Shown here piece after piece: positions 1 through 64,000 of a stretch of 64,000 nt of DNA. This DNA comes from an uncultured Clostridia bacterium (GTDB taxonomy: Bacteria > Acidobacteriota > Aminicenantia > UBA2199). The stretch's first letter is position 1; each line of letters opens with the position of its first letter. Where the stretch lies: assembly GCA_964562095.1 (NCBI GenBank), contig CAZLSH010000002.1, positions 9,597 through 73,596 on the forward strand, in the 5' to 3' direction. The notes below the pieces were generated by a model, which ran no database searches, had not been told where the DNA came from, and was given only the letters and a program-made list of their open reading frames with translations. Made by a program: the position numbers and the translations under genes.

Positions 1-347
1 TCCTGCTGTCCACCGGAAGGCTGCTCTACCACTACCACACCGGCAGCATGAGCCGGCGCACCGAGGCGCTGCCGCAGTACGTCCCCGGCCCCTTCATGGA
101 GATGCATGCCGCCGATTTGAAACGCCTGGGCATTGCCAGCGGCGAAAAAGTGAAGGTATCGTCGCGGCGCGGCTCGATCGCTATCGAAGCCCGCGAAAGC
201 TTCCGCGTCGACGAGGGTTCGGTGTTCATCACCTTCCACTTCGCCGAGGCGGCGGCCAACCTGCTGACCAACGACGCCTTCGACCCCATCGCCAAGATCC
301 CCGAGTTCAAGGTGGCCGCCTGCCGGATCGAGGCCATACGGCCGTAA
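1..347 (+). CDS. Molybdopterin oxidoreductase (formate-dehydrogenase/MopB-type), C-terminal molybdopterin-dinucleotide-binding domain; 5-prime partial (the reading frame is open from base 3, upstream of the listed ATG at 48)
   Basis: Frame 3 is open from the window edge (LLSTGRLLYHYHTGSMSRR...). The C-terminal motifs LYHYHTG and FHFAEAAANLLTNDAFDPIAKIPEFK are typical of MopB-superfamily catalytic subunits. Confidence 0.55.
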   Translation, partial: LLSTGRLLYHYHTGSMSRRTEALPQYVPGPFMEMHAADLKRLGIASGEKVKVSSRRGSIAIEARESFRVDEGSVFITFHFAEAAANLLTNDAFDPIAKIPEFKVAACRIEAIRP

Positions 348-438
348 GCGGTCAACAGGTCCGTGGCCGGCTGATCGCCGGTGCGGCGGTCGCGCCAGCC
401 GTGTTTTGCTGAAGCGGGGCCCTGGATGGTTTTGTGGG

Positions 439-1335
439 TCAAGCCTTGAAGTCCGAGAAACGCGCGAGCAGGAAAGCGATCATGGCCTGGTTGTGGGGGA
501 GCTGGCGGCGGTCCCTTTTAACATAGATGCAGAACTGGTCATCCATCCAGTCCCGGCCGGGGAAGAGATCGACCAGCAGCCCGTGGCGCAGTTCTCCCTC
601 GACGGTGTAGCGGGGGACGAAGGCCACGCCGATGCCGGCCAGCGCCCCGTTGATCAGGCCGCGCACGTGGTTGATCTGCATGATGTGCGCCAGCATCGTG
701 GAACCCTCCTTGGGCAGCGCCATGACGAAGTTGTTCCACCATTCGCCCTGCTCATCCAGGGATAATACGGTCACGCGCGCAAGGTCGTCCGGATTCCGCA
801 GGCGGTGCTTCCTGGCAAAGGCAGGGGCGGCGATCACTACGTAGCGTTCGCGGAAGAGGAATTCGCGCTCGACTTCCCGATGATGGCATGGCCTGCAGTC
901 GACGATCAGGTCCAGCTCATCCCGCAGCAATGGGGCGTGAAGATTATGGGAAAACGTGCAGTGCAGGCGGATGCCGGGGTGCTCGGGAATGAAGCGCGCG
1001 AGCTCGCGCAGCAGCAGCGTGGTGCCGAACTCCACGGGTGCGCCCAGCACCAATTTTTGTCGCAGTTGGCCGCCATTTCCCCGCAGTACGCCCTCGCACC
1101 TCTCGATCTCGCCGAAGATGCGGTCGCAGGTCCGGAACAGTTCCTCGCCGGCCTCGGTAAGCTCGTACTCTTTGCCCCGGCGGACGAACAGCCGGGTTTC
1201 CGAGGAAAGTTCCAATTTTTTCAGGGCATGGCTTACCGCCGACTGCGTGACGAACATGCGCTCGGCGGTTTGGGTGACATTGCGCACCCTGGCGAACATC
1301 CAGAATGTTTTTAGTTGGTTTAAATCGATGGCCAT
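439..1335 (-). CDS. LysR-family transcriptional regulator
   Basis: N-terminal HTH (LKTFWMFARVRNVTQTAERMFVTQSAVSHALKKLE), a ~300-aa LysR substrate-binding fold, and divergent orientation to the aldehyde dehydrogenase pair. Confidence 0.85.
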   Translation of the reverse strand: MAIDLNQLKTFWMFARVRNVTQTAERMFVTQSAVSHALKKLELSSETRLFVRRGKEYELTEAGEELFRTCDRIFGEIERCEGVLRGNGGQLRQKLVLGAPVEFGTTLLLRELARFIPEHPGIRLHCTFSHNLHAPLLRDELDLIVDCRPCHHREVEREFLFRERYVVIAAPAFARKHRLRNPDDLARVTVLSLDEQGEWWNNFVMALPKEGSTMLAHIMQINHVRGLINGALAGIGVAFVPRYTVEGELRHGLLVDLFPGRDWMDDQFCIYVKRDRRQLPHNQAMIAFLLARFSDFKA

Positions 1336-1456
1336 GTTGGAGAATTAAATTTATTCATACTTGGCATGACTATTATGAAATATGTTTATGCCCGATCCGA
1401 TGGTATATTACTGGGGAAGTGATGTCAAGGGCGTCGTCCCCAACGGAGGAGGCAAC

Positions 1457-3103
1457 ATGGAAAATGCTTGTTTTCAGATCCCGGCGCCGGAGAATGAGCC
1501 CGTGGGTTCCTATGCTTCCGGGTCATGGGAACGGTCGCAACTGGAGATTGAGCTTGAGAGACAATACCGGCAGCGGCTGGAGATCCCCCTGCGCATCGGC
1601 GGCAGGGAAGTGCGCACCGGCTGCATCGGTAAAGCGGTATGTCCGCATGATCATGGCCATGTGCTGGCCGAGTTCCATCAGGCTGGGGAAAAAGAAATCC
1701 ACCTGGCCATTGCCGCCGCTCTGGCTGCCCGGGAAAAGTGGGTCCGGCTGCCATGGTTCGAGCGCGCCGCTGTTTTTATGAAGGCCGCCGAGCTGGTCAC
1801 GGGAAAATACCGCTTCCTCATCAACGCCGCTACCATGCTCAACCAGAGCAAAAATCCGCACGAGGCCGAGATCGATGCCGTCGCCGAGCTGGCCGATTTC
1901 CTGCGCTTCAATGCCTACTTCATGCAGAAGATCTACGCGGAGCAGCCGCAGGTTCATGCGTCCGGCTCGTGGAACCGTTCCCACTACCGGCCGCTGGAGG
2001 GATTCGTTTTTGCGGTTTCCCCGTTCAATTTCACTTCCATCGCCGGCAACCTGGCCGCCGCGCCTGCCCTGATGGGCAATGCGGTGGTCTGGAAGCCGGC
2101 CTCAACGTCCGTGCTCAGCAACCACTACCTGATGGAGATCTACCGTGAGGCCGGGCTGCCCGACGGTGTGATCAATTTCGTTCCCGGACCCGGAGCCGTG
2201 GTCGGCCCGGCCGCCCTCGACCACGACCTATTGGCTGGAGTGCATTACACGGGTTCCACGGAGGTTTTCAGTTCGATGTGGACGACCGTGGGCAGCAAGA
2301 TCAGGAAATACCGCTGCTATCCGCGGCTGGTTGGCGAGACGGGCGGAAAGGATTTTGTCATTGTGCATCCAAGCGCCGACCTGGATGCCGCCGCAATCGC
2401 CCTGGCGCGCGGCGCCTTCGAATATCAAGGGCAGAAGTGCTCGGCCGTTTCCAGGGCTTATATCGCCGAGTCCAGCTGGCCCGGCCTCTGGGGACGGCTG
2501 GCGCCGCTGATCGACGATATCCGCAGACAAATGGGCGATCCCCGCGATTTTTGCTCTTTCAACGCCGTGATCTCCCGGGAGTCGTTCGCTCGCGCCATGG
2601 CGGTTTTCAACCAGGTCCGCCGCGACGACGGGGCGGAGGTGATCGCCGGCGGCAGCGGCGATGACCGGGTCGGCTACTTCATCGAGCCAACCGTGGTCCT
2701 GGCAAAAGATCCACTCCATGCCGCCATGCGCGAGGAATTCTTCTCGCCCATTTTGACGGTCCACGTTTTCCCCGATGCACGCTATGAGGAGATCCTGCGG
2801 ATCTGTGATTCCTCCACTCCCTACGCCCTTACCGGTGCCCTCTTTGCTGGGGACCGCGAAGTAATCGCCAAAACCCTGGATTTGCTGGGCCATGCGGCCG
2901 GGAATTTTTACATCAATGACAAGCCGACCGGAGCGGTGGTCGGCCAGCAGCCTTTCGGCGGCGGCCGCGCCTCCGGGACCAACGATAAGGCGGGCTCCCG
3001 CCTCAACCTGCTGCGCTGGACCAGCCCGCAGACCATCAAGGAGAATTTTTCGCCGCCACGAGAGCTCCGTTACCCCTTCATGAACAAGGAGAACCGCCAA
3101 TGA
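1457..3103 (+). CDS. Aldehyde dehydrogenase, 1-pyrroline-5-carboxylate (L-glutamate gamma-semialdehyde) dehydrogenase-like
   Basis: ALDH-superfamily length and motifs (VSPFNFT, GETGGKDF, EYQGQKCSA), with a RocA/P5CDH-like N-terminus. A strong GGAGGAGG RBS 5 nt upstream of the ATG at 1457 is preferred over the ORF-track start at 1382. Confidence 0.7.
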   Translation: MENACFQIPAPENEPVGSYASGSWERSQLEIELERQYRQRLEIPLRIGGREVRTGCIGKAVCPHDHGHVLAEFHQAGEKEIHLAIAAALAAREKWVRLPWFERAAVFMKAAELVTGKYRFLINAATMLNQSKNPHEAEIDAVAELADFLRFNAYFMQKIYAEQPQVHASGSWNRSHYRPLEGFVFAVSPFNFTSIAGNLAAAPALMGNAVVWKPASTSVLSNHYLMEIYREAGLPDGVINFVPGPGAVVGPAALDHDLLAGVHYTGSTEVFSSMWTTVGSKIRKYRCYPRLVGETGGKDFVIVHPSADLDAAAIALARGAFEYQGQKCSAVSRAYIAESSWPGLWGRLAPLIDDIRRQMGDPRDFCSFNAVISRESFARAMAVFNQVRRDDGAEVIAGGSGDDRVGYFIEPTVVLAKDPLHAAMREEFFSPILTVHVFPDARYEEILRICDSSTPYALTGALFAGDREVIAKTLDLLGHAAGNFYINDKPTGAVVGQQPFGGGRASGTNDKAGSRLNLLRWTSPQTIKENFSPPRELRYPFMNKENRQ

Positions 3104-4671
3104 GACGCGAAATTATTCTGGCGCCGTCGAGCACGGCGGAGGTGAAAGACCGGTTGTTCGTGGAGTTGGGGCTGGCCGCTGAAAATCCAGGCGCCTGCCA
3201 TGGCCCCTGGCTCGGCGCGCAGGGTGCCGCGATCGCCAGCCGTACCCCGATCGACGGCAGCCTGCTGGCCACGGTGCGCGTTGCGGGCGGAGACGATTAC
3301 GAAACCGTCGTGGCCAGCGCAATGGAGGCGTTCCGGTCATGGCGCTGCGTTCCCGCTCCACGGCGCGGCGAGGTGATCCATGCGCTCGGAAATGAGCTTC
3401 GGCATTGCAAGGATTCGTTGGGCACCCTGATTTCCATGGAAATGGGAAAGATCAAGGAAGAAGGGGATGGCGAGGTCCAGGAGATGATCGATATCTGCAA
3501 TTTCGCCGTAGGGCTATCCCGGCAGCTGTATGGCAAATCGATGCATAGCGAGCGGGTCGACAGCCGCATGTACGAACAATGGCAGCCGCTGGGGGTCGTC
3601 GGCCTGATCACGGCATTCAACTTTCCCGCCGCGGTATGGGCGTGGAATTTCGCCATTGCCGCGGTCGCGGGCGATGTGACGATCTGGAAACCCTCGTCGA
3701 AAACGCCTCTGACAGCCATCGCCATCACCCGCATCGTTCAGCGGGTACTGGCGGAAGCGGGATTCGCGGGCGCTGTCGCCTCGCTGCTCATCGGCAGCGG
3801 CGCCGGGATCGGCGAGCGGCTGATCGCCGACCGGAGATTGGCGCTGATCTCCGCCACCGGTTCGACCCGCATGGGGCGGCGCATCGGGCGGGTGGTGGGC
3901 GAGCGGCTGGGACGCACTCTGCTCGAACTGGGAGGGAACAACGCCATGATCGTCAGCGAACATGCCGACCTGCCGCTGGCCCTGCAGGCGACGCTCTTCG
4001 GCGCGATCGGGACGGCGGGCCAGCGCTGCACCTCCACCCGCCGGCTATTCGTGCAGGAGAGCGTCCATGAACGTTTTCTGGGCAGCCTGGTCGAAGCCTA
4101 CCGCCAGGTCCCCATCGGCGACCCCTTGCTGCCGGGAACCCTGATGGGGCCCCTGGTGGACCCGCAGGCGGTTGCCGACATGCAGCGGGCGCTGGCCAGG
4201 CTGGCGGAGGCAGGTGGCCTTATCCTCTGGGGCGGGGAACCTCTCGCCGGTCCGGGATTTCCTGGCGGCGCTTATGTGCGGCCCTGCCTGGCCGTGGCCG
4301 AGAACCGGTGGCCGGTGGTCCAGGAGGAAACTTTCGCCCCGATCCTGTATGTCATGAAGTATCGCACGCTGGACGATGCCATCGCCATGCAGAACGACGT
4401 TCCCCAGGGATTGAGTTCGGCCATTTTTTCGGAGCGGCTGCGCGAAGCGGAGCAATTCCTTTCGCAGCGGGGCAGCGACTGCGGCATTGCCAATATCAAC
4501 ACCGGCACCAGCGGGGCCGAGATCGGCGGGGCTTTCGGCGGCGAGAAAGACACCGGCGGCGGACGCGAATCGGGTTCCGATGCCTGGAAGGCCTACATGC
4601 GGCGGCAGACGGTCAACCTCAACTGGGGATCAACCCTGCCGCTGGCCCAGGGCGTCCGCTTTTCGTTCTGA
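3100..4671 (+). CDS. ALDH7-family aldehyde dehydrogenase (alpha-aminoadipic semialdehyde / piperideine-6-carboxylate dehydrogenase-like)
   Basis: Long colinear similarity to antiquitin-type ALDH7 (GEVQEMIDICNFAVGLSRQLYG, ITAFNFPAAVWAWN, ELGGNNA, GTAGQRCTSTRRLF, ETFAPILYVMKY, GIANINTGTSGAEIGGAFGGEKDTGGGRESGSDAWKAYMRRQT). The start overlaps the upstream stop (ATGA), with an AAGGAG RBS. Confidence 0.85.
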   Translation: MRREIILAPSSTAEVKDRLFVELGLAAENPGACHGPWLGAQGAAIASRTPIDGSLLATVRVAGGDDYETVVASAMEAFRSWRCVPAPRRGEVIHALGNELRHCKDSLGTLISMEMGKIKEEGDGEVQEMIDICNFAVGLSRQLYGKSMHSERVDSRMYEQWQPLGVVGLITAFNFPAAVWAWNFAIAAVAGDVTIWKPSSKTPLTAIAITRIVQRVLAEAGFAGAVASLLIGSGAGIGERLIADRRLALISATGSTRMGRRIGRVVGERLGRTLLELGGNNAMIVSEHADLPLALQATLFGAIGTAGQRCTSTRRLFVQESVHERFLGSLVEAYRQVPIGDPLLPGTLMGPLVDPQAVADMQRALARLAEAGGLILWGGEPLAGPGFPGGAYVRPCLAVAENRWPVVQEETFAPILYVMKYRTLDDAIAMQNDVPQGLSSAIFSERLREAEQFLSQRGSDCGIANINTGTSGAEIGGAFGGEKDTGGGRESGSDAWKAYMRRQTVNLNWGSTLPLAQGVRFSF

Positions 4672-4744
4672 GGCCGGCCAGCAACGTGGCCGCGGAATGG
4701 GGGCAGTATTAATTCCAGTCATCCCCGCCATAAACGGAATGAAT

Positions 4745-4773
4745 TATTCGCGTACGAAAGTCCGTGGTATATT
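4745..4773 (+). promoter_or_regulatory. Possible sigma70-type -10 element (TATATT at 4768-4773) upstream of hydA
   Basis: A TATATT hexamer lies ~60 nt upstream of the hydA ATG in a locally AT-richer intergenic stretch. The -35 is weak. Confidence 0.2.
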
Positions 4774-4831
4774 GTTAAGGAATTAATGACATGGGTGATT
4801 TCCGGAAAATGTCGGCAGCAGGTGAACAACG

Positions 4832-6640
4832 ATGAGCGAAGCGATCAAACTGACCGTGGACGGAAAAGAAACGGCCGTCGAGCCCGGAACGACCATTCTG
4901 GAAGCCGCCCGTCAGCTGGGCATCCGCATTCCCAGCTTGTGCTACCACCCCAACCTTTGTCCCACCGCCTCGTGCGGGATCTGCGTAATCGAGATTGCCG
5001 GCATATCCGGGCTGAAACGCTCCTGCTGCACTCCGGCCGAGAACGGCATGAAAGTGACGACCAACTCCAGGACCCTGCGTTCCCTGCGCAAGACACTGGT
5101 CGAACTGATCCTCTCCAACCATGCCAGCGAGTGCCCGACCTGCGTGGCCAATGGCAGATGCGAACTGCAGGATCTGGCCAACGCCATGGGCGTCGATTTC
5201 AACCGCTTCCAGCGCATTGTGGCTGACAAGCCGGTCGACGAGTCCAGCCCAGCGGTGCATCGCGATCCGAAGAAGTGCATCGCCTGCGGCCGCTGCGTCA
5301 CCGTCTGCAACGATATCCAGTCGGTGGCGGCGATCAGCATGGTCAACCGCGGTTTTGACGTCAGTGTCAACACATTTTTCAACGAGGGGCTGGGACGCAG
5401 CGCTTGCGTCAACTGCGGCCAATGCACCGTGTTCTGCCCGACCGGCGCCCTGCGCGAGCGCGGCGAGACCGACGATGTCTGGAACGCCATTCTCGATCCG
5501 GGCAAGATCGTCGTGGTTCAGGAAGCGCCCTCCATCCGCGTCACCCTGGCCGAGGAATTCGGCATGGAGATGGGCACGGTGACCGTGGGCAAGATGTACG
5601 CCGCCCTGAAAAAGATGGGTTTCGATTATGTGTTCGACACCAACTTCACCGCTGATTTAACCATCATGGAGGAGAGCAGCGAACTGATCGGGCGCGTGAA
5701 GAACGGCGGTCTGCTGCCGCTGATCACGTCCTGCTCGCCGGGTTGGATCAAGTTCATGGAGACTTATTTCCCTGACCTGGCCGGCCAGACCTCAACCTGC
5801 AAATCGCCGCAGCAGATGTTCGGGACCCTGGTCAAGACCTATTTTGCCAGGGAAAAAAGCCTCGACCCGGCCAGGATCGTTTCGGTTTCGATCATGCCCT
5901 GCACGGCCAAGAAATTCGAAGCGGACCGTCCGGAAATGTGCGCTTCGGGATACCGGGATGTCGACTACGTATTAACCACCCGCGAATTCGTGCGCATGAT
6001 CAAGGAAGCCAAGATCGATTTCAAGAACCTGCCCGCTGAAAGTCCGGATGAACTGCTGGCCAGCTATACCGGGGCTGCCACGATTTTCGGCGCCACCGGA
6101 GGGGTCATGGAGGCTGCCATCCGCTCGGCCTATTTTCTGCTGGCCGGAAAGAACCTCGCTGATCTGGATGTCAAGGCTGTCCGTGGCCTGGAAGGGATCA
6201 AGGAGGCCACACTGACCATCCCGGCCCAGGGGTTGGGTGACCTGACCGTCAAGGTGGCCGTGGCCCACGGCCTGGGCAATGCCCGGTCCCTGATGGACAA
6301 GGTGCGTGAGCAGATCCGCACTACCGGTAAAAGCGAATATGCCTTCATCGAGATCATGGCCTGCCCCGGCGGCTGCGTCGGTGGCGGCGGCCAGCCATAT
6401 GGCAGCGTCATTGCCGACCGCGCCCGTCGCGGCGAGGGGCTCTACCGCGAGGACAGGGGCATGGCCAAGCGCCAATCCCACGACAACCCCGGCGTCCAGC
6501 TCGTCTACGAGAAATTCCTCGGCCATCCAGGCTCGGAGATGTCCCACAAGTTGCTGCACACACATTATTTCGAGCGCAGCCTGCTCAACGGGGCTTGCGT
6601 CAAGGAAGCGACCCGCAAGCCCGCCGGGCACCACGGTTGA
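4832..6640 (+). CDS. hydA: [FeFe]-hydrogenase catalytic subunit, CpI-type (N-terminal 2Fe-2S, His-ligated 4Fe-4S, two ferredoxin 4Fe-4S clusters, H-cluster domain)
   Basis: H-cluster motifs IMPCTAKKFE (L2) and EIMACPGGCVGGGGQP (L3); L1 reads TSCSPGW rather than canonical TSCCPxW. Accessory clusters: CYHPNLCPTASCGIC, HASECPTCVANGRC, CIACGRCVTVCN, CVNCGQCTVFCP. Followed by hydF-hydG-hydE. Confidence 0.9.
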   Translation: MSEAIKLTVDGKETAVEPGTTILEAARQLGIRIPSLCYHPNLCPTASCGICVIEIAGISGLKRSCCTPAENGMKVTTNSRTLRSLRKTLVELILSNHASECPTCVANGRCELQDLANAMGVDFNRFQRIVADKPVDESSPAVHRDPKKCIACGRCVTVCNDIQSVAAISMVNRGFDVSVNTFFNEGLGRSACVNCGQCTVFCPTGALRERGETDDVWNAILDPGKIVVVQEAPSIRVTLAEEFGMEMGTVTVGKMYAALKKMGFDYVFDTNFTADLTIMEESSELIGRVKNGGLLPLITSCSPGWIKFMETYFPDLAGQTSTCKSPQQMFGTLVKTYFAREKSLDPARIVSVSIMPCTAKKFEADRPEMCASGYRDVDYVLTTREFVRMIKEAKIDFKNLPAESPDELLASYTGAATIFGATGGVMEAAIRSAYFLLAGKNLADLDVKAVRGLEGIKEATLTIPAQGLGDLTVKVAVAHGLGNARSLMDKVREQIRTTGKSEYAFIEIMACPGGCVGGGGQPYGSVIADRARRGEGLYREDRGMAKRQSHDNPGVQLVYEKFLGHPGSEMSHKLLHTHYFERSLLNGACVKEATRKPAGHHG

Positions 6641-6659
6641 GGCGATGGCTGAGTCGGAA

Positions 6660-6687
6660 AAGGGCAGCGCGCGGCGGCCCTTTTTTA
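6660..6687 (+). terminator. GC-rich hairpin plus T6, candidate intrinsic terminator after hydA
   Basis: GGGCAGCGCGCGGCGGCCC followed by TTTTTT, 20 nt after the hydA stop. Confidence 0.4.
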
Positions 6688-6691
6688 GCGA

Positions 6692-6720
6692 TGGCAAAAC
6701 CATGCCGGCTGGGTTATAAT
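6692..6720 (+). promoter_or_regulatory. Candidate sigma70 promoter for hydFGE (TGGCAA-17 nt-TATAAT)
   Basis: A perfect TATAAT at 6715-6720 with a TGGCAA -35-like hexamer 17 nt upstream, ~50 nt before hydF. Confidence 0.35.
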
Positions 6721-6768
6721 TAAGCGCAATGCGCAGTTTTCACGATCTGTTCACGGGGGAGGGCGTCC

Positions 6769-8016
6769 ATGGCTGAAAAGGCCATGCGCGGCGACCGGCT
6801 GCACATCGCCATCTTCGGCCGGCGCAACGCCGGCAAGTCGTCGCTGATCAACGCTCTGACCGGCCAGCCGGTGGCCATCGTCTCCGACGTGCCCGGGACG
6901 ACCACCGACCCGGTTTTCAAGGCCATCGAGTTCCAGCCCATCGGCCCGGCGGTGCTGATCGACACGGCGGGGATCGACGACCGCGCCGAGGGGCTGGGAG
7001 CGGAGCGGGTCAAGAAGGCGGCCGCCGTCCTGGAAAAGAGCGACCTGGCCCTGCTGGTGGTCGACGCCGCCGCCGATGATTTCGCTCACGAGGACGAGCT
7101 GCTGGAGAAGTTCCGCCGGCGCTCCATCCCGGTCATCGTCGTGGCCAACAAGACCGACCTGGCGCCGGGGCGGGGGAGCGACTGGTTCCGCGACAAGACC
7201 TGCGTGCGCGTCAGCGCCCTGTCCGGAGCCGGCCTGGATGAGCTGCGGCGGCTCATCCTGGAGATCGCCCCCAGCCAATGGGAGCCGCCCTTCCTGCGCG
7301 ACCTGGTCCGCGCCGGGGACGTGGTGGTGCTGGTGGTGCCCATCGACAGCGGCGCCCCCAAGGGGCGGCTGATCATGCCCCAGGTCAAGGCCCTGCGCGA
7401 CGCCCTGGACGGCGGCGCCATGCCGCTGAGCTGCCGCGAGAGCGAGCTGGCCGCGGCCCTCGCCGCCCTGCGCGCCCGCCCGGCGCTGGTGGTGACCGAC
7501 TCGCAGGCTTTCGCGCCGGTCGCCGCCGTCGTCCCCGCCGAGGTTCCGCTGACCTCCTTCTCCATCCTCTCGGCGCGGCAGAAAGGCGACCTGCCCAGCC
7601 TGGTGGAGGGCGTCCTCGCCGTGCCGCGGCTTCGGGCCGGGGACCGGGTGCTGATCGCCGAGTCGTGCTCCCACCACCCGCTGCCGGACGACATCGGCCG
7701 GGTGAAGCTGCCGCGCTGGCTGAACGAGTACGCCGGCGGCGGCCTCAGGATCGAAACCGTCCCCGGCAGCGCCTACCCAGACGACCTGTCGGCCTACCGG
7801 CTGGTGGTGCACTGCGGCGCCTGCACCCTCAACCGCCGCGAGATGCTGCGCCGCCAGGAGCTGCCCGCCCGGGCCGGGGTGGCGATGACCAACTACGGGG
7901 TGTTGATATCGTTCTTGAAGGGCGTCTTCCCGCGGGCGCTGCGGCCCTTCTCCGAGCTGTACGCCCGCTACCAGCATACCGCCTGGCCGCGCGGCCGGGG
8001 GCAAGGAGCGGACTGA
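6769..8016 (+). CDS. hydF: [FeFe]-hydrogenase maturation GTPase HydF
   Basis: N-terminal GTPase P-loop (IAIFGRRNAGKSSLINALTG, DTAG, NKTD) and a C-terminal FeS-scaffold CxH...HCxxC motif (ESCSHH...VVHCGAC). A GGGGGAGGG RBS precedes it. Confidence 0.9.
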   Translation: MAEKAMRGDRLHIAIFGRRNAGKSSLINALTGQPVAIVSDVPGTTTDPVFKAIEFQPIGPAVLIDTAGIDDRAEGLGAERVKKAAAVLEKSDLALLVVDAAADDFAHEDELLEKFRRRSIPVIVVANKTDLAPGRGSDWFRDKTCVRVSALSGAGLDELRRLILEIAPSQWEPPFLRDLVRAGDVVVLVVPIDSGAPKGRLIMPQVKALRDALDGGAMPLSCRESELAAALAALRARPALVVTDSQAFAPVAAVVPAEVPLTSFSILSARQKGDLPSLVEGVLAVPRLRAGDRVLIAESCSHHPLPDDIGRVKLPRWLNEYAGGGLRIETVPGSAYPDDLSAYRLVVHCGACTLNRREMLRRQELPARAGVAMTNYGVLISFLKGVFPRALRPFSELYARYQHTAWPRGRGQGAD

Positions 8017-8017
8017 A

Positions 8018-9400
8018 ATGGATAGCGGATTCATCGACCACGCCAGAATATTCTCCTGCCTGGATAGCGCCCGGCCGCCCGACCGCCGGGAAACAGCCGA
8101 CATCCTGGCCAGGGCGCGGCAGCTCAAGGGGCTCGACTTTGCCGAAGCGGCGCGGCTGCTGCTGCTCGAGGACGAGGAGAGCCTGGCCGAGATCTTCGCC
8201 GCCGCCCTGTTCGCCAAGAGCGAGATCTACGGCAAGCGCCTGGTCCTCTTCGCGCCGCTGTACGTGTCGAACCTGTGCAACAACGAGTGCCTCTACTGCG
8301 CCTTCCGCAAGAGCAACGACCGGATCACGCGCCGCACCCTCCGCCAGGAGGAGATCCGCCGCGAGACCGAGCGGCTGGTCGACCAGGGGCACAAGCGCGT
8401 GCTGCTGGTGTCGGGCGAGGGGCTGGGCGAGGCCGCCCTGGGCTATTCGCTGCAGGCCATCGAGACGATCTACTCGGTCAAGCGCGGCGACGGCGAGATC
8501 CGCCGTGTGAACATCAACGTCGCCGCCCTGCCGGTCGACGCCTACCGCCAGCTGAAGGCGGCCCGCGTCGGCACCTACCAGCTGTTCCAGGAGACCTACC
8601 ATTATGACACCTTTCGCCGCATGCACCCCAGCGGGCCCAAGGCCGACTATCTCTACCACCTGACGGCCATGGACCGCGCCATGCAGGGCGGCATTGACGA
8701 CGTCGGCGTCGGCGTCCTGTTCGGCCTCTACGACTACCGCTTCGAGGTCCTGGCCCTGCTGCAGCACATCCGCCACCTGGAGCAGGCCTTCGGCGTCGGC
8801 TGCCACACCATCTCGCTGCCGCGCATCGAGCCGGCCACCGGCTCCGACCTGTCGCTGCACCCGCCGCACGCCGTGTCCGACGCCGACTTCCGCAAGATCA
8901 TCGCCGTGCTGCGCCTGAGCGTGCCCTACACGGGCATGATCCTCTCCACCCGCGAGAACGCCGCCATGCGCCGCGAGGCCTTCTCGCTGGGCGTCTCGCA
9001 GATCAGCGCCGGCTCGCGCACCAACCCCGGCGGCTACTCCCACGGCGACAGCGGCGAACAGTTCTCCCTGGGCGACCACCGCGACCTGGAGGAGGTCGTC
9101 CGGGACATCGTCGGCCACGGCTACATCCCCTCGTTCTGCACCGGCTGCTACCGCCTGGGCCGCACCGGCGCCGACTTCATGGACCTGGCCAAGCCGGGGC
9201 TGATCAAGCTCTATTGCCTGCCCAACGCCATGACGACGTTCAAGGAGTACCTGGTCCATTACGCGTCCCCGGAGACGCGTGCGTCCGGCGAGGAGCTCAT
9301 CGAGAGCATGATGGCCGACATCCCGGATGCGGAGGTCCGCGGGACGACCCGCAATAACCTGGGGCGGATCGAGGCCGGCGCCAAGGACCTCTACCTGTAG
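8018..9400 (+). CDS. hydG: [FeFe]-hydrogenase maturase HydG (radical-SAM tyrosine lyase)
   Basis: Radical-SAM CNNECLYC motif, ThiH-like length of 460 aa, and a C-terminal CX2CX22C auxiliary-cluster motif (CTGC...22 residues...C). An AAGGAG RBS precedes it. Confidence 0.85.
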   Translation: MDSGFIDHARIFSCLDSARPPDRRETADILARARQLKGLDFAEAARLLLLEDEESLAEIFAAALFAKSEIYGKRLVLFAPLYVSNLCNNECLYCAFRKSNDRITRRTLRQEEIRRETERLVDQGHKRVLLVSGEGLGEAALGYSLQAIETIYSVKRGDGEIRRVNINVAALPVDAYRQLKAARVGTYQLFQETYHYDTFRRMHPSGPKADYLYHLTAMDRAMQGGIDDVGVGVLFGLYDYRFEVLALLQHIRHLEQAFGVGCHTISLPRIEPATGSDLSLHPPHAVSDADFRKIIAVLRLSVPYTGMILSTRENAAMRREAFSLGVSQISAGSRTNPGGYSHGDSGEQFSLGDHRDLEEVVRDIVGHGYIPSFCTGCYRLGRTGADFMDLAKPGLIKLYCLPNAMTTFKEYLVHYASPETRASGEELIESMMADIPDAEVRGTTRNNLGRIEAGAKDLYL

Positions 9401-10453
9401 ATGGACCTCCAGGAGCGCCTGCAGCGGCTGTATCGCGAGCCGAACCGCGGCGACCTGATCCATTTTCTTGCCACTCCCGATATGAACGAGGTCGGGTGTT
9501 TGTACGACTTCGCCGACCGCGTGCGTCGCGAGCATGTCGGCGACGCCGTTCACCTGCGGGCCATCGTCGAGTTCTCCAGCTTTTGCCGCAACGACTGCCT
9601 CTACTGCGGCCTGCGCCGCTCCAACCACGCCCGCCGCCGGCTGCGCATGCCTCTGGATGAGATCGTCGCCCAGTGCCGACGGGCGGAGACGCTCGGCTTT
9701 CGCACGGCAGTACTGCAGTCGGGCGAGGACCCGTTCTACGGCCGCGAGGCGATCGCCGGCCTGGTGCGCCGGGTGAAGGCGGAGACCGGCCTGGCCGTCA
9801 CCCTGGCGGTGGGGGAGAGGAGCGAGGAGGAGTACCGGGCCTTCTTCACGGCCGGAGCCGACCGCTACCTGCTCAAGCACGAGACGTCGGACCGCGAGCT
9901 CTACGAGAGGCTCGACCCGGGTCTGAGCCACGAGCGGCGCATCGGCTGCCTGCGGCTGCTGAAGCGCATCGGCTTCCAGACCGGCAGCGGCATCATGGTC
10001 GGCCTGCCGGGACAGAGCCTGGAAAGCATCGCCGACGATATCCTGCTGTTCCGCGACCTGGACCTCGACATGATCGGCTGCGGCCCGTTCATTCCGCACC
10101 CGGCGACGCCACTGGCAGCGGAGCCGCCGGGAAGCGAGGAACTGACCTACCGCGTGCTCGCCCTGGCGCGACTTGTCACCCGCGACACCCACATCCCGGC
10201 CACCACCGCCCTGGCGGTCACGGCCGGCGACGCCGGGCGCGCCAGCGCCCTGTGCCGCGGCGCCAACGTGGTCATGCCCAACATTACCCCCCAGCCCTGG
10301 CGCGGCGCCTACGAAATCTATCCCAGCAAGGGGCGGACGGAGGTCTTTGACCCGTCCCTGCTGGAGCGGCTGCGGCGGACGCTCTGCGAGCTGGGACGTT
10401 TCATTGCCGAGGACGCCGGCGAACGGGTAGGATTCCCCCATTCGATTTCTTGA
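9401..10453 (+). CDS. hydE: [FeFe]-hydrogenase maturase HydE (radical-SAM, biotin-synthase-like)
   Basis: Radical-SAM CRNDCLYC motif, a 350-aa BioB-like fold, and its start overlaps the hydG stop (TAGATG). Confidence 0.85.
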   Translation: MDLQERLQRLYREPNRGDLIHFLATPDMNEVGCLYDFADRVRREHVGDAVHLRAIVEFSSFCRNDCLYCGLRRSNHARRRLRMPLDEIVAQCRRAETLGFRTAVLQSGEDPFYGREAIAGLVRRVKAETGLAVTLAVGERSEEEYRAFFTAGADRYLLKHETSDRELYERLDPGLSHERRIGCLRLLKRIGFQTGSGIMVGLPGQSLESIADDILLFRDLDLDMIGCGPFIPHPATPLAAEPPGSEELTYRVLALARLVTRDTHIPATTALAVTAGDAGRASALCRGANVVMPNITPQPWRGAYEIYPSKGRTEVFDPSLLERLRRTLCELGRFIAEDAGERVGFPHSIS

Positions 10454-10477
10454 CACGACAAGGGGAAAAATGTATGA
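10449..10477 (+). promoter_or_regulatory. Near-consensus sigma70 promoter (TTGACA-17 nt-TATGAT) overlapping the hydE stop
   Basis: TTGACA at 10449-10454, a 17-nt spacer and TATGAT at 10472-10477. It lies in an unusually AT-rich 240-nt intergenic region. Confidence 0.5.
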
Positions 10478-10526
10478 TTCCAATTCCGATCCAACTTGAG
10501 TTTATTTCGTAACGATAGGAGGAATC

Positions 10527-10619
10527 ATGGAGTACGGCTGCAAGGCCCATGCCGCAGTAGCCGGACGAATAACGCTCTTTCCTGTTTTCCACCGGCCGCC
10601 TTCTAAGTTGAAAGAGTAG
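10527..10619 (+). CDS. Candidate 30-aa leader/upstream ORF (MEYGCKAHAAVAGRITLFPVFHRPPSKLKE)
   Basis: An AGGAGG RBS 5 nt upstream of the ATG, positioned ~50 nt downstream of the consensus promoter and 75 nt upstream of the MFS gene. Confidence 0.3.
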   Translation: MEYGCKAHAAVAGRITLFPVFHRPPSKLKE

Positions 10620-10695
10620 GAGCCAGTGATTCCCAAGCCGGAAGAAGAAAAATGTGGATTGTAAGTGAAAAAAATCGATGAAAGGAGAAAAAACC

Positions 10696-12048
10696 ATGGC
10701 TGAAAAAATTAGAAACCGCTGGCTGATCGCCATCATGGGGACCGTCCTGCAATTGGCTCTCGGCACAGTGTACGCCTGGAGTTACTTCCAGAAGCCGATC
10801 ATGACTTCTTTTGGCTGGTCCAATGTCACCGTCATGTGGATATTCAGCCTGTCGATCTGCTTCCTGGGTTTGGCCGCCGCCTGGGGCGGGGTGAACCTGG
10901 CGAAGATCGGACCGACCAAGTTGGCGATCACCGGGGCCATACTCTGGGGTTCCGGCTGGTTGATCGGAGCCTTGGCCATGTCCATGCAGAGCGTTATCCT
11001 CCTGTACATCGGCTATGGCGTGATCGGAGGCATCGGGCTCGGACTCGGCTATGTGACCCCGGTGGCCACGGCGGCCAAGTGGTTCCCGGACAAAAAGGGT
11101 TTTATCACCGGCATGGTTGTCATGGGATTCGGACTCGGCGCGCTGATCATGTCCAAGTTGATCGCCCCTGGGCTCATGTCCAGTTTCAACGGCATACTGA
11201 AGGGCATTCCCGCCGAGTCATTCGTTGACGGGAAACTGGTCGACTCATCCACGCAAGCCCTGCTGCAAGGCCAGCTGGTCAACGTTTTCATGTACGCGGG
11301 CATCATCTTGTTCATTATCGCCCTCTCTGCCGCCGTGTTCATGAAAAATCCTCCCGCCGGATACGTGCCGGCCGGGTTCACGCCTCCGGCTAAAGGCGCA
11401 GCCGCCCAGGGTGGTGAAGACAAGCTCACCATCAGAGGCTGCCTGACATCCAGTAAATTTTTCAGGATGTGGCTGATCTTCTTTTTGAATATTGCTGCCG
11501 GCATCATGTTCATCGGGCTGCAATCGCCGATGTTGCAGGATCTTTTGAAAAGGACAGGCTCGGCAATGGATGCCGCTGCCCTGGCAGCCGCCGGCGCCAC
11601 CTTGGTCGCCATCAGCTCCCTGTTCAATGGCATCGGAAGATTTTTCTGGGGTGGCCTCTCCGACAAGATCGGCAGGATCCAGGCGTTTCGCCTGATACTC
11701 GGAACGCAGTTGATCGTGTTTCTGGCGCTGATCGTCGTCAAAAATCCCTGGATATTCGGCATATTGGTATGTTATGTGCTCCTCTGCTACGGCGGCGGAT
11801 TCGGCACCATGCCTTCCTTCATCGGCGATATCTTTACCGCCAAGCTGATGCCGGTCGTGTATGGTACGGTTTTGACCGCCTGGTCGATGGCGGGGATCGT
11901 GGGACCGCAGATCGCTGCTTACATTAAGGACCATTATCAGGCGAATGCCCCGACGTATACTTTTGTAACCGGCGCCGCGCTGCTGGCCATCGGCGTGGCC
12001 ATCGCCTTCACCTTGAACAACCGCTCGCTGGCCGAAGAGCAAAAATAG
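10696..12048 (+). CDS. MFS transporter, oxalate/formate antiporter (OFA) family-like
   Basis: A 12-TM MFS profile with an OFA-like N-terminus (WLIAIMGTVLQLALGTVYAWSYF). An AAAGGAG RBS sits before the second ATG at 10696; the ORF-track start at 10678 includes the RBS. Confidence 0.75.
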   Translation: MAEKIRNRWLIAIMGTVLQLALGTVYAWSYFQKPIMTSFGWSNVTVMWIFSLSICFLGLAAAWGGVNLAKIGPTKLAITGAILWGSGWLIGALAMSMQSVILLYIGYGVIGGIGLGLGYVTPVATAAKWFPDKKGFITGMVVMGFGLGALIMSKLIAPGLMSSFNGILKGIPAESFVDGKLVDSSTQALLQGQLVNVFMYAGIILFIIALSAAVFMKNPPAGYVPAGFTPPAKGAAAQGGEDKLTIRGCLTSSKFFRMWLIFFLNIAAGIMFIGLQSPMLQDLLKRTGSAMDAAALAAAGATLVAISSLFNGIGRFFWGGLSDKIGRIQAFRLILGTQLIVFLALIVVKNPWIFGILVCYVLLCYGGGFGTMPSFIGDIFTAKLMPVVYGTVLTAWSMAGIVGPQIAAYIKDHYQANAPTYTFVTGAALLAIGVAIAFTLNNRSLAEEQK

Positions 12049-12076
12049 TTCCGTCAAAGGTCGTTGACTGAAGACG

Positions 12077-12118
12077 GCGGATATCCACGCTGGGCGGGGA
12101 TATCCGCTGTTTTTTTTT
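12077..12118 (+). terminator. Rho-independent terminator for the MFS gene
   Basis: A perfect 10-bp stem (GCGGATATCC ... GGATATCCGC) followed by TGTTTTTTTTT. Confidence 0.7.
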
Positions 12119-12177
12119 ACCGAGCTCGATCATTCCAGAATGGCCGGGAGATCATGGATGGGGATTATTTCCTGGAC

Positions 12178-12945
12178 TCAGAAAGTCCTGACGCGTCCCA
12201 GCAGACGCAGCAGTCCGTCCAGGATCGTGTAGGGGTGGGGAGGACAGCCGGGGATATAGAGATCGACGGGAAGCATCTCGTCCACGCCGTGGTGGACGTC
12301 CGCGTGCCCGGCGAACATGCCAGCAGAAATGGCGCAAGCCCCGACGGCAATGACGATCTTCGGTGCCGGCGTGGCGTCATAGGTCTTGCGCAGCGCCAGC
12401 TCCATGTTGGCCGTCACCGGCCCGGTCACCAGCAAGCCGTCGGCGTGGCGCGGAGAGGCGACGAACTGAATGCCAAAGCGGGCCAGATCGAACACGATGG
12501 TATTGAGCACATTGATGTCGGCTTCGCAGGCGTTGCAGCCGCCGGCGCTGACCTGGCGCAGGCGCAGTGAGCGGCGGAACAGCCGCAGACGTTTGGGCTC
12601 CAGTGGCCGGGCATGAAGAAAGCAGGCATCTCCGCTGACGGCCAGGCCGCGTCTTTCGTTGGCGGCGAGGATGTATCCGGCGGTGAATGTGATCACCTGA
12701 TCGGGGCAATGGCGCGCGCAAGCGCCGCAAAAGATGCAGCGGCCCATATCGATGACCGCCGTGCCCTGCGCCTTATGGATTGCCTGTACCGGGCAAACCC
12801 GGATGCAGGCGCTGCAGCCGCTGGCGCATTTCCCGGCGGCGATCTTCGGTAAGCCCAGGAAGCGGTCCGGCAGGATAGCTGCCTGCTTCGGGTATTGCAC
12901 CGTGCGTTGACGCTGGGCGATCCTTGTTTTCAGAACATTCGCCAT
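12178..12945 (-). CDS. Fused 2x[4Fe-4S] ferredoxin (NuoI/HycF-like) and NuoB/HycG-like small subunit of an energy-converting hydrogenase-related complex
   Basis: The N-terminus has two Cys clusters (CASGCSACIRVCP, CIFCGACARHCP). The C-terminus has the NuoB/small-subunit cluster ligands GGCNACE, GACA, GCPP. Confidence 0.8.
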   Translation of the reverse strand: MANVLKTRIAQRQRTVQYPKQAAILPDRFLGLPKIAAGKCASGCSACIRVCPVQAIHKAQGTAVIDMGRCIFCGACARHCPDQVITFTAGYILAANERRGLAVSGDACFLHARPLEPKRLRLFRRSLRLRQVSAGGCNACEADINVLNTIVFDLARFGIQFVASPRHADGLLVTGPVTANMELALRKTYDATPAPKIVIAVGACAISAGMFAGHADVHHGVDEMLPVDLYIPGCPPHPYTILDGLLRLLGRVRTF

Positions 12946-12961
12946 GGTGAGCCTGCCTCAT

Positions 12962-14485
12962 TCATAGATCAAATCCACAGTATGACAAGTTGAAGCTCTT
13001 GTTGCAGAGCGGGAAATCGGAGATCGGTTGGCCGCGCATGGCCAGCGCCAGGCCGAACCAGTTGTGGAACGACGGGTCGACGATCTTGTAGCGCTGGAAA
13101 CGGCCGTTCTTGTCGGTGATGGCCACGTGGCAAATTTCTCCCCGCCAGCCTTCGACGAGCGCCACTGTGAGCGCCGAGGCTCTTGCCGGCAGGGGGCCGG
13201 CGGCGATCTCCTTGCCTTTCTGCGCCCTGAACGGCGTGTCCGTTCTGCCCAGATGTTCCAGCAGGAACGCGCAGGATGCCTGGACCTCGCGCCAGCGCAC
13301 ATGCGCTCGGCTGAACACATCGCCTGAATCATGGCTGCAGACCGGAATATGGGCGAAGCGGTAGTACCCATGGGCATGGTCCTGGCGCACGTCTTGAAAG
13401 CAATCGCAGGCGCGCAGCGCCGGGCCGACCAGACCGATGCTCTCCGCCGTTTCCCGCGCCAGCCGGCCTGTGCCCTCGAAACGGGCGAGGATGGAGGCGT
13501 CCTCCCAAAGAAGGCCGGTCGCGCCCAAGAAATCAGAGGTTGAGCCTTGAAGCTTTTTGGACAGCTCCGCTTTTCTTTTCTCATCCAGGGCGAATCCGCA
13601 ACCGCCGGGGACCACCAGGCCGCGGCCGAAGCGGTTGCCGCAGAGCACGGCGGTCATGTTCAGGAAATCACCGCGGATTCTGCCGCAATACGACATGGTG
13701 GGCAGAAAGCCAATGTCCCCGGCCAGCGCGCCCAGATCGCCGACATGGTTGGCGCACCGTTCCAGCTCCAATGCCAATGCCCGCACCATGCCGTCATGGG
13801 CAGAGATCTTGCAGCCGGCCAGTGATTCAACGACCTGGCAATAAGCGCTCATGTGGCCCACCGAGGTGTCGCCGGCGATCACGGCCATCTGAAAGGGCGA
13901 GACGGGGAAGGGCCCGCCACGCAGCGCGTTCTCGATACCGCGGTGCTGGTAGCCCAGTGATATCTCCAGGTGGAGGACCGTCTCCCCGTGGCATTGGAAG
14001 CGGAAGTGCCCCGGCTCGATGATCCCCGCGTGCACGGGGCCGACCGCCACTTCGTGGATCCCTTCGCCACGGACCCGGAAGTAGTCGATCCGGCCGATGG
14101 AGGAAGCCGGCCCTTGCTCCTTTGCCGCCGGCTGGGGAAAACGGACCGCCTTGAGCCAGGGATGGCCCTGGGGCCGCAGCCCGGTCTGCTCGCAGATCTC
14201 CCTTTCGAAGAGATGGACTTGGGGAAAACGGGGGGTCAGGGAGGGGAAATCCTTTTTCCTGGTTATGGTGGAGATGACGGAGAGGGAGCCATTGCGGTCG
14301 TCTGCGGCCACGGCGTACAGTTGGACCTTTTGGGCGTCGAGGCGGTCGCCGAAATAGGCGCAGACCCGGAATCCCCGGTCCAGCAGTACGGCCAGAGACT
14401 CGACGAAGTCGTCCAAGTCAAGGACGGGAACATCGGCCAATGGGATGACCTGGCCGTTGCCTATGCGAGGGATGGCGGCGCTCAT
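12962..14485 (-). CDS. NuoC-NuoD fused large subunit, group 4 hydrogenase / Ehr-like, lacking the NiFe-ligating cysteine motifs
   Basis: Only the 3-prime 1.5 kb of the listed 892-aa ORF looks protein-like; the real start is MSAAIPRIG at 14485. It has the NuoD/HycE signature GPVHAGIIEPGHFRF...HRGIE. Where HycE has RVCGICGFAH this protein reads VIAGDTSVGHMS, and its C-terminus is DFPLCNKSFNLSYCGFDL instead of DPCxxCxxR. It overlaps the next gene by 4 nt. Confidence 0.8.
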   Translation of the reverse strand: MSAAIPRIGNGQVIPLADVPVLDLDDFVESLAVLLDRGFRVCAYFGDRLDAQKVQLYAVAADDRNGSLSVISTITRKKDFPSLTPRFPQVHLFEREICEQTGLRPQGHPWLKAVRFPQPAAKEQGPASSIGRIDYFRVRGEGIHEVAVGPVHAGIIEPGHFRFQCHGETVLHLEISLGYQHRGIENALRGGPFPVSPFQMAVIAGDTSVGHMSAYCQVVESLAGCKISAHDGMVRALALELERCANHVGDLGALAGDIGFLPTMSYCGRIRGDFLNMTAVLCGNRFGRGLVVPGGCGFALDEKRKAELSKKLQGSTSDFLGATGLLWEDASILARFEGTGRLARETAESIGLVGPALRACDCFQDVRQDHAHGYYRFAHIPVCSHDSGDVFSRAHVRWREVQASCAFLLEHLGRTDTPFRAQKGKEIAAGPLPARASALTVALVEGWRGEICHVAITDKNGRFQRYKIVDPSFHNWFGLALAMRGQPISDFPLCNKSFNLSYCGFDL

Positions 14486-15969
14486 CGGCCGATCCCCCTT
14501 TCCACCGCGGCTGCCGCGTCCCGCAAAAAGGCGGAGAAAGGCTCGGGAAGCCATATTCCCAGCAGCAGCAGCGCTGCCGCCAGGCCCAGGACGATCAGGA
14601 TATCGGGCAACCGGGGCTTTGCGGCCGCAGGCAGCGCGCCGCTGCCGCCGCCGAAGGAAACAGCCATGGCGTTTTTCAGGGCGCCGAAAAAAACGGCCAG
14701 GACGCAGAAAAGGAATAGCCCGACGATAAAGTATCGCCCCTGGAAAAAGGCCTGCTTGACGATCAGGAATTCGCTGAGGAAGATCGAGAAGGGCGCCACG
14801 CCGATCAACGCCAGGATGGATAGGAAGAAAGCCCCGCCCCAGAGAGGCACGCGCTCGCCGGCGGCGCTGATCCGCCGCATGTCTCTGGTCCCGTAATGGA
14901 CGCTGATATGGCCGGCGGCAAAGAAGGAGAGGACCTTGGCGAACGAATGGTTGGCGGTGTGCAGCAGGGCCGCGAACGTGCCGATGCCGCCGAGTCCCAG
15001 TCCCACCGCGATGATGCCCATGTGCTCCACGCTGCAGTAGGCCAGGAAGCGCTTGATGTCGCTCTGGATGGGAATGAAGATCGCCGCGAAAAGCAGCGAG
15101 GTGAACCCGAAGATCAGGATGATGGCCTGGGCCTGCCCGTCCCCGCCCATCGCTGCCTTGGCGATCGGCAGGTAGCGCATGATGCAAAAGAGGGCGCAGT
15201 TGAGCATCACCCCGGAAAACGCCGCCGAAACCGGCGTCGGGGCCTGGCTGTGGGCGTCGGGGAGCCAGGTGTGCATGGGCGCCAGCCCGGCCTTGGTCCC
15301 GAAGCCGACCACGATGAAAACGAAGGCGAAGAGCATGAGTTGCGGGTCGATCTGGTCCGCATGCCGCGCCAGCCGGCTGAAAAGGAACTGCGAGCCCGCC
15401 CCGGGCAGGTTCTTGGCCGCGGCGACCGTCAGGATCGTGCCCATGAAGGCGAAGACGATCCCCACCGAGCAAATGAGCAGGTACTTCCACATGGCTTCGA
15501 TGGAAAGGGGGTCGGTTTCGGAAATGATCAGGAACGCCGAGACCAGGGTCGTCGCTTCCAGGGCCACCCACATGACCCCGATGTGGTTGGACATCAGGAC
15601 CAGGAGCAGCATGGCCTGGAACGCCTGCCAGAGCATGCAATAGCGCTTGACGGCGGTGCGGCCCAGGTTGCCGGCCTGGATCCCGTGCTTGAAGTAACCG
15701 CCGGCATAGATGGCGGTGATCAGGAAGACCAGGTCGACGAGAACGATATGGTACAGGGAGAGGGAATCGATGAGCAGGATGCGGCCGTAATGGGAATAGG
15801 CCCCGCCGGCGAAAAAACGCAAGGCCAGCGGCAGCGTCAGGACGGCTGTGGCCAGGGAGGTGACGACCGGGATGCGCAGGGTGCGTCCGGCGTCGGTCAT
15901 GGGCAGGCAGGCCAGGATGCCGCCGCCGAGAACGGCGAAAATGACGGGAATGAAAATCGCCGTCGCCAT
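14482..15969 (-). CDS. NuoM/NuoN/HyfF/MnhD-like proton-translocating antiporter subunit
   Basis: GLAPMHTWLPDAH and AYCSVEHMG motifs in a ~14-TM, 495-aa protein. Confidence 0.8.
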   Translation of the reverse strand: MATAIFIPVIFAVLGGGILACLPMTDAGRTLRIPVVTSLATAVLTLPLALRFFAGGAYSHYGRILLIDSLSLYHIVLVDLVFLITAIYAGGYFKHGIQAGNLGRTAVKRYCMLWQAFQAMLLLVLMSNHIGVMWVALEATTLVSAFLIISETDPLSIEAMWKYLLICSVGIVFAFMGTILTVAAAKNLPGAGSQFLFSRLARHADQIDPQLMLFAFVFIVVGFGTKAGLAPMHTWLPDAHSQAPTPVSAAFSGVMLNCALFCIMRYLPIAKAAMGGDGQAQAIILIFGFTSLLFAAIFIPIQSDIKRFLAYCSVEHMGIIAVGLGLGGIGTFAALLHTANHSFAKVLSFFAAGHISVHYGTRDMRRISAAGERVPLWGGAFFLSILALIGVAPFSIFLSEFLIVKQAFFQGRYFIVGLFLFCVLAVFFGALKNAMAVSFGGGSGALPAAAKPRLPDILIVLGLAAALLLLGIWLPEPFSAFLRDAAAAVERGIGR

Positions 15970-16616
15970 CAGCGCCTCAACTTTTCCAGCGAGCCGCTGC
16001 TGATGGTGTCGTACTCGCTATGGATGTGATGGACGACCATAACCATGATGAACACGCCGACGAGCATGTCCAGCAGAATGCCCATTTCCACGAAAAGGGG
16101 CTGGAAGGCGGCGATGGAGAGGCCCAGGATGAAGCCTGAGTTTTCGAAAACCAGGTAACCGATGATTTGACTGACCACGTTGCGCCGCGCCACGATGAGA
16201 AAAAGTCCGATAAACGCCGTGGCGATGGCGGTGGAGGCGTGAAACGGCGATATCGTGACCGAGTAGAACGGAATTTTTCTGAGCACATAGAAGGCGAAGG
16301 CCGAGGTCAGGATGCCGAAGGTGACCGACAGCGAATAGCCGATGGCGGGGTCGACCTCGCGCACGACGCGCACGTCCCGGATCGCCCGGCGTAGATAGCG
16401 GGGGATCAGAATGCCCTTGATGGCCATGCTTAAGAAGACGAGGAGGAACATGTGGATCCTCTCCGCCGGATTCGGCAGGAGCAGGGGCAGAACGCTTAAA
16501 AGCAGCCCCTGGGCAGCGACGCCGCGGATCATGCCCGAAAGCCGGCTCGTAGCCAGCATATACAGGTTGCAAACGACGATGGCGAGTGAAACCCAGGCCA
16601 GCGGATTGAATCTCAT
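15969..16616 (-). CDS. HyfE-like small membrane subunit (hydrogenase-4 component E family)
   Basis: A 215-aa polytopic membrane protein with a HyfE-like profile, positioned between the NuoH-like and NuoM/N-like genes. Confidence 0.65.
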   Translation of the reverse strand: MRFNPLAWVSLAIVVCNLYMLATSRLSGMIRGVAAQGLLLSVLPLLLPNPAERIHMFLLVFLSMAIKGILIPRYLRRAIRDVRVVREVDPAIGYSLSVTFGILTSAFAFYVLRKIPFYSVTISPFHASTAIATAFIGLFLIVARRNVVSQIIGYLVFENSGFILGLSIAAFQPLFVEMGILLDMLVGVFIMVMVVHHIHSEYDTISSGSLEKLRR

Positions 16617-16623
16617 TTTCCGC

Positions 16624-17541
16624 TTACCATGCGAGTGCCCCGGTCACGCTGATAAAAAAACCCAGCAAGGCGATCACGCCCGCGGCGAATAGAAGTTGCG
16701 GCACCTTGAGCAGCGGCACCCGGGCCATGGACGACTCCACAACGCCCACGATGGCGGCGATCAGGGCGATCAGCGCCACGAGCACGATCGTCTGCAGCAG
16801 TGGCGACGAGCTCGAAACAGGGAGCAAAATCCTCGCCAAAACCAGCGAAAACAACCAGAGCTTGATCGCCGCCGCATATTCCAGCAGCGCCAGCCCCGGG
16901 CCGCTGTTATCCAGGATCATCGCTTCGTGGATCATGGTGAGTTCCAGGTGGGTGTTCGGGTCATCGAATGGGATACGGGCATTCTCGGCCATGAGAACGA
17001 TGAACAGCGGCAGCGCCGAGAGCAGCACGGTGATGGAATCGGCGACCATGGGGGCGGAGAGAGCCGTCATGATGCTGCCGGTGCCATTCGCACGCATGAC
17101 GTTGAGCAGGCAGACGAACAGGACGGGCTCGGCGAGCGCCGAAAAAAAAGCCTCGCGGCTCGCCCCCATGCCGGCGAATGACGAACCGGTGTCGAGGGCG
17201 GACAGGATCAGGAAGAATCTTGCCAGGCCCAGGAGATACAGCAACATGACCACATCGCCGGTGAACAGCGGCTTCGGGCTCAGCATCAGGAAGGGCACAA
17301 AACAGGTTGCGGCGAGGGTAGCGGTGAAGATCACGACCGGGGCCATGCGGAACAGCCACGAGGTCGTCATGCTGGTTACGGTGCCTTTGTGCAGGAGGCG
17401 AAAAAGATCATAGTAGGCTTGGAGGAGCGGTTGCCCTTTGCGCCCGGCGAACATGGCCTTGACGCGGTTGATGATCCCGGCCAGCAGCGGCGAGAAGGCC
17501 AGTGCTGCGGCCGGGGAGATGAGAAAGGCGCTGATGTTCAT
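16624..17541 (-). CDS. NuoH/HycD/HyfC-like membrane subunit
   Basis: The N-terminal motif RVKAMFAGRKGQPLLQ matches the HycD/NuoH family; the protein is 305 aa with 8 TM. Confidence 0.8.
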   Translation of the reverse strand: MNISAFLISPAAALAFSPLLAGIINRVKAMFAGRKGQPLLQAYYDLFRLLHKGTVTSMTTSWLFRMAPVVIFTATLAATCFVPFLMLSPKPLFTGDVVMLLYLLGLARFFLILSALDTGSSFAGMGASREAFFSALAEPVLFVCLLNVMRANGTGSIMTALSAPMVADSITVLLSALPLFIVLMAENARIPFDDPNTHLELTMIHEAMILDNSGPGLALLEYAAAIKLWLFSLVLARILLPVSSSSPLLQTIVLVALIALIAAIVGVVESSMARVPLLKVPQLLFAAGVIALLGFFISVTGALAW

Positions 17542-19523
17542 AGGAAGAACTTCCAGATGATCAGACAGAAAACGGTCAGTGCGATGTAGAACACATATTG
17601 CCCGGTTTTGCCACTCTGGAACCAGCGCAGCAATGAGAACGCCCTGTCCAGGGATCTGACCAGTGGAGAGAACAGCCGGGTCAGGAACCAGTCATCCACG
17701 CCCGCATGAAACGACCAGTTGTCCATGGGGAATAATTCCCTGTCGTTCCGGAGCTGCTCGTGCCCATGCAGGGGAAGCTGGAAATGCTTGATGAGCGGAG
17801 CGGCGAAAGAAGAGGCCGTGTATTGCATGGTCGGGCCGGGTTGGCTGTAGCCGCAATCCCACGTGACGGCGCCCGTCACGGCCCGCCCCCTGCGCTTCAT
17901 GATCGAGCGCCAGGCGTAGAAAAAAACGGCGGCCAATGCCAGCAGGCCCAGGATGATGCTCACGGTCAAAGTCAATGGGAAGAGCGTCCGGGCCGCCGCA
18001 TCGGCAGGGCCGAAAAACATCAGGACCGGTCGAATTAAAACCGGGAGCATGGCCATACTGAATAGGCCTATGAGCAGGCATAGCGCGGCCAGCAAGCCCA
18101 TGGACCAGAGCATGGGAGCCGGAGCTTCTGTTGGCGTGAGCTCTGTTTTCGTGCGTGCTTCACCAAGGAAAACGATACCGAAAACTTTCGTGAAACAGGC
18201 CACGGCCAGACCGCCGATGAGCGCCAGCGAGATGATGACGGCAAGGCTCAGCAGCGCCAGCAGCGGCTGCGGAGCGTGCACGGCGCCGCTGATGCCCGCG
18301 ACGTAGATGAACAACTCGCTGATAAAGCCATTGAAGAACGGCAGGCCGCAGATGGCGATGGCGCCGACAAAGAACAAACTGCCTGTGCGGGGCATTTTTT
18401 TCAACAGGCCGCCCAGGCGATCGATCTCGCCGCTCCCCGTTTGCCGGATCACCGCCCCGGCCCCAAGGAACAGCAGTCCCTTGAATAGGGCATGATTTAC
18501 GACATGCAGCAGCCCGCCTGCGAAACCGAAAAGCGCGATGGTGCTGGAGCCGAAGGCCACCCCGGTCATGCCGATGCCGATGCCCAGGAGAATGATGCCG
18601 ATATTTTCAACGCTGTGATAGGCAAGCAATCTCTTGATATCATGCTGCCCGAGGGCGAAGAGCACTCCCAGTATGCCGGATATCGCTCCCAGGGCAATCA
18701 GGAGCATGCCCCACCAGGAGTGAAATGGCGCAATGAACGTCAACAACCGCATCAGCCCATATATGCCCATCTTGATCATGATCCCGGACATGAGCGCCGA
18801 TACATGGCTCGGGGCGGCCGGGTGCGCGAGGGGAAGCCAGACATGAAAGGGAATGAACCCCGCTTTCAAGCCGAATGCGATCAGGGCGAGGATGAATACG
18901 GCATCGGCCCTGGCGGCCGAGAAATGAATGCCGGTCCAGGCGTGAAAATCGAACGAGCCGGCTGACGCGGAAAGCTGGAGAAAAAGGACCAGCAGAAATG
19001 CCGTGCCTACGTGCGCCGTGACGAAATAGGTCCATCCGGCCCGGATCGCATCGGGGTTCTTTTTGTCGTTGATGACCAGGAAAAACGATGAGAGCGACAT
19101 GATCTCCCAGGCCAGGATGAACAGGACAGCGTTCCTGGCCAGGAGCACCATGACCATCCCGGAAACCAGCAAGCTGAAATAGAACCAATGGGAGCGTCCG
19201 GCGGGATGACTCCCGAAGTAACGCGTCCCGTAAAGTGAACTGGCTGCCGCCAGGATCAGCAGCGGGATCATGAATATGGCGCTCAAGGGGTCGATGCCCG
19301 CCCGCAGGCTGGCGAAGGGCAGTTGCCAGTTCAGCCAGCTGGAAATGATATTCGCGTCAATGCGGCGGAAAATCCAGAAAAGATATGCCAGGGTGATGAG
19401 GCTGCCGGCGGAAACAATGATGGCGGTCAGGTCCTTTAGCCGGGAGCCATGCTTGAACGGGTACAGGCTGAATACGCCAGCTGCACTGACAACGAAGACA
19501 TAAAAAATCAAGGGGTTCAGCAT
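17538..19523 (-). CDS. NuoL/HyfB/HycC/MnhA-like antiporter subunit
   Basis: LAWEIMSLSS, FHVWLPLAHPAAPSHVSALMSG and LAYHSVENIG motifs; 661 aa. Confidence 0.85.
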   Translation of the reverse strand: MLNPLIFYVFVVSAAGVFSLYPFKHGSRLKDLTAIIVSAGSLITLAYLFWIFRRIDANIISSWLNWQLPFASLRAGIDPLSAIFMIPLLILAAASSLYGTRYFGSHPAGRSHWFYFSLLVSGMVMVLLARNAVLFILAWEIMSLSSFFLVINDKKNPDAIRAGWTYFVTAHVGTAFLLVLFLQLSASAGSFDFHAWTGIHFSAARADAVFILALIAFGLKAGFIPFHVWLPLAHPAAPSHVSALMSGIMIKMGIYGLMRLLTFIAPFHSWWGMLLIALGAISGILGVLFALGQHDIKRLLAYHSVENIGIILLGIGIGMTGVAFGSSTIALFGFAGGLLHVVNHALFKGLLFLGAGAVIRQTGSGEIDRLGGLLKKMPRTGSLFFVGAIAICGLPFFNGFISELFIYVAGISGAVHAPQPLLALLSLAVIISLALIGGLAVACFTKVFGIVFLGEARTKTELTPTEAPAPMLWSMGLLAALCLLIGLFSMAMLPVLIRPVLMFFGPADAAARTLFPLTLTVSIILGLLALAAVFFYAWRSIMKRRGRAVTGAVTWDCGYSQPGPTMQYTASSFAAPLIKHFQLPLHGHEQLRNDRELFPMDNWSFHAGVDDWFLTRLFSPLVRSLDRAFSLLRWFQSGKTGQYVFYIALTVFCLIIWKFFL

Positions 19524-19530
19524 ACGGCGA

Positions 19531-20286
19531 TCATGGTTTGACGGACTCTTTGCGCAAAGTACTCTCGAAGGCGGCCAGGGTATCGAGGATCAGCTGGCGG
19601 TTGGATGTCCCCTTGAGCACGCAGCGGATGGCGGGCTGGTGCAGGGCATAGCTGAGCCTGGACAGAATGTGAAGGTGGGAACGGACCGTGTGGGTGATGA
19701 TGGTGAAGACGGTATCAACCGCCTTGCTGTCCAGGGCGTTGAAGTCGATGGGCTGTTCAAGAAAACACAGCGCCAGGACCGGTTTTTTCACATGAAATAT
19801 GATCGGGTTTCTGACGTGGGGGATGGCGATGCCGTCGCCGATGGCGGTGGTGCCGAGGTTCTCCCGCGCCAGTAGAGCTCCGATCAGGAATTCCCTGTCC
19901 ACATCGTCGGGGAGGTGCATGATGTTGACGATCGACCGGAGCACGCTCTCCTTGTCCGTGCCGGGGATGCGATAATGGATGCCTCCGGCGTTGAGCGACT
20001 CGGTCAGCGCCGGCATTTCATCGTCGGTCTCGAAAGGTTCATCGAATATCGCGGGGGAGAGCTTTATTTTTCTGGCCGTGGCCCATTCCAGCAATTCCAC
20101 CCTGTTGAAGCGATAACCTTCACCGATCTTGTAGGCTGGGATCTCTTTTTTCGCTATCCAGCGGTAGATTGTTTTATCCGAAACCGCCAACATCTGGGCA
20201 ACTTCCTTTAATCCAATCATCATGGAAAAATTCAACTCCTTGCTTGAGAGTGCGGTTGGTATACTATAGAAAAATGTATAATCCAT
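19531..20286 (-). CDS. Regulator: excisionase/MerR-type HTH fused to a PTS EIIA(Fru/Ntr)-type domain
   Basis: N-terminal HTH_17-like helix (LKEVAQMLAVSDKTIYRWIAKKEIPAYKIGEGYRFNRVELLEWA). The C-terminal PTS_EIIA_2 domain carries the phosphorylatable His motif GIAIPH. It lies 8 nt upstream of the NuoL-like gene on the same strand. The start could instead be the MM pair at 20218-20223. Confidence 0.7.
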   Translation of the reverse strand: MDYTFFYSIPTALSSKELNFSMMIGLKEVAQMLAVSDKTIYRWIAKKEIPAYKIGEGYRFNRVELLEWATARKIKLSPAIFDEPFETDDEMPALTESLNAGGIHYRIPGTDKESVLRSIVNIMHLPDDVDREFLIGALLARENLGTTAIGDGIAIPHVRNPIIFHVKKPVLALCFLEQPIDFNALDSKAVDTVFTIITHTVRSHLHILSRLSYALHQPAIRCVLKGTSNRQLILDTLAAFESTLRKESVKP

Positions 20287-20347
20287 TTAGGCAAGAAAGT
20301 CAAGGCGTGTCCATGAATGTCCATTATCGTTGGCGCGGATGCCAATG

Positions 20348-20470
20348 AGTGATTTGAAATGTCTGGATATGGTTTTTCCTGAAAGCGTTGGCCACATCGC
20401 CGGCGGCGGCTTCTTCGTCGCCACCCTGTACTGGCTGGCTTACGTGCGCAAGCCCAAGAAGGCCGCCTAG
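20348..20470 (+). CDS. Candidate small hydrophobic peptide (ILNVWIWFFLKALATSPGGGFFVATLYWLAYVRKPKKAA), GTG/TTG start uncertain
   Basis: The frame is open from a GTG at 20348 to a TAG at 20468-20470. It has a TM-like composition, is followed by a strong terminator, and has no clear SD. Confidence 0.2.
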   Translation, partial: SDLKCLDMVFPESVGHIAGGGFFVATLYWLAYVRKPKKAA

Positions 20471-20490
20471 GGCGTTTTCCCGATCCTTTC

Positions 20491-20522
20491 GGGCCGCTGC
20501 CGCAAGGGGCGGCCCTTTTTAT
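20491..20522 (+). terminator. Rho-independent terminator (GGGCCGC-loop-GCGGCCC-TTTTTA)
   Basis: A 7-bp GC stem with an 11-nt loop followed by a T-run. Confidence 0.6.
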
Positions 20523-20634
20523 TTGATTCGTTGCGCCAAGTGGCGAGTGCTGAGCCCGCTGGGCGGGCAGGGCAACCGGCCAGGGCAAGAAGGCGCAAGT
20601 CGAAGAAGCGGCAACCCCGAGGCCCCTCCTCCCC

Positions 20635-21888
20635 TCACTCGATCTGCGCGGAGACGTACTCGGTCAGCTTCCCCAGGCAGTTCACGTAACTGCCGTACTC
20701 GTTGTCGTACCAGCCCATGATCTTGGCGTGGGTGACGGGGATATTGACCTCGCGCATGCCACTGACGCCGATGGCCGCCAGCACGTCCTGGGGAACCTGC
20801 AGGAAGCCGGTCCGGGTGTGGATCTCCTGGCCCTCGATCACGACGGCGGCGGGAAAGCCCAGCAGGTCCTGGGACACGTTCTGCTTGGTGGAAAAGACGA
20901 GCAGGCCCTTCTGCGCCCCGTCCGCGGCCGAGCGGTAGATTCCCTTGATGTGCTCGGTGTTGATGAAGGGCATGCCGTTCTCGTTCAGGCGGGAGCTGAA
21001 GGTGATGTTGAGGGCGATCAGCGAGACGGACGGCGTGGGGATGCGGATGGAATCGGCCATGAAGCCGAAGCGGCTCGTCTGCGGGATCACCTTCTCCAGC
21101 GTCTTGGCGGCGCCGGTCGAGGAGAGGATGATGTTGTTCAGGACCGAGCGGTTCTTGCGCAGGTCCGAGGCGCCGGCGGCGGGAACGGAGTCCAGGACGC
21201 TCTGGGTATTGGTGGCGGCGTGGACGGTGGACATGGAGGCCGTGAGGATGTGGCTGGTTTCGCGGTCTTCCAGCAACGGCTTGATCATGTGGGCCAGGCC
21301 GGTCGTCGTGCAGCTGGCCGCGGAGACGATGTTGTGGCGCATGGGGTTGAAGCTGGCGTGGTTGATGCCGTAGATCAGGGTGGGGCAGGCCTCGGCGTCG
21401 GTCCAGGACGCTCTCTTGGACTTGAAGGGGGCGCTGACGATGACCTTCTGGGCGCCGGCCGCCAGGTGCCCGGCGACGCTGCCCCGGGCGTCACTGGCGG
21501 GGACGCCGGGATCCAGGAACTTGCCGGTGCAGTCGACGACGACACGCACCCCCTCTTCCTTCCAGCGCAGGTTCTGGGGGTTCCGCTCCCGGTTCAGGAA
21601 CTTGACCCGGAACCCGTCGATCGCCAGCCAGCCGTTGGGCCCGTCGACGACCTCGATGGCGCACGTCCGGCCCGAGTGGCCGTGCAGGAAGTGGTCCAGC
21701 GAGCCGTAGGTCGAGTCCGAGCGGATCGCCTGGATGAAATCGTCGACGCTCTTGCCCACGTCCCGGCCCACGTTGGCCACGATGCCGTCGAACTTGCGGG
21801 AGACCAGGTGATACCACAGGGTCAGCTTGCCGATGCGGCCCAAGCCGTTGACCCCCAGCAGCTTCTTGTCATGGATGCTTGCGTTCAC
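20635..21888 (-). CDS. gap: Glyceraldehyde-3-phosphate dehydrogenase family protein, long form (~417 aa) with internal insertions
   Basis: NAD-binding GVNGLGRIGK, catalytic ASCTTTGLAH and C-terminal WYDNEYGSYVN motifs. A GTG start at 21886-21888 is preceded by AAGGAGAAGG; the N-terminal 85 aa of the listed ORF look like non-coding read-through. There is an extra ~80 aa relative to canonical GAPDH. Confidence 0.7.
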   Translation of the reverse strand: MNASIHDKKLLGVNGLGRIGKLTLWYHLVSRKFDGIVANVGRDVGKSVDDFIQAIRSDSTYGSLDHFLHGHSGRTCAIEVVDGPNGWLAIDGFRVKFLNRERNPQNLRWKEEGVRVVVDCTGKFLDPGVPASDARGSVAGHLAAGAQKVIVSAPFKSKRASWTDAEACPTLIYGINHASFNPMRHNIVSAASCTTTGLAHMIKPLLEDRETSHILTASMSTVHAATNTQSVLDSVPAAGASDLRKNRSVLNNIILSSTGAAKTLEKVIPQTSRFGFMADSIRIPTPSVSLIALNITFSSRLNENGMPFINTEHIKGIYRSAADGAQKGLLVFSTKQNVSQDLLGFPAAVVIEGQEIHTRTGFLQVPQDVLAAIGVSGMREVNIPVTHAKIMGWYDNEYGSYVNCLGKLTEYVSAQIE

Positions 21889-21911
21889 GATGCCTTCTCC
21901 TTCATGGTATT

Positions 21912-24900
21912 TTACAATGCCTGGATCTGGATGGGATAATTCCCTTGGTAGACGATGCCCTTGTGGCCGTCGATGGCGATCGGGTCGCAGGACAGAAAGA
22001 CAGTGCCGTTGATGACGCAGCGCTTGTCGCCCTCGGACACGAGCATGTCGTCGCAATTGACGACGCAGGTCTTGCCCAGCGTGGCCGCGGTAACGGCGGC
22101 GTGGGAGGTCGCGCCGCCCTTGCTGGTCAGCAGTCCCTCGCACTCGATGATCATCTCGATGTCCTCGGGCACGGTGTCGGGGCGGACCAGGACGGCCTTC
22201 TGCCCCGGGGCGCGCCGGCGCAGGGCCGCCAGGTCGTCGCGGTCGAAGACGACGGCCCCGTTCAGCACGCGGTTGCCGATGCCGATGCCGCAGCCGACCC
22301 GCTTGCGCTTCTTCTCGGGCGTGGCGAACGTTTCGATCTCGGTCTGCTTGACGATGACCATGTCCCGCGTTTGCAGGATGTACAGGTCCTCAGGCTCGGC
22401 CTTTTCGAACGTGAACTCGATTTCCTGGTGGCCGAAGCCGTGGACCTCGATGAGCTCGTTGGCGATCCGCTTGAGACGGTCGTAGATCCTCGGAAATGCG
22501 GTCTCGAGCGAGAACGGGCTCTTGCGGTAGTAGGTCCGCCGCTGGTTTTCGCTGATCGGCAGGGTGTTGACCAGGCCGGCGACGATGTCTTCGCCCTGGC
22601 TGAGGAAGGTGAAATCGCCGGCCAGGTTGACGCCGGGAACATCGTCGTTCACGTCATGGGTGAACAGCACCCCGGAGCCCGATTCGTTGTGCAGGTTGCC
22701 GAAGATCATCTGCTGCACGATGACGGCCGTGCCCCACTCGGGGGCGATCTGCATGTGGTTGCGGTAGAAGCGGGCCCGCGGCGTGTCCCAGGAGTTGAAC
22801 ACGGAGATGACGGCCTCCTTGATCTGCAGGAAGGGGTCGCTCGCGAACTGGATGCCGTGGTCGCGCAGCAGCCCCCGGTAGGCGAAGGCGATCTCGCGCA
22901 TGACCGGCGGCGGGAAATCGATCTTGCGCGCCACGTGGCGCGCGCGCTTGAAGCTGTCCATGATCTGGTCGAACTGGTTCCGTTCCAGGCCGTAGGCCAT
23001 GCCCCACGTCTGCAGCAGGCGGCGGTAGCAGTCCCACGACGTCCAGCCGAAGTTGGGCTGGCGGCTGAGCTCCTCGGTGATCTCGTCGTTCAGCCCCACG
23101 TTGAGGAAGGTGTTCATGGCGCCGGGCATGGAGATGGCGGCCCCGGAACGGACGCTCAGCAGCAGGGGCTGGCGGGGATCGCCGAAGCGCAGGCCCGAGA
23201 TGCGCTCGAGCTCCGAGACGTGGCGGCGGATCAGGGCGTCGATCTCCGCGTTCAGCGACGGGATCTTCAGGATCGCCTGCACCCGGCGGAAGACCTCGGT
23301 GGTAAGCACGAAGCCGGGCGGTACCGGAAAGCGGTTCAAGTAGAGCTTCTTCAGGTAATAGGCCTTCGAGCCCAGGAACACCTGGTTGTCCATCGCCGGC
23401 GTGCCTTCATAGAGGGGGCTGATCACCAGGTCGGGGTCGTAGGCCATGATGCTCTGGATCTCCGGGTCGGAGAGGTTGCCGGCAAACTTGCGCAGGTTGT
23501 TCAGGACCTCGCCGATGAACTGGTCCAGGGTCTGGAGCAGAAACGCCGAGGAGAGGAGCTCGCGGTAGAAGATCTCCGCCTTCTGGCAGACGACCTTGCG
23601 GTCGGCGTCTGGCACGTACTGGGGAATGATGACGTTCAGGAGACGGTCGTAGGGGCGGATGAAAAACTTGTTGATGATTTCCTTGACGCTGGTCTCCATG
23701 AACTGAAAAATGTTGATGTATTGGCGGATGGTGAAGCTGCCCGAGGTGAGGCTGTACAGGAGCATCTTCAGGTTGGCGTCGAATCCCTGGTCGTAGATCC
23801 CGTCCAGGCTCAGCCCCTCCTGCAGCAACTGGATGACCGCGTAGATGTTCTTCAGGGTCTTGGCGGTGAAATAGTCAGTGTGGATCCCGGCCATGACGTC
23901 GGCGACCAGGACGGCGGCGATGCGCTCGAGCCGGAAGGTCAGCCCCAGGGCCTCGAACTTGGGCTCGCGGTACTCGCCGTACATGGAGGGGATGCCGAAG
24001 GCGACATGCCGCTTGTAGTAGATGTTTTCCCAGCCCTCGCTCGGCTGCGGGTCGAAGAGGATGGCGTTCAGCTTGCCCATGAACTGGTAAATGAGCTTCA
24101 GGGCCTCCACGCTCCGGTTGGCGGCCAGGGCGGCCTCCAGCCGCTGGCGGTCCTCGGCGGCGATGAAGGCGTGCCGCACCAGCAAGCGGCCGATGTCATC
24201 GGTCTCAAAGTGGTATTTTTCCTTCAGCAGCTGGTGCAGCTCGACGATCAGGGCCACGCGCCTGGCGTCGCTGCCGCCGCCCTGGGCCAGCGCGTCCAGG
24301 CTCCGCGCGCGCTCCTTGGCCTGCCGCGCCAGCCAGTCGTCCACGGAGAGGGAGCCCTCCGCCAGCAGCCCGGACAGGACCTGGTGCACCCCCCGCACCC
24401 ACGGCCCGGCGGGTTCAATCGTCTCCAGGACGTTCTGGGGGACGAGGCCCTTGAGGCGCTCCGCGTCCAGGTCGGCCCAGAAGCGGATGATCTCCGCCGT
24501 GAGCTGGATGTGCGTGTTGTTGCCCTCGGCGTGGACCTGCTTGCGCAAAAAATGGATCAGCTTGTCGTTGCGGTGGGTGATCTCGTCGAGCCTCGTCGTC
24601 ACGTCGCGCAGGCGCCCCTCGGCCCCGATCTCGTTAAAATACACCGGGAAGATCCGGGTCAGCTGCTTGATCTGCTTGTAAATGGGCGACACGGTGGCGT
24701 TCAGCAGCCGGGTGACGTCCTTTTGGAACAGGTCGGTGTCGAAGATGAAGATGCCGCCGACGCGCAGGTTGATGATCAGCGCCGACAGCAGGTTCTTCAT
24801 CGTCTCTGGGTCGTACTCGATCAGCTCCAGCCAGACGCGGATGTTCTTGACGTGGTTGGGATTGACGTTCAGCGACCACTCGTCGGTCAGGCGCGCCGCG

Positions 24901-25985
24901 CCGGGGGAAACGAAGCCGAAGCGGATGACGCGGTCCTCGAAATGGTGGATCAGCCGCCGGTTGTGGGTGTTGATGATCTCCTTGCCCAGCCCCAGGATGG
25001 AATCGAGGATCAGGCTCGTGCTGTCGTGCTTCAGCTCGGCGAAGAGCCCGAACAGTTCGTCGACGGCCTGAACGGTCTGGTCCTCGCTCAGCTCCTGGCC
25101 GATCCTGCGGATGGCGTTGTTCAGGTCGATGAGCAGGTAGTCCCGATGGTACACCATGCCCGGCAGGTGGATCAGGTACAGGATGTAGCGGAACTGCTCG
25201 GCGGCCCGGGCGAAGCGGTCGGTCGTCTTGCGGAAGGAGTCGATGACGTCGGGAAAGGCGAAGGACTGCTTGGCCAGGTCCGCCCAGGTCCGGGCGTGCT
25301 TCAGGTCGCGTAGGCAGGCGTTGAAAAAGCCGCGTCCCAGCGGCTTGAGCGCCGGCGCATAGTCCCGCGACATGATGCGGCGGTTGGCCTGGTACCAGGC
25401 CTCGATGTCGGCCGTGTCGCGCCAGAACAGGATGCTTTTCTCGATTAGGCGGCGCATGAAGGCGAACGCCTCCGGCGCCGCCGCGCCCGCGGCCGCGCCG
25501 TCGAGGCTTTTGCCGAAGTAGCCGAGGTTGCTCATGTACCCGAACAGGTGGTTGTCCAGGTGGACGTCGAGGATGGCGATGAAGCGCCGGTCCAGCGGCT
25601 CGCTTTCGGCCGCGGCGTCCTGGTTCTTGCTGAAGAAATGGAGGAAGAGGAAGACCAGGCGCCGGGACAGCTCGTCGGACAGCCGCTCGCGAAGCAGGGC
25701 GTCGAACAGGTCTAGGAAGAGCTGCAGGACGCGGCCGCACTCGTCCCGTTGGCGGTACACCCAGAAGTCGCTGACGGCCACCTGGCCGAGCAGATCGATG
25801 ACCTCCTTGCGGTTCGAGTAGGGGTGGTTGAACTCGGTGACGAATTCGCAGGCCCGTTGGTGGATCCCCCAGGTGCTGGTCGTGAGCGACAGCAGCCACT
25901 GGTGCTCCGCGGGAATCGCGAACTCCACGCTCCGCGTCTCGGCCAGGTTGGCCTCGAGCGCCTCGGAGCGGATCGCGCGGGTCAT
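21912..25985 (-). CDS. Large PPDK-like protein: unassigned ~700-aa N-terminal region, then a pyruvate,phosphate dikinase-type ATP-grasp nucleotide-binding domain and a phosphohistidine (PEP-utilizer mobile) domain; no PEP/pyruvate TIM-barrel domain
   Basis: The middle region is colinear with the PPDK N-terminal domain (LGSKAYYLKKL...FPVPPGFVLTTE, LLLSVRSGAAISMPGAMNTFLNVGLNDE, GTAVIVQQMIFGNLHNESGSGVLFTHD, GEDIVAGLVNTLPIS, EIEFTFEKAEPEDLYILQTRDM). The C-terminus is GLLTSKGGATSHAAVTAATLGKTCVVNC (catalytic-His swivel domain). It overlaps the upstream gap by 4 nt and sits 23 nt from the downstream long gap. Confidence 0.75.
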   Translation of the reverse strand: MTRAIRSEALEANLAETRSVEFAIPAEHQWLLSLTTSTWGIHQRACEFVTEFNHPYSNRKEVIDLLGQVAVSDFWVYRQRDECGRVLQLFLDLFDALLRERLSDELSRRLVFLFLHFFSKNQDAAAESEPLDRRFIAILDVHLDNHLFGYMSNLGYFGKSLDGAAAGAAAPEAFAFMRRLIEKSILFWRDTADIEAWYQANRRIMSRDYAPALKPLGRGFFNACLRDLKHARTWADLAKQSFAFPDVIDSFRKTTDRFARAAEQFRYILYLIHLPGMVYHRDYLLIDLNNAIRRIGQELSEDQTVQAVDELFGLFAELKHDSTSLILDSILGLGKEIINTHNRRLIHHFEDRVIRFGFVSPGAARLTDEWSLNVNPNHVKNIRVWLELIEYDPETMKNLLSALIINLRVGGIFIFDTDLFQKDVTRLLNATVSPIYKQIKQLTRIFPVYFNEIGAEGRLRDVTTRLDEITHRNDKLIHFLRKQVHAEGNNTHIQLTAEIIRFWADLDAERLKGLVPQNVLETIEPAGPWVRGVHQVLSGLLAEGSLSVDDWLARQAKERARSLDALAQGGGSDARRVALIVELHQLLKEKYHFETDDIGRLLVRHAFIAAEDRQRLEAALAANRSVEALKLIYQFMGKLNAILFDPQPSEGWENIYYKRHVAFGIPSMYGEYREPKFEALGLTFRLERIAAVLVADVMAGIHTDYFTAKTLKNIYAVIQLLQEGLSLDGIYDQGFDANLKMLLYSLTSGSFTIRQYINIFQFMETSVKEIINKFFIRPYDRLLNVIIPQYVPDADRKVVCQKAEIFYRELLSSAFLLQTLDQFIGEVLNNLRKFAGNLSDPEIQSIMAYDPDLVISPLYEGTPAMDNQVFLGSKAYYLKKLYLNRFPVPPGFVLTTEVFRRVQAILKIPSLNAEIDALIRRHVSELERISGLRFGDPRQPLLLSVRSGAAISMPGAMNTFLNVGLNDEITEELSRQPNFGWTSWDCYRRLLQTWGMAYGLERNQFDQIMDSFKRARHVARKIDFPPPVMREIAFAYRGLLRDHGIQFASDPFLQIKEAVISVFNSWDTPRARFYRNHMQIAPEWGTAVIVQQMIFGNLHNESGSGVLFTHDVNDDVPGVNLAGDFTFLSQGEDIVAGLVNTLPISENQRRTYYRKSPFSLETAFPRIYDRLKRIANELIEVHGFGHQEIEFTFEKAEPEDLYILQTRDMVIVKQTEIETFATPEKKRKRVGCGIGIGNRVLNGAVVFDRDDLAALRRRAPGQKAVLVRPDTVPEDIEMIIECEGLLTSKGGATSHAAVTAATLGKTCVVNCDDMLVSEGDKRCVINGTVFLSCDPIAIDGHKGIVYQGNYPIQIQAL

Positions 25986-26989
25986 GTCCGTTCGCCGAGG
26001 TGCCGGAGCAGGTCGATGATGCGCGCCGCGTACCCCGTCTCGTTGTCGTGCCAGGCCAGGACCTGGACCAGGTCGCCGTCCAGCACCTTGGTGGCGAGGG
26101 AATCGAAGACGGCCGAGTGGCGGTTGCCGCCCACGTCGCTGCTCACGATAGGGTCGGAGACGTATTCGAGGATGCCGGCGAGCTCCCGCGCCGCGTGCCG
26201 GCGGAAGGCCTCGTTGATCTCCTGGCGGCGAGCCGCCCGCCGCAGCTGGGCGGTCAATTCCACGAACGAGCAGTCGGCGACCGGGACCCGGGTGGCCAAG
26301 CCGTCAAAAAGGCCCCGCAGTTCCGGGAAGATGGTCTGGACGGCCGGGACGGCGCTGGTGGTGGTGGGGATGATGTTGCAGATGGCCGAGCGCGCCCGGC
26401 GGAAGTCGGCGTGGGGCCCGTCCTGGAGGTTTTGGTTGTTGGTCACGGGATGGATGGTGTTCAAGAAAGCCCGCCTGACCCCGAATTCGTCCAGCAGCAC
26501 CCGCAGCATGATCGCGACGCAGTTGGTCGTGCACGAGGCGTTGGAAATGAGTGCGTCCCCGGGCTGCAGGTCATGGTGGTTGACGCCCACGACAACCGTC
26601 CGGTCCAGGGAACCGTCGCGGGCCGGGCAGCTCAGGATCACTTTCCGGGCGCCGTTTTCCAGGTGGCCTTGCAGGGAAGGCCGGTCCTTGAACCTGCCGC
26701 TGGCTTCGACGACGAACTCCGCTTGCCCCTGCCGCCAGGGGATGGCGGCCGGACTGGCCGCGCCGCTGACGGGGATGCTCCGGCCGTCGACGAGGAGGCC
26801 GCGGGCATCATAGCCGACCTTGGCCGGGAGCTTTCCGTGCAGGCTGTCGTAGGCGAGCAGATGGGCCATCAATTCGACGCCCATCGGATCGTTGACCTGC
26901 ACGACCTGCAGATCCGGCGTCTCCAGGGACAGGCGCAGCACCAGCTTGCCGATCCTGCCGAAGCCGTTGATGCCGATTCGGGCGGCCAT
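25982..26989 (-). CDS. gap: Glyceraldehyde-3-phosphate dehydrogenase, canonical type I
   Basis: MAARIGINGFGRIGK, ASCTTNC and WHDNETGYA motifs; 335 aa. Confidence 0.9.
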   Translation of the reverse strand: MAARIGINGFGRIGKLVLRLSLETPDLQVVQVNDPMGVELMAHLLAYDSLHGKLPAKVGYDARGLLVDGRSIPVSGAASPAAIPWRQGQAEFVVEASGRFKDRPSLQGHLENGARKVILSCPARDGSLDRTVVVGVNHHDLQPGDALISNASCTTNCVAIMLRVLLDEFGVRRAFLNTIHPVTNNQNLQDGPHADFRRARSAICNIIPTTTSAVPAVQTIFPELRGLFDGLATRVPVADCSFVELTAQLRRAARRQEINEAFRRHAARELAGILEYVSDPIVSSDVGGNRHSAVFDSLATKVLDGDLVQVLAWHDNETGYAARIIDLLRHLGERT

Positions 26990-27240
26990 GCCCGATCACC
27001 GGTGCCCGGCAACGGCCGGTGCGAAGCGGGGCGGAAACTCTTCAGTCGGTCTTGTCATCGTCGCTTCTTCCTCGCATGACGTCTTCGCGGCCCGCGGCGG
27101 CCGCGCTCCGCTCGTGAGCGGTCAATATGAATAATCTCTTTGAAATCGTAGGTATTGTCATTCTAAACCGTTTGCCGCAAAATTTCAAGCGCGCGCCGGA
27201 GACCGGGGACGGGGCACGGAAAACGGGGACGATACTCGCG

Positions 27241-27292
27241 CAAGGCAAACGGCAAAGGGAAAAAGGCAAAAGTGAGGAAAGAGGCCCTGCAA
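27241..27292. repeat. GGCAAA-rich purine-arm repeat (partial copy of the intergenic hairpin-element family)
   Basis: CAAGGCAAACGGCAAAGGGAAAAAGGCAAAAGTGAGGAAAGAGG resembles the arms at 34727 and 45350. Confidence 0.35.
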
Positions 27293-27384
27293 GTGCCCGC
27301 TATGATCATTCCCGCTTATCATTCGTGCAAATGGTCAGTTCGTCGAGTTTCTTGCTGACATGAACTCTAAGAGATTGCTTGGCC

Positions 27385-30147
27385 CTATGTTTTGAGGTTC
27401 TGGAACAACCTGAGCAGCTGGGTGCGGTTGCCGACGCCGAGCTTGCCCAGGATGTGGTGGACGTGGATCTTGACCGTGCTCAGCTCGATGTAGAGTTTTT
27501 CGCCGATCTCCTTGTTGCTCAGCCCTTTCAGCAGCAGCAGCACGATCTCCTTCTCGCGGGGGGAGATGGCGCATTTGTCCAGCAGCTGGTCCATGGCCTC
27601 GCGGGAGCGGATCCTGGACGCCCGGCGGCGGAGGCGGGTGCGGTTCAGTTCGAGAACCAGCAGGGCGACGGCCAGCGCCAGCAGCGACAGGAACCACCAC
27701 GACTTCCACCATGGTCCGCGCACGCGGACGACCAGCGTGGTCTCCCGCTCGTTCCACAGCCCGTCGCTGTTGGAGCCTTTGACCCTGAACGTGTAGGTCC
27801 CGGCCGGCAGGCGCGAGAAGGACGCGAGCCTGCGCTTGGCGTCGGTTTGGATCCAGTCGTCGGTCAGCCCCTCCAGTCTGTAGGCGTAGCGGTTCTTCAT
27901 CGGGGCGGAGTAATCCAGGGCGGCGAACTCCAGGGAGAACAGGTAGTCCCGGGGGCGGATGACGATTTCGTCCGTCTCCCAGATGGGCCGGGCCAGCCGG
28001 GCCTCGCGGTTCAGGATCCTGAACGAGGTGATGTGCACCGGCGGCGCGCAGGGGCTGTCGGTTATCTCCTCCGGGAAAAAGGCGTTGAAGCCGTTGACGC
28101 CGCCGAAAAACATTTCGCCGCGCGGGCTCAGGTAGCGGGCGCCGAAGTTGAACTCGTTGCCCTGCAGGCCGTCGTGGACGTCGAAATTCCTGAAAGCCCC
28201 GGCGCGCGGGTCGAAGCGTGACAGCCCCTCGAAGGTGCTGAGCCAGAGGCGGCCCGTGCGGTCCTCCAGGATGCCGTAGATCTCGTTGCACGGCAGCCCG
28301 TCGCGCTTGGTGAAGTGCGAGAACGTCCGCCGGGCGGCGTCCAGTCGGTTCAGCCCGCCGCCCCAGGTCGCGATCCACAGATTCCCCTCGCGGTCCTCGT
28401 GCAGGTCGAAGATGTAGTTGCTGCTCAGGCCGGCCGGGTCGGACGCGTCGTGCAGGCTGCGGGCGAACGTGCCGGTTTCCGGCAGGAAGCGGTTCAGCCC
28501 GCCGCCGTAGGTGCCGATCCACAGGGCGCCGGAGCGGTCCTGCAGGATGGCGCGCACCTCGTTGCTGCCCAGGCTGCGGGAGTCGTCGCCGTCATGCTGG
28601 AAGCGGCTGAACGTGTTGTTTTCGCGGCTCAGGCGGTTCAGCCCGCCGGTCAGCGTGCCGACCCACAAGTTGCCGGCGCGGTCCTCGGCCAGAACGCGGA
28701 TCTTGTCGTCGCTCAGGCTGTGCGGGTCCTGCGGGTCGTGGCGCAGGGCGGTGAAGGCGTTGCGGCGGCGGTCGAAGCGATTCAGGCCTCCGCCGTCGGT
28801 GCCGATCCAGAACTCGCCGCGGCTGTCGACCAGCAGGTTGCGGACGAACCGGTCGCTCGGCCCCGCCCCGCCTTCCACGACGGAGGGATAACGGGAGAAG
28901 GAGCGGCGTTCTGGATCGAGCCGCTCCAGGCCGCCCATGGTGCCGATCCACAGGCTGCGGTCGGGGTCCTCGTGGAAGCAAAAAACCGCGGCGTTGCCCA
29001 GCCTGTCGGCGCGGCCGGGCAGGGGGTAGTGGTGGTCAAAGCGCATCTGATTGGCGCTGACCTTGTCGACGCCGGTCCCGAAATTGCCGATCCACAGGAT
29101 GCCGGAACGGTCCTCGCAGATCGACAGAACCTGGTCGTAGCCCAGGCTGTAAGGGTCCTGGGGATCGTGGCGGAAAACGGAAAACTCGCCGCTCCTGGGG
29201 TCGCCGCAGAGAAGCCCCTCCTGGGTGGCGATCCACAGCCGGCCGGAGCGGTCCTCGCTGATGTCGTTGACCTGGAGCAGCGGGGGAATGTTCCGCTTGC
29301 CGGCCAGGCGCTCGCAGCCGCCCGTGCGCCGGTCCAGGCGGTCGAGGCCGGCCTGGGTGCCGATCCACAGGGCGCTGCCACGGTCCTCCAGGATGGCCAG
29401 GATGCGGTCGTGGCTGAGGGTGGCCGAATCGTCGGACCGGTGAGAGTGGCGCTCGAAGGTCGTGCCGCCGCGGCGGAGCCGGTTCAATCCCTCATCGGTG
29501 CCGATCCAGAGAGTCCCCTCGCGGTCCAGGCACAGGGCGTTGACCTGGTCGTGGCTCAGGCTGGAGCCGTCGCCTGGGCGATGCCGGAATATGGTGAAAC
29601 TTCCCGTGGCCCGGTCCAGGCGGTTGAGGCCGTTGTTGGTCCCGACCCAGAGAACGCCGTCCCGGTCCTCGACCAGGGCCTGGACGACGCTGCCGCTGAG
29701 CCCGCCGGCCGGCACGGGCGTCTTCCAGTAGGAGTGGAACGCGTCGGCGGCCGGGTCGAAGCGACTCAGGCCGCCGTTGTGGGTGCCGATCCACAACGTG
29801 CCATCTTTGCTCTCCATGAGTTTCACGACGTGGTTCTGGTTCAGGCTGGAGCCGTCGCCCGGCACGTGGCGGTACTCGCTGAAGGTGTAGCCGTCATGGC
29901 GGTAGAGGCCGTTTTCGGTGGCGAACCACATGAAGCCAAGGTGGTCCTGGAGGATGTCGAACACGACGCTGGGCGTGAGCCCCGAGGTCGCCGGGACGTG
30001 CTCGAAGCGCAGCCTGCCGCCCTCGGCCGGCAGGCGGAGGCAGAGGACCGGCAGCATAAAGGTGAGCGCCGCCAGGGCGCTCGTGGCGAGCCTGGCCGGC
30101 CTGGAAGCTTTTGCACGGCACGGGGAAAAGGATTTCCTGCAATTCAT
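27385..30147 (-). CDS. Membrane sensor-regulator: signal peptide, periplasmic beta-propeller (two-component-regulator propeller repeats), Y_Y_Y domain, TM helix, C-terminal LuxR/GerE HTH
   Basis: Repeated GLxxFD/LWIGT propeller blades are present. The LuxR HTH is LSPREKEIVLLLLKGLSNKEIGEKLYIELSTVKIHVHHILGKLGV. There is a TM segment (WWFLSLLALAVALLVLEL) and no kinase or receiver domain. The start is probably MNCRKS at 30147; the ORF-track start is 30261. Confidence 0.75.
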   Translation of the reverse strand: MNCRKSFSPCRAKASRPARLATSALAALTFMLPVLCLRLPAEGGRLRFEHVPATSGLTPSVVFDILQDHLGFMWFATENGLYRHDGYTFSEYRHVPGDGSSLNQNHVVKLMESKDGTLWIGTHNGGLSRFDPAADAFHSYWKTPVPAGGLSGSVVQALVEDRDGVLWVGTNNGLNRLDRATGSFTIFRHRPGDGSSLSHDQVNALCLDREGTLWIGTDEGLNRLRRGGTTFERHSHRSDDSATLSHDRILAILEDRGSALWIGTQAGLDRLDRRTGGCERLAGKRNIPPLLQVNDISEDRSGRLWIATQEGLLCGDPRSGEFSVFRHDPQDPYSLGYDQVLSICEDRSGILWIGNFGTGVDKVSANQMRFDHHYPLPGRADRLGNAAVFCFHEDPDRSLWIGTMGGLERLDPERRSFSRYPSVVEGGAGPSDRFVRNLLVDSRGEFWIGTDGGGLNRFDRRRNAFTALRHDPQDPHSLSDDKIRVLAEDRAGNLWVGTLTGGLNRLSRENNTFSRFQHDGDDSRSLGSNEVRAILQDRSGALWIGTYGGGLNRFLPETGTFARSLHDASDPAGLSSNYIFDLHEDREGNLWIATWGGGLNRLDAARRTFSHFTKRDGLPCNEIYGILEDRTGRLWLSTFEGLSRFDPRAGAFRNFDVHDGLQGNEFNFGARYLSPRGEMFFGGVNGFNAFFPEEITDSPCAPPVHITSFRILNREARLARPIWETDEIVIRPRDYLFSLEFAALDYSAPMKNRYAYRLEGLTDDWIQTDAKRRLASFSRLPAGTYTFRVKGSNSDGLWNERETTLVVRVRGPWWKSWWFLSLLALAVALLVLELNRTRLRRRASRIRSREAMDQLLDKCAISPREKEIVLLLLKGLSNKEIGEKLYIELSTVKIHVHHILGKLGVGNRTQLLRLFQNLKT
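27421..27940. repeat. ~520-nt block near-identical to 30456-30975 (3-prime ends of the two sensor paralogs)
   Basis: A constant offset of 3035 nt. Roughly 430 nt are perfectly identical and the ends have scattered mismatches. The encoded C-terminal ~200 aa are identical except for 1-2 residues. Confidence 0.85.
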
Positions 30148-30296
30148 GGCGTTTCCGGCAATCCGGGGGACATCGAGGAGGAGATCGCCTGTCCGCCGGG
30201 GCTGAAGACAATAAGACGTTTCCTCTAGGGGAATGGTTTCCATTCCGCCTCCGAAAAACAACTTTTAATGAAAACATTATAGGATCATTAATAATT

Positions 30297-30314
30297 AATT
30301 CAATAAATTGAATT
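30297..30314. promoter_or_regulatory. Palindrome AATTCAATAAATTGAATT (TTCAA-N4-TTGAA) in the AT-rich region upstream of sensor paralog 1
   Basis: A perfect inverted repeat inside a 150-nt AT-rich island, ~150 nt upstream of the MNCRKS start. A matching site lies upstream of paralog 2. Confidence 0.35.
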
Positions 30315-30419
30315 ATTTTGATGCAAAATTAATTGCCACCTTTCTCATCCATGGATAGACCGGATTCGTTCACTGACCTGACTCTGCGAACACTGCCACT
30401 GCCACTGATTGATTCGGCG

Positions 30420-33134
30420 TCAGGTCTTCAAATTCTGAAATAGCCTGAGCAACTGGGTGCGGTTGGCCACCCCGAGCTTGCCCAGGATGTGGTGGACGTG
30501 GATCTTGACCGTGCTCAGCTCGATATAAAGCTTTTCGCCGATCTCCTTGTTGCTCAGCCCTTTCAGCAGCAGCAGCACGATCTCCTTCTCGCGGGGGGAG
30601 ATGGCGCATTTGTCCAGCAGCTGGTCCATGGCCTCGCGGGAGCGGATCCTGGACGCCCGGCGGCGGAGGCGGGTGCGGTTCAGTTCGAGAACCAGCAGGG
30701 CGACGGCCAGCGCCAGCAGCGACAGGAACCACCACGACTTCCACCATGGTCCGCGCACGCGGACGACCAGCGTGGTCTCCCGCTCGTTCCACAGCCCGTC
30801 GCTGTTGGAGCCTTTGACCCTGAACGTGTAGGTCCCGGCCGGCAGGCGCGAGAAGGACGCGAGCCTGCGCTTGGCGTCGGTTTGGATCCAGTCGTCGGTC
30901 AGCCCCTCCAGTCTGTAGGCGTAGCGGTTCTTCATCGGGGCGGAGTAATCCAGGGCGGCGAACTCCAGGGAAAACAGGGAATCCCGGGGATGGAGGACGA
31001 TTTCGCCGGTTTCCCAGATGGGCTTGTCCAGCCTGACTTCCTTGTTCAGCACCCTGAAAGACGTGATCCGCACCGGGGGGACGAACGTGTTGTCCAGGAT
31101 TTCGTGCGGGAAAAAAGAGTTGAAACCGTTGCTGCCGCCGACGAACATCCTGCCGCTCCGGCCCTGGCAACAGGCTTTGGAAATGAAGGCCCGGCCTTGC
31201 AGGCCGTCGTCCTCGTCGTAGCTGCGGAAACGCTTCGTGAGCGGCGAGAAACGCGACAGCCCGTCGTTGGTCGTGATCCACAGGTCGCCCACGCTGTCTT
31301 CGAGGATCCCCAGCACCATGTTGCTGGCCAGGCCGTCGGCCTTGGTGAAGTGGGTGAACTTCCCGGTTCCCGTGTCCAGCCTGTTCAGGCCGCCGCCCAG
31401 GGTGCCGATCCACAGGCAGCCTTGGCGGTCTTCATGCAGGCAGAAGATGAAGTCGTCATTCAGGCTGGCGGCATCGGCAGCGTCGTGCCGGTAGCGGATG
31501 AACGTGCCGGTCTCGGGCACGAAGCGGTTCAGTCCGCCGCCGTAGGTGCCGATCCACAGCGTTCCGGAGCGGTCCTCCAGGAGGGCGCGCACGATATCGT
31601 CGCCCAGGCTGGTGGGATCGTTCTCGGTGTAGCGGTAGTGGCGGAACACGCCGCTGCCGCGGTCCAGGCGGTCGAGGCCGCCGCCGTACGTCCCGATCCA
31701 GATGGTGCCGGCCGTGCCCTGGCAGATGGACAGGACGCGGTTGCTGCTGATGCTGCCGGGCTGCCGCAGGTCGTGGCGCTGGACGGTCACCCGGCCGGTG
31801 CGTGGGTCGAACAGCTGAAGCCCGCCGCCGTCGGTTCCCAGCCAAAACCTCCCGTCCCGGTCCCAAAGCTGGCAGCGCACGTTGACTTCTCCCAGTGTCC
31901 CGGGTGGGCCGGAGCCGTAGCCGAAATGGCTGATGGCGCCGGTCTGTTGGTCGAGTTTGTCCAGGCCGCGATGGGTTCCGATCCAGAGCGCTCCATCCGG
32001 CGCCTCCATGAGCGACATGATCAGGTTGCTGCCCAGGGTGTTCTCCCGGCCGGGGATCAAGCGGAAATGGGAGAAAGGTGTGTGGTAGGGATTGAAGCGG
32101 CAGATTCCGTTTTCGCCCGAGCCGACCCACAGGATGCCGGAACGGTCCTCGTGGAGCGAGAAGACCTGGGTGAACGGCAGGCTTCTGGTATCCAGCGGGT
32201 CGTGGCGAAACACTTCCGCGCTTCGGGACGTGTCGCCCAGGCAAACCAACCCCATCGATGTGGCCAGCCAGAGCCTGCCGTTGCGGTCCTCGTGGATGGC
32301 ATGCACCCGGGGCGGCTGCACGGCATGGCCGTCCAACCCCGGCAGAGGGGTGGGAGCGAATCGCCGGGACTGGTGGTCGAAGCGGTACAGCCCGTTGTCG
32401 GTGCCGATCCACAGGGTTTGCCGGCTGTCATGGTGCAGGCAATACACATTGTCGTCGCCCAGGCTGGACGGGTCGGCGGGGTCGCGGCGGAAATGGACGG
32501 AGTGGCCCGTCCTGCGGTCCAGGCGGATGATCCCGCCGCCGAAGGTGCCGATCCACAAAGCGCCTTCGTGGTCCTCGCAGATGGCATGGACATGATCGCT
32601 TTGGCCTGGCCGGTCCTGGGCCAGCGGTTGCGGCGTAAAGCGCCCGGACGCCCGGTCGAGACGGGCCAGGCCCCTGTCCGAGCCGACCCAGAGCGTGCCG
32701 TCGCGGTCCTCGCAGATGGCGCTGACGATATCGTGGCTCAGGCTGTCGCTGCGGCCGGGAATGTGCCGGAAGTTGCGAAATTCCCCCGAATGGGGATCAT
32801 AGCTGTTCAGCCCGCCGTTGAGCGTGCCGATCCAGAGGCTTCCCTCGCGATCCTCGAATAGCTGCAGCACGGAATTGTGGCTCAAGCTGGACGAATCACC
32901 CGGAACGTGCTGGAACACGGTGAATTCATAGCCGTCGAACCTGTTCAGGCCGCACTCCGTCCCGAACCACATGAACCCGCTGCGGTCCTGCAGGATCGAA
33001 TAGACCGTATGGTGCGAAAGCCCTTCGGTCCTGCCGGCGTGAAAAAAGTTTAAATCCATCCCGGCCGGCTCCAGGCGCAGGGAGAGAGCCAGGATGGCCA
33101 GGCAGGCGAAGCAAACGGCGGTCTTGCTGTTCAT
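30420..33134 (-). CDS. Membrane sensor-regulator paralog 2: signal peptide, beta-propeller, Y_Y_Y, TM, LuxR HTH
   Basis: Same architecture as 27385-30147, with a diverged propeller region and a near-identical C-terminal third. The start MNSKTAVCFACLAILALS at 33134 is preceded by a GGAGGG RBS. Confidence 0.75.
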   Translation of the reverse strand: MNSKTAVCFACLAILALSLRLEPAGMDLNFFHAGRTEGLSHHTVYSILQDRSGFMWFGTECGLNRFDGYEFTVFQHVPGDSSSLSHNSVLQLFEDREGSLWIGTLNGGLNSYDPHSGEFRNFRHIPGRSDSLSHDIVSAICEDRDGTLWVGSDRGLARLDRASGRFTPQPLAQDRPGQSDHVHAICEDHEGALWIGTFGGGIIRLDRRTGHSVHFRRDPADPSSLGDDNVYCLHHDSRQTLWIGTDNGLYRFDHQSRRFAPTPLPGLDGHAVQPPRVHAIHEDRNGRLWLATSMGLVCLGDTSRSAEVFRHDPLDTRSLPFTQVFSLHEDRSGILWVGSGENGICRFNPYHTPFSHFRLIPGRENTLGSNLIMSLMEAPDGALWIGTHRGLDKLDQQTGAISHFGYGSGPPGTLGEVNVRCQLWDRDGRFWLGTDGGGLQLFDPRTGRVTVQRHDLRQPGSISSNRVLSICQGTAGTIWIGTYGGGLDRLDRGSGVFRHYRYTENDPTSLGDDIVRALLEDRSGTLWIGTYGGGLNRFVPETGTFIRYRHDAADAASLNDDFIFCLHEDRQGCLWIGTLGGGLNRLDTGTGKFTHFTKADGLASNMVLGILEDSVGDLWITTNDGLSRFSPLTKRFRSYDEDDGLQGRAFISKACCQGRSGRMFVGGSNGFNSFFPHEILDNTFVPPVRITSFRVLNKEVRLDKPIWETGEIVLHPRDSLFSLEFAALDYSAPMKNRYAYRLEGLTDDWIQTDAKRRLASFSRLPAGTYTFRVKGSNSDGLWNERETTLVVRVRGPWWKSWWFLSLLALAVALLVLELNRTRLRRRASRIRSREAMDQLLDKCAISPREKEIVLLLLKGLSNKEIGEKLYIELSTVKIHVHHILGKLGVANRTQLLRLFQNLKT
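30456..30975. repeat. Partner copy of the near-identical block at 27421-27940
   Basis: See 27421-27940. Confidence 0.85.
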
Positions 33135-33306
33135 GTCGCCCTCCAACGATGCAGACGACGAATATAGGGAATCGGCAGGTGGTGCCTTTCCGGTGCGGGG
33201 AAGACAATTATTAGACGCGGGAAAGTGGAGAAATGTTTCATGTTTCGGAGTTTCTTACCCATATTGGCGTCATGTTTTCGGAATGATACTCCGGCAGATG
33301 AAAATA

Positions 33307-34707
<1,401 letters not shown>

Positions 34708-34726
34708 CCTGCAGAGCCAAGCCTCT

Positions 34727-34885
34727 CACAAGGCAAAAGGCAAAAGTAAAAAGGCAAAAGTGAAGAGAGCATTCCCAGAACTCCATATGGATTTGCCTCC
34801 ATTTCTATCCGGGCAGGGAAAGGCGAAATGAGAGTGCATCTTCCCAACTTTTGCCTTTTGCCTTTTGCCCTTTGCCTTTCTTTCC
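34727..34885. repeat. Intergenic long imperfect hairpin element: GGCAAAAG-rich arm, ~75-nt loop, CTTTTGCC-rich arm
   Basis: Left arm CAAGGCAAAAGGCAAAAGTAAAAAGGCAAAAGTGAAGAGAGC. The right arm CTTTTGCCTTTTGCCTTTTGCCCTTTGCCTTTC is its approximate reverse complement. Located directly after the eno stop. Confidence 0.5.
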
Positions 34886-34978
34886 CGGCTTTGTGCCTGG
34901 TTCACCGCAGTCAGGTTGGTCATGTCCGTTACTAGCGAGCACTTCCCCGTTAGCCGAAATCTATGGAAGATCCTCGCC

Positions 34979-36127
34979 ATGAAGTTCCTGGGCGAATTCC
35001 TGCCCATCGCGCCGGTGTTGATTCTCTTCTACACGGCGAACGGCCTGAACTCGACGCAAATATTCACCATCCAAGCCATCTTCCATCTCGGGGTACTGCT
35101 CATGGAGGTGCCCTCGGGCTACCTGGCCGATGTCGTCGGCCGCCGCAAGACGCTGGTTTTCGGGGCGGTGTTCTTTCCCCTAAGCCTGGCCGTTTACACG
35201 GTGGGGCGCAGTTTCGCCGCCTTCGTGTTCGCCGAGGTCATCCTGGCCGTCAGCGTCAGCATGCGCTCTGGATGCGACTCGGCATTGCTGTTCGACTCGC
35301 TGCGCCAGCTGAAGCGCGAGGGCGAGTACAAGCGCTTCGAGGGCCGCTGCGCCCTGTTCGCCCGCACCGGCACGGCGATCTCCTCGGTGGCCGGCGGCCT
35401 GCTGGCCTCGGTCTTCCTGCGCCTGCCTTTCCTGGTCAACACGGCCGTCGCCCTGCTCATGCCGGCGCTGTCCCTAGGCTTGCGCGAGCCCGAGCGCGAG
35501 AAGCGGCCCGGCAAGGAGCCGCTGCGCGACATCCTGCGCATCTGCCGCCACTGCCTGAGCGAGCCGCGCATCCGGCCGGTGATCCTGTACTGCGGCCTGA
35601 TCATGGCCGGCAACCTGACTGGGCTCTGGGCCTACTTCCTTTTCTACCAAGAGTTGCGCATCGGCATCGGCTGGTTCGGAATTCTCTTCGCCGTCTTCCA
35701 GCTCGCCGGCGCCCTGGGCGGGTCGCGCGCCCATGCCTTCAGCGAGCGCTTCGGGGAGAAGACCGCGCTGTACCTGGTGCTGCTCACCCCGCTCGTTTTC
35801 TTCATGCTCGGCCTGTTCCCGAGCGTGTGGCTCCTGCCCCTGATCCCGGCCAACGCCCTGGTGTGGAATTTGGCCTACCCGGTGCTGCTCGAACGCCTCA
35901 ACCTGGCCGTCGGCTCCGATGTGCGGGCCACCGTCCTTTCCCTGGCCGGCATGGCGGGCAGCGTCACCTTCATCGTCGTCTCGCCCCTCTTCGGCCGCCT
36001 GGTCGACGCCGTCTCCCTGTCCGTTGCCTTCATCGCCCTGGGAGTTTTCCTTCTCCTGGCCGGCGCCTGGCTCCTCTCCGCCGTGCTGCGCCACTGGCGG
36101 GAGACGCAGGGCCCCGAGACGATATGA
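34979..36127 (+). CDS. MFS transporter
   Basis: A 12-TM MFS profile with a GRR(K/R)-type loop motif (DVVGRRKTL). The start is uncertain (34865, 34925 or 34979); 34979 is chosen because 34865 lies inside the hairpin repeat. Confidence 0.55.
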   Translation: MKFLGEFLPIAPVLILFYTANGLNSTQIFTIQAIFHLGVLLMEVPSGYLADVVGRRKTLVFGAVFFPLSLAVYTVGRSFAAFVFAEVILAVSVSMRSGCDSALLFDSLRQLKREGEYKRFEGRCALFARTGTAISSVAGGLLASVFLRLPFLVNTAVALLMPALSLGLREPEREKRPGKEPLRDILRICRHCLSEPRIRPVILYCGLIMAGNLTGLWAYFLFYQELRIGIGWFGILFAVFQLAGALGGSRAHAFSERFGEKTALYLVLLTPLVFFMLGLFPSVWLLPLIPANALVWNLAYPVLLERLNLAVGSDVRATVLSLAGMAGSVTFIVVSPLFGRLVDAVSLSVAFIALGVFLLLAGAWLLSAVLRHWRETQGPETI

Positions 36128-36248
36128 TGGCGAGTGGTAGTGTTCGTGATAGTGTTAGTGAAGATATTCAAGTCATTTCCATTGAATTTCATGCCATTCA
36201 TGATATATTCTCGCCGGGGAACAGATTTTTATTGATTGGAGTGAAACG

Positions 36249-36971
36249 ATGGAGCTGAATTATTCGATCGCTGACGAAATTTTCGCGAAGTTTCCCGAAT
36301 ACAGGCGCGGGGTGGTCGTCGCCCGTGGCGTGCGCAATGGCGATTCGCCTCCCGAGCTGGTCGGGATGCTGCGTGAGGAGGAGGCGCGGGCCAGGGAGAG
36401 GCTCAACATGGACACGCTGACCGCCGAGCCGCGCCTGGCCTCCTGGCGGGAAGCGTTTCGCCGGCTGGGTTACAAGCCCGGCGATTTCAGGCCCTCGATC
36501 GAGGCCCTTCTGCGCCGGGTGCTGCGCGGACAGGAATTGCCTGCGATCAACGCTTTGGTCGACATCGGCAACGTCGTCTCGCTGCGCCGCCTGCTGCCGG
36601 TCGGGGGCCACGCCATCGATGTGCTGACCCGGGACATCGCCCTGAGTCCGGCGACGGGCAGCGAAACGTTCATCGCCTTCGGCGCGGAAGCTGCCGAGCA
36701 CCCGGCCGCGGGCGAGTTCATCTTCACCGAGGGGGATACGGTGCTGACGCGGCGCTGGATCTGGCGCCAGGCCAACCACACCCTCACCCGGCCGGAGACG
36801 AAAGCCATCGAGTTCAACATCGACGCCCTGCCGCCGGTGAGCGCTGAGGATGTTCAGGCGGCGGGGAGGGATATCATGGAGCTGGTCGCCCGTTTCTGCG
36901 GCGGCAGCGCCCGCTTCGACGTCCTCGATCGGCGGCAGCCGTTCTTGCGGCTGGCGGAGTCGGCGCCCTGA
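36249..36971 (+). CDS. B3/B4 tRNA-binding domain protein (COG3382-like)
   Basis: About 240 aa with the B3/4-domain profile typical of PheT-related standalone proteins. RBS GGAGTG. Confidence 0.5.
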   Translation: MELNYSIADEIFAKFPEYRRGVVVARGVRNGDSPPELVGMLREEEARARERLNMDTLTAEPRLASWREAFRRLGYKPGDFRPSIEALLRRVLRGQELPAINALVDIGNVVSLRRLLPVGGHAIDVLTRDIALSPATGSETFIAFGAEAAEHPAAGEFIFTEGDTVLTRRWIWRQANHTLTRPETKAIEFNIDALPPVSAEDVQAAGRDIMELVARFCGGSARFDVLDRRQPFLRLAESAP

Positions 36972-37110
36972 AGAAATTCCGCTCCCGATGCGTCTGAAAA
37001 ACAAATCCGGCGCCTGGGCCGTATAGAACTTTTGAAATTCAATATATTTGGATAAAAATTGGAATGAAACCATAGCGGTTGATTTATTGACTTCAATCAA
37101 GGAGAAAAGG

Positions 37111-38619
37111 ATGACAAAAAAAAGCACGCGGGCCATGCTGGTCCTGGTGGCACTGCTGGCCGTGGGTGTCGGAAGCAGCCTCCTGGCAGGCCAGACCATG
37201 GACAAGATGAAGGGTCAGATCCAGGAAAAGACGCTGAAAAACGGGATGAAATTCATCGTCATGGAGCAGCACGAAGCCCCGGTGGCCTCGTTCCACATCT
37301 ATGCCGACGTAGGCAGCGCCCAGGAATCCTATGGCATCACCGGGATCTCCCATATTCTGGAGCATATGGCCTTCAAGGGAACCACCACCATCGGTACCAA
37401 GGATTACGCGGCCGAGGCCAAGGTGCTGGACGAGCTGGACCGGGTATATGAGGAGCTCAACCGCGAGGAGAAGCAGATCAAACCCAATGCCGACCGGGTC
37501 AGGGAGCTGAAGGCCGGATTTGAGGAGCTGCAGAAGCAAGCCAAGGAATACGTGGTCAACAACGAGTACTTCGACATGGTCATGCAGCAGGGCGACGCCG
37601 GCGTCAACGCCTACACCAATTACGACGCCACCCAATATATCAACAGCCTGCCGGCCAACAAGCTGGAGTTCTGGATGGCCATCACCTCCGATCGCTTCCT
37701 GAATCCGGTCTTCCGCGAGTTCTATAAGGAGCGTGAGGTGATCATGGAGGAGCGCCGCCTGGGCCTGGAGACCCAGCCCATGGGCAAGCTGATCGAGGAC
37801 TTCATGGCCGTGGCCTACAAGGCGCACCCCTACCATCATTATGTCATCGGCCACATGTCCGACATCCAGGCTATCAGCCACCAGGACGTGAAGGATTACT
37901 TCAAGAAATACTATTCGCCAAGCAACCTGACCGCGGCCATCGTCGGCGATATCGACCCCCAGGAAGTCTTCCGCCTGGCCGAGCTCTACTTCGAACGCAT
38001 TCCCAGCGGCCCGCGTCCCGAGCCCCTGCGCACGAAGGAACCAGAGCAATGGGGCGAGCGCCGGGCCACGGTCACGGCCCAGTCGCAGCCGATATTGATC
38101 GTGGGCTACCACAAGCCCGCCGTCAGGCATTCCGACAATGGCGCCCTGGACGCGCTGGCCAACATCATCGGCCAGGGGCGCTCCTCGCGCATCTGGGAGA
38201 GCCTGGTAAAAAAGGAGAAGATCGCCGCCCAGGTCGGCTGCTTCAACAACTTCCCCGGCGAAAAATACCCCAACCTGATCGCTTTTTTCTCCATGCCCAG
38301 CAAGGACAAGACCGCGGCCCAGTCGCTGGAGCTGATCGACAAGGAGATCGAAAGGATCAAGAAGGAGCCGGTCAGCGCCCAGGAACTGGCCAAGTACAAA
38401 CAAATGACGAAGAAGGGGCTGATCGGCCAGATGAAGTCCAACGCGCGCATGGCGGCCCTGCTGACCGCCTATGATGTGATCCAGGGTGACTGGCGGCTGC
38501 TTTTCGACGAGCTCGCCAACATCGACCGGATCACCGCCGCTGATGTCCAGCGCGTGGCCAACACCTATTTGCTGACGACCAACCGCACCGTAGGCGAGAT
38601 CGTCCCCGAGAAGAAGTAA
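37111..38619 (+). CDS. M16-family zinc metallopeptidase (insulinase/pitrilysin-like), secreted
   Basis: Inverzincin motif HILEHMAFKGT, a signal peptide and an AAGGAGAAAAGG RBS. The start MTKKSTRAML is preferred over the ORF-track start at 37048. Confidence 0.8.
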   Translation: MTKKSTRAMLVLVALLAVGVGSSLLAGQTMDKMKGQIQEKTLKNGMKFIVMEQHEAPVASFHIYADVGSAQESYGITGISHILEHMAFKGTTTIGTKDYAAEAKVLDELDRVYEELNREEKQIKPNADRVRELKAGFEELQKQAKEYVVNNEYFDMVMQQGDAGVNAYTNYDATQYINSLPANKLEFWMAITSDRFLNPVFREFYKEREVIMEERRLGLETQPMGKLIEDFMAVAYKAHPYHHYVIGHMSDIQAISHQDVKDYFKKYYSPSNLTAAIVGDIDPQEVFRLAELYFERIPSGPRPEPLRTKEPEQWGERRATVTAQSQPILIVGYHKPAVRHSDNGALDALANIIGQGRSSRIWESLVKKEKIAAQVGCFNNFPGEKYPNLIAFFSMPSKDKTAAQSLELIDKEIERIKKEPVSAQELAKYKQMTKKGLIGQMKSNARMAALLTAYDVIQGDWRLLFDELANIDRITAADVQRVANTYLLTTNRTVGEIVPEKK

Positions 38620-38633
38620 AGGAAGGACGCACC

Positions 38634-40748
38634 ATGAACAAGAAAAATAGCGCTTTGTGGGTACTGGGAGCCGTTCTGCTCGTTCTGTTCGCCGCCCCGC
38701 TGGCGGCCCAGAAAGGCCCCAAGGGCCCGTTCGATTTCCCCAAGCTCAATCCGCTGAAAAACCCGCCGGTCACGCAAGTGACCCTGAAGAACGGCATCAA
38801 GCTGTTCCTGATCGAAGACCACCGCTTCCCGACCATCGACATGAGCGGCATGTTCTTCGCTTCGTCGGCCTTCGAGCCCGCTGAAAAGGCAGGGCTGGCC
38901 GCGCTCACCGGCACGGTGCTGCGCACAGGCGGAACGGAAAAAATGTCCGGCGACCAGATCGACCGCGAGCTGGAGACCATGGCGGCCTCCATCGAGACCT
39001 CCATCAGCGACGAGAGCGGTTCGATCCATACCTCCATGCTCAAGGAGGATCTGGATAAAGTGTTGCCGATCCTGGCTGACATCCTGCGCCGGCCGGTGTT
39101 CGACCCGGAGAAGATCGACCTGGCCAGGATCGAGGCCCGCACCGACATCTCCCGCCGCAACGACGACATCGGCCAGATCGCCGACCGGGAATTCATCAAG
39201 GTGATCTATGGGGCGCAGAGCCCCTATGCGCGCCAGAGCGAATATGCCACCATCGACGCCATCGGCCGCGACGACATGGTCGCCTTCTACAAGGCCTACT
39301 TCCATCCCGACAACATGTGGCTCGCGGTCTGGGGCGACTTCAACAGCAAGCAGATGATCCGCAAGATCGATGCCGTCTTCGGCGATTGGCCCGCCTCCGG
39401 GCTGAAACTGCCCGCCCTTCCCGAAGTCAACTATGAATTCAAGTCAACCGTGAATTACATCGAGAAGACCGATGTCAACCAGTCCAACATCGTTGTCGGC
39501 CATATCGGCGGCCTGCTGAGCGACCCCGACTACGCGGTGCTTTCGGTCATGAACCGCATCCTCTCCTTCGACCGCATGTTCAAGAGGATCCGCACCGACG
39601 AGGGGCTGGCGTACTCGGTGTGGGGCTACTACGGCTCCGGCTACAAGGTGCCGGGAGCGTTTTCCGCCGGTGCCCAGACCAAGTCGGAGTCGACGGCCAA
39701 GGCCATCGCGATCATGCTGGACGAGATGAAGCGCATCCGCAGCGTGGAGGTCAGCGACGAGGAGCTCAAGAGGGCCAAGGACCAGTTCCTGAACACCTAC
39801 GTCTTCCAGTTCGACAGCCGGGCCAAGATCATCCGCAACCTCCTGCAGCTTGCTTATTACGGCTATCCCCTCGACTTTTCCGAGCAGTTGATCAAGAAGA
39901 TCGAAGCCGTGACCAAGGCCGATGTTCTGCAAGCGGCCAAAAAGCACCTGCGGCCCGAGCAGGTGCAGATCCTGGTGGTGGGCCAGCAGGCCGACTTTGA
40001 CAAGCCGCTCAGCACCTTCGGGCCGGTCAATCCCATCGACATCGCCATCCCGGTTCCTGCGGGGGAGTCGGCCCCGGAGGCCACTCCCGAGTCGCTGGCC
40101 CAAGGCAATGAACTGTTCGCCAAGGCCATCGCCGCCATGGGCGATCCCGCCCGGATCAAGACCGTGCGCAGCGTGCGCGTGACGGGCGACCTGACCCAGA
40201 GCACGCCCATGGGCGACATGACCATGGCGGCCGAGATCGTCACCGTTTATCCGGACAAGGTCCTTTTGGCTTTGGATACCCCCGGTGGCAAGATGACCAT
40301 GGTGATCAACGGCGCCAGGGGCGTGATCAAAATGCCGCAGGGGTCCATGCCCCTGCCTGAGGCGCAGAGCAAGAGCATCCGGGAGAATATCGGCCGTGAC
40401 CTGTACTATGTCTGGCAGAACGCCGGGCAATACCGGTTCCAGGCGCTGGGCGTGAAACAATTCGCCGGTCTGGAAGCGCTCGGCCTCCTGGTCACGGCTC
40501 CCGGCGTAAGCTTCCATCTTTTCCTCGACCCGCAGACCCTGCTGCCCCGCGGCAATTCCTACCAGACCGTGACCCAGGAGGGGCCGGCGACGGTCGAGGA
40601 GCGCGTCTCCGACTACCGCGAGGTGGAGGGGATCCAAATGCCGTTCCAGAGCGAAAGCTATGCCAAGGATAAGAAGGCTTCCGCCCAGGCGGTCAAAAAA
40701 ATCGAGATCAACCCGGAGCTCGGCGCCGACCTTTTCCAGGTCGAGTAG
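38634..40748 (+). CDS. M16-family peptidase domain protein (second subunit/paralog, two M16 domains), secreted
   Basis: A signal peptide, M16 N- and C-domain profile and no HxxEH motif, so probably the non-catalytic partner. It is tightly linked to the upstream M16 gene. Confidence 0.7.
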   Translation: MNKKNSALWVLGAVLLVLFAAPLAAQKGPKGPFDFPKLNPLKNPPVTQVTLKNGIKLFLIEDHRFPTIDMSGMFFASSAFEPAEKAGLAALTGTVLRTGGTEKMSGDQIDRELETMAASIETSISDESGSIHTSMLKEDLDKVLPILADILRRPVFDPEKIDLARIEARTDISRRNDDIGQIADREFIKVIYGAQSPYARQSEYATIDAIGRDDMVAFYKAYFHPDNMWLAVWGDFNSKQMIRKIDAVFGDWPASGLKLPALPEVNYEFKSTVNYIEKTDVNQSNIVVGHIGGLLSDPDYAVLSVMNRILSFDRMFKRIRTDEGLAYSVWGYYGSGYKVPGAFSAGAQTKSESTAKAIAIMLDEMKRIRSVEVSDEELKRAKDQFLNTYVFQFDSRAKIIRNLLQLAYYGYPLDFSEQLIKKIEAVTKADVLQAAKKHLRPEQVQILVVGQQADFDKPLSTFGPVNPIDIAIPVPAGESAPEATPESLAQGNELFAKAIAAMGDPARIKTVRSVRVTGDLTQSTPMGDMTMAAEIVTVYPDKVLLALDTPGGKMTMVINGARGVIKMPQGSMPLPEAQSKSIRENIGRDLYYVWQNAGQYRFQALGVKQFAGLEALGLLVTAPGVSFHLFLDPQTLLPRGNSYQTVTQEGPATVEERVSDYREVEGIQMPFQSESYAKDKKASAQAVKKIEINPELGADLFQVE

Positions 40749-40818
40749 TCCAGTCATATTTTTATCGCGGGCGGGGCGCCGAAAAGCGCCCCGCCCGGGT
40801 TTACAATGAGGTGCGGGC

Positions 40819-41091
40819 ATGAAAGAGGCGCTGCAGGGAATGGTAGGCAAGGATATCGTCGTGGACACCCGTTCGCCCTGGATGTACATCGGCAAGCTGG
40901 CCGAGGTGCAGTCTGACAGCCTGCTCCTGATCGACGTCGACGTCCACGACAGCGGCGAGACCCCGCTGCCCAGGGAGCGCTACGTGCTCGCGGCGTGCGA
41001 GACGGGGATCAAGGCCAACCGCCGCTCGGTCTACGTCAGCCTGGGCTACGTGGTCAGCGCTTCACTGTTGTCCGAGGTCATCCGCTATTAG
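40819..41091 (+). CDS. Small hypothetical protein, possibly Sm/LSm-like fold
   Basis: A GxxVxV...YxGxL...LLLxDV pattern reminiscent of the Sm1 motif; 90 aa. Confidence 0.3.
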   Translation: MKEALQGMVGKDIVVDTRSPWMYIGKLAEVQSDSLLLIDVDVHDSGETPLPRERYVLAACETGIKANRRSVYVSLGYVVSASLLSEVIRY

Positions 41092-41095
41092 CTCC

Positions 41096-41440
41096 GTGAA
41101 GCCCTGGTATCTCTACCTGGTGCGCTGCGGCGACGGCACGCTGTACACCGGCATCTCCAACGATGTGGATCGCCGCCTGGCCGCTCATGCTGCCGGCAGG
41201 GGAGCGCGCTACCTGCGCGGCCGCGGCCCCCTGACCCTGGCCCGCAAGGTCCGGGTCGGCAGCCATGGCGATGCCCTTACGGCGGAACGCAGGGTCAAGC
41301 GCTTGGGGCGGGATAGAAAAGAAAAGCTAATCCAGGGCAAGATCAGGTTGAAAGATTTGATTGAGGAAGACGTCAGACGCCAGACGTTAGACGTTAGCAA
41401 GAAAAAAAAATTCAAGAACAAAAAGGCAGGAACTGAATAA
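41096..41440 (+). CDS. GIY-YIG nuclease superfamily protein (UPF0213/YhbQ-like)
   Basis: The motif WYLYLVRCGDGTLYTGISNDVDRRLAAH is a GIY-YIG core; the start is GTG. Confidence 0.7.
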   Translation: MKPWYLYLVRCGDGTLYTGISNDVDRRLAAHAAGRGARYLRGRGPLTLARKVRVGSHGDALTAERRVKRLGRDRKEKLIQGKIRLKDLIEEDVRRQTLDVSKKKKFKNKKAGTE

Positions 41441-41551
41441 TTCGTATCGGCGAATATTTGTTCGCTGGTTCTTTAAGCGCCTGGCTAACATCTAACATCT
41501 AACGTCTAACGTCTTTCGCTTGCTGACGTCTAACATCTAACGTCTAATGCC
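41381..41551. repeat. Heptamer tandem-repeat element: ACGTTAG x2, then CTAACAT/CTAACGT x4 and x3 (inverted orientation)
   Basis: CAGACGTTAGACGTTAGC ... CTAACATCTAACATCTAACGTCTAACGTC ... GACGTCTAACATCTAACGTCTAATGCC. It lies between the convergent GIY-YIG and rubrerythrin-like genes and overlaps the GIY-YIG 3-prime end. Confidence 0.6.
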
Positions 41552-41558
41552 TTCTTCC

Positions 41559-42026
41559 TTAGCCTCCTGAAGTCTGCGGGAAGGCGGTGTTCGAGTATAA
41601 GTATTCGACCTTTTCCTTGTGCTTGAGCTCCTGGTTGGCCATGGCCATCAGCATCTCCCTGACCTCACCGGCGGGCTGCAGGGCGGCGAGTGCCTTGTAG
41701 AACTGGTAGGAGTTCCACTCGCGGTGGGCGGCGACCAGGTAGACCTCGCTCGTGTTCATGTTCTTCTTGGGATCGGGCTTGGCGGCGTACTGGGCGACGT
41801 GGTAATCGATGGGCGTATCCATGCCCAGGCCGCTGAGTTTCTTCTCGCCCCTGAGGTAGCCCTGCAGGAACTCCTTGTGGGCCAGTTCCTCGCCGGCCAG
41901 GAACTTCAGGGTCTCCCTGGCCAGGGCGTCCTCGACCAGGTCGTGCAGGCCGAGGTAGAAGGCGCGGGCTTCCTCCTCGTTGCGGATGGCGGTCTCGATC
42001 AGGCTTTGCAGGTTTTGTGTTTCCAT
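41559..42026 (-). CDS. Rubrerythrin/ferritin-like diiron domain protein
   Basis: Two E...ExxH diiron half-sites (EELAHKEF, ELKHKEKVE); 155 aa. Confidence 0.6.
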   Translation of the reverse strand: METQNLQSLIETAIRNEEEARAFYLGLHDLVEDALARETLKFLAGEELAHKEFLQGYLRGEKKLSGLGMDTPIDYHVAQYAAKPDPKKNMNTSEVYLVAAHREWNSYQFYKALAALQPAGEVREMLMAMANQELKHKEKVEYLYSNTAFPQTSGG

Positions 42027-42050
42027 GATGCCTCCTCTGGATGTTTCGTC

Positions 42051-43148
42051 TTACAGATTCAGCTGGGCGCTGAACATGACCTGATTGGTCTTTGTCTTTT
42101 CGGACTGGGAGTAGGCGCTGGAAAAATGGGCGAATTCCAGCCCGAAACTGACGCCGGAGCCGGCGGCGAACTGCATGCCGGCCAGCATTGTGCCGGTCTT
42201 TTTCAGTTCCCTGGCGGCGAGCTGTTCTTCGTCGGTCAGGTCTTCGAAGGCGTAGCCGATCCAGCCGCTCCACTTGCCCCGGGCCAGCAGCAGCTCGGAC
42301 CAGAAAGAGGACGCCTTCTTGCCCTTCAACTCCCCAATCATGTTTTCATAGAGACCGGCACGGCTCATGACATTGGCCAGGTTGGCGCCCATGGCGTATT
42401 CGCCCTTCAGCGTCAGGTGCTTGCAGAGGGCGAGGTTCCAGTCGAGGCCGATGCCGGCCTCGTCAACCTTGTTGTCAAGGGCGGTGTTTTCGCGGCCATA
42501 GATGCCCGAGAGGCCCAGCTGATACTTGCCGCCCGTTCCCAGCTTGAGGCCCAGGCGCGATTGCATGACCGGCATTTTGGCCGACCAGCCGCCGGCGGAG
42601 GCGGGATCGCTCAGCGACACGGCCAGATCGAAGCGCGGGGCCGAATAGGTGTAGCGCACCTGGGCGTGGCGGAAGCCGACGTTGCCCGTCTGCCACAGGT
42701 AGCCGTTGATCATCAGCGTGGTGGGGCCCAGGGGCGAGAACAGGTCCCAGGCCTGGCCGAAGAGCAGGCTGTGGCCCTTCCTGGACAGGGTGAAGTAGCC
42801 CTGGCGGAAACGCGGCTTCATCTGGGTGGGGGTGGCGGTGTCGAAAAAGTCGAACTCCAGCACGGCAGCCACGCCGAAGGCGCCGTTGGCCAGCGGTGTC
42901 CCCGCGTACTTGAAGCCGAAGCGGGTGTGGGTGGCCGACAGGTACAGGTTGCCATCGCCGGGGACGGCGTAGCGCGGGAAGGTCAGGCCGTTGACGCCGC
43001 CGTCCTGGTAGGCTGCGTCGAGCTTGAAGAAGCCGAACAGCTGCAGTTTGTTTTTTTCCGTATCGACCAGGGTGATGTCCCCGAAGGCGCGCAGGCAGGG
43101 GAGGAGCAGCCACAAGATCGCAATTGACAGCATGGAGAACTTTTTCAT
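42051..43148 (-). CDS. Outer-membrane beta-barrel protein (putative porin)
   Basis: A signal peptide, alternating amphipathic beta-strand pattern and a C-terminal aromatic-x-hydrophobic end (SAQLNL). Confidence 0.5.
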   Translation of the reverse strand: MKKFSMLSIAILWLLLPCLRAFGDITLVDTEKNKLQLFGFFKLDAAYQDGGVNGLTFPRYAVPGDGNLYLSATHTRFGFKYAGTPLANGAFGVAAVLEFDFFDTATPTQMKPRFRQGYFTLSRKGHSLLFGQAWDLFSPLGPTTLMINGYLWQTGNVGFRHAQVRYTYSAPRFDLAVSLSDPASAGGWSAKMPVMQSRLGLKLGTGGKYQLGLSGIYGRENTALDNKVDEAGIGLDWNLALCKHLTLKGEYAMGANLANVMSRAGLYENMIGELKGKKASSFWSELLLARGKWSGWIGYAFEDLTDEEQLAARELKKTGTMLAGMQFAAGSGVSFGLEFAHFSSAYSQSEKTKTNQVMFSAQLNL

Positions 43149-43220
43149 GGATACCTCGCTTATGAGACTATTTTACCCTATTTCCAGGGTCGTTTTCAAG
43201 CCAAAAAATTTGCGGTTTAA

Positions 43221-43973
43221 CTAAAAATTCAGCAGGATGGGCCGCGGCTTGAGGACGTGGCCGACCAGCGTCAGGCCGCTGCGGCGGACGATCTCCAGCG
43301 CCTTGCTGGTCAGCGTGGTCTGCGAGATGAGGGCGGGAATGCCCGCGCGCAGGCACTTCAGCGCCATCTCGGCCGAAACGCGGCCGGTGGTCAGCAGCGC
43401 GCAGCGGCTGAAGTCGGTTTTTCGGGCCAATCCCCAGCCGATCAACTTGTCGACGCTGTTGCTGCGGCCGATGTCCTCGCGGCCGGCCAGGATCTTCCGC
43501 GCTTCCATGTCCGCCAGCAGCGAGCAATGGATGCCGCCGTGGCGGCTGAACATCCGGGCGAGCGCCGGCAGCTGCTCCATCAGGGCGACGGCCTGCGCCA
43601 GGGTGAATTCGTAGCTGCGGCGCAGCAGCGGCAGGTCGGCGAACAGCGCCGCCGGCACTTCGCCTCCCGAGCAGGCGGTCACCTGGAGCGGCTGGAAGCG
43701 GCGTCCGGCCCCGGCGCCCGCGGGCCGCAGGCGGACCCGGGCCCGGTCGTCCCGGAAACTCAGGCCGGACACATCCGCGGCAACGGCGATCAATCCCTGA
43801 CTGAACAGCCAGCCCAAAACCAGTTCCCGGCGCTGGAACGGGGAGCAGCTCAGGCGGCCCAGGCAGCGGCCATCCATCTCGATCTCCAGCAGCGTCTCCT
43901 CGGGCAGCGCCACCAGGCCGATCTCGCGGCGCTTTTCAGGCGCCTTCTTTCTTGCGGCTTTTGAGGTAGTCAT
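43221..43973 (-). CDS. fdhD: Formate dehydrogenase accessory sulfurtransferase FdhD
   Basis: FdhD/NarQ-family profile including the TACSGG Cys-loop region; 250 aa. Confidence 0.75.
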   Translation of the reverse strand: MTTSKAARKKAPEKRREIGLVALPEETLLEIEMDGRCLGRLSCSPFQRRELVLGWLFSQGLIAVAADVSGLSFRDDRARVRLRPAGAGAGRRFQPLQVTACSGGEVPAALFADLPLLRRSYEFTLAQAVALMEQLPALARMFSRHGGIHCSLLADMEARKILAGREDIGRSNSVDKLIGWGLARKTDFSRCALLTTGRVSAEMALKCLRAGIPALISQTTLTSKALEIVRRSGLTLVGHVLKPRPILLNF

Positions 43974-44523
43974 GGTAATCCTCGCTGGTGTTCAGGTTGC
44001 GGAACCAGTCCTGCCCGTCCATGGCCACGAACTCGGTGCGGCACGTCCGGAACAGGGAGGAGATGCGCAGGTCGCCGGCGGCGACCTGGCGCGCGATCGT
44101 CGGCGCGATGCCGCGGTCGTAGGCGGCGAACAACGGCTCGAACTTGCCGTCACGGTAGCGCGGCACCACGATCTCGCTGCCGGGCGCCAGGGCCAGGATC
44201 TTTTTCAGGAACGGCAGGTGGACGACGGGGATATCGCAGGCCATGACGAAGTTGATGCGGCAGGGCGAGGCCCGCAGGGCGGTCCACAGGGCCGGCAGTG
44301 GCCCCTGTCCCGGCGTCTCGTCCTCGACCACCGGCAGCCCCAGGAAACTGAATTTGCTTCTGTCGCCGGCGCTGATCAGGATGGTCGCGAAACAGGGGCG
44401 GATTTGTTCGACGAGCGACTCGATCAGGGTGCGGCCGCAGAAAGGCAGCAGCGGTTTTTCCCGGCGCATGCGCCGGCTGTGCCCCCCGGCCAGGATGATC
44501 GCCGCGGCGGGTTCGCAGATCAT
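43936..44523 (-). CDS. mobA: Molybdenum cofactor guanylyltransferase MobA
   Basis: The N-terminal AIILAGGHSRRM motif. The 3-prime end overlaps the fdhD start by 38 nt. Confidence 0.8.
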   Translation of the reverse strand: MICEPAAAIILAGGHSRRMRREKPLLPFCGRTLIESLVEQIRPCFATILISAGDRSKFSFLGLPVVEDETPGQGPLPALWTALRASPCRINFVMACDIPVVHLPFLKKILALAPGSEIVVPRYRDGKFEPLFAAYDRGIAPTIARQVAAGDLRISSLFRTCRTEFVAMDGQDWFRNLNTSEDYHDYLKSRKKEGA

Positions 44524-44536
44524 GGGCGGGGGGATG

Positions 44537-44935
44537 TCAGGAACCGGGCTGGACCTTGTCCTTGCTGATGAAGCCCTCGTCGCCTCCGGCCGGCTTGGCC
44601 TTCATGGAGGAGACCAGGAAGGCCTTCTGCTTTTCATTGTTGTTCTTGAAGCGGGCGCCAATGGAAAAGAGGAGCCCGGGAGGCAGGGACGTGTATTTCT
44701 GGCTGTCGAAGGAGGCGACCTCGGCGCGGTTGATCTCGATCTCGAATTCCTGCTGGCGGTTGTCGCGGCTGTGGACCAGGTAGATCTTGTAGACCGAGCC
44801 GATCACCGGCTGGAAATTGCTGACCAGATTGATCCCTTCGCTGCTGATGTTGTTGGCCACGAAGCTGACGACGTTCAGCAGCTTGCCCTTCATCTCCTTG
44901 GACACGTCAAAGCGGGCGCTTTTCCTTTTTTCCAT
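44537..44935 (-). CDS. PilZ-domain protein (c-di-GMP binding), start at the internal ATG
   Basis: RKSAR (RxxxR) and NISSEG (D/NxSxxG) motifs in the 132-aa C-terminal part. The upstream 89 aa of the listed ORF look non-coding. Confidence 0.45.
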   Translation of the reverse strand: MEKRKSARFDVSKEMKGKLLNVVSFVANNISSEGINLVSNFQPVIGSVYKIYLVHSRDNRQQEFEIEINRAEVASFDSQKYTSLPPGLLFSIGARFKNNNEKQKAFLVSSMKAKPAGGDEGFISKDKVQPGS

Positions 44936-45149
44936 GATGCTCCATCCTGGGGAATGAAATGCCATGGTAGCACAACTGGAAAAATATTCAATGGCCGGCC
45001 GGGGAGGCCCGCTGCAGGAATTCCTCCCCGGACGGCTGCATCGCCACTTTTTCGGGAATCCTCCGAAACCGGTTTTCTGATCGGTTGGCGGTAGACGGTG
45101 GCTGCCATCCAATGAAATCGGTTTGCGGTGGAAGGTCAAAGAAGAAAGT

Positions 45150-45430
45150 GTTAGTGATCGTGTTAGTGTTAGCAGGAGAGCAGTGACTTCGGTTGCAATC
45201 ATTGTAATCGGTTGACGGGTGACGGTTTACGGTTTTCGGGAAGAGAAGTTCCCGCCATCTCTTGTTCTTTCTCATCACGCATCACGCATAACGCATAACG
45301 TAATCCGTGTCACGCGTTACGAAGTTCGTTCCTATTTCAATGCCAGTTCTTCACTTTTGCCTTTTGCCTTTTTACTTTTGCCTTTGTCTCACCCTTCGCC
45401 TTATGCCCTGCGCCTTGCGCCGGGCTCGCT
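45150..45430. repeat. Repeat-rich intergenic region: GTGTTAGTG-type heptamers, CGGTTGACGGGTGACGGTTTACGG, CATCACGCATCACGCATAACGCATAACG, then a CTTTTGCC-rich arm
   Basis: Several distinct short tandem repeats lie within ~280 nt, between the AmpG-like stop and the PilZ start. They share motifs with the elements at 36135, 41381 and 34727. Confidence 0.5.
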
Positions 45431-46914
45431 TATTTCTTGGGCACCCAAATCAGCAGCACCATTCCCGGGATCGAGATCAGGAAGCTGACCAGGAACATGC
45501 CGCCGTACCCGAGCCAGGAGGCAATGAAGCCGCTGCTGACGCCGGCGACGATGCCGCCCAGGCTCATCAGCCCCGAGCCGATGGCGAAATGCGCCGCCTT
45601 GAACTCCATCTTGCAGATGCGCATCAGGAAGGTGGTCAGCACCGCCGTGCCCAGGCCGCTGGCGAACTGGTCGAAGCCGTGCACGCCGGCGGCGAGAGCC
45701 AGGTTGCCTGCGCCGATGAACAGCGGCTGCGCGGCGCCGGTGTTGGCGGCCAGGTAGGGTGCCAGGCCGCCGGCCAGCAGCATGTAGACGACATTGGTCA
45801 GGTTCTGCGCCAGCAGGAAGGGCCAGATCACCCGCTGGAGGCCGTGGCGCGAGATCATCCAGCCGCCGACCAGCGCGCCGGCGATCGAAGCGGGCAGGCC
45901 GATGCCGCCCGAGATCCAGCCGTAGTGCTCCTTGATGCCCAGGTCGACGACGAACGCCGACGCCATGGAGCTGACCATGAATTCGCCGCTGCGCGCCAGG
46001 ACGATGAAGGCCAGGACCAGGCCGATCTTCTCCTGGTCCATGAAAGTGAGAAAGGCGCGGCCGTAGAAGGAATTCGGGTCCCGGGTCAGGAGGGATGCGA
46101 GCTTTGTGCGCAGAGCGGCCAGGAGAGCCAGCCCCAGCAGCAGCCCCAGGCCGACGGCGCGGGCGAAATTCAGCTCCCTGAGGATGGGCGATGCCTGCCG
46201 CCATTCCTGCCACAGGGCCGAGTTGAAAAAAATGAGGAACCCGGCGACCAGCGCAACTCCCAGGCCGATGTTCGCCAGGACACGCGGCCGGGCGAACAGG
46301 CCGAGCATTTTCACGGCCGGTTGGCGCTCCGTCTCGCATTCGGGGAGGAAGAAAAAATGGTAGGCGGCCAGCAGCGCCAGCAGCAGGCCGGCGAGCAGGA
46401 AAGCGAGCATCCAGGAGAAGGCGGCGCCGATGGTCACGATCACGCCGCTGGCGGTGAGCATGGCCACGCGGTAGGCCATGATGCGGTAGCCCAGAAAGCG
46501 GGTCTGCTCTTCCTGGTTGAGCGCTGCCAGGTAATAGCCGTCTATGGCGATGTCGTGGGTGGCGGCGACGAAGGCCCCGGCGAAGAACAGGATGGCGATC
46601 AGGCGCGGGGCGGCGGGCAGGGGTACGAGGAACGCCGCGGCGCCGATCAGGACGGCCAGCGATGCCTGCATGGCCAGCAGCCAGCTTTTCTTGGTGGCGA
46701 ACTCGTCGACGAGCGGCCCCCAGAAGAACTTGAGGATCCAGGGCAGGCCGAAGAAGGTGGTCAGGCCGACCGCCTCCAGGCTGACGCCGCGGTCGCGAAA
46801 GAAGAAGGCGGAGACGGAGCGGATGATGGAGAAGGGGAACCCTTCCGCGAAGTAGGTGCTGAAGCACCAGACTTGCGGTCTTTTGGCGATGGATGTCGGT
46901 CGGTCGTTGGCCAT
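45430..46914 (-). CDS. AmpG-like MFS permease
   Basis: The start MANDRPTSIAKRPQVWCFSTYFAEGFPFSIIR is typical of AmpG/muropeptide permease N-termini, with a 12-14 TM profile. The upstream 42 aa of the listed ORF are rejected. Confidence 0.65.
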   Translation of the reverse strand: MANDRPTSIAKRPQVWCFSTYFAEGFPFSIIRSVSAFFFRDRGVSLEAVGLTTFFGLPWILKFFWGPLVDEFATKKSWLLAMQASLAVLIGAAAFLVPLPAAPRLIAILFFAGAFVAATHDIAIDGYYLAALNQEEQTRFLGYRIMAYRVAMLTASGVIVTIGAAFSWMLAFLLAGLLLALLAAYHFFFLPECETERQPAVKMLGLFARPRVLANIGLGVALVAGFLIFFNSALWQEWRQASPILRELNFARAVGLGLLLGLALLAALRTKLASLLTRDPNSFYGRAFLTFMDQEKIGLVLAFIVLARSGEFMVSSMASAFVVDLGIKEHYGWISGGIGLPASIAGALVGGWMISRHGLQRVIWPFLLAQNLTNVVYMLLAGGLAPYLAANTGAAQPLFIGAGNLALAAGVHGFDQFASGLGTAVLTTFLMRICKMEFKAAHFAIGSGLMSLGGIVAGVSSGFIASWLGYGGMFLVSFLISIPGMVLLIWVPKK

Positions 46915-46984
46915 AGTCCCAGATGGTATTACATGAAAACGGAGATGTAAATAGAGACGACCGCAGTCCGAATTCCATTTGAAC

Positions 46985-47100
46985 TCAGGGAAGAAGCGGG
47001 AAGAGTGAGGGAAAGGCAGAGGGAAGACAAAGTGGGACAAGCGGTCATCAAGGGCTTATCCCGCTCTCTCTTCCCTCGTTCTTCCCTCTGTCTTCCCTTG
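46985..47100. repeat. GGGAAGA-type long imperfect hairpin element (copy 1), overlapping the tilS 3-prime end
   Basis: Purine arm GGGAAGAGTGAGGGAAAGGCAGAGGGAAGACAAAGTGGGACAAG, a loop, then pyrimidine arm CTCTCTCTTCCCTCGTTCTTCCCTCTGTCTTCCCTTGAATCTTCCC. Both arms contain CAGAGGGAAGA(C/A)A in opposite orientation. Confidence 0.55.
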
Positions 47101-48469
47101 AATCTTCCCTTAGTTCGCTGGATTTCAGGCCGATGCGGATGAAGGGCCCCTTTGCGCCGTCCCGGACGGCGAAGGGGGCGGCGACGGGCGATCGGCAAAC
47201 CCAGATGATCTCGCCATCGCCGTTTTCCAGCAGCGGGCAGAGGCGGCGCAGCGGCGCCGGCACGCCCGAAGCGCGGATCATCTCAAAGACGCTCTGTTCG
47301 TAGGGGGAATGGATCTTGCGGTACTTGTCGCCGCGGCGGGCCGGGCGCAGACGCAACGGGAAGCGCAGCTTCTTTTCCGCCACCAGGATCTCGAAGTTGT
47401 CCCCGGGCAGGCGGAAGCGGGCGGTCTTTTTCACGATGAGGCTGCGGCCGATCTCCGGGATGGGCCATTTGCCGGCGCCGCCGATCTCCAGGCGGTAATC
47501 GCCGATGCGCACCTTCTCCGGGAAGATCCAGCCCTTGGCGAACTTCAGGTTCAGCCCGGGCAGGGAGAGGCCGCGACCCGTCTCCACGCTCTTCATGAAA
47601 TCGGCGATATGCTCGTAGCCGACGCCCAACAGGTCGCCCTTGACCCGGCGCAGGTATTCGCGGGCCAGGTGCCGCGCCAGGGCCGGGTGCAGGCCGGTGA
47701 AGGCGGCTGCCGGCAGAATGGTCCTCATGAGCAGTTGTTGGTCCAGGATGGCGCTGGCCGCGCCCTGAAAAAAGTCGAACTCGTCCTGAATCAGCAGCAC
47801 CGTGCGCAGTATCCGCTCATCGGCTTCGGGCTCGATGGCCCGGGCCGCGGGCATGAGCAGGTGGCGGATGCGGTTGCGCAGGAAGTCGTGCTCCAGGTTG
47901 GTCGGGTCCCGGTAATACTCGATGCCGTTGCGTTCCAGGAAGGCCAGGATCTCCGCCTCGGAGAAGATGAGCAGCGGCCGGACGATCCGCTTCTCCTTGC
48001 TGGCGTAGATCGCCGATAGTCCTTGCAAGCCGCTGCCGCGGAAGAGCTTGATAAAGAAGGTTTCGGCCAGGTCGGAGCGGCTGTGGGCAGTGGCGATGCG
48101 CGGGCCGGGGTAGCGGCCGGCCAGGCAATGGAAGAAGTCGTAGCGCGAGAGCGAAGCGGCGTGCTCGAGGTTCAGGCGCTTCTCCTCGCGGAAGCGCTCC
48201 ACGTCGCGGCTGCCGGTCTCCAGTTCGATGCCGCGGGCGGCGCAGAAGTCGCGCACCCATTTCTCCTCTTCCCGGGCGTCGTCGCGCAGGCGGTGGTTGA
48301 AATAGGCGGCGACCATCCGGAAGCGGAGGGCCTTTTGCAGTTCCTGGAAGAGCAAGGCCAGGGTGACCGAGTCCTTTCCCCCGGAGAAACCGAGGATGAC
48401 CGTGTTGCCGGGGCGGACGAGTCCGTGGTCCTGGATGTTTTTTTTGAATTCCGGGAACAGGATATTCAT
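47048..48469 (-). CDS. tilS: tRNA(Ile)-lysidine synthetase
   Basis: The PP-loop ILGFSGGKDSVTL and a TilS-length, two-domain protein. The last ~17 codons run into the hairpin element, so the true C-terminus may be shorter. Confidence 0.8.
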   Translation of the reverse strand: MNILFPEFKKNIQDHGLVRPGNTVILGFSGGKDSVTLALLFQELQKALRFRMVAAYFNHRLRDDAREEEKWVRDFCAARGIELETGSRDVERFREEKRLNLEHAASLSRYDFFHCLAGRYPGPRIATAHSRSDLAETFFIKLFRGSGLQGLSAIYASKEKRIVRPLLIFSEAEILAFLERNGIEYYRDPTNLEHDFLRNRIRHLLMPAARAIEPEADERILRTVLLIQDEFDFFQGAASAILDQQLLMRTILPAAAFTGLHPALARHLAREYLRRVKGDLLGVGYEHIADFMKSVETGRGLSLPGLNLKFAKGWIFPEKVRIGDYRLEIGGAGKWPIPEIGRSLIVKKTARFRLPGDNFEILVAEKKLRFPLRLRPARRGDKYRKIHSPYEQSVFEMIRASGVPAPLRRLCPLLENGDGEIIWVCRSPVAAPFAVRDGAKGPFIRIGLKSSELREDSREDRGKNEGRESGISP

Positions 48470-48519
48470 CGCCCCCTCGGGTTTCTTCCTCTCCGCGGAG
48501 AAGAAAGAGTAGCGGCGGA

Positions 48520-48592
48520 GGGAATTGAACCCCCGACATAACGGATATGAGCCGTCTGCTCTACCGACTGAGCTACGCCGCCATCAGGAGCC
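48520..48592 (-). tRNA. tRNA with anticodon CAT (elongator Met or Ile2-lysidine type); no encoded CCA
   Basis: The reverse complement folds as a cloverleaf: acceptor GGCGGCG/CGCCGCT, D-arm GCTC-AGTCGGT-AGAGC, anticodon stem GACGG/CCGTT with loop CTCATAT, T-arm GGGGG-TTCAATT-CCCTC. It has a G1-U72 pair and lacks initiator-type features. Confidence 0.85.
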
Positions 48593-48640
48593 AATTATAC
48601 CCGAAACAGGGCTGCCATGCAACAGAGCAGGTCTTCAGGG

Positions 48641-48770
48641 AAGGCAGGGAGAAGAAAGAGGGAAAGGCAGAGGGAAGACAGAGTGGGAAAGAAGTCGATT
48701 ACGGCTATTCTCACTCTCTCTTCCCTCATTCTTCCCTTTGTCTTCCCTCTGACTTCCCTTTATTTCGTCA
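48641..48770. repeat. GGGAAGA-type long imperfect hairpin element (copy 2)
   Basis: GAAGGCAGGGAGAAGAAAGAGGGAAAGGCAGAGGGAAGACAGAGTGGGAAAGAAG, a loop, then CTCACTCTCTCTTCCCTCATTCTTCCCTTTGTCTTCCCTCTGACTTCCC. The core is >80% similar to copy 1. Confidence 0.55.
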
Positions 48771-48779
48771 ACGTCCTTG

Positions 48780-50117
48780 CTAGAACTTCCTGCTGGCTCC
48801 GCCGCCGCCGGAGCGGCCGCCGCCGAATGAGCCCAGGGACGAGCGCGAGCCGGACGAGGATGAACGCGGAGAGGAGAGGCGCGGCGTCGAGTTCTCGCGG
48901 GTCTTGGAGTAGTTGCACTTGGGGTTGAGGCAGGTCTCGGTGGTCCGCGTGCGGCCGCCGTGTTCCTTTGTCGCCGCCACCAGCGTCATAGTGCTGGAGG
49001 TGAGGGCGCGGCGCTGGCACTGCGGGCACTTGCAGGCCTTGCCCAGCTTGATGGCCAGCTTTTCGTCGGCGCCGCACTTCGGGCAACGCCAGAATTCGTA
49101 GTCCATTCCGCCCGCCTTCTCCTCGGCCGCCTCCTCGGTGCTCAGCATCACGTCGTCCTCGCTGTCAGCGGCCATGTCCATGGCGGCGCCGCACTTCGTG
49201 CAGGAGAGATGGTAGGAATCCACCTTCCTTTTGAGGATCCGGCCGGTGAAGAGGCGGCCGAAGGTGGCCAGCCCGGGCGCGGCCAGCATGGATACAAAGG
49301 GAGTGAGGAAGTCCCTGCCGAAGCCGAGGACCAGGAAAAAGGAGATCACACCGCCGATCCAGGCCAGGATGACGCTGGCGGGAGTGCCGCCGGCGATCCG
49401 AGCGCGGGCGGCCCTGCCGCGGGCCCTGTTGAAGCGCGTCACGGTGAGGGCGACGGCCAGCAGGGCGAAGGCCAGGATGCCGCCGCCGAAGTACAATGAG
49501 GCCCGCAGCGGGTCCCATTTCCCCTTTTTTTTCGGCTGGGGGAAGTTCTTGGGCTTGGGAGGGGGCGCCTCGGCCGGCCAGGAAGCCGGGTCGGCGATTG
49601 TAAGGGAAACGTCGCCGGCCGCCTGGACGGCGACATCGCGGGCGGCCAGGAACAGGCCGCGACCGAAGCGGCCGGCCTGGAGATGGGTGATGGCGTTGCG
49701 CTCGAGCAGGCGCGAGGCCAGGGCGTCGGGGATGTCCGCCTCCAGGCCGTAGCCCACCTCCAGGCGCACGAAACGGTCGTCGCGCGAGCAGAGGAGAAGG
49801 AGGCCATTGTCCCTGCCCCTGGCGCCGATGGCGAAACGGCGGAACACCTTTTCGGCGAATTCCTCGATCCCCAGCCCGCCCAGGTCGCCGACCGTGACCA
49901 CGGCCATCTCGACGGTCGCCTTGGACTGCAGCTCGCGGCAGATGCCGTCGATCATTCCGACATACGCGGGCGACAGCACGCCGCCGCCATCGGAGACATA
50001 GGCCCCTGAGGCCTTTCTCGGGTTCAAGACCTCCTCGGGTCTTTCCCCCTGCAGCGGCAGGAGGGCGGCGCCCAGCGCCAGCAGCAGCCAGAGGCAGCGA
50101 AGCGGTCTTCCGTTCAT
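48780..50117 (-). CDS. TPM-domain (YgcG/TLP18.3-like) membrane protein with C-terminal zinc-ribbon motifs and a Gly/Ser-rich tail
   Basis: A signal peptide (MNGRPLRCLWLLLALGAALLP), a TPM-like region, two TM segments, CxxC pairs (CTKCG, CPKCG, CPQC) and a GGGRSGGGGAS tail. The start at 50117 is preceded by GGAAGGAG. Confidence 0.6.
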   Translation of the reverse strand: MNGRPLRCLWLLLALGAALLPLQGERPEEVLNPRKASGAYVSDGGGVLSPAYVGMIDGICRELQSKATVEMAVVTVGDLGGLGIEEFAEKVFRRFAIGARGRDNGLLLLCSRDDRFVRLEVGYGLEADIPDALASRLLERNAITHLQAGRFGRGLFLAARDVAVQAAGDVSLTIADPASWPAEAPPPKPKNFPQPKKKGKWDPLRASLYFGGGILAFALLAVALTVTRFNRARGRAARARIAGGTPASVILAWIGGVISFFLVLGFGRDFLTPFVSMLAAPGLATFGRLFTGRILKRKVDSYHLSCTKCGAAMDMAADSEDDVMLSTEEAAEEKAGGMDYEFWRCPKCGADEKLAIKLGKACKCPQCQRRALTSSTMTLVAATKEHGGRTRTTETCLNPKCNYSKTRENSTPRLSSPRSSSSGSRSSLGSFGGGRSGGGGASRKF

Positions 50118-50250
50118 GGGGGCTCCTTCCAGGGGGGAGATTGTACGTGAAAACCGGATGAATTTCAAAAAGAGCGCAGCCAGAAAAATAAGCGGTTGAC
50201 AAAAACGACTAAATGTATTATATAAATGGTACAATGAAATCCAAAGGGGA

Positions 50251-50646
50251 ATGAACATGAACCTGACGATCGATGCCAAGTCGCCCTTGCCGGTCTATCA
50301 GCAGGTTATTCAGGCAATCAAGCTGGAGATACTTTCCGGCGGCCTGCGCAACGGCGACCCGCTGCCCTCCATCCGCGACCTGGCCAAGCTGCTCAAGCTG
50401 AATCCCAATACCGTAGCAAAGGCGTATTACGCTTTGGAAGCCGAAGGCTTCAGCGAGGGGCGCAGCGGCAGCGGCAGCCGCGTCAAGGTGCCGCCCGGCA
50501 GGCAGGATGCGCTGCGCAAGGCCATGCTGGAAAGCGAATTGAGGATCTTCCTGGAGAAAGCGGTATCGCTGGGTTTCTCTCTGGAAGACATCGGACAACT
50601 GATAGAGAGGATAAAAAATGAGCCAAGCCATCATCGAGGTCTGTGA
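50251..50646 (+). CDS. GntR-family (YtrA-subfamily) transcriptional regulator
   Basis: A GntR HTH (PSIRDLAKLLKLNPNTVAKAYYALEAEGF), a short 131-aa form, overlapping the downstream ABC ATPase. Confidence 0.8.
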   Translation: MNMNLTIDAKSPLPVYQQVIQAIKLEILSGGLRNGDPLPSIRDLAKLLKLNPNTVAKAYYALEAEGFSEGRSGSGSRVKVPPGRQDALRKAMLESELRIFLEKAVSLGFSLEDIGQLIERIKNEPSHHRGL

Positions 50647-51463
50647 TCTTTCCCTGGGTTTTTCCCGCAAAAAGGTGCTCGACAGCCTGTGCCTGTCCCT
50701 GAATGAAGGGGAGTGGGCGGTGATCGCCGGACGCAACGGTGCGGGCAAGAGCACGCTGCTGCGCGCGCTGGCCGGCGTGCTGCTGCCCGACTCCGGGACC
50801 ATCACCCGTTCGGCCGCGGCGCCCCGGGAACGGATCGGCTTCATCTCCGACCGCCTCAGCCTCTTCGAGGACTGGTCGATCGATCAGGCCGTCGACTTCC
50901 ACCGCCGTGTCTTCCACATCAAGGATTTCGACGGCCATATGGTCAAGCGCCTGGGAGTGCGGGACAAGGACCGGATCAGGAACCTCTCGGCCGGCGAGCG
51001 GGCCATCCTGCATTTGTCGCTGGCCCTGGCGCAGAAGCCGGCGCTGCTGCTGGTCGACGAGGTGCTGCACATGCTCGACCCGTACATCCGCGACCTGTTC
51101 ATCGAGGGTCTGATCGAGGCGATGGCGGTCCAGCAGGCGTCGGTGCTCACGGTCAACCACACCTTCGGCGAGATCGAGCGCCTTCCCGAGCGGGTGCTGG
51201 TCATGGACGAGGGGCGGTTCGTCATCGACGAAACTCCGGAAGCGCTGCGCGGCAAGATGAGAAAAGTCGTCAGCCGCGACCTGTTGCCCGAAACCCTGCC
51301 CTGCATTTTCAAGAGAACCGATGGCGAATACAAGGAATATTTCATCTTTCCGTTCCAGGAAGAGTTGCGGCAAGGGAATTCGCTTGATTTCCAGGGAATG
51401 GCGTTGCCCGAAATCATCAAGGCATTCATCGGAGGCGGTTATGAACAGAAAAGAATGGCGTGA
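50618..51463 (+). CDS. ABC transporter ATP-binding protein
   Basis: Walker A GRNGAGKST, signature LSAGERAIL and Walker B LLLVDE. Confidence 0.85.
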   Translation: MSQAIIEVCDLSLGFSRKKVLDSLCLSLNEGEWAVIAGRNGAGKSTLLRALAGVLLPDSGTITRSAAAPRERIGFISDRLSLFEDWSIDQAVDFHRRVFHIKDFDGHMVKRLGVRDKDRIRNLSAGERAILHLSLALAQKPALLLVDEVLHMLDPYIRDLFIEGLIEAMAVQQASVLTVNHTFGEIERLPERVLVMDEGRFVIDETPEALRGKMRKVVSRDLLPETLPCIFKRTDGEYKEYFIFPFQEELRQGNSLDFQGMALPEIIKAFIGGGYEQKRMA

Positions 51464-53333
51464 AGTAGGCCTTCAGTCATTGTACTTCGTGCTGGCCTTG
51501 GCCGGCATGGTCCTGCTGGCTTTTATCGGCGACCTGCTGAGCGACAGGCCCCTGGGCGGCGAGAAGATCGCCATCATCCTGGGGCTGTGGCTCCTGATGT
51601 TTTCCATGTTCATGGGCCTTTCTCCCTTCGCCATGGACGCCAAGCAGAGGGGAATGGAATACCTGCTCAGCCTGCCGCTGCCGCGGCGCCGGCTGCTGCT
51701 GGTCAAACTCCTGCCGCGCCTGGCCGCCGTCATCCTCTTCTTCCTGGCATTCGCGGCGTTCTACGGCCTGGCGGGCAACGCCGCCTTCGGCGGGGCGTTC
51801 GCCGCGTTCAGCCTGACATATTTTGCCTTGTTCTTCATCTCCATTTCCCTGGCGGTCGTCCACGAGAATTTCATCATCCAGTCGCTCTGGGCCGGCGTTG
51901 CCCTGTGCGGCTACCTGGCCCTCTGCCTGTGGGTGTGCGCCCTGGGCTTCGCCTGGAAATTTAGCATGCCTTTTTCCTGGACCGGGATCCGACCCTGGAT
52001 GGACCTGAGCTACGACGCAGCTAGCTTGATTTCGGCGATCACCGTTTTTCTCATAATGCTGGCACCTTTCGTCTTCTCCTTTTTCCTGGCCTTCAAAAAG
52101 TTCGACCTGAAGCCGGCCCGAGCCTTCAACCGCCGCCAGCTGCTGTTTTTCGTGCCGCTGCTGCTCCTGGCTTTTGCGGGTTCCCTGGGCGTCACCTATT
52201 TTGCCCAAAAAAGCTCCGCTTATGACGAGGCGGACTTCCATATCCTCAAGGACCAGCGGCTGCTAAAAACCAGTTTTGCGGGAAAGCTGACCCTGTACAG
52301 CCAGGCTGGCCGGCAGCGCATCAAAACCAAGGGGCTCAGTTTCTTGGAGCGGATGCTGCTTGAGCAAAAAGAGCGGTTGTTTTTGAGCGGCTATGATTCC
52401 AAGGACGGGACGCGGTTCATCGGCTGCCTGAACCTGGCGGACCTCTCCTGGAAAATAGTGCACCGCTGCCCGAATCGCTACTTTGTCGTCCCCGGCTACC
52501 AGAGCTTCCGTTATGACGGCGAGAGTTTTGTCTACCTGCGGCGCAGCCGGGCCGAGGCAGAGCGGCCTGGCCTGGATACCGATCCCGTGGTAAGAACGGA
52601 AGAAATGGAACTGGTCCGTGTGGACCCAACCGGCGGCAAGGAGCGGACGATCGCCTACAACACTCCGCTTTTCAAGAGATATTACGAGCCCACCTTCATC
52701 GGCTGCGATACGCAGAACAGCATGCGCTTCTGGCTGGTCGCCCACAAATGGAAAAACGTGCTCCGGCTATGGGAGGACGGCCGGGTGGAGGACCTGGGCT
52801 TGTCTAAAGGTATCCCGGTTTATGCCGGCGGCCTGCTGTTCACCCGCGGCGACAATTCCATGAAAGTGCTTCGCTTGCTGGCCAACGGCAGCGAAACGGT
52901 CAAGGAAATTAGCGGAGATTTCAAGGTCAATGTTTTTTATAACCGTTCACTGGATATCAGGAATGTCAGGGAAATTTATGTCAAACGGAATAAGCGCATC
53001 GTGTGCATCGACTTGGCCTCTATAAATGTCGAAGATGTCGGGCCTGAGCGCGGCAATATCTGGATGGTTCCGTCCGGGGAATTTTATTATGTCGAATTCG
53101 AATCCTGGCCGCCCTTGGGCACCAACGGCTGGAAGAAGCTGTACCGCCTGCAGGACGGCAAAATGGTCCTGCTCAAGCGCTTCGATTTCGCGGACGCCGG
53201 CTACGGGCATCTCAGGGTGAACGGCAATGGCGTCATACTGCACCAGATGAAAATGAAAAACGCCAGGGTGGCGGAGTCGAGCACGCGCATTTTTGCTTTC
53301 CCGGATTTGAAGGAATTGCCGATCAAGGACTAG
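51441..53333 (+). CDS. ABC-2-type permease-like membrane protein with a ~380-aa C-terminal soluble domain of unknown function
   Basis: Six N-terminal TM helices, then a hydrophilic domain with no motif I recognise. The start MNRKEW at 51441 is preceded by a GGAGGCGG RBS. Confidence 0.55.
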   Translation: MNRKEWREVGLQSLYFVLALAGMVLLAFIGDLLSDRPLGGEKIAIILGLWLLMFSMFMGLSPFAMDAKQRGMEYLLSLPLPRRRLLLVKLLPRLAAVILFFLAFAAFYGLAGNAAFGGAFAAFSLTYFALFFISISLAVVHENFIIQSLWAGVALCGYLALCLWVCALGFAWKFSMPFSWTGIRPWMDLSYDAASLISAITVFLIMLAPFVFSFFLAFKKFDLKPARAFNRRQLLFFVPLLLLAFAGSLGVTYFAQKSSAYDEADFHILKDQRLLKTSFAGKLTLYSQAGRQRIKTKGLSFLERMLLEQKERLFLSGYDSKDGTRFIGCLNLADLSWKIVHRCPNRYFVVPGYQSFRYDGESFVYLRRSRAEAERPGLDTDPVVRTEEMELVRVDPTGGKERTIAYNTPLFKRYYEPTFIGCDTQNSMRFWLVAHKWKNVLRLWEDGRVEDLGLSKGIPVYAGGLLFTRGDNSMKVLRLLANGSETVKEISGDFKVNVFYNRSLDIRNVREIYVKRNKRIVCIDLASINVEDVGPERGNIWMVPSGEFYYVEFESWPPLGTNGWKKLYRLQDGKMVLLKRFDFADAGYGHLRVNGNGVILHQMKMKNARVAESSTRIFAFPDLKELPIKD

Positions 53334-53347
53334 TTCCGCCCTTATCT

Positions 53348-54781
53348 ATGCCGGCCTTGATTGACAGCGGCGGGGGTTCATACTACCATCCTTGCCGGAA
53401 GCACTCCATGACGATCCGCAAGCGCGGAAAAAAAACGACCGCCCGCAAACAGGCAACGCCGGGGCCGCCGGCCCGTTCCGGCTGGCTTGCCCTTTACCGC
53501 CGCTCCAGCCGCGAGACCCTGGAACTGGCCCTGGGCGAGGTCCCCGGCTACGCCGAATGGCGGCCGTTCGATCCGGGACGCAAGGCCGGCGTGGACGAGC
53601 GCTACGCGGCGCTGCCGGCGCTCACCAAGCGCGAGCTGCGCGAGCATTTTCCCGCCGGCTTCGTGCCGCGCCAACGCGAGCTCGGCCCGGGACTGGCCGC
53701 CGGCGAGGTGGAGTTTGCCCAGACCAGCGGCAGCACCGGCGACCGCGTGACCCTGGTTTTTAATCCCGCCTGGTGGGAGGAGTCGGAGCGGGCCGCCTGG
53801 GGGCTCAACCGCCACGCCCGCCGCTATGCCGATGGCCGCCACCGCGAGGCGGTGCTGGCCTCGCCGCGCTGCGTCGGCCCCGGCTTTACCCCCCGGCCGC
53901 TGGGCGTCGCCGAGCGCACCATCGGCCGCCACCTCTACGTCAACCAGAGGCTCAATCCCGCCGCCTGGAGTGAAGCCGACGTGCGGCGCATGGCCCGGGA
54001 GATCAATGACTACGAGCCGGTGGCCATCGAGGGCGACCCGGCCTACCTGGCCGCCTTCTGCCGCCAGGTGCGGGCGTCGGGAGCGAAGATATGGCAGCCG
54101 CGCATCATCTTCCTCACCTACACCTTTCCCTCGCGCCTTTACCGGCGCCAGATCGCCGAGGTCTTCCGGGCGCCGCAGGCCAGCTCGTACGGCTCGACCG
54201 AGACCGGCCACGTCTTCATGGAATGCGAGGCGGGCCGGCTGCACCAGAACGTAGAGCACTGCCGGGTCGATTTCCTCCCCTGGCTGCCGCGCCATGGCGG
54301 CCCGCAGCGGGGGCGCATCCTGGTCACCGTGTTCCACAACCCCTGGTTTGCCGTGCTGCGCTTCGACATCGGCGACGTAGCGCGGCTTGACGACCGGGGC
54401 CCCTGCCCATGCGGCCACGTCCAGGGGATGGTACTGCGCGCCGTCGAGGGCCGGGTCAGCCATGTGACGTTCGACCGCGGCGGCAATGCCGTGAGTGTCG
54501 ACGATCTCGACGCCCGGCTGGCCGATGTTCCGGGGCTGGACGGCTGGCAGCTGGAGCTGCCGCGGCCCGGCGAGATGCGCCTGCGCATGCTGGCCGCCCC
54601 CGGGGAGCAACGGCCGGACGGCGCCGAGGCGCGCGGGCGGCTGCGCGAGCTTTACGGCGACGGCGTCCGCATCGCGGTTGTGGTGACGAAATCCCTGCAG
54701 CACGAGCCCTCGGGCAAGATCCGCTTCGTGCGTGCGGCATACCCTGTGCACCACGCGGTCCTGTGGCGGAGTCGGCGGTGA
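53348..54781 (+). CDS. Adenylate-forming enzyme, phenylacetate-CoA ligase (PaaK)/coenzyme F390 synthetase-like
   Basis: AMP-binding motifs QTSGSTGDRVTL and YGSTETG. It has a basic N-terminal extension; the start could be 53408. Confidence 0.65.
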   Translation: MPALIDSGGGSYYHPCRKHSMTIRKRGKKTTARKQATPGPPARSGWLALYRRSSRETLELALGEVPGYAEWRPFDPGRKAGVDERYAALPALTKRELREHFPAGFVPRQRELGPGLAAGEVEFAQTSGSTGDRVTLVFNPAWWEESERAAWGLNRHARRYADGRHREAVLASPRCVGPGFTPRPLGVAERTIGRHLYVNQRLNPAAWSEADVRRMAREINDYEPVAIEGDPAYLAAFCRQVRASGAKIWQPRIIFLTYTFPSRLYRRQIAEVFRAPQASSYGSTETGHVFMECEAGRLHQNVEHCRVDFLPWLPRHGGPQRGRILVTVFHNPWFAVLRFDIGDVARLDDRGPCPCGHVQGMVLRAVEGRVSHVTFDRGGNAVSVDDLDARLADVPGLDGWQLELPRPGEMRLRMLAAPGEQRPDGAEARGRLRELYGDGVRIAVVVTKSLQHEPSGKIRFVRAAYPVHHAVLWRSRR

Positions 54782-55458
54782 GATCGCCCGGGCTCTTCCT
54801 GATCGCCGGCGATCCCGGCCGCCGCAACGCCCGGCGCGACCCGCTGCTGGAGGAGGTCCTGGCGCGCCTCGGCCTGGCGCGGCCCTGCGTGGCTTACATA
54901 GGGGCCGCCAGCCGCGACAACCGCCTCTTTTTCCTGTGGATCTCCGCCCTGCTGAAGAAGGCGGGGGCGGGTACTGTGCGCCTGGCGTCCCTGGCCGGGC
55001 GGCGGGCCGTCCCGGCGCAGGCCCGGGCGGTCGCGGAGGGCGCCGACGTCGTTTTCATCAGCGGCGGCGACGTCGGCCTCGGCATGGGCCTCCTGCAATC
55101 GACGGGCCTCGACGGTCCTCTGCGCGGCCTCCATCGCGCCGGCATGCCGTTCATCGGCCTGTCCGCCGGCAGCATCATGCTGGCCCGCAGCTGGGTGCGC
55201 TGGGCCGACCCGGACGACGACGACAGCGCCGCCTCCTTCCCCTGCCTGGGGCTGGCGCCGCTGCTCTGTGACACCCATGGCGAGGGCGAGGATTGGCAGG
55301 AACTGCGGAAGCTTTTGCGCCTGACCGGCGAGCCGATCGGTTTTGGCATCCCCGCCGGCGCCGCCCTGACCGTCGGCAGCGGCGGTTTCCTGGCAGCGAT
55401 GGGCAAGCCCGTGCAGCAGCTTACCGCGACGGGGAACTTGGACGATCTGAAGCTCTGA
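54778..55458 (+). CDS. Peptidase S51 (peptidase E/cyanophycinase-like) family protein
   Basis: VVFISGGDV and the catalytic-Ser motif GLSAGSIM. A GTG start overlaps the upstream stop (GTGA). Confidence 0.55.
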   Translation: MRSPGLFLIAGDPGRRNARRDPLLEEVLARLGLARPCVAYIGAASRDNRLFFLWISALLKKAGAGTVRLASLAGRRAVPAQARAVAEGADVVFISGGDVGLGMGLLQSTGLDGPLRGLHRAGMPFIGLSAGSIMLARSWVRWADPDDDDSAASFPCLGLAPLLCDTHGEGEDWQELRKLLRLTGEPIGFGIPAGAALTVGSGGFLAAMGKPVQQLTATGNLDDLKL

Positions 55459-55560
55459 ACCGATTGTTCGTGATTCGTAATTCGTGATGCGCAAAGGCAA
55501 CAGCCGAGCCATCGCGGTTTTCTTCCGAATGACGAATTCGCCTTGCGAATTACGACGCAC
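55455..55560. repeat. Short imperfect inverted/tandem repeats (TTCGTGATTCGTAATTCGTGATGCG ... GCGAATTACGACGCAC)
   Basis: The intergenic stretch after the S51 gene contains CGTGAT/CGTAAT units and a partial reverse-complement partner. Confidence 0.3.
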
Positions 55561-55632
55561 TGTCATCTCCTGCAACCATTTCCCGGTCGCGCGCATCTTA
55601 ATCGGTGTACAGCGAACCACGAGGAGGTCAAC

Positions 55633-56655
55633 ATGGATAAATTCAACAAACTGAGCGGCGGCGTCAAGGCTTTCCTGACCGTGGCCCTGGTCCTGGCCCT
55701 GACCGGGGCGCTGGTGCTGCTGGGGGCCGAGAAGCCGGCCGCGGAAAAGGGGTCGCGCGGTTATCTGGGCGTCTCGGTGCAGAGCCTGGATGAGGACGCG
55801 CTAGAGAAGCTGGGAGTGAAGCACGGCGTGCTAGTGGCGGATGTGGAAAAGGAAAGCGCCGCCGCCAAGTCGGGGATCGTCAAGGGTGATGTCATCCAGT
55901 CGGTCAACGGCGAAAAGATCCGCGATCCGCAGGCACTGGTTGAGGTCATCCGCGAGCTGGCTCCAGGGAGCAAGGCCAGGATCGGCATCTGGCGGGGAGG
56001 CAAGGCGTTGGACGTGAAGGCGGTCTTGGGCAAAACCCAGCGCCCCGAGCGTATGAAGTGGAAACCCGGCCCCATGACCAAGGTCCTTCGTTCGGGCGCC
56101 TACCTGGGAATCCAGCTGCTGGAATTGGACAAAGACCTGGCCGCATACTTCAGCGTCAAGGCCGGCGAGGGGGTCCTGGTCACGCAGGTTGAAAAAGAGA
56201 CGCCCGCGGCCAAGGCGGGTTTCAAATCCGGCGATGTGATCGTGCAGATGGCCGATCAGGCCGTCGGCAAGAGCGGGGACATCCATGAAGCCCTGGCCGC
56301 CCTGAAAAAGGGCGACAGCATCAGCGTCACCGTCATCCGCCAGGGCAAGCGGGAAACCCTGAAGGCCGAGCCCGACTTCAGCCGCCGCCAGCGCATCATG
56401 CGTTTCTTCGGCGGCGACAAGGACATGGAGATCCGCCACCTCGAGTTGCCCGAACTGGATTTCACCCTGCAGGAGTTCGACGTGCGGATTCCCGAACCCC
56501 CCGAGCCTCCCGACATGGAGGAAATCGAGGTCCACATCCAAAAGAAGCTGGAACATGCCCACGAACAACTGGAACAGGCTCACGAAAAACTGGACGGGGC
56601 CAAGATCAAGATCGAAAAGCGGCTGAAAAGGACCGGCGGGAATTATTGGATCTGA
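55633..56655 (+). CDS. Membrane-anchored protein with two PDZ domains and a C-terminal coiled-coil
   Basis: An N-terminal TM/signal anchor, two GYLGV/GVLV...GDVI PDZ-type segments and a GAGGAGG RBS at the chosen start. Confidence 0.6.
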   Translation: MDKFNKLSGGVKAFLTVALVLALTGALVLLGAEKPAAEKGSRGYLGVSVQSLDEDALEKLGVKHGVLVADVEKESAAAKSGIVKGDVIQSVNGEKIRDPQALVEVIRELAPGSKARIGIWRGGKALDVKAVLGKTQRPERMKWKPGPMTKVLRSGAYLGIQLLELDKDLAAYFSVKAGEGVLVTQVEKETPAAKAGFKSGDVIVQMADQAVGKSGDIHEALAALKKGDSISVTVIRQGKRETLKAEPDFSRRQRIMRFFGGDKDMEIRHLELPELDFTLQEFDVRIPEPPEPPDMEEIEVHIQKKLEHAHEQLEQAHEKLDGAKIKIEKRLKRTGGNYWI

Positions 56656-56723
56656 TTCATCTCCTTCCTCCTTATCCCGGGGGACGGACCCGAGGTCCGT
56701 CCCCTCTTTTATTGCGGCGGGGC

Positions 56724-57326
56724 TTACTTGCGCTTGGAGAACAGGCGCAGGGGGGAGTCGGAGTCGGGCCGCGGCCGGAGCCGCGCCGGGTAGATCTTCT
56801 CGCTGGCGCCGGCCACTTCCTCGACCGAGTAGAAGGCGCCGGGAAGCGCGGCGCCCACCAGCTCCTGGACCTGCTGCAGGTGCTGGCGGCGGATCACGGT
56901 GAAGACGAGCTCAACCGGCCCCTCGGCGCCGCGGGCCGGAACGTGGGTGAAGCCGAAGCCCATCTCGCGCAGGCGGCGGCGGAACTCGGCGCTGTCGCCG
57001 GGGGTGATGACGCGCACCAGCACCGTGCCCAGCGAGAGCCGCCGCTCGAGCCATTGGCCGATGGCGGTGCCGGCGGCGAAGCCGGCGCCATAGGCGGCAT
57101 AGGCCACCGGGTTCGAGACCCGCTTCATGATCTGGCTGATGGCCACCAGCCAGATGATCACCTCGAAAAAGCCCACCAGCGGCGCCAACCAGCGGATGCC
57201 GCGCGAGATGGCCACGATGCGGATGGTCTGCAGGCTGACGTCGATGATGCGCGCCAGGAAGATCAGCAGCGGCAGGACGAACCAGATGAACAGCGGCGAA
57301 AGCGTGAACGATGATTCCATGTTCAA
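56724..57326 (-). CDS. DUF2179/YitT-like small membrane protein
   Basis: Three to four TM helices followed by a conserved soluble C-terminal domain pattern. Confidence 0.4.
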   Translation of the reverse strand: MNMESSFTLSPLFIWFVLPLLIFLARIIDVSLQTIRIVAISRGIRWLAPLVGFFEVIIWLVAISQIMKRVSNPVAYAAYGAGFAAGTAIGQWLERRLSLGTVLVRVITPGDSAEFRRRLREMGFGFTHVPARGAEGPVELVFTVIRRQHLQQVQELVGAALPGAFYSVEEVAGASEKIYPARLRPRPDSDSPLRLFSKRK

Positions 57327-57424
57327 TTATATCATAGATCGCATGAAGGCCGATGCCTTTTTCGTCCTTCGACTTTGTGAACAGGGAACCGTCCATTGCA
57401 TTCCGCTGCGGCCTGTGCTAGGCT

Positions 57425-57613
57425 TTGGCCATGGAACCCAGTGAACTGGTCAAGCCGTTGGGGATCGTCACCTTCGCCTGCGTCCTGCTCACCTTCCTGG
57501 TCGGCCTCTTCCGCGCCCGTTTCAAACTGAAGCTCAAGCACCACAAGGCCCTGGCCTGGCTGGCCTTGGCCGCCGCCGTCGTGCACGGACTGCTGGCGAT
57601 CCTGTATTTCTGA
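57425..57613 (+). CDS. Small two-TM membrane protein (hypothetical)
   Basis: 62 aa with two hydrophobic segments separated by a basic loop. Confidence 0.3.
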   Translation: MAMEPSELVKPLGIVTFACVLLTFLVGLFRARFKLKLKHHKALAWLALAAAVVHGLLAILYF

Positions 57614-57636
57614 CCCTTCCACGGCAAGGAGGCCTG

Positions 57637-57978
57637 ATGAAGAAAGCGCTCTTTTTCCTGCTGTTTTTTTCCGTTGCGTCCCTCGTCGCCCATGCGCCGA
57701 AGGACATGGAACTGAATTACGATGCGGAAACCGCGGCGCTGACCGTCACGGTCCATCACAAGGTGAGCGATGCCGACCGCCATTATATCCGCAGGATCGA
57801 AGTGTTCGCCGGCAAGGAACTGCTGGCCGAGAAGACCTACGAGCGCCAGGAGACCGCCGCCGCCCAGGAAGAGATGTTCCTCTTCATCGACAAACCGCTG
57901 GCCAGGGGAACGGCGGTGACGGTCACGGCCTACTGCAGCCTTTCAGGGAAGAGGAGCGCCAGGCTGGAATGGAAGTGA
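57637..57978 (+). CDS. Secreted hypothetical protein
   Basis: A signal peptide (MKKALFFLLFFSVASLVAHA); 113 aa. Confidence 0.4.
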   Translation: MKKALFFLLFFSVASLVAHAPKDMELNYDAETAALTVTVHHKVSDADRHYIRRIEVFAGKELLAEKTYERQETAAAQEEMFLFIDKPLARGTAVTVTAYCSLSGKRSARLEWK

Positions 57979-57993
57979 GGGGCGGGCGGGAGG

Positions 57994-58278
57994 TCAGCCG
58001 ATGATCGTCGCCTCCTGCTCGCGGACCAGGATATGGACCGTCATGGTGCGGTGGCGCATGTCGATCATGACCACCTGCAGCTCCAGGTTCTCGTTCTTTT
58101 CCATGGACATGAGCCGGGTGGCGATCTCCAGCAGCTGGCCGGCGTTCATCTGCTCGTAATCCAGCTCGGCGCGGATCTTGGCGAAGCTGCCGCTGTCGAA
58201 CTGGTCGATGCGCAGGACGCTGAAGCCATAGTGCGCGAACATGTCGTATATGACCTGCGGCTCATAGGTGTTCTTCAT
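57994..58278 (-). CDS. Hypothetical protein (94 aa)
   Basis: The protein-like part of the listed 196-aa ORF begins at MKNTYEPQVIY. Confidence 0.3.
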   Translation of the reverse strand: MKNTYEPQVIYDMFAHYGFSVLRIDQFDSGSFAKIRAELDYEQMNAGQLLEIATRLMSMEKNENLELQVVMIDMRHRTMTVHILVREQEATIIG

Positions 58279-58405
58279 CTCTTTCCCGTTGCCCCATTGT
58301 CCGCTCAACGGGGTGGCAAAGTCAACCCGTTGCCGCCCAGTTTCCGGCGCGGGACCTGAAACGCGGTTGCCTTTCGGCTCCCGGCGTGCTATATTCCCCC
58401 TGAAC

Positions 58406-58651
58406 ATGGAAGAGAAGATCCGCACCATCCTGGCCGGCATTCTGGAAGTCGATCCCGCGCGCATCGACGGCGGCTTCGGTCCCGACACCTGCCGGGATTG
58501 GGATTCGCTGAACAACCTGCGCCTCATCACCGCCCTGGAAAAAGAGTTCGCCATCGCGTTTTCCTGGCCTGAGATCAGCGCCATGACCGATTTCGCCCAT
58601 ATCTGCGAAGTGATCCAGCGGCGTCAGGGCGCCAGCGGGGCGGCGCGATGA
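58406..58651 (+). CDS. Acyl carrier protein-like (phosphopantetheine attachment DSL motif)
   Basis: DWDSLNNLRLITALEKEF carries the ACP Ser motif. An upstream TGCTATATT looks -10-like. Confidence 0.55.
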   Translation: MEEKIRTILAGILEVDPARIDGGFGPDTCRDWDSLNNLRLITALEKEFAIAFSWPEISAMTDFAHICEVIQRRQGASGAAR

Positions 58652-59175
58652 ACCTGGGGCGGCTGGCGCGGCGCTTCCTGGTGCCGCACTGCTTCGTGTC
58701 GCTGTATTATTTCGGCAAATACGGCTGCAAGGTGAGCCTGCGCGCCGAGGTGGAGCTGAGCCCGCTGCTGATCATCGGCCGGCGCACGGAGATCAGTTCC
58801 TTCACCAAGATCAAGGCCAGCCACGGCCCCTTGCGCATCGGGGCGAACTGCTTCATCGGCGCCGGCTGCTTCATCGCCGCGCATCAGGGCGGCGTGGTCA
58901 TCGGCGACGACTGCCTGATCAGTCCCCATGTCACAATCCTGTCGAACAATTACAACTACCAGCGCCTTGATATTCCCATCTGGAAGCAGGGGAGTTCCTC
59001 GAAAGGGGTGCGCATCGGCAACGATGTCTGGATCGGCAGCGGGGCCTGCGTCCTGGACGGGGCGCGGATCGGCAGCGGGGTCATCGTCGCTCCGAATTCG
59101 GTGGTCTCGGGAACCATTCCCGACCAGGCCGTCGTCCAGGGCAACCCGGCCCGGGTCATTTTCACCCGCCGCTGA
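58648..59175 (+). CDS. Hexapeptide-repeat (LbH) acyl/acetyltransferase
   Basis: Tandem [LIV]-G-x-x-x-x hexapeptides (IGANCFIGAGCFI, IGNDVWIGSGACV, IGSGVIVAPNSVV). It overlaps the ACP stop. Confidence 0.75.
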   Translation: MNLGRLARRFLVPHCFVSLYYFGKYGCKVSLRAEVELSPLLIIGRRTEISSFTKIKASHGPLRIGANCFIGAGCFIAAHQGGVVIGDDCLISPHVTILSNNYNYQRLDIPIWKQGSSSKGVRIGNDVWIGSGACVLDGARIGSGVIVAPNSVVSGTIPDQAVVQGNPARVIFTRR

Positions 59176-59773
59176 CGCCGCCAGTTTCCGCCCGGGTCCG
59201 CCGGCTCTTTTCCGCCCGCGCGCGCAGCCACGCCGCCGCCAGGAAGAAGCTTCCCAGGATCAGCACTTCGCGCAGCGCCGCCGCCAGGTTGTGGCCGTTG
59301 AACAGGCTGGGCAAGAAATCGCCGGCTGCGGGCGAGCGGGTGATGTTGATGAACAGCGGATGGGCGGAGATGAAATAGCGTCCGGACAGAGGCCATAAAA
59401 GGGGGAGTCCGAAAGGCGCGACGAAGTCCATGGCCAACAAGTCGAGCGGCAGGTGCGAGGAGAACAGCAGGAATATCATGGCTGCCGGAGCCCAAAAGCG
59501 ACCGGGTGCCCGGGCAGCGAGGCGGCGTTTTTTCAGGCAGCAGAATCCGGCGCCGATGGCGGCGACGCCCAGCGCCGCGCCCAGGCTGTGAAAAGCGCCG
59601 TGATGGAACAGGTTGGGACGGCCGCTGAGAAGGCCGGGGATGAAGTCGGCATCGGGCAGGTTGGCCAGGAACATGAAAACGAAGGCGTCGAGCCAGCGCC
59701 GGGCGGAAAAAATGCCGGGACGCGCGCGCTGCAGGGCCATCCCGGCCAGCGCATGGCCGATCGGCAACGGCAT
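59162..59773 (-). CDS. DUF457 membrane-bound metal-dependent hydrolase-like protein
   Basis: The N-terminal PLPIGHALAG and the LANLPDADFIP motif are typical of the YdjM/DUF457 family. Confidence 0.5.
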   Translation of the reverse strand: MPLPIGHALAGMALQRARPGIFSARRWLDAFVFMFLANLPDADFIPGLLSGRPNLFHHGAFHSLGAALGVAAIGAGFCCLKKRRLAARAPGRFWAPAAMIFLLFSSHLPLDLLAMDFVAPFGLPLLWPLSGRYFISAHPLFINITRSPAAGDFLPSLFNGHNLAAALREVLILGSFFLAAAWLRARAEKSRRTRAETGGVSGG

Positions 59774-59776
59774 GAT

Positions 59777-61261
59777 CTACGGCCTGGCGTCCAGCAGAGC
59801 GCTCACCCGCGCGCATTCCTGCCGCCAGCGCGCATCGCTCCACTGGAACAGCGAACGCAGCCGGGGCAGCAGATCCATGGCGCGACGGGGATTCTCGCCC
59901 AGGCCGGTGCGGCGGAAGACCAGGTCGTCCAGGTGCACGACCGCCTCGGCTTCGACCAGGGGGCGGAGGTCGTTGGCGTCCCAGTCGCCGGCAGCCTGCC
60001 AGTCGTAGGCGAAGAACCCGCGCCGCGAGTTCGCCGCTTCCGGCGGCCGGCTCTGTTGCGCCTGGGCGCCGGGGAATATTCTTTTCAGGGTCTTCTCCGC
60101 CACCCGGCGCGAGGTGGTGTACTTGACGCCGGAAACGCTGAAGAGGCCCGCCGGGCCCTGATGTTCTCCATGGTCCAGGATCACCTCCCGGCCGGCCAGC
60201 TTGCCCGAAGCGCTGGCGGGCAGAATCCCGGCATACACCCGCTCGATGTCGCTTTCGCCCAGGGCCAGATCCGGCACCGCGTCGTTCATGTCGGCGATGA
60301 AGGCGGCGATGTCTTCGGGCCGCGGCAGCGGCTCCCGGTCGTCGTCGGCGAGCAGAACCTCGCCGGTGCCGGCCAGCAAGCGTCCCTGCCAGTTGTGGAC
60401 GAAATAGGTATGGCCGGGGCGGCTGGGCGGGACCAGCGCCAGGGCGTATTCACTCAAGGCCTTGGTCCTGAACAGGATGTTGAACAGCAGCAGGCGGCGG
60501 CGCAGCAGCCTGGGATGATCCTGGTCGAACTTCTGGGCCAGTTCCCGGCACCAGGGGCCGGCGGCGTTGATGACGACCGGTGCGCGGAACTCCAGGTTTT
60601 GCGAGCTTTCGCGGTCAACGGCCCCAACCCCGCGCACCCGGCCCTGGTGGAGGAGCAGTTGATCCGCCTCGATGTAGTTCAAGAAGGTGGCGCCGAGGTC
60701 GCCGGCCCAGCGCAGGATCTCCATCAGCAGGCGCTGATGCTCGGGCATGGCGGCGTCGTACCAGAGCGCCGCGCCCTTGAGGCCGCGGCGGTCGACCAGG
60801 GGGAACCGCTGCCGGGTGAAGTCCCTGCCGACGACCTTGCCCATCGGCAGGCGCCCGCCGGCGGCGAGCCCCTGGTTGCGGCCGATGCTCAGGACGTCGT
60901 TCAGCAGCAGGCCGGCGCGCAGGATGCCCGGGCGCATCAGCCCCCGGCCGTAGAGGGGCATCAGGCAGGGCAGGACATGCACCAGGGCGGGGAAATTGGC
61001 CATGAACCAGCGCCGCTCGGGGACCGATTCAAAGAAACGCGGCACGTCGAGGGACTGCAGATAGCGCAGCCCGCCGTGGACCGTGCGCAGGTGATTGCGG
61101 CTGGTGGCGCCGCCGAAATCGTCCTTTTCCAGCAGCAGCGCCCGCTGGCCGCGCTTCCCGGCTTCCAGGGCCAGCATGACCCCATAAATGCCGCCGCCGA
61201 TGATGATCAGGTCATGTTCCGTCGCCGCCGCCTTGGCGGGGTCGCGTTTGATGGTTGCCAT
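59777..61261 (-). CDS. FAD-dependent glycerol-3-phosphate dehydrogenase (GlpD/GlpA family)
   Basis: Dinucleotide motif DLIIIGGGIYGVMLA and GATSRNHLRTVHGGLRYL; 494 aa. Confidence 0.8.
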   Translation of the reverse strand: MATIKRDPAKAAATEHDLIIIGGGIYGVMLALEAGKRGQRALLLEKDDFGGATSRNHLRTVHGGLRYLQSLDVPRFFESVPERRWFMANFPALVHVLPCLMPLYGRGLMRPGILRAGLLLNDVLSIGRNQGLAAGGRLPMGKVVGRDFTRQRFPLVDRRGLKGAALWYDAAMPEHQRLLMEILRWAGDLGATFLNYIEADQLLLHQGRVRGVGAVDRESSQNLEFRAPVVINAAGPWCRELAQKFDQDHPRLLRRRLLLFNILFRTKALSEYALALVPPSRPGHTYFVHNWQGRLLAGTGEVLLADDDREPLPRPEDIAAFIADMNDAVPDLALGESDIERVYAGILPASASGKLAGREVILDHGEHQGPAGLFSVSGVKYTTSRRVAEKTLKRIFPGAQAQQSRPPEAANSRRGFFAYDWQAAGDWDANDLRPLVEAEAVVHLDDLVFRRTGLGENPRRAMDLLPRLRSLFQWSDARWRQECARVSALLDARP

Positions 61262-61300
61262 GTTCCTCTGCTTGCCTTCCCCTCTGCCGCCGGGGAGCGG

Positions 61301-62899
61301 TCAGTGGCTGCGTCTTGAGCGGGACGCGCTCGTGACCGCTGAGTCCGGGGTGAGAAATCCGCTCACGTTCCCGGAGCGGTCGACGGTCTGGATGCGAAAA
61401 TCGAGTACCGGCAGGAAGGGGAAAAGATTGAAAATGTAATAACTGGCGGTCGTGTTCATGGTATAGGGGAACGTCCCGGGTTGGAAGCCGAATTCGACGT
61501 GAAAATGGTCGAAGTCCGATTCCAGGCACGGGTCCCAGGTTGCGGTCCGGTTCAAGGTGTTCCTGGGGTCAAGGACCTTGACGTTCTGCGGCGGCCCGGG
61601 CGGGAACTTGACCAAGGCGCCGGCGAACAGCGCGGCGATCAGCGCGTGGCCCTCGCCATTGGGATGGTTGCCCTTGACCTGGACCTCCTGGCCGTCGATG
61701 ATGATCGTTCCCGGCGTCTCGAGCAGGTCCTTCCAGCCGTCGGGCGGGTGGGTGTCCATGAAGGCGCTGAGCGTGTCGATGCTGGACGTTCCTTTCTGGG
61801 CGGCGAGCTGGAGGATGCCGGTGCTGAGCGATCTGAGGTTGTTCCAGTAAAACTGGTATGCGGAAAAGGCGTCCTTGCGCGGGGTCAGGGTGGAGACGAT
61901 GACGCGCATGCCGCGCGCCAAGGCGGCGTCGATGATGTAGCTCAGACTTTCCAGGGAAGAGGCCAGGGAAAAACTGCTGCGCCAGACATCGTTGACCCCC
62001 AGCATCATGAGGAAGTACAGCGCGGGGTGGGCGTCGAGGTCTTCGTCGACGCGCAGGGCGGCTTCGTACGTCTCGTCGCCGGGGACTCCCAGGTTGACGT
62101 AATCCGCCGGACCGTAGTTCAGCGCCAGGCAGGTATCCCGCATCTGGGTCAGGTAACAGAGGTCGAGGCGCTGCACGCCCGCGATCTGGCCCCAGGTGAT
62201 GCTGTCCCCGAAACCGACATAGGTGTTGAAATATTCCTGTTGCCGCGCGTTGGCGGCCTTTCTCCCGGAGAAAGCGCGCTGTTCCTCGCCCAGCAGCGTG
62301 CTGAGCCGGCGGGCGGCGTCGAAGCGATAGCGGCTGCTGCCCCGCAGATGGACGGTCTCGAACTCCAGGCCGGCGGGAATCTCCCGCCAGGTGAAGCTCT
62401 TTTCGCTGTAGGGCGTAGCGGTCAGCCGGTCCAGCGCCCCGGAACCGATTTCATAATAAAACAGGTCGTCATTGCCGGAATTGTCCGCCAGGAAGAGCAG
62501 GGCGAAAGGCCTGCCCGCCCGCTCGACGACCGCGGGCACGCCGATGGCGGCAAAGCCCTTCAGGGGCAGCATCTGGCTGAGCCGGCGGCGGTGATCGTAA
62601 TAGGCCAGGCGGATGGAGCGGTCATGACAATTGAGCCAGAAGACGTAGAAATTTTCCTTGCCGAAGCGCACGCCCAGCAGGGGATTCTCGCCTTTCATCC
62701 CGGCGCTCAGCCGGGTGCTGGCCCTGCCTTGCAGCAGCAGGTCGGCGCCGGCGGCGGAAAAAACGGCCTCCAGGGCGAAGCGCTCGCCCTGGAAATCGAA
62801 ATTCTCCAGGAGCGCTGATCGATCCAGGGAGAACAGCCGCGGGGCCGCCGCGGCGGCGGCCAGCAGAATGACGACGGCGGTCTTGATGCTCGGTTTCAT
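61301..62899 (-). CDS. Secreted SGNH/GDSL-family hydrolase with an N-terminal extra domain
   Basis: A signal peptide, Block I GFGDSITWG and Block V GNHPNGEGH. Confidence 0.6.
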   Translation of the reverse strand: MKPSIKTAVVILLAAAAAAPRLFSLDRSALLENFDFQGERFALEAVFSAAGADLLLQGRASTRLSAGMKGENPLLGVRFGKENFYVFWLNCHDRSIRLAYYDHRRRLSQMLPLKGFAAIGVPAVVERAGRPFALLFLADNSGNDDLFYYEIGSGALDRLTATPYSEKSFTWREIPAGLEFETVHLRGSSRYRFDAARRLSTLLGEEQRAFSGRKAANARQQEYFNTYVGFGDSITWGQIAGVQRLDLCYLTQMRDTCLALNYGPADYVNLGVPGDETYEAALRVDEDLDAHPALYFLMMLGVNDVWRSSFSLASSLESLSYIIDAALARGMRVIVSTLTPRKDAFSAYQFYWNNLRSLSTGILQLAAQKGTSSIDTLSAFMDTHPPDGWKDLLETPGTIIIDGQEVQVKGNHPNGEGHALIAALFAGALVKFPPGPPQNVKVLDPRNTLNRTATWDPCLESDFDHFHVEFGFQPGTFPYTMNTTASYYIFNLFPFLPVLDFRIQTVDRSGNVSGFLTPDSAVTSASRSRRSH

Positions 62900-63005
62900 G
62901 ATGCTATATTTTATTTGAATCGCCCGGGCTTGTCAATTTCGCCGGCCGGCGGCAGCCTTCTTGGCCGCGCGGTCTGCAGCGGTCCCGCCGGTCGCAATCG
63001 GCCGC

Positions 63006-64000
63006 TCACTGCCGGCACAGCTCCAGCCCCACTCCCCAGGAAAAGCGGCGCAGCTCGTCATTGCTGCCGTTGACGAAATCGATGCTGACCTGGCTGGTGA
63101 GGTTGAAGCGGTGGCTCAAAGCCCAGGCCAGGCCGAATCCCGGCTCGACCACCAGGGACAGGGACTTGGCCAGCTCGTCTTGCTTGTCCTTGTACATGAA
63201 TCCGGCGACGGTCCGCAGCCGCAAGCCGAGGCGGCCTTTTTCCAGCAGCGCGTAGTCGACGGCCAGGCCCCAGAACGGCGGGCGGCTGTCGGTTTCCGGC
63301 CCGACGCGGCCGAAACCGATCAGCCCGAATGCCAGGGAACGGCCCAGCCTCGCCCCGAGCTGCATGCCGGGCATGAATGTCCAGCGGCCCTCGTAGCGCG
63401 ACAGCTTGCCGTAAAAATGGGCGTAGAAGTGAAGCCGATTTGCCGGCAGCGGCCGGCCTTCGTGCGGCAGCGTTTGATCGCCGCGGGCGATGGCGTCGAG
63501 GATCTCCGTGCGCGTGAAGCGGTCTTCGTTCAGTTCCTGCGTCTCACCGGGGGCCAGTTCCACCTCCGCCTCGCGGACATCGCTGTCGTTGACGGCGATG
63601 AGACGGTAGCGCCCGCGTCCCAGGCCCAGTTCGAGCACCCCCCCGGCCGTTTTGGGAAACTCCATCACCAGGGCGCCGCCCTGATCGTGGACGAAGATGC
63701 GCCCGGCCATGTCGCCGCCCAGGCGCAGATGGGCGTCGCCCTGGCGCAGGTCGGTGAGCACGACATCGCCGGTGCCCGACATCTGGATGTCGTAGCTGGC
63801 GTGCTGCGGTCCGCCTGGCGTTTTTTCGGTCTGGCGCAGGGTCTCGACGAAGGCGAACTGGTAGGCCTCGCTCAGGGTGACGCGGCCGTCCCTGGAGGCG
63901 TCCGCGGCGCCGCGCAGCCCGGTGACCAGGGAGCGGGTGAAAAAGGAGCCGCGGATGCGCTCCGATTCCTGCGAGGCTTCGTCGGCCGAGCTGGACGTCA
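63006..64000 (-). CDS. Caspase-like (peptidase C14 family) domain protein with a C-terminal beta-rich domain; 5-prime partial (continues beyond the window end)
   Basis: The frame stays open upstream of the listed ATG to base 64000. The stretch ...RSLVTGLRGAADASRDGRVTLSEAYQFAFVETLRQT matches the characteristic tail of bacterial caspase-domain proteins. Confidence 0.45.
   Translation of the reverse strand, partial: TSSSADEASQESERIRGSFFTRSLVTGLRGAADASRDGRVTLSEAYQFAFVETLRQTEKTPGGPQHASYDIQMSGTGDVVLTDLRQGDAHLRLGGDMAGRIFVHDQGGALVMEFPKTAGGVLELGLGRGRYRLIAVNDSDVREAEVELAPGETQELNEDRFTRTEILDAIARGDQTLPHEGRPLPANRLHFYAHFYGKLSRYEGRWTFMPGMQLGARLGRSLAFGLIGFGRVGPETDSRPPFWGLAVDYALLEKGRLGLRLRTVAGFMYKDKQDELAKSLSLVVEPGFGLAWALSHRFNLTSQVSIDFVNGSNDELRRFSWGVGLELCRQ

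What the first reader, a model, noticed from the sequence alone, without database searches (positions are those of the whole stretch)
12962..14485. Large subunit has lost both CxxC NiFe-ligand motifs but keeps the NuoD/HycE core
Aligned by eye to E. coli HycE, the N-terminal Ni ligands (RVCGICGFAH) correspond here to VIAGDTSVGHMS. The C-terminal DPCxxCxxR box is replaced by DFPLCNKSFNLSYCGFDL. The flanking signatures (GPVHAGIIEPGHFRF, HRGIE, LELERCANH) are conserved. This argues for a non-hydrogenase redox or proton-pumping module rather than a sequencing artefact. The two residual cysteines with 8-residue spacing at the extreme C-terminus are unusual and could bind a different metal or cofactor.
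Basis: seen in the sequence. Interest (0 to 1): 0.7.

Follow-up and report, generated by a model that had tools for sequence, protein, structure and literature searches.

The report
Hydrogenase-like Ehr complex without nickel-iron site
This gene encodes the large subunit of an "Ehr" complex, a known and widespread membrane complex related to energy-converting hydrogenases that has lost all four metal-binding cysteines; it cannot be a normal hydrogenase, and its real substrate is still unknown.

Summary
The gene lies on the minus strand (12962-14485, 507 aa). Alignment with E. coli HycE/HyfG places AGDT opposite CGIC and SYCG opposite CYSC, so all four Ni-Fe ligands are replaced (Ala, Thr, Ser, Gly).

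This is not new. [quoted passage not shown] The window carries a complete cluster: HTH-EIIA regulator, EhrA, EhrB, EhrC, EhrD, EhrL and EhrS.

The replacement motifs are almost invariant in 123 homologues and in 80 species genomes from more than 12 phyla, so the site is under selection and is not decaying. All 12 Fe-S cysteines of EhrS are kept, as are the proton-path residues of EhrL and the charged residues of the antiporter-like subunits.

Only 37 of 88 family representatives have both.

Most likely function: a ferredoxin-fed, ion-translocating oxidoreductase with an unknown non-proton acceptor.

New here: a PTS-EIIA/HTH gene heads the cluster in 44 of 82 loci.

Verdict: new member of a known kind, modest interest.

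The parts
19531..20286 (-). HTH_17 (excisionase/MerR-like) + PTS_EIIA_2 protein. It is the first gene of the cluster and a probable phosphorylation-controlled regulator. The likely true start is the ATG at 20223 (230 aa, as called in L001).
   Evidence: Pfam HTH_17 4e-16 and PTS_EIIA_2 3e-23. NCBIfam PtsN/FruA-type EIIA. It ends 7 nt before EhrA. A homologue lies next to the Ehr cluster in 44/82 loci. The phospho-acceptor motif AIPH (His157) is conserved in at least 90% of copies. The Geobacter sp. AOG1 copy overlaps EhrA by 4 nt.
17538..19523 (-). EhrA, an antiporter-like membrane subunit (HyfB/HycC/NuoL-like, 661 aa). Its C-terminal part includes an ND3-loop-like WDCGY segment.
   Evidence: Pfam Proton_antipo_M. 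HycC 7z0s_C E=3.8e-72. NCBIfam best hit is hydrogenase 4 subunit B. E140/K220/K251/E403 align with NuoM E144/K234/K265/E407.
16624..17541 (-). EhrB, the membrane anchor subunit (HycD/NuoH-like, 305 aa).
   Evidence: Pfam NADHdh. HycD 7z0s_D E=1.2e-30, with conserved glutamates in the aligned EA..EP and E..PFD segments.
15969..16616 (-). EhrC, a HyfE-like small membrane subunit (215 aa).
   Evidence: Pfam Oxidored_q2, below cut-off. NCBIfam HyfE 1e-21, below cut-off. Present in 71/82 loci.
14482..15969 (-). EhrD, the second antiporter-like subunit (HyfF/NuoN-like, 495 aa).
   Evidence: Pfam Proton_antipo_M. NCBIfam hydrogenase 4 subunit F 2e-116. E138/K226/N257/E400 is the same pattern as E. 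coli HyfF.
12962..14485 (-). EhrL, the large subunit: a NuoC-like N-terminal domain fused to a NuoD/[NiFe]-large-subunit-like domain, without any of the four Ni-Fe cysteine ligands.
   Evidence: Pfam Complex1_30kDa + Complex1_49kDa. HycE 7z0s_E by sequence, 1.5e-36, and by fold, TM 0.83. AF2 model pLDDT 83.8, pTM 0.88.
13997..14041 (-). Beta1-beta2 loop GPVHAGIIEPGHFRF (aa 149-163). It is hydrogenase-type, with Glu157 at the position of the HycE proton donor Glu193.
   Evidence: Alignment. H152 and E157 are invariant in 123/123 homologues. The role of Glu193 is taken from PMC9474812.
13853..13882 (-). L1-equivalent segment VIAGDTSVGH (aa 202-211), replacing RxCGxCxxxH. Family motif: x(A/S/C)GD(T/S)(T/S)x(G/A)H.
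   Evidence: G205 and D206 are invariant in 123/123, and D206 is present in 81/88 divergent representatives.
12965..13018 (-). L2-equivalent C-terminal segment DFPLCNKSFNLSYCGFDL (aa 490-507), replacing DPCxxCxxR. The protein ends exactly where HycE is cleaved by HycI.
   Evidence: N495, K496, S497, L500, S501, G504, D506 and L507 are invariant in 123/123 (F498, N499 and Y502 in 122/123). No C-terminal extension in 123/123.
12178..12945 (-). EhrS, the small subunit: an N-terminal NuoI/HycF-like 2x[4Fe-4S] domain fused to a NuoB/HycG-like domain carrying the proximal [4Fe-4S] cluster (CxxC...C...CP).
   Evidence: Pfam Fer4 + Oxidored_q6. MbhJ 5e-31 and HycG 7.5e-31, with the cluster cysteines aligned; NdhI/HycF match the N-terminal part. 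The 12 cysteines are each conserved in 63-68 of 69 aligned sequences (the window copy plus 68 orthologues).

Best explanation
The gene encodes EhrL, the large subunit of an Ehr (energy-converting-hydrogenase-related) complex. It belongs to a seven-gene cluster: HTH-EIIA regulator, EhrA, EhrB, EhrC, EhrD, EhrL and EhrS. Shown: the complex is built like a Hyf/Hyc-type group 4 hydrogenase, but all four Ni-Fe cysteine ligands are replaced by a different, strongly conserved polar constellation. That constellation comprises Gly205-Asp206-Thr207, His211, Asn499, Ser501, Tyr502 and Gly504. The hydrogenase-type proton-path residues are kept: Glu157, His247, Arg358, Glu400 and Arg448. The three-cluster Fe-S wire of EhrS and the charged residues of both antiporter-like subunits are intact. 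Inferred: a soluble low-potential donor delivers electrons to the NuoI-like domain of EhrS. The donor is most likely reduced ferredoxin, because the cluster encodes no HycB/HyfA-like adaptor and no NuoEFG module. Electrons pass to the proximal cluster and then to a substrate at the remodelled EhrL/EhrS/EhrB interface. That substrate is not H+/H2. Its identity is open, and menaquinone is the leading guess. The reaction drives, or in reverse is driven by, H+/Na+ translocation through EhrB/C/D/A. Expression is probably controlled by the co-transcribed HTH-EIIA protein through PTS-type histidine phosphorylation. Approximate confidences: about 0.9 that it is an Ehr-type non-hydrogenase, about 0.55 that it is a ferredoxin-linked redox-coupled ion pump, and at most 0.3 for any particular acceptor.
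For: - **Homology and fold:**
- **Ligand loss, mapped residue by residue:**
- **Conservation of the replacement motifs:** 123 homologues, 80 species genomes from more than 12 phyla, and 50%-identity cluster representatives down to 34% identity (77/88 have none of the four cysteines).
- **Retained residues:** HycE His188, Glu193, His284, Arg395, Glu437 and Arg478 map to EhrL H152, E157, H247, R358, E400 and R448, all 123/123. Their proton-path roles are taken from PMC9474812.
- **EhrS:** 12 Fe-S cysteines conserved, with hydrogenase-type CxxC spacing for the proximal cluster.
- **Antiporter residues:**. HycD-like anchor.
- **Cluster synteny:** conserved in 65-77 of 82 loci. An all-against-all clustering of 1,722 flanking ORFs found no other conserved neighbour.
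- **No other hydrogenase or complex I parts in the window:** no second large subunit, HypA/B, HycI, HycH or NuoE/F.
- **Literature:** Ehr lack the CxxC motifs, are excluded from the hydrogenases, have unknown function, and have NuoCD and NuoIB fusions. Ehr proteins are expressed in G. sulfurreducens, more so on formate.
Against: - No biochemical data exist for any Ehr complex in the literature I could search.
- The donor is inferred only from the absence of adaptor genes.
- The acceptor is unknown. The complex I quinone ligands are absent: NuoCD H224 aligns with Ile156 and Y273 with Gly205.
- Some Ehr-bearing lineages are reported to lack quinone synthesis (PMC6349859).
- The AF2 monomer model is unreliable exactly at the beta1-beta2 loop (150-160) and at the C-terminus, so the pocket could not be inspected.
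- The canopy Asp is described in PMC9474812 as apparently strictly conserved in hydrogenases and complex I. In this clade it is Asn499, which could mean the proton chemistry is altered or lost.
Confidence: 0.6

Rival explanations
1. Ehr is a ferredoxin:menaquinone oxidoreductase. The Asp206/His211/Tyr502/Asn499 constellation would form a quinone head-group site that arose independently of the complex I site. This is a specific version of the best explanation and is kept separate because it names the acceptor.
For: The proximal cluster and proton-path residues are conserved, as in complex I. Tyr502 is present in 76/88 family representatives and Asp206 in 81/88. Asn246 replaces Ser283 at the position where Y. 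lipolytica complex I has Asn185. Most hosts are phyla I know to be menaquinone-containing (Geobacterales, Planctomycetota, Verrucomicrobiota, Acidobacteriota). That last point rests on my own knowledge and was not tested.
Against: The canonical Q ligands are not conserved (H224->Ile156, Y273->Gly205). EhrB resembles HycD much more closely than NuoH (1e-30 to HycD; no NuoH chain reaches 1e-10). EhrS has the hydrogenase-type CxxC, not the complex I tandem CC. Riflemargulisbacteria carry Ehr but no quinone pathway was found in them.
Confidence: 0.25
2. The two residual C-terminal cysteines (Cys494, Cys503) ligate a replacement metal or cofactor.
For: Within the close clade they are well conserved: 117/123 and 115/123. 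Most of the 80 species genomes also have them.
Against: In divergent family members Cys494 is present in 61/88, Cys503 in 44/88, and both in 37/88. Substitutions are I/V/N/T/S and S/A. Both are lost in L049 and in the L005 paralogue. Cys503 aligns with a non-ligand Ser of HycE. Two thiolates alone do not make a redox-metal site.
Confidence: 0.06
3. It is a formate dehydrogenase-coupled complex (FDH-Ehr), that is, a formate hydrogenlyase-like assembly in which formate is the donor.
For: This has been proposed for Riflemargulisbacteria and Saganbacteria. Ehr subunits are more abundant in formate-grown G. sulfurreducens. FdhD and MobA-like genes lie at 43221-44523 in this window.
Against: The cluster has no HycB/HyfA-type adaptor ferredoxin and no fdh catalytic gene. 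The only HycB-like match lies inside EhrS. No formate dehydrogenase gene, nor any other gene besides the Ehr genes and the HTH-EIIA gene, is a conserved neighbour in 80 loci. The FdhD/MobA genes are about 23 kb beyond the cluster's upstream end.
Confidence: 0.1
4. It is a decaying or inactive relic of a hydrogenase (a pseudo-enzyme), or a cation antiporter that keeps the peripheral arm only as scaffold.
For: The catalytic metal site is gone. The canopy Asp is Asn in this clade.
Against: The substituted positions and all 12 Fe-S cysteines are under strong purifying selection across more than 12 phyla. ORFs are intact and have uniform length and C-terminus. The proteins are detected in Geobacter proteomes.
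Confidence: 0.07
5. It is still a hydrogenase, using non-cysteine ligands or a recoded selenocysteine.
For: The hydrogenase-type beta1-beta2 loop and proton path are retained.
Against: Ala, Thr, Ser and Gly cannot ligate Ni-Fe(CN)2CO. The codons at those positions are sense codons, and the TGA is the family-wide terminus. No HypA/B or HycI/HycH homologue was found in the window (HypC-F were not searched). The organism encodes an [FeFe] hydrogenase with its maturases next door.
Confidence: 0.02

Closest known systems
Ehr (energy-converting / Ech-hydrogenase-related) complex, e.g. Geobacter sulfurreducens GSU0739-0745 (EhrA-1, EhrC, EhrL, EhrS and others)
   Same: The large subunit is a NuoC-NuoD fusion lacking the CxxC motifs. 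The small subunit is a NuoI-NuoB fusion. The membrane subunits are NuoL/HyfB-, NuoH/HycD-, HyfE- and HyfF-like. The window EhrL is 56% identical to the Geobacter sp. AOG1 and Geomobilimonas proteins, which sit in the same cluster layout.
   Different: The window has one EhrA gene, whereas many Geobacterales, Planctomycetota and Acidobacteriota loci have two. The closest species-level genome (a Fibrobacteres MAG) is only 64% identical.
E. coli hydrogenase 4 / hydrogenase 3 (Hyf, Hyc; group 4a [NiFe] hydrogenases; structure 7z0s)
   Same: Best sequence and fold match for EhrL, EhrA, EhrB and EhrS. Gene order is like hyfB-C-E-F-G-(H+I). The beta1-beta2 loop, proton-path residues and proximal-cluster ligands are the same.
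   Different: There are no Ni-Fe cysteine ligands. There is no C-terminal extension and no HycI, HycH or HyfJ. There is no HycB/HyfA adaptor, no HyfD and no FhlA/HyfR. HyfH and HyfI are fused into one protein. The canopy Asp529 is Asn.
Complex I subunit NuoD/Nqo4/NDUFS2
   Same: Same superfamily and fold. Also Ni-free. The C-terminus ends at the same position.
   Different: The quinone ligands His (NuoCD H224) and Tyr (Y273) are Ile156 and Gly205. The beta1-beta2 loop is hydrogenase-type. The small subunit has CxxC rather than the tandem CC. There is no NuoEFG module.
P. furiosus MBS/Mbx (membrane-bound sulfane sulfur reductase, 6u8y)
   Same: A group 4 hydrogenase relative that no longer makes H2. 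MbsL matches EhrL at 3e-12.
   Different: From my memory of the literature, not tested here: MbsL keeps part of the cysteine ligands and has Mrp-type extra subunits. EhrL keeps none, and its membrane arm is Hyf-like.
P0233, an unnamed four-cysteine relative (530 aa) from the 50%-cluster library
   Same: It shares the Ehr-type scaffold, including HAGIIEPGH, NH, DFPLINKSF and the ...DL C-terminus without extension. It is 34% identical to EhrL and 46.6% to the divergent Ehr2 clade, against 37% to HycE.
   Different: It keeps both CxxC motifs (CGVC, CYSC), so it is presumably a true [NiFe] hydrogenase. It marks the lineage from which Ehr lost the metal site.

Membership tests
Ehr complex | The large subunit is homologous to group 4 [NiFe]-hydrogenase large subunits / NuoD. 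| tested here: met
   Pfam Complex1_49kDa 2e-28. HycE 1.5e-36 and MbhL 3e-27. Foldseek 7z0s_E TM 0.83.
Ehr complex | None of the four L1/L2 cysteine ligands of the Ni-Fe centre is present. | tested here: met
   C241->A204, C244->T207, C531->S501, C534->G504.
Ehr complex | NuoC-NuoD fusion in the large subunit and NuoI-NuoB fusion in the small subunit (as described in PMC6349859, Supplementary Note 4). | tested here: met
   Complex1_30kDa + Complex1_49kDa in EhrL; Fer4 + Oxidored_q6 in EhrS.
Ehr complex | Cluster with NuoL-like (EhrA), NuoH-like (EhrB), HyfE-like (EhrC) and a second antiporter-like (EhrD) membrane subunit. | tested here: met
   The same layout is found in 65-77 of 82 loci.
Ehr complex | Orthology to the name-giving G. 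sulfurreducens GSU0739-0745 proteins. | tested here: inconclusive
   The G. sulfurreducens sequence itself could not be fetched. There is 56% identity to Geobacter sp. AOG1 / Geomobilimonas luticola proteins in the same cluster. Several Geobacterales loci (e.g. L015, L026, L027) have seven Ehr genes, matching the seven locus tags.
Group 4 [NiFe] hydrogenase (Hyc/Hyf, Ech, Mbh) | Two CxxC motifs ligating Ni-Fe(CN)2CO. | tested here: not met
Group 4 [NiFe] hydrogenase (Hyc/Hyf, Ech, Mbh) | Proximal [4Fe-4S] cluster in the small subunit, and a beta1-beta2 loop glutamate. | tested here: met
   C137/C140/C204/C234 align with the MbhJ/HycG ligands. Glu157 corresponds to HycE Glu193.
Group 4 [NiFe] hydrogenase (Hyc/Hyf, Ech, Mbh) | Maturation apparatus: Hyp proteins, and for the Hyc/Hyf type a C-terminal extension with a HycI protease. 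| tested here: not met
   No C-terminal extension in 123/123. No HypA, HypB, HycI or HycH homologue in the 64-kb window. The rest of the genome was not available, so the absence of hyp genes is only local.
Complex I (NuoD-type quinone reductase) | Quinone-ligating His of the beta1-beta2 loop and Tyr of the L1-equivalent segment. | tested here: not met
   NuoCD H224 aligns with Ile156, and Y273 with Gly205.
Complex I (NuoD-type quinone reductase) | Tandem-cysteine ligation of cluster N2, and an NADH module (NuoEFG). | tested here: not met
   EhrS has C137-x-x-C140. There are no NuoE/F matches; the only NuoG-like match is the N-terminal domain of the [FeFe] hydrogenase.
MBS/Mbx sulfane-sulfur reductase | Partial retention of the cysteine ligands, and an Mrp-type multi-subunit membrane arm. 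| not tested
   Only a weak match to 6u8y_L (3e-12). That alignment was not inspected. The membrane arm here is Hyf-like.

The most novel reading that the evidence does not exclude
The invariant polar constellation that replaced the Ni-Fe centre (Asp206, Thr207, His211, Asn246, Asn499, Ser501, Tyr502) still sits on the retained hydrogenase proton path. It may be a genuinely new catalytic site. If so, Ehr would be a second, independent conversion of a membrane hydrogenase into a ferredoxin-driven ion-pumping reductase of quinone or another non-gaseous acceptor. It would be switched on by PTS(Ntr)-type phosphorylation of its own HTH-EIIA regulator, linking low-potential electron disposal to the PEP/carbon-nitrogen status of the cell.
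Probability: 0.2. Interest if true: 0.7.

Novelty: new member of a known kind. Interest (0 to 1): 0.3.

Why it matters
Ehr complexes are very widespread. They are one of the few branches of the complex I / hydrogenase superfamily with no known substrate.

This locus adds no new category. The comparative analysis does give concrete handles for experiments:
- It defines which residues replaced the metal site and are invariant.
- It shows the hydrogenase proton path and the Fe-S wire are retained.
- It shows the residual cysteines are dispensable.
- It shows no redox partner is encoded nearby, which points to a soluble donor such as ferredoxin.
- It shows a PTS-EIIA/HTH gene is a conserved first gene of the cluster.

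For annotation, the practical point is that such genes are labelled 'Ni,Fe-hydrogenase III large subunit' or 'NADH-quinone oxidoreductase subunit C' in public records. They should not be counted as H2 metabolism.

Tried and rejected
1. **Literature searches.** Searches on 'Ehr' were swamped by Ehrlichia and electronic-health-record papers. Only genomic or proteomic mentions of Ehr were found, with no biochemistry or structure.
2. **Search for a conserved redox partner.** I clustered 1,722 flanking ORFs from 80 loci all against all. No family beyond the Ehr genes and the HTH-EIIA gene occurs in more than 9 loci. The adjacency to the [FeFe] hydrogenase/HydEFG, MFS, GAPDH-like and PPDK-like genes is specific to this lineage.
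3. **Second, frameshifted large subunit or hyp/hycI genes.** None in the window.
4. **Selenocysteine recoding.** Rejected.
5. **Structure prediction to see what fills the pocket.** The monomer model is good overall.
6. **NCBIfam.** EhrL passes no curated model (best NuoD 144 bits against a cut-off of 360). No ready-made family name exists there.
8. **Host taxon.** Not resolved. The nearest relatives are Fibrobacteres/Chitinispirillaceae MAGs at 62-64% identity. The identical contig comes from unnamed metagenome assemblies.
Full report
**1. What is at the coordinates.** The finding's interval is one intact ORF on the minus strand (12962-14485, 507 aa). Pfam finds a NuoC-like domain (Complex1_30kDa) followed by a NuoD/[NiFe]-large-subunit domain (Complex1_49kDa, 2.4e-28). 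The best solved relative is E. coli HycE (7z0s_E, 1.5e-36). Next come P. furiosus MbhL (3e-27) and T. thermophilus Nqo4 (6e-23). An AlphaFold2 model built on 86 homologues (pLDDT 83.8, pTM 0.88) matches HycE best by fold (TM 0.83), then E. coli NuoCD.

**2. The cysteines really are gone.** The HMMER alignment to HycE puts VIAGDTSVGH opposite RVCGICGFAH, and NLSY opposite DPCY. I fetched E. coli hycE, hyfG and nuoCD and aligned them with EhrL and relatives. The residue map is HycE C241->Ala204, C244->Thr207, C531->Ser501 and C534->Gly504.
- The protein stops at Leu507, exactly where HycE is cut by HycI (Arg537). None of 123 homologues has a C-terminal extension.
- The ligand positions are ordinary sense codons. 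The TGA after Leu507 is the family-wide terminus and is not in frame with the next gene, so selenocysteine recoding is excluded.
- A six-frame search of the whole window finds no second large-subunit gene and no HypA, HypB, HycI, HycH or NuoE/F homologue.
- The identical protein is present in two independent assemblies.

**3. It is a known family.** The neighbouring minus-strand genes are as follows.

| Coordinates | Product |
|---|---|
| 17538-19523 | HyfB/HycC/NuoL-like antiporter subunit |
| 16624-17541 | HycD/NuoH-like anchor |
| 15969-16616 | HyfE-like protein |
| 14482-15969 | HyfF-like antiporter subunit |
| 12962-14485 | Large subunit (the finding) |
| 12178-12945 | Small subunit, fusing a NuoI/HycF-like 2x[4Fe-4S] domain to a NuoB/HycG-like domain |

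This is the composition of the Ehr complex first named in Geobacter sulfurreducens (GSU0739-0745: EhrA-1, EhrC, EhrL, EhrS and others).
- Published genomic work states that Ehr large subunits lack the Ni-Fe-binding cysteines, cannot be classed as hydrogenases, and have no known function (PMC6349859, PMC10284858, PMC7304191, PMC10432482).
- HydDB is trained to exclude them (PMC5037454).
- The NuoCD and NuoIB fusions are noted as Ehr features.
- The window protein is 56% identical to the proteins of Geobacter sp. AOG1 and Geomobilimonas luticola, which sit in the same cluster.

I could not fetch the G. sulfurreducens sequence itself, so direct orthology to the type example remains indirect.

**4. 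The remodelled site is under strong selection.** In 123 homologues (54-100% identity) the substituted segments are almost invariant. They read x-A-G-D-T-(T/S)-x-G-H and S-D-F-P-L-C-N-K-S-F-N-L-S-Y-C-G-(F/H)-D-L-stop. The same holds in 80 species-representative genomes. Those genomes span Fibrobacteres, Planctomycetota, Verrucomicrobiota, Spirochaetota, Geobacterales and other Desulfobacterota, Acidobacteriota, Lentisphaerae, Elusimicrobia, Omnitrophota, Chlamydiota, Gemmatimonadota and Hydrogenedentota.

A full HMMER scan of 1.84 billion 50%-cluster representatives found 737 clusters at E<=1e-30. The ligand state of the 88 full-length best representatives (34-61% identity) is shown below.

| Ligand cysteines kept | Representatives |
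|---|---|
| None of the four | 77 |
| Only the first L1 cysteine (CGD motif) | 10 |
| All four (P0233) | 1 |

P0233 has CGVC and CYSC in an otherwise Ehr-like scaffold (HAGIIEPGH, NKSF...DL end). It is closer to a divergent Ehr clade (46.6%) than to HycE (37%). That divergent clade occurs as a second cluster next to the first in L005 and L017 and carries SGD(S/T)(S/T)VAH and NKSFN(L/A)SYSGxD(R/L). Ehr therefore arose inside the Hyc/Hyf-like hydrogenases by loss of the metal site. The NKSF segment pre-dates that loss.

**5. What is kept and what is changed around the site.** I used the residue roles described for the FHL structure (PMC9474812) and mapped each onto EhrL.

| HycE residue | Role or location (PMC9474812) | EhrL residue | Conservation in EhrL family |
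|---|---|---|---|
| His188 | Beta1-beta2 loop | His152 | 123/123 |
| Glu193 | Beta1-beta2 loop proton donor | Glu157 | 123/123 |
| His284 | Proton path | His247 | 123/123 |
| Arg395 | Proton path | Arg358 | 123/123 |
| Glu437 | Proton path | Glu400 | 123/123 |
| Arg478 | Canopy arginine | Arg448 | 123/123 |
| Asp529 | Canopy aspartate | Asn499 | 122/123 in this clade; Asp in 20/88 divergent clusters |
| Ser283 | Canopy | Asn246 | Complex I (Y. lipolytica) has Asn185 here |
| Ile243 | Between the two L1 cysteines | Asp206 | 123/123; 81/88 in divergent clusters |

The paper describes the canopy aspartate as apparently strictly conserved in hydrogenases and complex I. The complex I quinone ligands are not present: NuoCD His224 aligns with Ile156 and Tyr273 with Gly205. 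The site is thus neither a hydrogenase site nor a complex I quinone site. It is a third, conserved polar arrangement on the old proton path.

**6. The residual cysteines.** Cys494 and Cys503 are well conserved in the close clade (117/123 and 115/123) but not across the family.
- Cys494 is present in 61/88 and Cys503 in 44/88 representatives, and both together in 37/88. Replacements are I/V/N/T/S and S/A.
- L049 and the L005 paralogue lack both.
- Cys503 aligns with the non-ligand Ser inside the CYSC of HycE.

A replacement metal site formed by these two cysteines is therefore unlikely to be the family's mechanism.

**7. The rest of the machine is intact.**
- EhrS has CxxxCxxCxxxCP and CxxCxxCxxxCP motifs. 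It also has the four proximal-cluster cysteines with hydrogenase-type CxxC spacing, aligned with MbhJ and HycG. All twelve are conserved, each in 63-68 of 69 aligned sequences (the window copy plus 68 orthologues).
- EhrA carries Glu140, Lys220, Lys251 and Glu403 at the positions of NuoM E144, K234, K265 and E407.
- EhrD carries Glu138, Lys226, Asn257 and Glu400, the same pattern as HyfF.
- EhrB aligns along its length with HycD, including the glutamate-bearing segments.
- EhrA also has the C-terminal WDCGY segment aligned with the HycC ND3-like loop cysteine.

**8. Partners and regulation.** No HycB/HyfA-type adaptor, formate dehydrogenase or NuoEFG gene is in the cluster. Clustering 1,722 flanking ORFs from 80 loci revealed no further conserved neighbour. 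The electron donor is therefore most simply a soluble carrier docking on the NuoI-like domain, as ferredoxin does in Ech and MBH. That last comparison rests on established knowledge of those enzymes and is an inference here.

The one conserved extra gene is an HTH_17 + PTS_EIIA_2 protein (window 19531-20286).
- It ends 7 nt upstream of EhrA.
- It lies next to the cluster in 44 of 82 loci from many phyla.
- Pfam confirms it in Geobacter sp. AOG1, where it overlaps EhrA by 4 nt.
- Its PtsN-like AIPH histidine (His157) is conserved.

I found no mention of this association in the papers I could search. It suggests control by PTS-type phosphorylation.

**9. Mechanism, with status of each step.**
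- Shown: Ehr-type architecture, loss of all Ni-Fe ligands, a conserved replacement site, a conserved Fe-S wire, proton path and antiporter residues, and no encoded partner.
- Inferred: ferredoxin as donor, a non-proton acceptor at the EhrL/EhrS/EhrB interface, redox-coupled H+/Na+ translocation, and EIIA-dependent regulation.
- Acceptor: it remains open. Menaquinone is the leading guess, but it lacks direct support and is questioned by quinone-free Ehr hosts.

**10. Verdict.** The cysteine-pair speculation is not supported. Novelty: new member of a known kind. Interest is modest (0.3). Its value lies in the still-unknown function of a very widespread complex and in the concrete residue-level and regulatory leads assembled here.

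Noticed in passing
window 19531-20286 (-); also L003-L082 and L086 4107-4796: An HTH_17 + PTS_EIIA_2 gene is a conserved first gene of Ehr clusters. It occurs in 44/82 loci from many phyla, and in L043 it sits between EhrD and EhrL. The PtsN-like phospho-histidine (AIPH, His157) is conserved. I found no description of this in the papers I could search.
   Followed up: partly
window 4832-10453 (+): An [FeFe] hydrogenase passes the NCBIfam cut-off for 'NADH-dependent [FeFe] hydrogenase, group A6' (820 bits against 765). It is followed by HydF, HydG and HydE maturases. No NuoE/F-like partner genes are adjacent; the upstream genes are two aldehyde dehydrogenases and a LysR regulator. The adjacency to Ehr is not seen in the other 80 loci.
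   Followed up: partly
window 20635-26989 (-): A 1357-aa protein has only its C-terminal ~500 aa matching the PPDK nucleotide-binding and phospho-histidine swivel domains. Its N-terminal ~860 aa have no Pfam hit, and it lacks a PEP/pyruvate-binding barrel. It is flanked by a canonical GAPDH (25982-26989) and a longer GAPDH-like gene (20635-22143). The GAPDH-like ORF overlaps the end of the 1357-aa ORF in the ORF list.
   Followed up: no
window 27385-33146 (-): Two tandem paralogous ~900-960-aa proteins carry Reg_prop beta-propeller repeats, a Y_Y_Y domain and a C-terminal LuxR/GerE HTH.
   Followed up: no
window 41559-44523 (-): Rubrerythrin, a 365-aa ORF with no Pfam hit, and FdhD and MobA-like genes (molybdopterin-enzyme maturation) are present. 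No formate dehydrogenase catalytic gene was identified among the ORFs scanned.
   Followed up: no
L005 6697-9920 and L017 13422-20518: A second, divergent Ehr-type cluster lies directly beside the first in a Verrucomicrobia and a Geobacteraceae genome. Its large subunit is 35% identical to the window EhrL. Its motifs are SGD(S/T)(S/T)VAH and NKSFN(L/A)SYSGxD(R/L)*, without Cys503.
   Followed up: partly
P0233 (50%-cluster representative, 530 aa): This was the only one of 88 full-length relatives that keeps all four cysteines (CGVC, CYSC). It has an Ehr-like scaffold and no C-terminal extension. It is closer to the divergent Ehr clade (46.6%) than to HycE (37%), so it may represent the hydrogenase lineage from which Ehr derived. 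Its genomic context could not be looked up.
   Followed up: partly
P0132, P0145, P0146, P0147, P0150, P0157, P0160, P0171, P0179, P0269: Ten family clusters keep only the first L1 cysteine (motif CGD(S/T)). This suggests stepwise loss of the ligands.
   Followed up: no
L086 11521-15915 (Geobacter sp. AOG1): EhrS is separated from EhrL by about 3.5 kb carrying four unrelated genes (DUF4145, an alpha/beta hydrolase, DUF2007, ADC). The small subunit need not be adjacent.
   Followed up: no
window 51321-54781 (+), 42051-43148 (-), 63006-63782 (-): ORFs of 670, 477, 365 and 258 aa have coding-like GC3 but no Pfam match at E<=1e-5.
   Followed up: no

Follow-up and report, generated by a model that had tools for sequence, protein, structure and literature searches.

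A winged-helix-EIIA protein encoded first in Ehr clusters: a candidate PTS-responsive regulator with an operator-like repeat at its own promoter

Ehr (Ech-/energy-converting-hydrogenase-related) complexes occur widely and are related to complex I and to energy-converting hydrogenases. The described Geobacter cluster (GSU0739-0745) encodes antiporter-like, NuoH-, HyfE-, NuoCD- and NuoIB-like subunits in which the NiFe cysteines have been lost. The function of Ehr is given as unknown and no regulator is described (PMC7894505, PMC13194489, PMC6349859); the substrate and physiological role of Ehr have never been established (PMC7894505, PMC6349859). PtsN, or EIIA-Ntr (structures 1A6J from E. coli, 3URR/4GQX from Burkholderia and 2A0J from Neisseria), is a regulatory and not a transport-linked EIIA; it is a stand-alone protein of ~160 residues, encoded in an rpoN-ptsN-ptsO context, and acts through protein-protein contact. 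Stand-alone PtsN regulates TrkA, KdpD and other partners. The PRD activators (MtlR, LicR, ManR, LevR and CelR) are proteins of 600-900 residues that carry an Mga/HTH region, two PRDs and an EIIB-like domain, are phosphorylated by the PTS and serve the sugar PTS operons of Firmicutes. BldC and Xis, of the HTH_17 class, are single-domain proteins without a sensor that recognize AT-rich repeats (AATTnnnnC), and BldC binds direct repeats as a head-to-tail oligomer (PMC5859096).

The protein studied here, for which we propose the name EhrR, is encoded in a 64-kb window (the whole stretch of DNA analysed) and resembles each of these systems in part. With PtsN it shares sequence, predicted fold, the Arg/His/His triad and the G-I-A-I-P-H loop, but its EIIA domain is fused to a winged helix and its gene is the first of an Ehr cluster. 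Like the PRD activators it joins a DNA-binding domain to an EIIA_2-type domain and would convey the PTS state to one operon; it differs from them in having no PRD or EIIB-like domain, an HTH of the HTH_17 class, only 230 residues and, as proposed target, a respiratory-type membrane complex. The N-terminal domain and the phased direct-repeat operator proposed for it recall BldC, Xis and RacA, although its repeats consist of TGTCCA units phased at 10 bp and it possesses a putative phospho-sensor domain. To the described Ehr systems the present analysis adds the HTH-EIIA first gene and the operator-like site.

The minus-strand open reading frame of 251 codons at 19531-20286, on which the initial annotation was based, is present in the window, but its start is likely to be ATG 20223 and not ATG 20286. 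The best 120 homologues (55-92% identity) are nearly all 224-245 residues long, most of them exactly 230, and the N-terminus of nearly all homologues reads MM(L/I)xVKEVA. ATG 20286 is situated 5' of the putative -10 box, inside the putative promoter, for which reason ATG 20223 is preferred. The latter is most likely the true start, predicting a protein of 230 residues, and the first 21 codons of the longer frame are almost certainly not translated. The GenBank call for the regulator (220 residues) looks too short, since the start of the HTH domain would be lost. The features of the gene are:

19531 to 20223, minus strand: regulator coding sequence as revised, 230 residues, placed by homologue lengths and the shared N-terminus MMLDVKEVA (proposed name EhrR)
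20236 to 20241, minus strand: Shine-Dalgarno-like AAGGAG, 12 nt 5' of ATG 20223
20071 to 20211, minus strand: HTH_17 (Xis/MerR-like winged helix), residues 5-51 of the 230-residue protein, from PF12728, TIGR01764, conservation and the AF2 model
19576 to 19989, minus strand: PTS EIIA type-2 (Mtl/Fru/Ntr) domain, residues 79-216 of the 230-residue protein, from PF00359, PtsN 1A6J and Foldseek
19816 to 19818, minus strand: codon CAC of His136 (His157 in the 251-residue frame), the predicted phosphorylation site in GDGIAIPHVRNP, aligned with PtsN His73

The excisionase/MerR-type HTH domain that had been read from the translation was recovered by the profile searches: PF12728 matched residues 26-72 of the 251-residue frame (Pfam, E = 4e-16, 59.3 bits against a cut-off of 27), and the NCBIfam model 'excise' (TIGR01764) scored 55.4 bits (cut-off 28.8). 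The recognition helix S-D/E-K-T-I-Y-R-W is nearly invariant among homologues. The nearest PDB sequences for this domain are RacA (5I41), Xis Gp37 (4J2N) and BldC (6AMK), all of them weak matches. By its sequence features the regulator is not a classical MerR-family member: the MerR model PF00376 stays below its cut-off (20.2 vs 28.2), the C-terminus is an EIIA domain in place of a coiled-coil dimeriser, and instead of a palindromic operator within a 19-20-bp spacer there are direct repeats that lie outside or overlap the -35 box.

At E ≤ 0.01 the 230-residue protein contains HTH_17 and PTS_EIIA_2 only; no PRD and no EIIB-like domain were found. PF00359 matched residues 100-237 of the 251-residue frame (Pfam, E = 2.9e-23, 82.9 bits vs 27) and spanned profile positions 5-141 of 144. 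The closest solved proteins by sequence are PtsN/EIIA-Ntr, with E. coli 1A6J first (E = 2.8e-11), followed by 3URR, 4GQX and 2A0J. An AF2 model built from 115 sequences (pLDDT 87) comprises a winged helix over residues 1-50, an EIIA fold and, joining the two, a linker of low confidence (~55-72); it supersedes an earlier one from 27 sequences that was weak in the EIIA core (pLDDT 68). Foldseek aligned the EIIA part of the model with PtsN structures at TM 0.77-0.84 and rmsd 2.2-3.1 Å, so that this part, as modelled, adopts the EIIA(Mtl/Ntr) fold. Domain search, PtsN alignment and predicted fold are thus all EIIA-like for the C-terminal half, and the EIIA-2 domain with a phosphorylatable His (GIAIPH) of the initial annotation stands, with PF00359 above its cut-off, GIAIPH present and the triad intact.

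The residues R120, H136 and H183 align with R57, H73 and H120 of PtsN and are invariant in 115 of 115 homologues, as is the loop G-x-x-x-A-I-P-H-V-R-N-P. Because of this invariance the phosphotransfer site appears to be intact and strongly selected. The protein nevertheless falls, by sequence, outside the PtsN equivalog: the scores are far below the cut-offs of the PtsN models (TIGR01419, 64.8 vs 138.7; NF008145, 60.2 vs 221), the EIIA domain shares one protein with HTH_17, and the genomic context is that of Ehr. The FruA equivalog model also matches, again far under its cut-off. These low equivalog scores would suit a sensor in which the EIIA-like fold serves as a ligand- or protein-binding module, with no PTS phosphotransfer. 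Such a reading would also agree with the scarcity of PTS genes nearby (tblastn of the window and of 88 related loci found no EI, HPr or NPr gene apart from the EI of locus L001 that had served as query) and with the reduced PTS sets of many phyla that carry the regulator. We regard it as unlikely, since an invariant Arg/His/His triad and GIAIPH loop in 115 sequences from many phyla are hard to account for without catalysis; in L001, moreover, the EI gene adjoins the Ehr cluster.

As had been stated for this locus, the regulator gene is the first gene of the Ehr cluster. Six Ehr subunits follow, and the large subunit has lost NiFe cysteines. Between the regulator and ehrA lie 7 nt (19524-19530), where 8 nt had been given. 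The subunit genes, assigned by profile matches, are:

17538 to 19523, minus strand: ehrA, HyfB/NuoL-like antiporter-type subunit, beginning 7 nt past the regulator stop
16624 to 17541, minus strand: ehrB, NuoH/HyfC-like subunit
15969 to 16616, minus strand: ehrC, HyfE-like membrane subunit
14482 to 15969, minus strand: ehrD, HyfF/NuoM-like antiporter-type subunit
12962 to 14485, minus strand: ehrL, NuoC+NuoD-like fusion, a 'large subunit' without NiFe-binding cysteines, with an ATGA overlap with ehrD
12178 to 12945, minus strand: ehrS, fusion of NuoI (2x[4Fe-4S]) and NuoB

Compared with E. coli HycE (7Z0S), the large subunit reads 'iaGDtsvgH' in place of 'rvCGiCgfaH'. Three of the four NiFe cysteines are gone (the N-terminal pair is replaced by A and T, and the first C-terminal one by S); the position of the second C-terminal cysteine is ambiguous in the HycE alignment, where a neighbouring Cys is offset by one residue. 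Given the loss of these cysteines it is no hydrogenase, and calling the cluster Ehr is warranted. Elsewhere in the window, a selenocysteine-containing FdhA next to the cluster (in-frame stop at 9398-9400) was considered and rejected: the stop is a TAG between hydG and hydE. The genes at this former candidate are the [FeFe]-hydrogenase HydA together with HydF/G/E.

To gauge the spread of the family, 1.84 billion representatives at 50% identity were scanned exhaustively with HMMER. At least 317 clusters (50% identity, E ≤ 1e-30) were found, and among the top 150 almost all are full-length two-domain proteins of ~216-246 residues. Relatives of the regulator occur in at least 592 species genomes (one genome per species) from more than 10 phyla, including Planctomycetota, Verrucomicrobiota, Lentisphaerota, Fibrobacterota, Spirochaetota, Acidobacteriota, Elusimicrobiota, Myxococcota, Desulfobacterota and candidate phyla. 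With these numbers the design can no longer be called rare, as it had been.

Linkage to Ehr was determined in two samples. Among 88 loci from more than 10 phyla that were fetched via the regulator, Ehr genes lie directly downstream on the same strand in ~82 of the 86 informative ones (~95%). The order is broken in two loci with enough flank (L056 and L084), and another two offer too little sequence for a verdict. MAGs assigned to Blastopirellula marina and Leptospira biflexa (L062, L071) are among the carriers of the cluster. Where ~2 kb seems to be inserted on either side of ehrA, before it or ahead of ehrB, the extra gene usually codes for another EhrA-type subunit and is not unrelated to the cluster; one locus has a SulP/STAS transporter and a second regulator paralogue there. 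In most of ~85 loci an estimated -22 to +45 nt separate the regulator stop from the start of ehrA, and the stop often overlaps or abuts that start codon. Gaps this short argue that co-transcription, often with translational coupling, is the rule; in the window, the regulator and ehrA are very likely co-transcribed. The reverse sample consisted of 80 metagenome loci picked on EhrL alone, of which 30 were informative: the regulator is found just upstream in 22 and is missing from 8. It is a hallmark of the majority of clusters of this Ehr type, though not of every one.

In the loci selected on the regulator its conservation is 1.10 bits per residue, a comparison biased by the choice of loci, and in those selected on EhrL it is 0.83; EhrL and EhrS reach 0.9-1.0, the four membrane subunits 0.42-0.64. 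For a transcription factor this is unusually high and hints at an additional constraint, for example a protein partner. The EIIA domain might then have a dual function and also bind to Ehr, either to the complex as a whole or to a single subunit, gating activity by its phosphorylation state as PtsN does with its partners. Several observations would fit: conservation that matches the core subunits EhrL and EhrS and exceeds that of the membrane subunits, a stop codon overlapping or abutting the ehrA start, which suggests coupled translation, and a Kup K+ transporter gene after the Ehr cluster in locus L088; PtsN-type EIIA proteins, furthermore, classically work by protein-protein contact (PMC9239096). 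However, about a quarter of the informative EhrL-picked clusters (8/30) do without the regulator, and a conserved operator together with a conserved phosphodonor interface could equally yield high conservation. We therefore treat a dual function as a minority possibility. That EhrR is a phospho-switch subunit, linking the PTS (PEP/pyruvate or C/N/K+ state) directly to the activity of an ion-translocating relative of complex I in addition to the transcription of the operon, seems rather improbable. Were it so, the PTS would gate an ion or redox machine, Ehr, that is conserved in more than 10 phyla, and its physiological role would be revealed by the conditions that lead to phosphorylation of EhrR.

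The region upstream of the regulator had been described as holding a possible small-peptide gene and a strong standalone terminator. The small reading frame (41-46 codons) is instead the remnant of a gene for a formate/nitrite transporter: the only database relative, P0134, is 77% identical, carries PF01226 and matches at profile positions 217-240 of 240, and the 26-30 matching residues are the extreme C-terminus of the transporter. No homologue of the frame at 20330-20470 was found in any related locus examined; a conserved small-protein gene at this position was ruled out, the transporter end being its sole relative. The terminator is real but lies on the opposite (plus) strand, where it ends the remnant, and is thus not standalone. 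An Rfam scan of 19400-20700 found no riboswitch or leader, only a sub-threshold suhB/mmgR match over the terminator. The elements of the upstream region are:

20330 to 20470, plus strand: 3' remnant of a formate/nitrite transporter (FNT/FocA-type) gene, of which only the last ~26-30 codons are homologous
20491 to 20522, plus strand: intrinsic terminator of the FNT remnant, a GC stem at ~20491-20513 followed by a T-run; the minus strand has no T-run
20308 to 20323, no strand assigned: operator-like direct repeat TGTCCAtgaaTGTCCA (gene strand TGGACAttcaTGGACA), ~100 nt ahead of the ATG
20275 to 20303, minus strand: putative sigma-70 promoter, TTGACT (20303-20298), 17 nt, TATACA (20280-20275), read from the sequence and conserved in relatives

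The direct repeat TGTCCA-N4-TGTCCA, with a 10-bp phase, recurs upstream of regulator genes. The copy at 20308-20323 is the sole perfect one in the 64-kb window and abuts the -35 box. The motif was counted in the 250 nt upstream of each regulator gene (21.9 kb in total) and in the other 1.44 Mb of the same loci. Perfect repeats numbered 22 upstream vs 0 elsewhere; with up to one mismatch there were 46 upstream, in 43 of 89 loci, vs 2 elsewhere, and with up to two mismatches 72 upstream, in 59 loci, vs 68 elsewhere. On the gene strand the layout in the window is TGGACA-ttca-TGGACA-cgcc-TTGACT-17 nt-TATACA, which places the two repeat units at about -45 and -55 and makes the -35 hexamer an in-phase third, degenerate unit. 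The close relatives L086 and L088 retain TGGACA-N4-TGGACA-N4-TTGACT-N17-TATnnT (L086 with one mismatch per pair), and L087 has kept one repeat unit and the promoter. A promoter scan called the equivalent promoter in L088 but not the one in the window, which was missed because of the last base of the -10 box. The arrangement varies among clades: in many loci of Verrucomicrobiota and Planctomycetota the pair is reversed and lies ~49 nt 5' of the ATG, just past the -10 box, and in L028 one pair supplies the -35 box and an inverted pair follows the -10 box.

Site presence and the sequence of the protein's recognition helix covary. Where the helix is canonical ([STN][ED]K[TS][IVL]YRW), a site with up to two mismatches is present in 54 loci and absent from 14; where it is altered, a site is present in 2 and absent from 27 (Fisher p = 1.3e-11, relatedness of the loci being ignored). 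Some of the altered-helix loci carry variant phased units (for example TTGACA/TTGACC or CGTCC). In the independent and more divergent EhrL-selected set, the motif with up to one mismatch was found in 3 of 18 loci vs 2 copies in 850 kb elsewhere; because of this scarcity, the motif as written fits the SEKTxYRW majority and not the whole family.

It could be argued that a different protein binds the repeats, for instance a response regulator of the OmpR/PhoB type, which would leave the HTH-EIIA protein with another DNA target or none. OmpR/PhoB boxes are typically direct repeats at a 10-11 bp phase, and the repeat resembles a -35 element, yet it is confined to the neighbourhood of the regulator (0-2 copies per 1.44 Mb of flanking DNA), no second regulator gene is consistently present, and the presence of the site tracks the recognition-helix sequence of EhrR. 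We consider this explanation very unlikely. The notion of a general PtsN-like protein that neighbours the complex by chance is effectively refuted by ~95% synteny over more than 10 phyla, the DNA-binding fusion and the gene's own putative operator; apart from database names such as 'nitrogen PTS system EIIA component', nothing speaks for it. The earlier proposal that the regulator controls the expression of the complex gains support from the operator-like repeat at its own promoter and from the protein-DNA covariation, and regulation of the Ehr complex by EhrR is likely on these sequence grounds.

With moderate confidence, then, we view EhrR as a dedicated, autoregulated one-component factor of the ehr operon that would bind phased repeats and is probably responsive to the PTS via His136. 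Its winged helix would bind the TGTCCA-N4-TGTCCA repeats, which at 10 bp per unit present one face of the helix and are situated at or beside the core promoter of its own operon; by analogy with BldC and Xis, binding would probably be head-to-tail. The EIIA(Ntr)-like domain would take a phosphoryl group on His136, most likely from HPr~P or NPr~P, and the phosphorylation state would alter the oligomerisation or the DNA affinity of EhrR. Transcription of the regulator and the complex may thereby track the PEP/pyruvate ratio, or the carbon/nitrogen state as told by the PTS. We lean slightly towards repression by promoter occlusion, which phosphorylation would relieve or enforce, since the repeats of several clades overlap the -35 box, the -10 box or the transcription start; the units at -45 and -55 in the clade of the window, however, would suit an activator equally, and the choice between the two is complicated by the resemblance of the repeat unit to a -35 hexamer.

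No description of the HTH_17+EIIA architecture, of an Ehr regulator or of a link between the two was found in the searchable literature. The dedicated link to Ehr, the putative operator and the covariation of helix and site seem not to have been described before, whereas the architecture itself is already in databases, where these proteins are named 'PTS sugar transporter subunit IIA' or 'nitrogen PTS EIIA component', a misnaming that is corrected here. This minimal, PRD-less architecture would join the known routes by which the PTS controls transcription, and it occurs in Planctomycetota, Verrucomicrobiota, Fibrobacterota, Spirochaetota and Acidobacteriota, in which PTS signalling has barely been studied. 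A conserved regulator with a putative sensor domain and a predictable DNA site offers a handle on when Ehr is made. The finding introduces no new principle, but it provides a concrete and widely conserved entry to an open bioenergetic question.

Public gene calls on sequence identical to that of the HTH_17-EIIA_2 regulator gene, the first of the Ehr cluster, differ in the start chosen and give proteins of 220, 230, 238 and 251 aa, all within one 90% cluster. The N-termini of homologues support a length of 230 aa as the probable one. The regulator and the features around the Ehr cluster in the window are as follows.

4832-10453 (+): [FeFe]-hydrogenase HydA-like gene, then the maturase genes HydF, HydG and HydE
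10678-12048 (+): MFS transporter gene
19531-20223 (-): HTH_17-EIIA_2 regulator gene
20330-20522 (+): 3' remnant of an FNT/FocA-type formate/nitrite transporter gene (ORF of 41-46 codons) with its terminator
20635-26989 (-): trio with a PPDK_N/PEP-utilizers protein gene between two GAPDH paralogues
27385-30261 (-) and 30420-33146 (-): genes in tandem for two paralogous regulators, each ~900-950 aa long

The remainder of the FNT gene has been lost, and its place is now taken by the promoter of the regulator. Over the terminator hairpin (20445-20529, +) Rfam returned a sub-threshold match to the suhB/mmgR sRNA (30.1 bits versus a gathering score of 41), which most likely reflects merely the terminator.

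The hydrogenase, maturase and MFS genes are convergent with the Ehr cluster, whose end they face; the HydA-like product carries Fer2_4, NADH-G, Fe_hyd_lg_C and SSU domains. At the equivalent place in two close relatives (L086 and L087), an MFS gene and a NuoG/molybdopterin (FdhA-like) gene stand in place of this set, an arrangement that recalls the published FDH-Ehr hypothesis (PMC6349859).

On the other side, the 1357-aa protein of the trio combines PPDK_N and PEP-utilizers (mobile phospho-His) domains without a TIM-barrel domain, and the downstream GAPDH paralogue (ORF 20635-22143) is the divergent one. This arrangement, a PPDK_N protein flanked by two GAPDH paralogues, is unusual, and the trio was not found at the loci of the close relatives. 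In the tandem regulators a beta-propeller/Y_Y_Y region is joined to a LuxR (GerE) domain; over their C-terminal ~190 aa the two hardly differ, pointing to a duplication or a gene conversion of recent date. A comparable beta-propeller/LuxR-type gene lies immediately upstream of the HTH_17-EIIA_2 regulator in L087.

Related loci fetched for comparison showed other regulator arrangements and additional neighbours of the Ehr cluster.

L005 9306-10699, L080 7914-9388 and L084 9256-10705: two HTH_17-EIIA_2 genes in tandem
L001 2938-3300, L002 2162-2524 and L006 (Fibrobacterota-type): ArsR-type (HTH_20/HTH_5) gene overlapping the regulator gene start
L043 2539-5344 and L161 2431-4596: SulP/STAS anion transporter
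L088 18219-20039: Kup K+ transporter
L001 12102-13853: PTS enzyme I

Downstream of the tandem pair of L084 stand, in place of Ehr genes, one coding for an ECF sigma factor and one for a Ser/Thr kinase. Within 250 nt of the regulator the operator-like TGTCCA pair (TGTCCA-N4-TGTCCA) was not found in the three Fibrobacterota-type loci, where the promoter and control of the operon may be different. One of the two SulP/STAS loci also holds a second, divergent HTH_17-EIIA_2 paralogue. The SulP/STAS, Kup and enzyme I genes are only occasional neighbours; they may offer a clue to the physiological setting in which Ehr works (ions or bicarbonate, and the PTS).

Follow-up and report, generated by a model that had tools for sequence, protein, structure and literature searches.

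Evidence for gene conversion between the output modules of two tandem BguR-like transmembrane regulators in a Candidatus Aminicenantes bacterium

Architecture of the two regulators

The window, by which is meant the whole 64-kb stretch of DNA analysed here, carries two adjacent genes on its minus strand, named A and B in this work, next to a divergently transcribed enolase gene:

27385 to 30243, minus strand: gene A, a 952-residue paralogue with an A-type propeller (open reading frame and Pfam)
30420 to 33134, minus strand: gene B, a 904-residue membrane-spanning one-component regulator (open reading frame and Pfam)
33424 to 34707, plus strand: enolase, divergent from gene B and used as the synteny anchor

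The start codon of gene A is an ATG with GGAGG ahead of it, giving 952 residues; an alternative start gives 920. An initial annotation of this DNA had described two adjacent proteins of about 920 residues with the same architecture and with no histidine kinase or receiver domain, and this description is borne out. In both proteins, Pfam identifies a series of Reg_prop repeats (E = 1e-74 and 3e-76 for A and B, with 12 repeats in gene B), a Y_Y_Y domain (E = 1e-17; 1.4e-17) and a C-terminal GerE/LuxR helix-turn-helix (HTH) domain (E = 5e-15 to 8e-15), and searches of Pfam and NCBIfam gave no match in either protein to HisKA, HATPase_c or Response_reg. Each protein has an N-terminal hydrophobic segment, taken as a signal anchor (residues 50–74 in A and 1–26 in B) and a predicted transmembrane (TM) segment after the Y_Y_Y domain (residues 845–869 in A and 797–821 in B). 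C-terminal of Y_Y_Y there is a single hydrophobic 19-mer region, followed by an Arg-rich stretch, and the cytoplasmic part consists of only about 85 residues.

The AlphaFold2 model of B (pLDDT 85.6) contains 14 four-stranded blades and a helix at residues 801–829. The top Foldseek match for this model is BT4663 (4A2L; TMt 0.88, rmsd about 4 Å, 28–29% identity), and the homology to BT4663 spans the whole of the periplasmic part (phmmer, E = 4e-119). The proposed organisation is a double seven-bladed β-propeller and an Ig-like Y_Y_Y domain on the periplasmic side, from which a single TM helix leads, by way of a linker of some 30 residues, to the GerE/LuxR HTH in the cytoplasm.

[quoted passage not shown] BguR resembles A and B in having a signal peptide, tandem β-propeller, Y_Y_Y domain, single TM helix, helical linker and GerE HTH, in its length (about 900–940 residues), and in the absence of HisKA, HATPase and REC domains. 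A and B can be classed with BguR as one-component transcription regulators that span the membrane. They belong to a Candidatus Aminicenantes bacterium, an assignment based on relatives at 74–75% identity; the genome scan did not contain the genome of the window, which is therefore not a GTDB species representative. BguR itself is from Bacteroidota, whereas A and B are from Aminicenantes/Acidobacteriota, and the Flavobacteriales relatives found in our genome scan are only about 28% identical. A and B differ further from BguR in forming a tandem pair of paralogues with a shared, homogenised output module.

The sensor fold is that of BT4663, the sensor of a hybrid two-component system (HTCS) of Bacteroides thetaiotaomicron (PDB 4A2L/4A2M), for which, in the account given in PMC8534201, a scissor-like signalling motion has been proposed (Lowe et al., 2012, in PMC8534201). 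In BT4663 as in A and B, a membrane-proximal Y_Y_Y domain is found ahead of the TM helix. In BT4663, histidine kinase, receiver and AraC HTH domains then follow, whereas in A and B the TM helix leads straight to the LuxR HTH. Since HisKA, HATPase_c, receiver and AraC HTH domains are undetected, A and B do not belong to the Bacteroides HTCS, despite the homologous sensor.

A more general parallel is provided by TfoS of Vibrio cholerae and other transmembrane transcription regulators, for which ligand-induced dimerisation or rearrangement has been proposed, and 7.7% of which, as catalogued, contain Y_Y_Y domains (PMC3903286, PMC11856585, PMC10269533). As in A and B, the periplasmic sensor of these regulators is large and a single TM helix joins it to an HTH on the cytoplasmic side, which works on DNA while anchored in the membrane. 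The likeness is one of architecture, the HTH of TfoS being of the AraC type and that of A and B of the GerE/LuxR type.

The identical 3′ block

The two genes share a long block of identical sequence, which defines the following features:

27497 to 27936, minus strand: gene A copy of the perfect 440-nt repeat; outer limits of the conversion tract
30532 to 30971, minus strand: perfect 440-nt repeat, copy in gene B; donor, the same in the window and in the sister strain
27385 to 27496, minus strand: last ~110 nt of gene A, encoding the C-terminal half of the HTH and the stop codon; unconverted

In an ungapped comparison of A and B, positions 27497–27936 are identical to 30532–30971 over 440 nt, at an offset of 3035. 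Near-identity extends around this perfect run, with 576 of 600 positions matching over 27390–27989 (96%), and upstream of the block the nucleotide identity of A and B drops to about 60–70%, the upstream flank of the 440-nt run being ~62% identical. Both genes are on the minus strand and the block is therefore the 3′ end of each. These values agree with the earlier report of near-identity over the last ~520 nt of each gene, including ~430 nt of perfect identity, at an offset of 3035. In A, the 440 nt encode the Y_Y_Y domain (27721–27915), the TM helix (27637–27711), the linker and some 24 codons at the start of the HTH.

There are no synonymous differences at all within the 440 nt, compared to a pS of 0.5 upstream and 0.32 downstream. 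In the propellers, pS is about 0.45–0.70, against zero differences in the block. The last ~110 nt of A keep A-specific differences from B that are mostly synonymous (pS 0.32, pN 0.01), and are the same in the window and in the sister strain described below. The suggestion that the DNA-binding and TM module has been homogenised needs correcting in that this last part of the HTH was left out of the conversion.

A sister strain that retains the A-specific sequence

A metagenome contig from a sister strain (L001) is about 99.87% identical to the window outside two patches, with approximately 27 differences in some 20.8 kb. Gene B is identical in the two strains. Gene A differs between them at 57 positions, all of which lie within 27559–27878, where A of the window is the same as B of both strains. 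A-specific sequence is retained on either side of this tract. The features identified from the comparison, with the junction stretches defined by identity runs between A and B of the sister strain, are:

27559 to 27878, minus strand: minimal B-to-A tract, with 57 nucleotide differences and 25 amino-acid changes, K789R to R891C
27879 to 27936, minus strand: 58-nt stretch in which A and B of the unconverted strain already match throughout; candidate for the upstream junction (5′ in the gene)
27497 to 27558, minus strand: 62-nt stretch in which A and B of the unconverted strain already match throughout; candidate for the downstream junction, where the HTH starts

Because the A/B pair of the sister strain differs at 57 of the 440 positions, the perfect run in the window is far beyond what could arise by chance. 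The data support a non-reciprocal gene conversion from B to A in the strain of the window, with a tract of 320–440 nt. The earlier observation on this tandem pair is confirmed, and its reading as recent gene conversion of the 3′ module has direct support. What would be looked for in ectopic gene conversion was found here: an identity tract with flanks, an unconverted relative with an unchanged donor, and incongruent trees (see below).

Within the newest tract lie the distal part of Y_Y_Y, the TM helix and the linker next to the membrane. Even before it, the HTH domains of A and B were nearly identical; in the window they differ at one residue only (G/A). In the unconverted pair, pS is low (0.12–0.13) over residues 828–907 of A, which take in the TM segment, the linker and the beginning of the HTH, and earlier events are therefore indicated.

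The polarity of the change between the two strains is inferred by parsimony. In principle, the sister strain could have regained its A tract from a conspecific strain in which the conversion never took place. Even then, a B-to-A conversion would still be required, because the 440 nt are identical. When the unconverted A tract was compared by BLAST with all of the fetched loci, no foreign donor closer than 87.5% was found, and import of the sister-strain allele from a foreign source is not backed.

The unconverted allele (P0001) is found on two ENA contigs, and the converted allele (P0121) on one 93-kb NCBI contig, in a single assembly. No further contig with the converted allele was found in the cluster listing or in the exact-protein look-up that gave the other two alleles. 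The same look-up using gene A of the window gave no match, although this sequence is listed as P0121 (NCBI), and an A-specific 29-mer had 0 matches in JGI metagenome contigs; these look-ups yielded no third independent copy of gene A.

That the converted allele comes from one assembly only raises the question of an artefact, in which the contig of this metagenome-assembled genome (MAG) threads gene A through the tract of B and the true genome resembles that of the sister strain. The assembler would have taken a chimeric de Bruijn path, or popped a bubble, between the 58-nt and 62-nt stretches, and identical anchors of this length beside the tract could merge paths at k ≤ 55. The source is moreover metagenome-derived, from a population with strain-level mosaicism. 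Such an error would involve two compensating path switches, with the B tract used twice and an equally covered A tract lost, while a true repeat of the form X-R-Y-R-Z would have one Eulerian path and hence be assemblable. The sister strain already carries an older, partial homogenisation, and the same 3′ homogenisation is seen in UBA2199 and in MFD04716, a MAG that we take to be a long-read assembly (matched contig 600 kb). The blocks in these two contain scattered mismatches, which rules out collapse there. Given that the tract is internal with A-specific flanks, and that other assemblies present the same pattern, we regard an artefact in the window as improbable.

Old propellers and a homogenised output module

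Paralogues in the fetched loci were located using HMMs built from alignment A1, and trees were constructed by neighbour joining with 200 bootstraps. The propeller halves of A and B are 43–51% identical in protein sequence, confirming that the sensing regions are diverged. The A propeller is 69–75% identical to those of UBA2199_2 and RA.bin124_1, and the B propeller 74–76% identical to P0008/P0011. In the propeller tree, A-type and B-type clades each have 100% bootstrap and each span at least three species, which indicates that the propellers are ancient paralogues belonging to old orthologous groups. The recent duplication with diversifying ligand-binding domains that was implied by the initial annotation is contradicted by this result.

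The C-terminal tree is different. Here the two copies from one and the same genome group together (100% bootstrap), as seen for the window, UBA2199 and MFD04716. The change-points are sharp and lie near the border of the propeller and Y_Y_Y, with pS of 0.49–0.57 upstream and 0.05–0.17 in the 3′ block. The divergence of the 3′ block differs among the tandem pairs (0%, about 1.5% and about 5–6%), and the blocks are therefore of different ages. The tandem pair of RA.bin124 (L013) has no homogenised block, so that homogenisation is not universal. Taken together, the trees and the synonymous pattern indicate recurrent concerted evolution that is restricted to the output module, in three lineages.

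Two other explanations of the block have been considered. The first is a recent tandem duplication of the whole gene, after which the sensor half was swapped (by domain swap or horizontal transfer), the 3′ identity being left over. Reg_prop/Y_Y_Y sensors are indeed highly modular, with outputs that include kinase, SpoIIE, GGDEF, sigma54-AAA and LuxR domains, and the propellers of MFD04716 pair with each other, weakly (69.5% bootstrap). Against this, the tandem of A-type and B-type genes is old, being common to the lineage of the window, UBA2199 and RA.bin124. The explanation is also contradicted by the internal position of the tract, beyond which the end of A remains A-specific, and by the sister strain, which differs inside the tract only. 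We consider it very unlikely. The second dispenses with recombination and makes strong purifying selection or codon constraint in the output module the sole cause of the similarity. As such selection would have it, high conservation of the HTH and of the PWW-TM motif extends through the whole sensor family. The absence of synonymous differences from the 440 nt, between flanks that contain them, refutes it. In addition, the TM and linker region of B is closer to that of its paralogue A (89–100%) than to those of its orthologues (62–72%), and the clustering of paralogues by genome also speaks against selection alone, whose probability is negligible.

Recombination between the two copies of the block may also remove a gene. 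In the sister lineage UBA6072, there is a single gene that is a chimera of a B-type propeller and an A-type Y_Y_Y. This is the product expected from a deletion across the block, and the earlier proposal that the block forms a substrate for recombinational deletion is therefore plausible.

Concerted evolution by gene conversion is well known for bacterial paralogues such as tufA/tufB and the rRNA operons. These share with A and B the non-reciprocal recombination, identity within a genome and divergence of orthologues between genomes. A and B differ from tufA/tufB in that conversion is confined to one module, with a sharp and recurrent boundary at the junction of sensor and output, and in that one event can be seen here, two near-identical strains being polymorphic for it. 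Our literature search gave no relevant precedent for concerted evolution limited to the output module of bacterial regulators.

Promoters and gene neighbourhood

Both genes have a predicted sigma70 promoter:

30276 to 30312, minus strand: predicted promoter of gene A, TTGAAT-16-TATAAT, with a palindrome overlapping the −35 element
33283 to 33320, minus strand: predicted promoter of gene B, TTGAAT-17-TATCAT, in the divergent intergenic region between enolase and B

The palindrome at the promoter of A is a perfect 6-2-6 repeat, TTCAAT-TT-ATTGAA, at 30299–30312, and that at the promoter of B is TTCAATTATTTGAA, at 33307–33320, again overlapping the −35 element. In the 64 kb the palindrome occurs at these two promoters only, with 0.4 occurrences expected. 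It is kept upstream of both paralogues of UBA2199 and of the single gene of UBA6072, and L003/L012 and L011 also carry the box in their orthologous regions; the sensor genes of L006, L009 and L015 lack it upstream. The half-sites TTCAAT/ATTGAA do not fit what we take to be the FNR or CRP consensus.

Gene B is the orthologue of the lone sensor gene that is divergent from enolase in other Aminicenantes, and the arrangement M16-M16-B3_4-MFS-enolase followed by the divergent sensor is found in at least 10 Aminicenantes species. The neighbouring genes encode enolase, an MFS protein, a B3_4 protein, two M16 peptidases, GAPDH and a PPDK-like protein, and no SusC/D genes or glycoside hydrolases were found in the flanks examined. 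Regulators of the BguR type lie beside a SusC/D polysaccharide utilisation locus (PUL), whereas A and B adjoin enolase, MFS, B3_4 and M16 peptidase genes instead. The BguR type is thus extended to Acidobacteriota, and the non-PUL setting that it has here is conserved in many Aminicenantes.

Proposed function and evolution of the pair

On the basis of these observations, we consider it likely that A and B are a BguR-like pair with old propellers, whose output module is repeatedly overwritten by gene conversion and which serves a shared regulon. Gene conversion, as non-reciprocal homologous recombination from one tandem copy to the other, would overwrite the 3′ 180–240 codons (Y_Y_Y, TM helix, linker and HTH) again and again and so leave each genome with a single output module common to both genes. 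In the strain of the window, the tract from B would have replaced 57 nucleotides and 25 residues of A, with junctions falling within the 58-nt and 62-nt stretches that were identical beforehand; no substitutions have accumulated in the block since.

The propellers of A and B presumably bind different ligands. Both sensors would bind DNA with one specificity and signal through dimers and TM helices of one geometry, and would probably act on the 6-2-6 palindrome TTCAAT-NN-ATTGAA at their own promoters, which we put forward as a candidate operator for these regulators. Binding of a ligand could shift the dimer of Y_Y_Y domains and TM helices, in the scissor-type manner proposed for BT4663, and bring the two HTH domains onto the palindrome. 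With one DNA specificity for both sensors, two signals would therefore converge on one regulon.

A more speculative extension, which we think doubtful, is that homogenisation is selected, the two old sensors requiring output modules that match in Y_Y_Y, TM helix and HTH, since they would heterodimerise or compete at one 6-2-6 operator as a two-input logic gate on a single regulon, and that the block drives the birth and death of genes. If this were true, gene conversion would keep the interface and the DNA specificity co-adapted between A and B, the 3′ block would drive gene birth and death within the family, as in the UBA6072 chimera, and the pair would represent a natural system in which new sensor domains are plugged into a fixed output module.

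Ectopic gene conversion in an uncultured bacterium can be followed at this locus with unusual clarity, since donor, recipient, tract limits and junction micro-homologies can all be read from two near-identical strains. It illustrates how multidomain sensors can evolve piecewise, the sensor diverging over the long term while the TM and DNA-binding end is held as one genomic version, and such module-restricted conversion recurs in at least three lineages. It is worth adding that blocks of this kind are true repeats and can break or confuse short-read MAG assemblies, as exemplified by the UBA2199 contig, which stops inside the second copy of the block.

Architecture of the two genes

The two sensor genes are long ORFs in tandem.

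27385-30243, minus strand, gene A (952 aa)
30420-33134, minus strand, gene B (904 aa)

Both proteins match the Pfam models for Reg_prop repeats, Y_Y_Y and GerE, and no kinase, ATPase or receiver domain was found in either with Pfam or NCBIfam. Besides an N-terminal hydrophobic anchor, each contains a single further hydrophobic helix (A 845-869, B 797-821), followed by an arginine-rich stretch and then the HTH. The initial annotation, which described two paralogues of the same architecture with no kinase or receiver, is thus borne out by the model matches and the single TM helix. AlphaFold2 modelled B with a mean pLDDT of 85.6, as 14 four-stranded blades, an Ig-like sandwich (688-793), a long helix (801-829) and a helical HTH. 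Structurally, this model best matches the periplasmic domain of BT4663, a Bacteroides HTCS sensor (TMt 0.88), in agreement with the sequence search, which also recovered BT4663 (E 4e-119).

This domain architecture is already known and widely annotated. It equals that of BguR of Formosa agariphila, a recently described membrane-spanning one-component activator that acts without a phosphorelay (bioRxiv 10.64898/2026.01.10.698779); with BT4663, A and B have the sensor fold in common. What is new is the presence of the BguR-type family in Aminicenantes, in a conserved context that is not a polysaccharide utilisation locus (PUL).

An ungapped comparison at a constant 3035-nt offset confirms the near-identical 3' block that had been noted. 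A and B match at 576 of 600 positions across 27390-27989, including a perfect run of 440 nt (27497-27936 = 30532-30971), and at about 60–70 % of positions deeper into the genes.

A probable conversion tract, seen against a sister strain

An exact look-up of the B protein led to an ENA metagenome contig, ERZ926039 k127_85462 (here L001), of project PRJEB12083, a wastewater study of the River Cam and hospital effluent. Cluster listing gave two A alleles, that of the window (P0121), carried by a 93,230-nt NCBI contig, and P0001, carried by two ENA contigs. The L001 alignment covers window 20420-43138 and, outside two patches, has about 27 differing positions in about 20.8 kb.

The first patch lies in gene A, with 57 differences, all within 27559-27878. 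Inside it, window A equals both window B and L001 B; on either side window A equals L001 A, and the last ~110 nt of A keep A-specific, mostly synonymous differences from B that are shared with L001 A. Gene B is unchanged between the strains. Judged from the alignment, the patch bears the marks of a non-reciprocal conversion from B to A that covered at least 320 nt and at most 440 nt, with ends in stretches of 58 nt and 62 nt where the paralogues were identical already. Bacterial paralogues are known to undergo gene conversion; here, a single event is visible as the difference between two near-identical strains.

The recent conversion that had been proposed is therefore supported by a near-identical strain with an unconverted A and the same B. 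The module said to be converted needs amendment: the 25 residues of A that the tract alters lie in the TM helix, the juxtamembrane linker and the distal part of Y_Y_Y, whereas the HTH was near-identical beforehand and its 3' half lies outside the tract. We infer the polarity by parsimony. Even if L001 had re-imported its allele, the 440 identical nucleotides would call for conversion from B to A; BLAST against the fetched loci found no donor for the A tract of L001 closer than 87.5 %.

An assembly artefact in this particular window is improbable. The tract is internal, with A-specific flank at either side, and an origin in the de Bruijn graph would require the path to switch twice in a compensating way and an A tract of equal coverage to be lost, while a true X-R-Y-R-Z repeat has one Eulerian path and should hence be assemblable. 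Simple collapse is ruled out, as other assemblies show the same homogenisation with scattered mismatches.

The second patch (34840-36326, 212 differences, ~14 %) takes in the entire MFS transporter gene along with the beginning of B3_4. Between the strains, the MFS proteins are 87.6 % identical, against a difference of ~0.13 % in the remainder of the 22.7 kb. The patch looks like an allele replaced from some divergent lineage, and the alignment shows a population whose divergence is dominated by recombination.

Recurrence in other lineages

HMM screening of the fetched loci for tandem pairs identified further examples in three other genomes: UBA2199 (L011), MFD04716 (L015, matched contig of 600 kb, presumably a long-read MAG) and RA.bin124 (L013).

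Table. Comparison of the two genes of each tandem pair: protein identity of Y_Y_Y / TM+linker / HTH; DNA change-point (residue of the first sequence); 3' block; pS in block and upstream.
Window: 94 / 100 / 98 %; 721; 97.3 % over 183 codons, perfect 440-nt core; 0.093, 0.49
L001: 74 / 89 / 97 %; 704; 86.5 % over 200 codons; 0.264, 0.49
UBA2199: 98 / 100 / 95 %; 711; ~98.5 % over ~490 nt; 0.047, 0.57
MFD04716: 94 / 87 / 97 %; 664; ~94-95 % over ~720 nt; 0.17, 0.56
RA.bin124: 66 / 57 / 85 %; 580, weak; without sharp block; 0.374, 0.50

The propellers are 69–80 % identical within the A-type (window A, UBA2199_2, RA.bin124_1) and 73–77 % within the B-type (window B, UBA2199_1), and only 43–51 % between A and B of the window, so that the sensing regions are diverged, as first described. 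On these identities, the propellers sort by orthology and the C-terminal modules by genome. Neighbour-joining trees (200 bootstraps) give the A-type and B-type propeller clades 100 % support each, and the C-terminal tree pairs the two genes within the window, UBA2199 and MFD04716 at 100 % each. In the window pair, synonymous divergence is 0.49 upstream and 0.093 in the block. Every sharp 5' change-point is near the border of propeller and Y_Y_Y. In the L001 pair, although unconverted, pS is 0.12–0.13 over the TM segment, linker and early HTH (A aa 828-907), versus ~0.5 in the propellers, which points to earlier conversion events in the same lineage. At the level of sequence comparison, these data show that an old pair of paralogues has repeatedly evolved in concert in its output module alone. 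The restriction of homogenisation to one module, its recurrence and its sharp edge at the sensor/output junction are new.

In RA.bin124 (L013 6811-12694), where no homogenised 3' block was seen, the order is enolase, A-type, B-type, with the enolase divergent; in the window and UBA2199 the sensors stand the other way round (enolase, B, A). The UBA2199 contig (DCVB01000057.1, 7670 nt) terminates within the second copy of the homogenised block, a typical short-read assembly break at a repeat and a caution for anyone annotating the locus in MAGs. It is worth adding that, although the propeller region is saturated elsewhere, A and B are 83–90 % identical in nucleotides over one blade (A aa ~548-587; 28489-28566 vs 31524-31601), with an unusually low pS of 0.23. 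Either an old mini-tract or strong constraint on a blade conserved across the family could account for this.

Age of the pair and a possible deletion chimera

The view of the pair as a recent duplicate with diversifying sensors does not hold. The B propeller is 74–76 % identical to the family members P0008 and P0011, and B is, by sequence and synteny, the orthologue of the single-copy sensor gene. The A propeller forms its own A-type group, equally far (46–51 %) from all family members outside it.

Perfect direct repeats of 440 nt would plausibly allow RecA to delete or duplicate the DNA between them. UBA6072 has a single sensor gene (P0011; L012 / L003 10001-12721), which is B-type to about residue 720. 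Its Y_Y_Y domain then resembles the A-type (unconverted A and RA.bin124 A-type), at 90–97 % over aa 721-780 and 83–87 % over aa 781-810, versus 57–70 % to B over aa 751-810. Such a chimera is what recombination that deletes DNA between the two 3' blocks of a B-A tandem would leave behind, and it would equally arise if A converted B and was then lost.

Predicted promoters and a candidate operator

A 6-2-6 palindrome, TTCAAT-NN-ATTGAA, has only two copies in the 64-kb window (30299-30312 and 33307-33320; 0.4 expected by chance), and these overlap the -35 hexamers of the predicted sigma70 promoters of A and B, respectively. The same box is found ahead of both UBA2199 paralogues and the UBA6072 single gene. 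A related box, ATTCAA-N4-TTGAAT, precedes the M16 peptidase operon by ~75 nt and is conserved in several Aminicenantes lineages (L003 ~6100, L006 6101, L009 6097, L013 3142, L014 5995); in the window it is degenerate, near 37040. The palindrome is a candidate LuxR-type operator and regulon link.

For BT4663, a scissor-like dimer that closes on ligand has been proposed (PMC8534201). In A and B, ligand binding by the propeller may re-position the Y_Y_Y/TM dimer, which would enable the two GerE HTHs to bind a palindromic operator. The A and B modules are now identical save for one G/A residue in the HTH, and should therefore share operator specificity; A-B heterodimers could form. Homogenisation may have been selected for a shared operator or heterodimers, or merely tolerated.

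Gene neighbourhood

Among species representatives, Candidatus Aminicenantes UBA2199 and UBA6072 come closest (74–75 % identity). The order M16-M16-B3_4-MFS-enolase, divergent from the sensor gene(s), is kept in at least 10 Aminicenantes species. In contrast to the PUL setting of BguR, these neighbours do not constitute a polysaccharide utilisation locus.

Downstream of the sensors, a 1357-aa protein (21912-25985, minus strand) lies between two GAPDH-like genes (25982-26989 and 20635-22143). Its PPDK_N and PEP-utiliser mobile domains are confined to the last ~450 residues, with no Pfam match in the ~900 N-terminal residues. This block stands in place of the formate transporter and formate dehydrogenase genes of related lineages. 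A small fusion protein (19531-20286, minus strand) combines an HTH_17/MerR-like DNA-binding domain with a PTS EIIA_2 domain; its gene adjoins a nuo/Mrp-like membrane complex operon.

The heptamer GGCAAAA/G forms short arrays at four intergenic sites (12 matches vs 0.09 expected), which may be a REP-like element.

27244-27272, array
34732-34760, array
34848-34876, minus strand, array
45354-45382, minus strand, array

A hairpin with 32-nt arms (34730-34761 / 34847-34878) lies between enolase and MFS, and the MFS patch begins within it. A direct pair (27235-27281 / 34723-34769, 85 %) flanks the A-B-enolase block.
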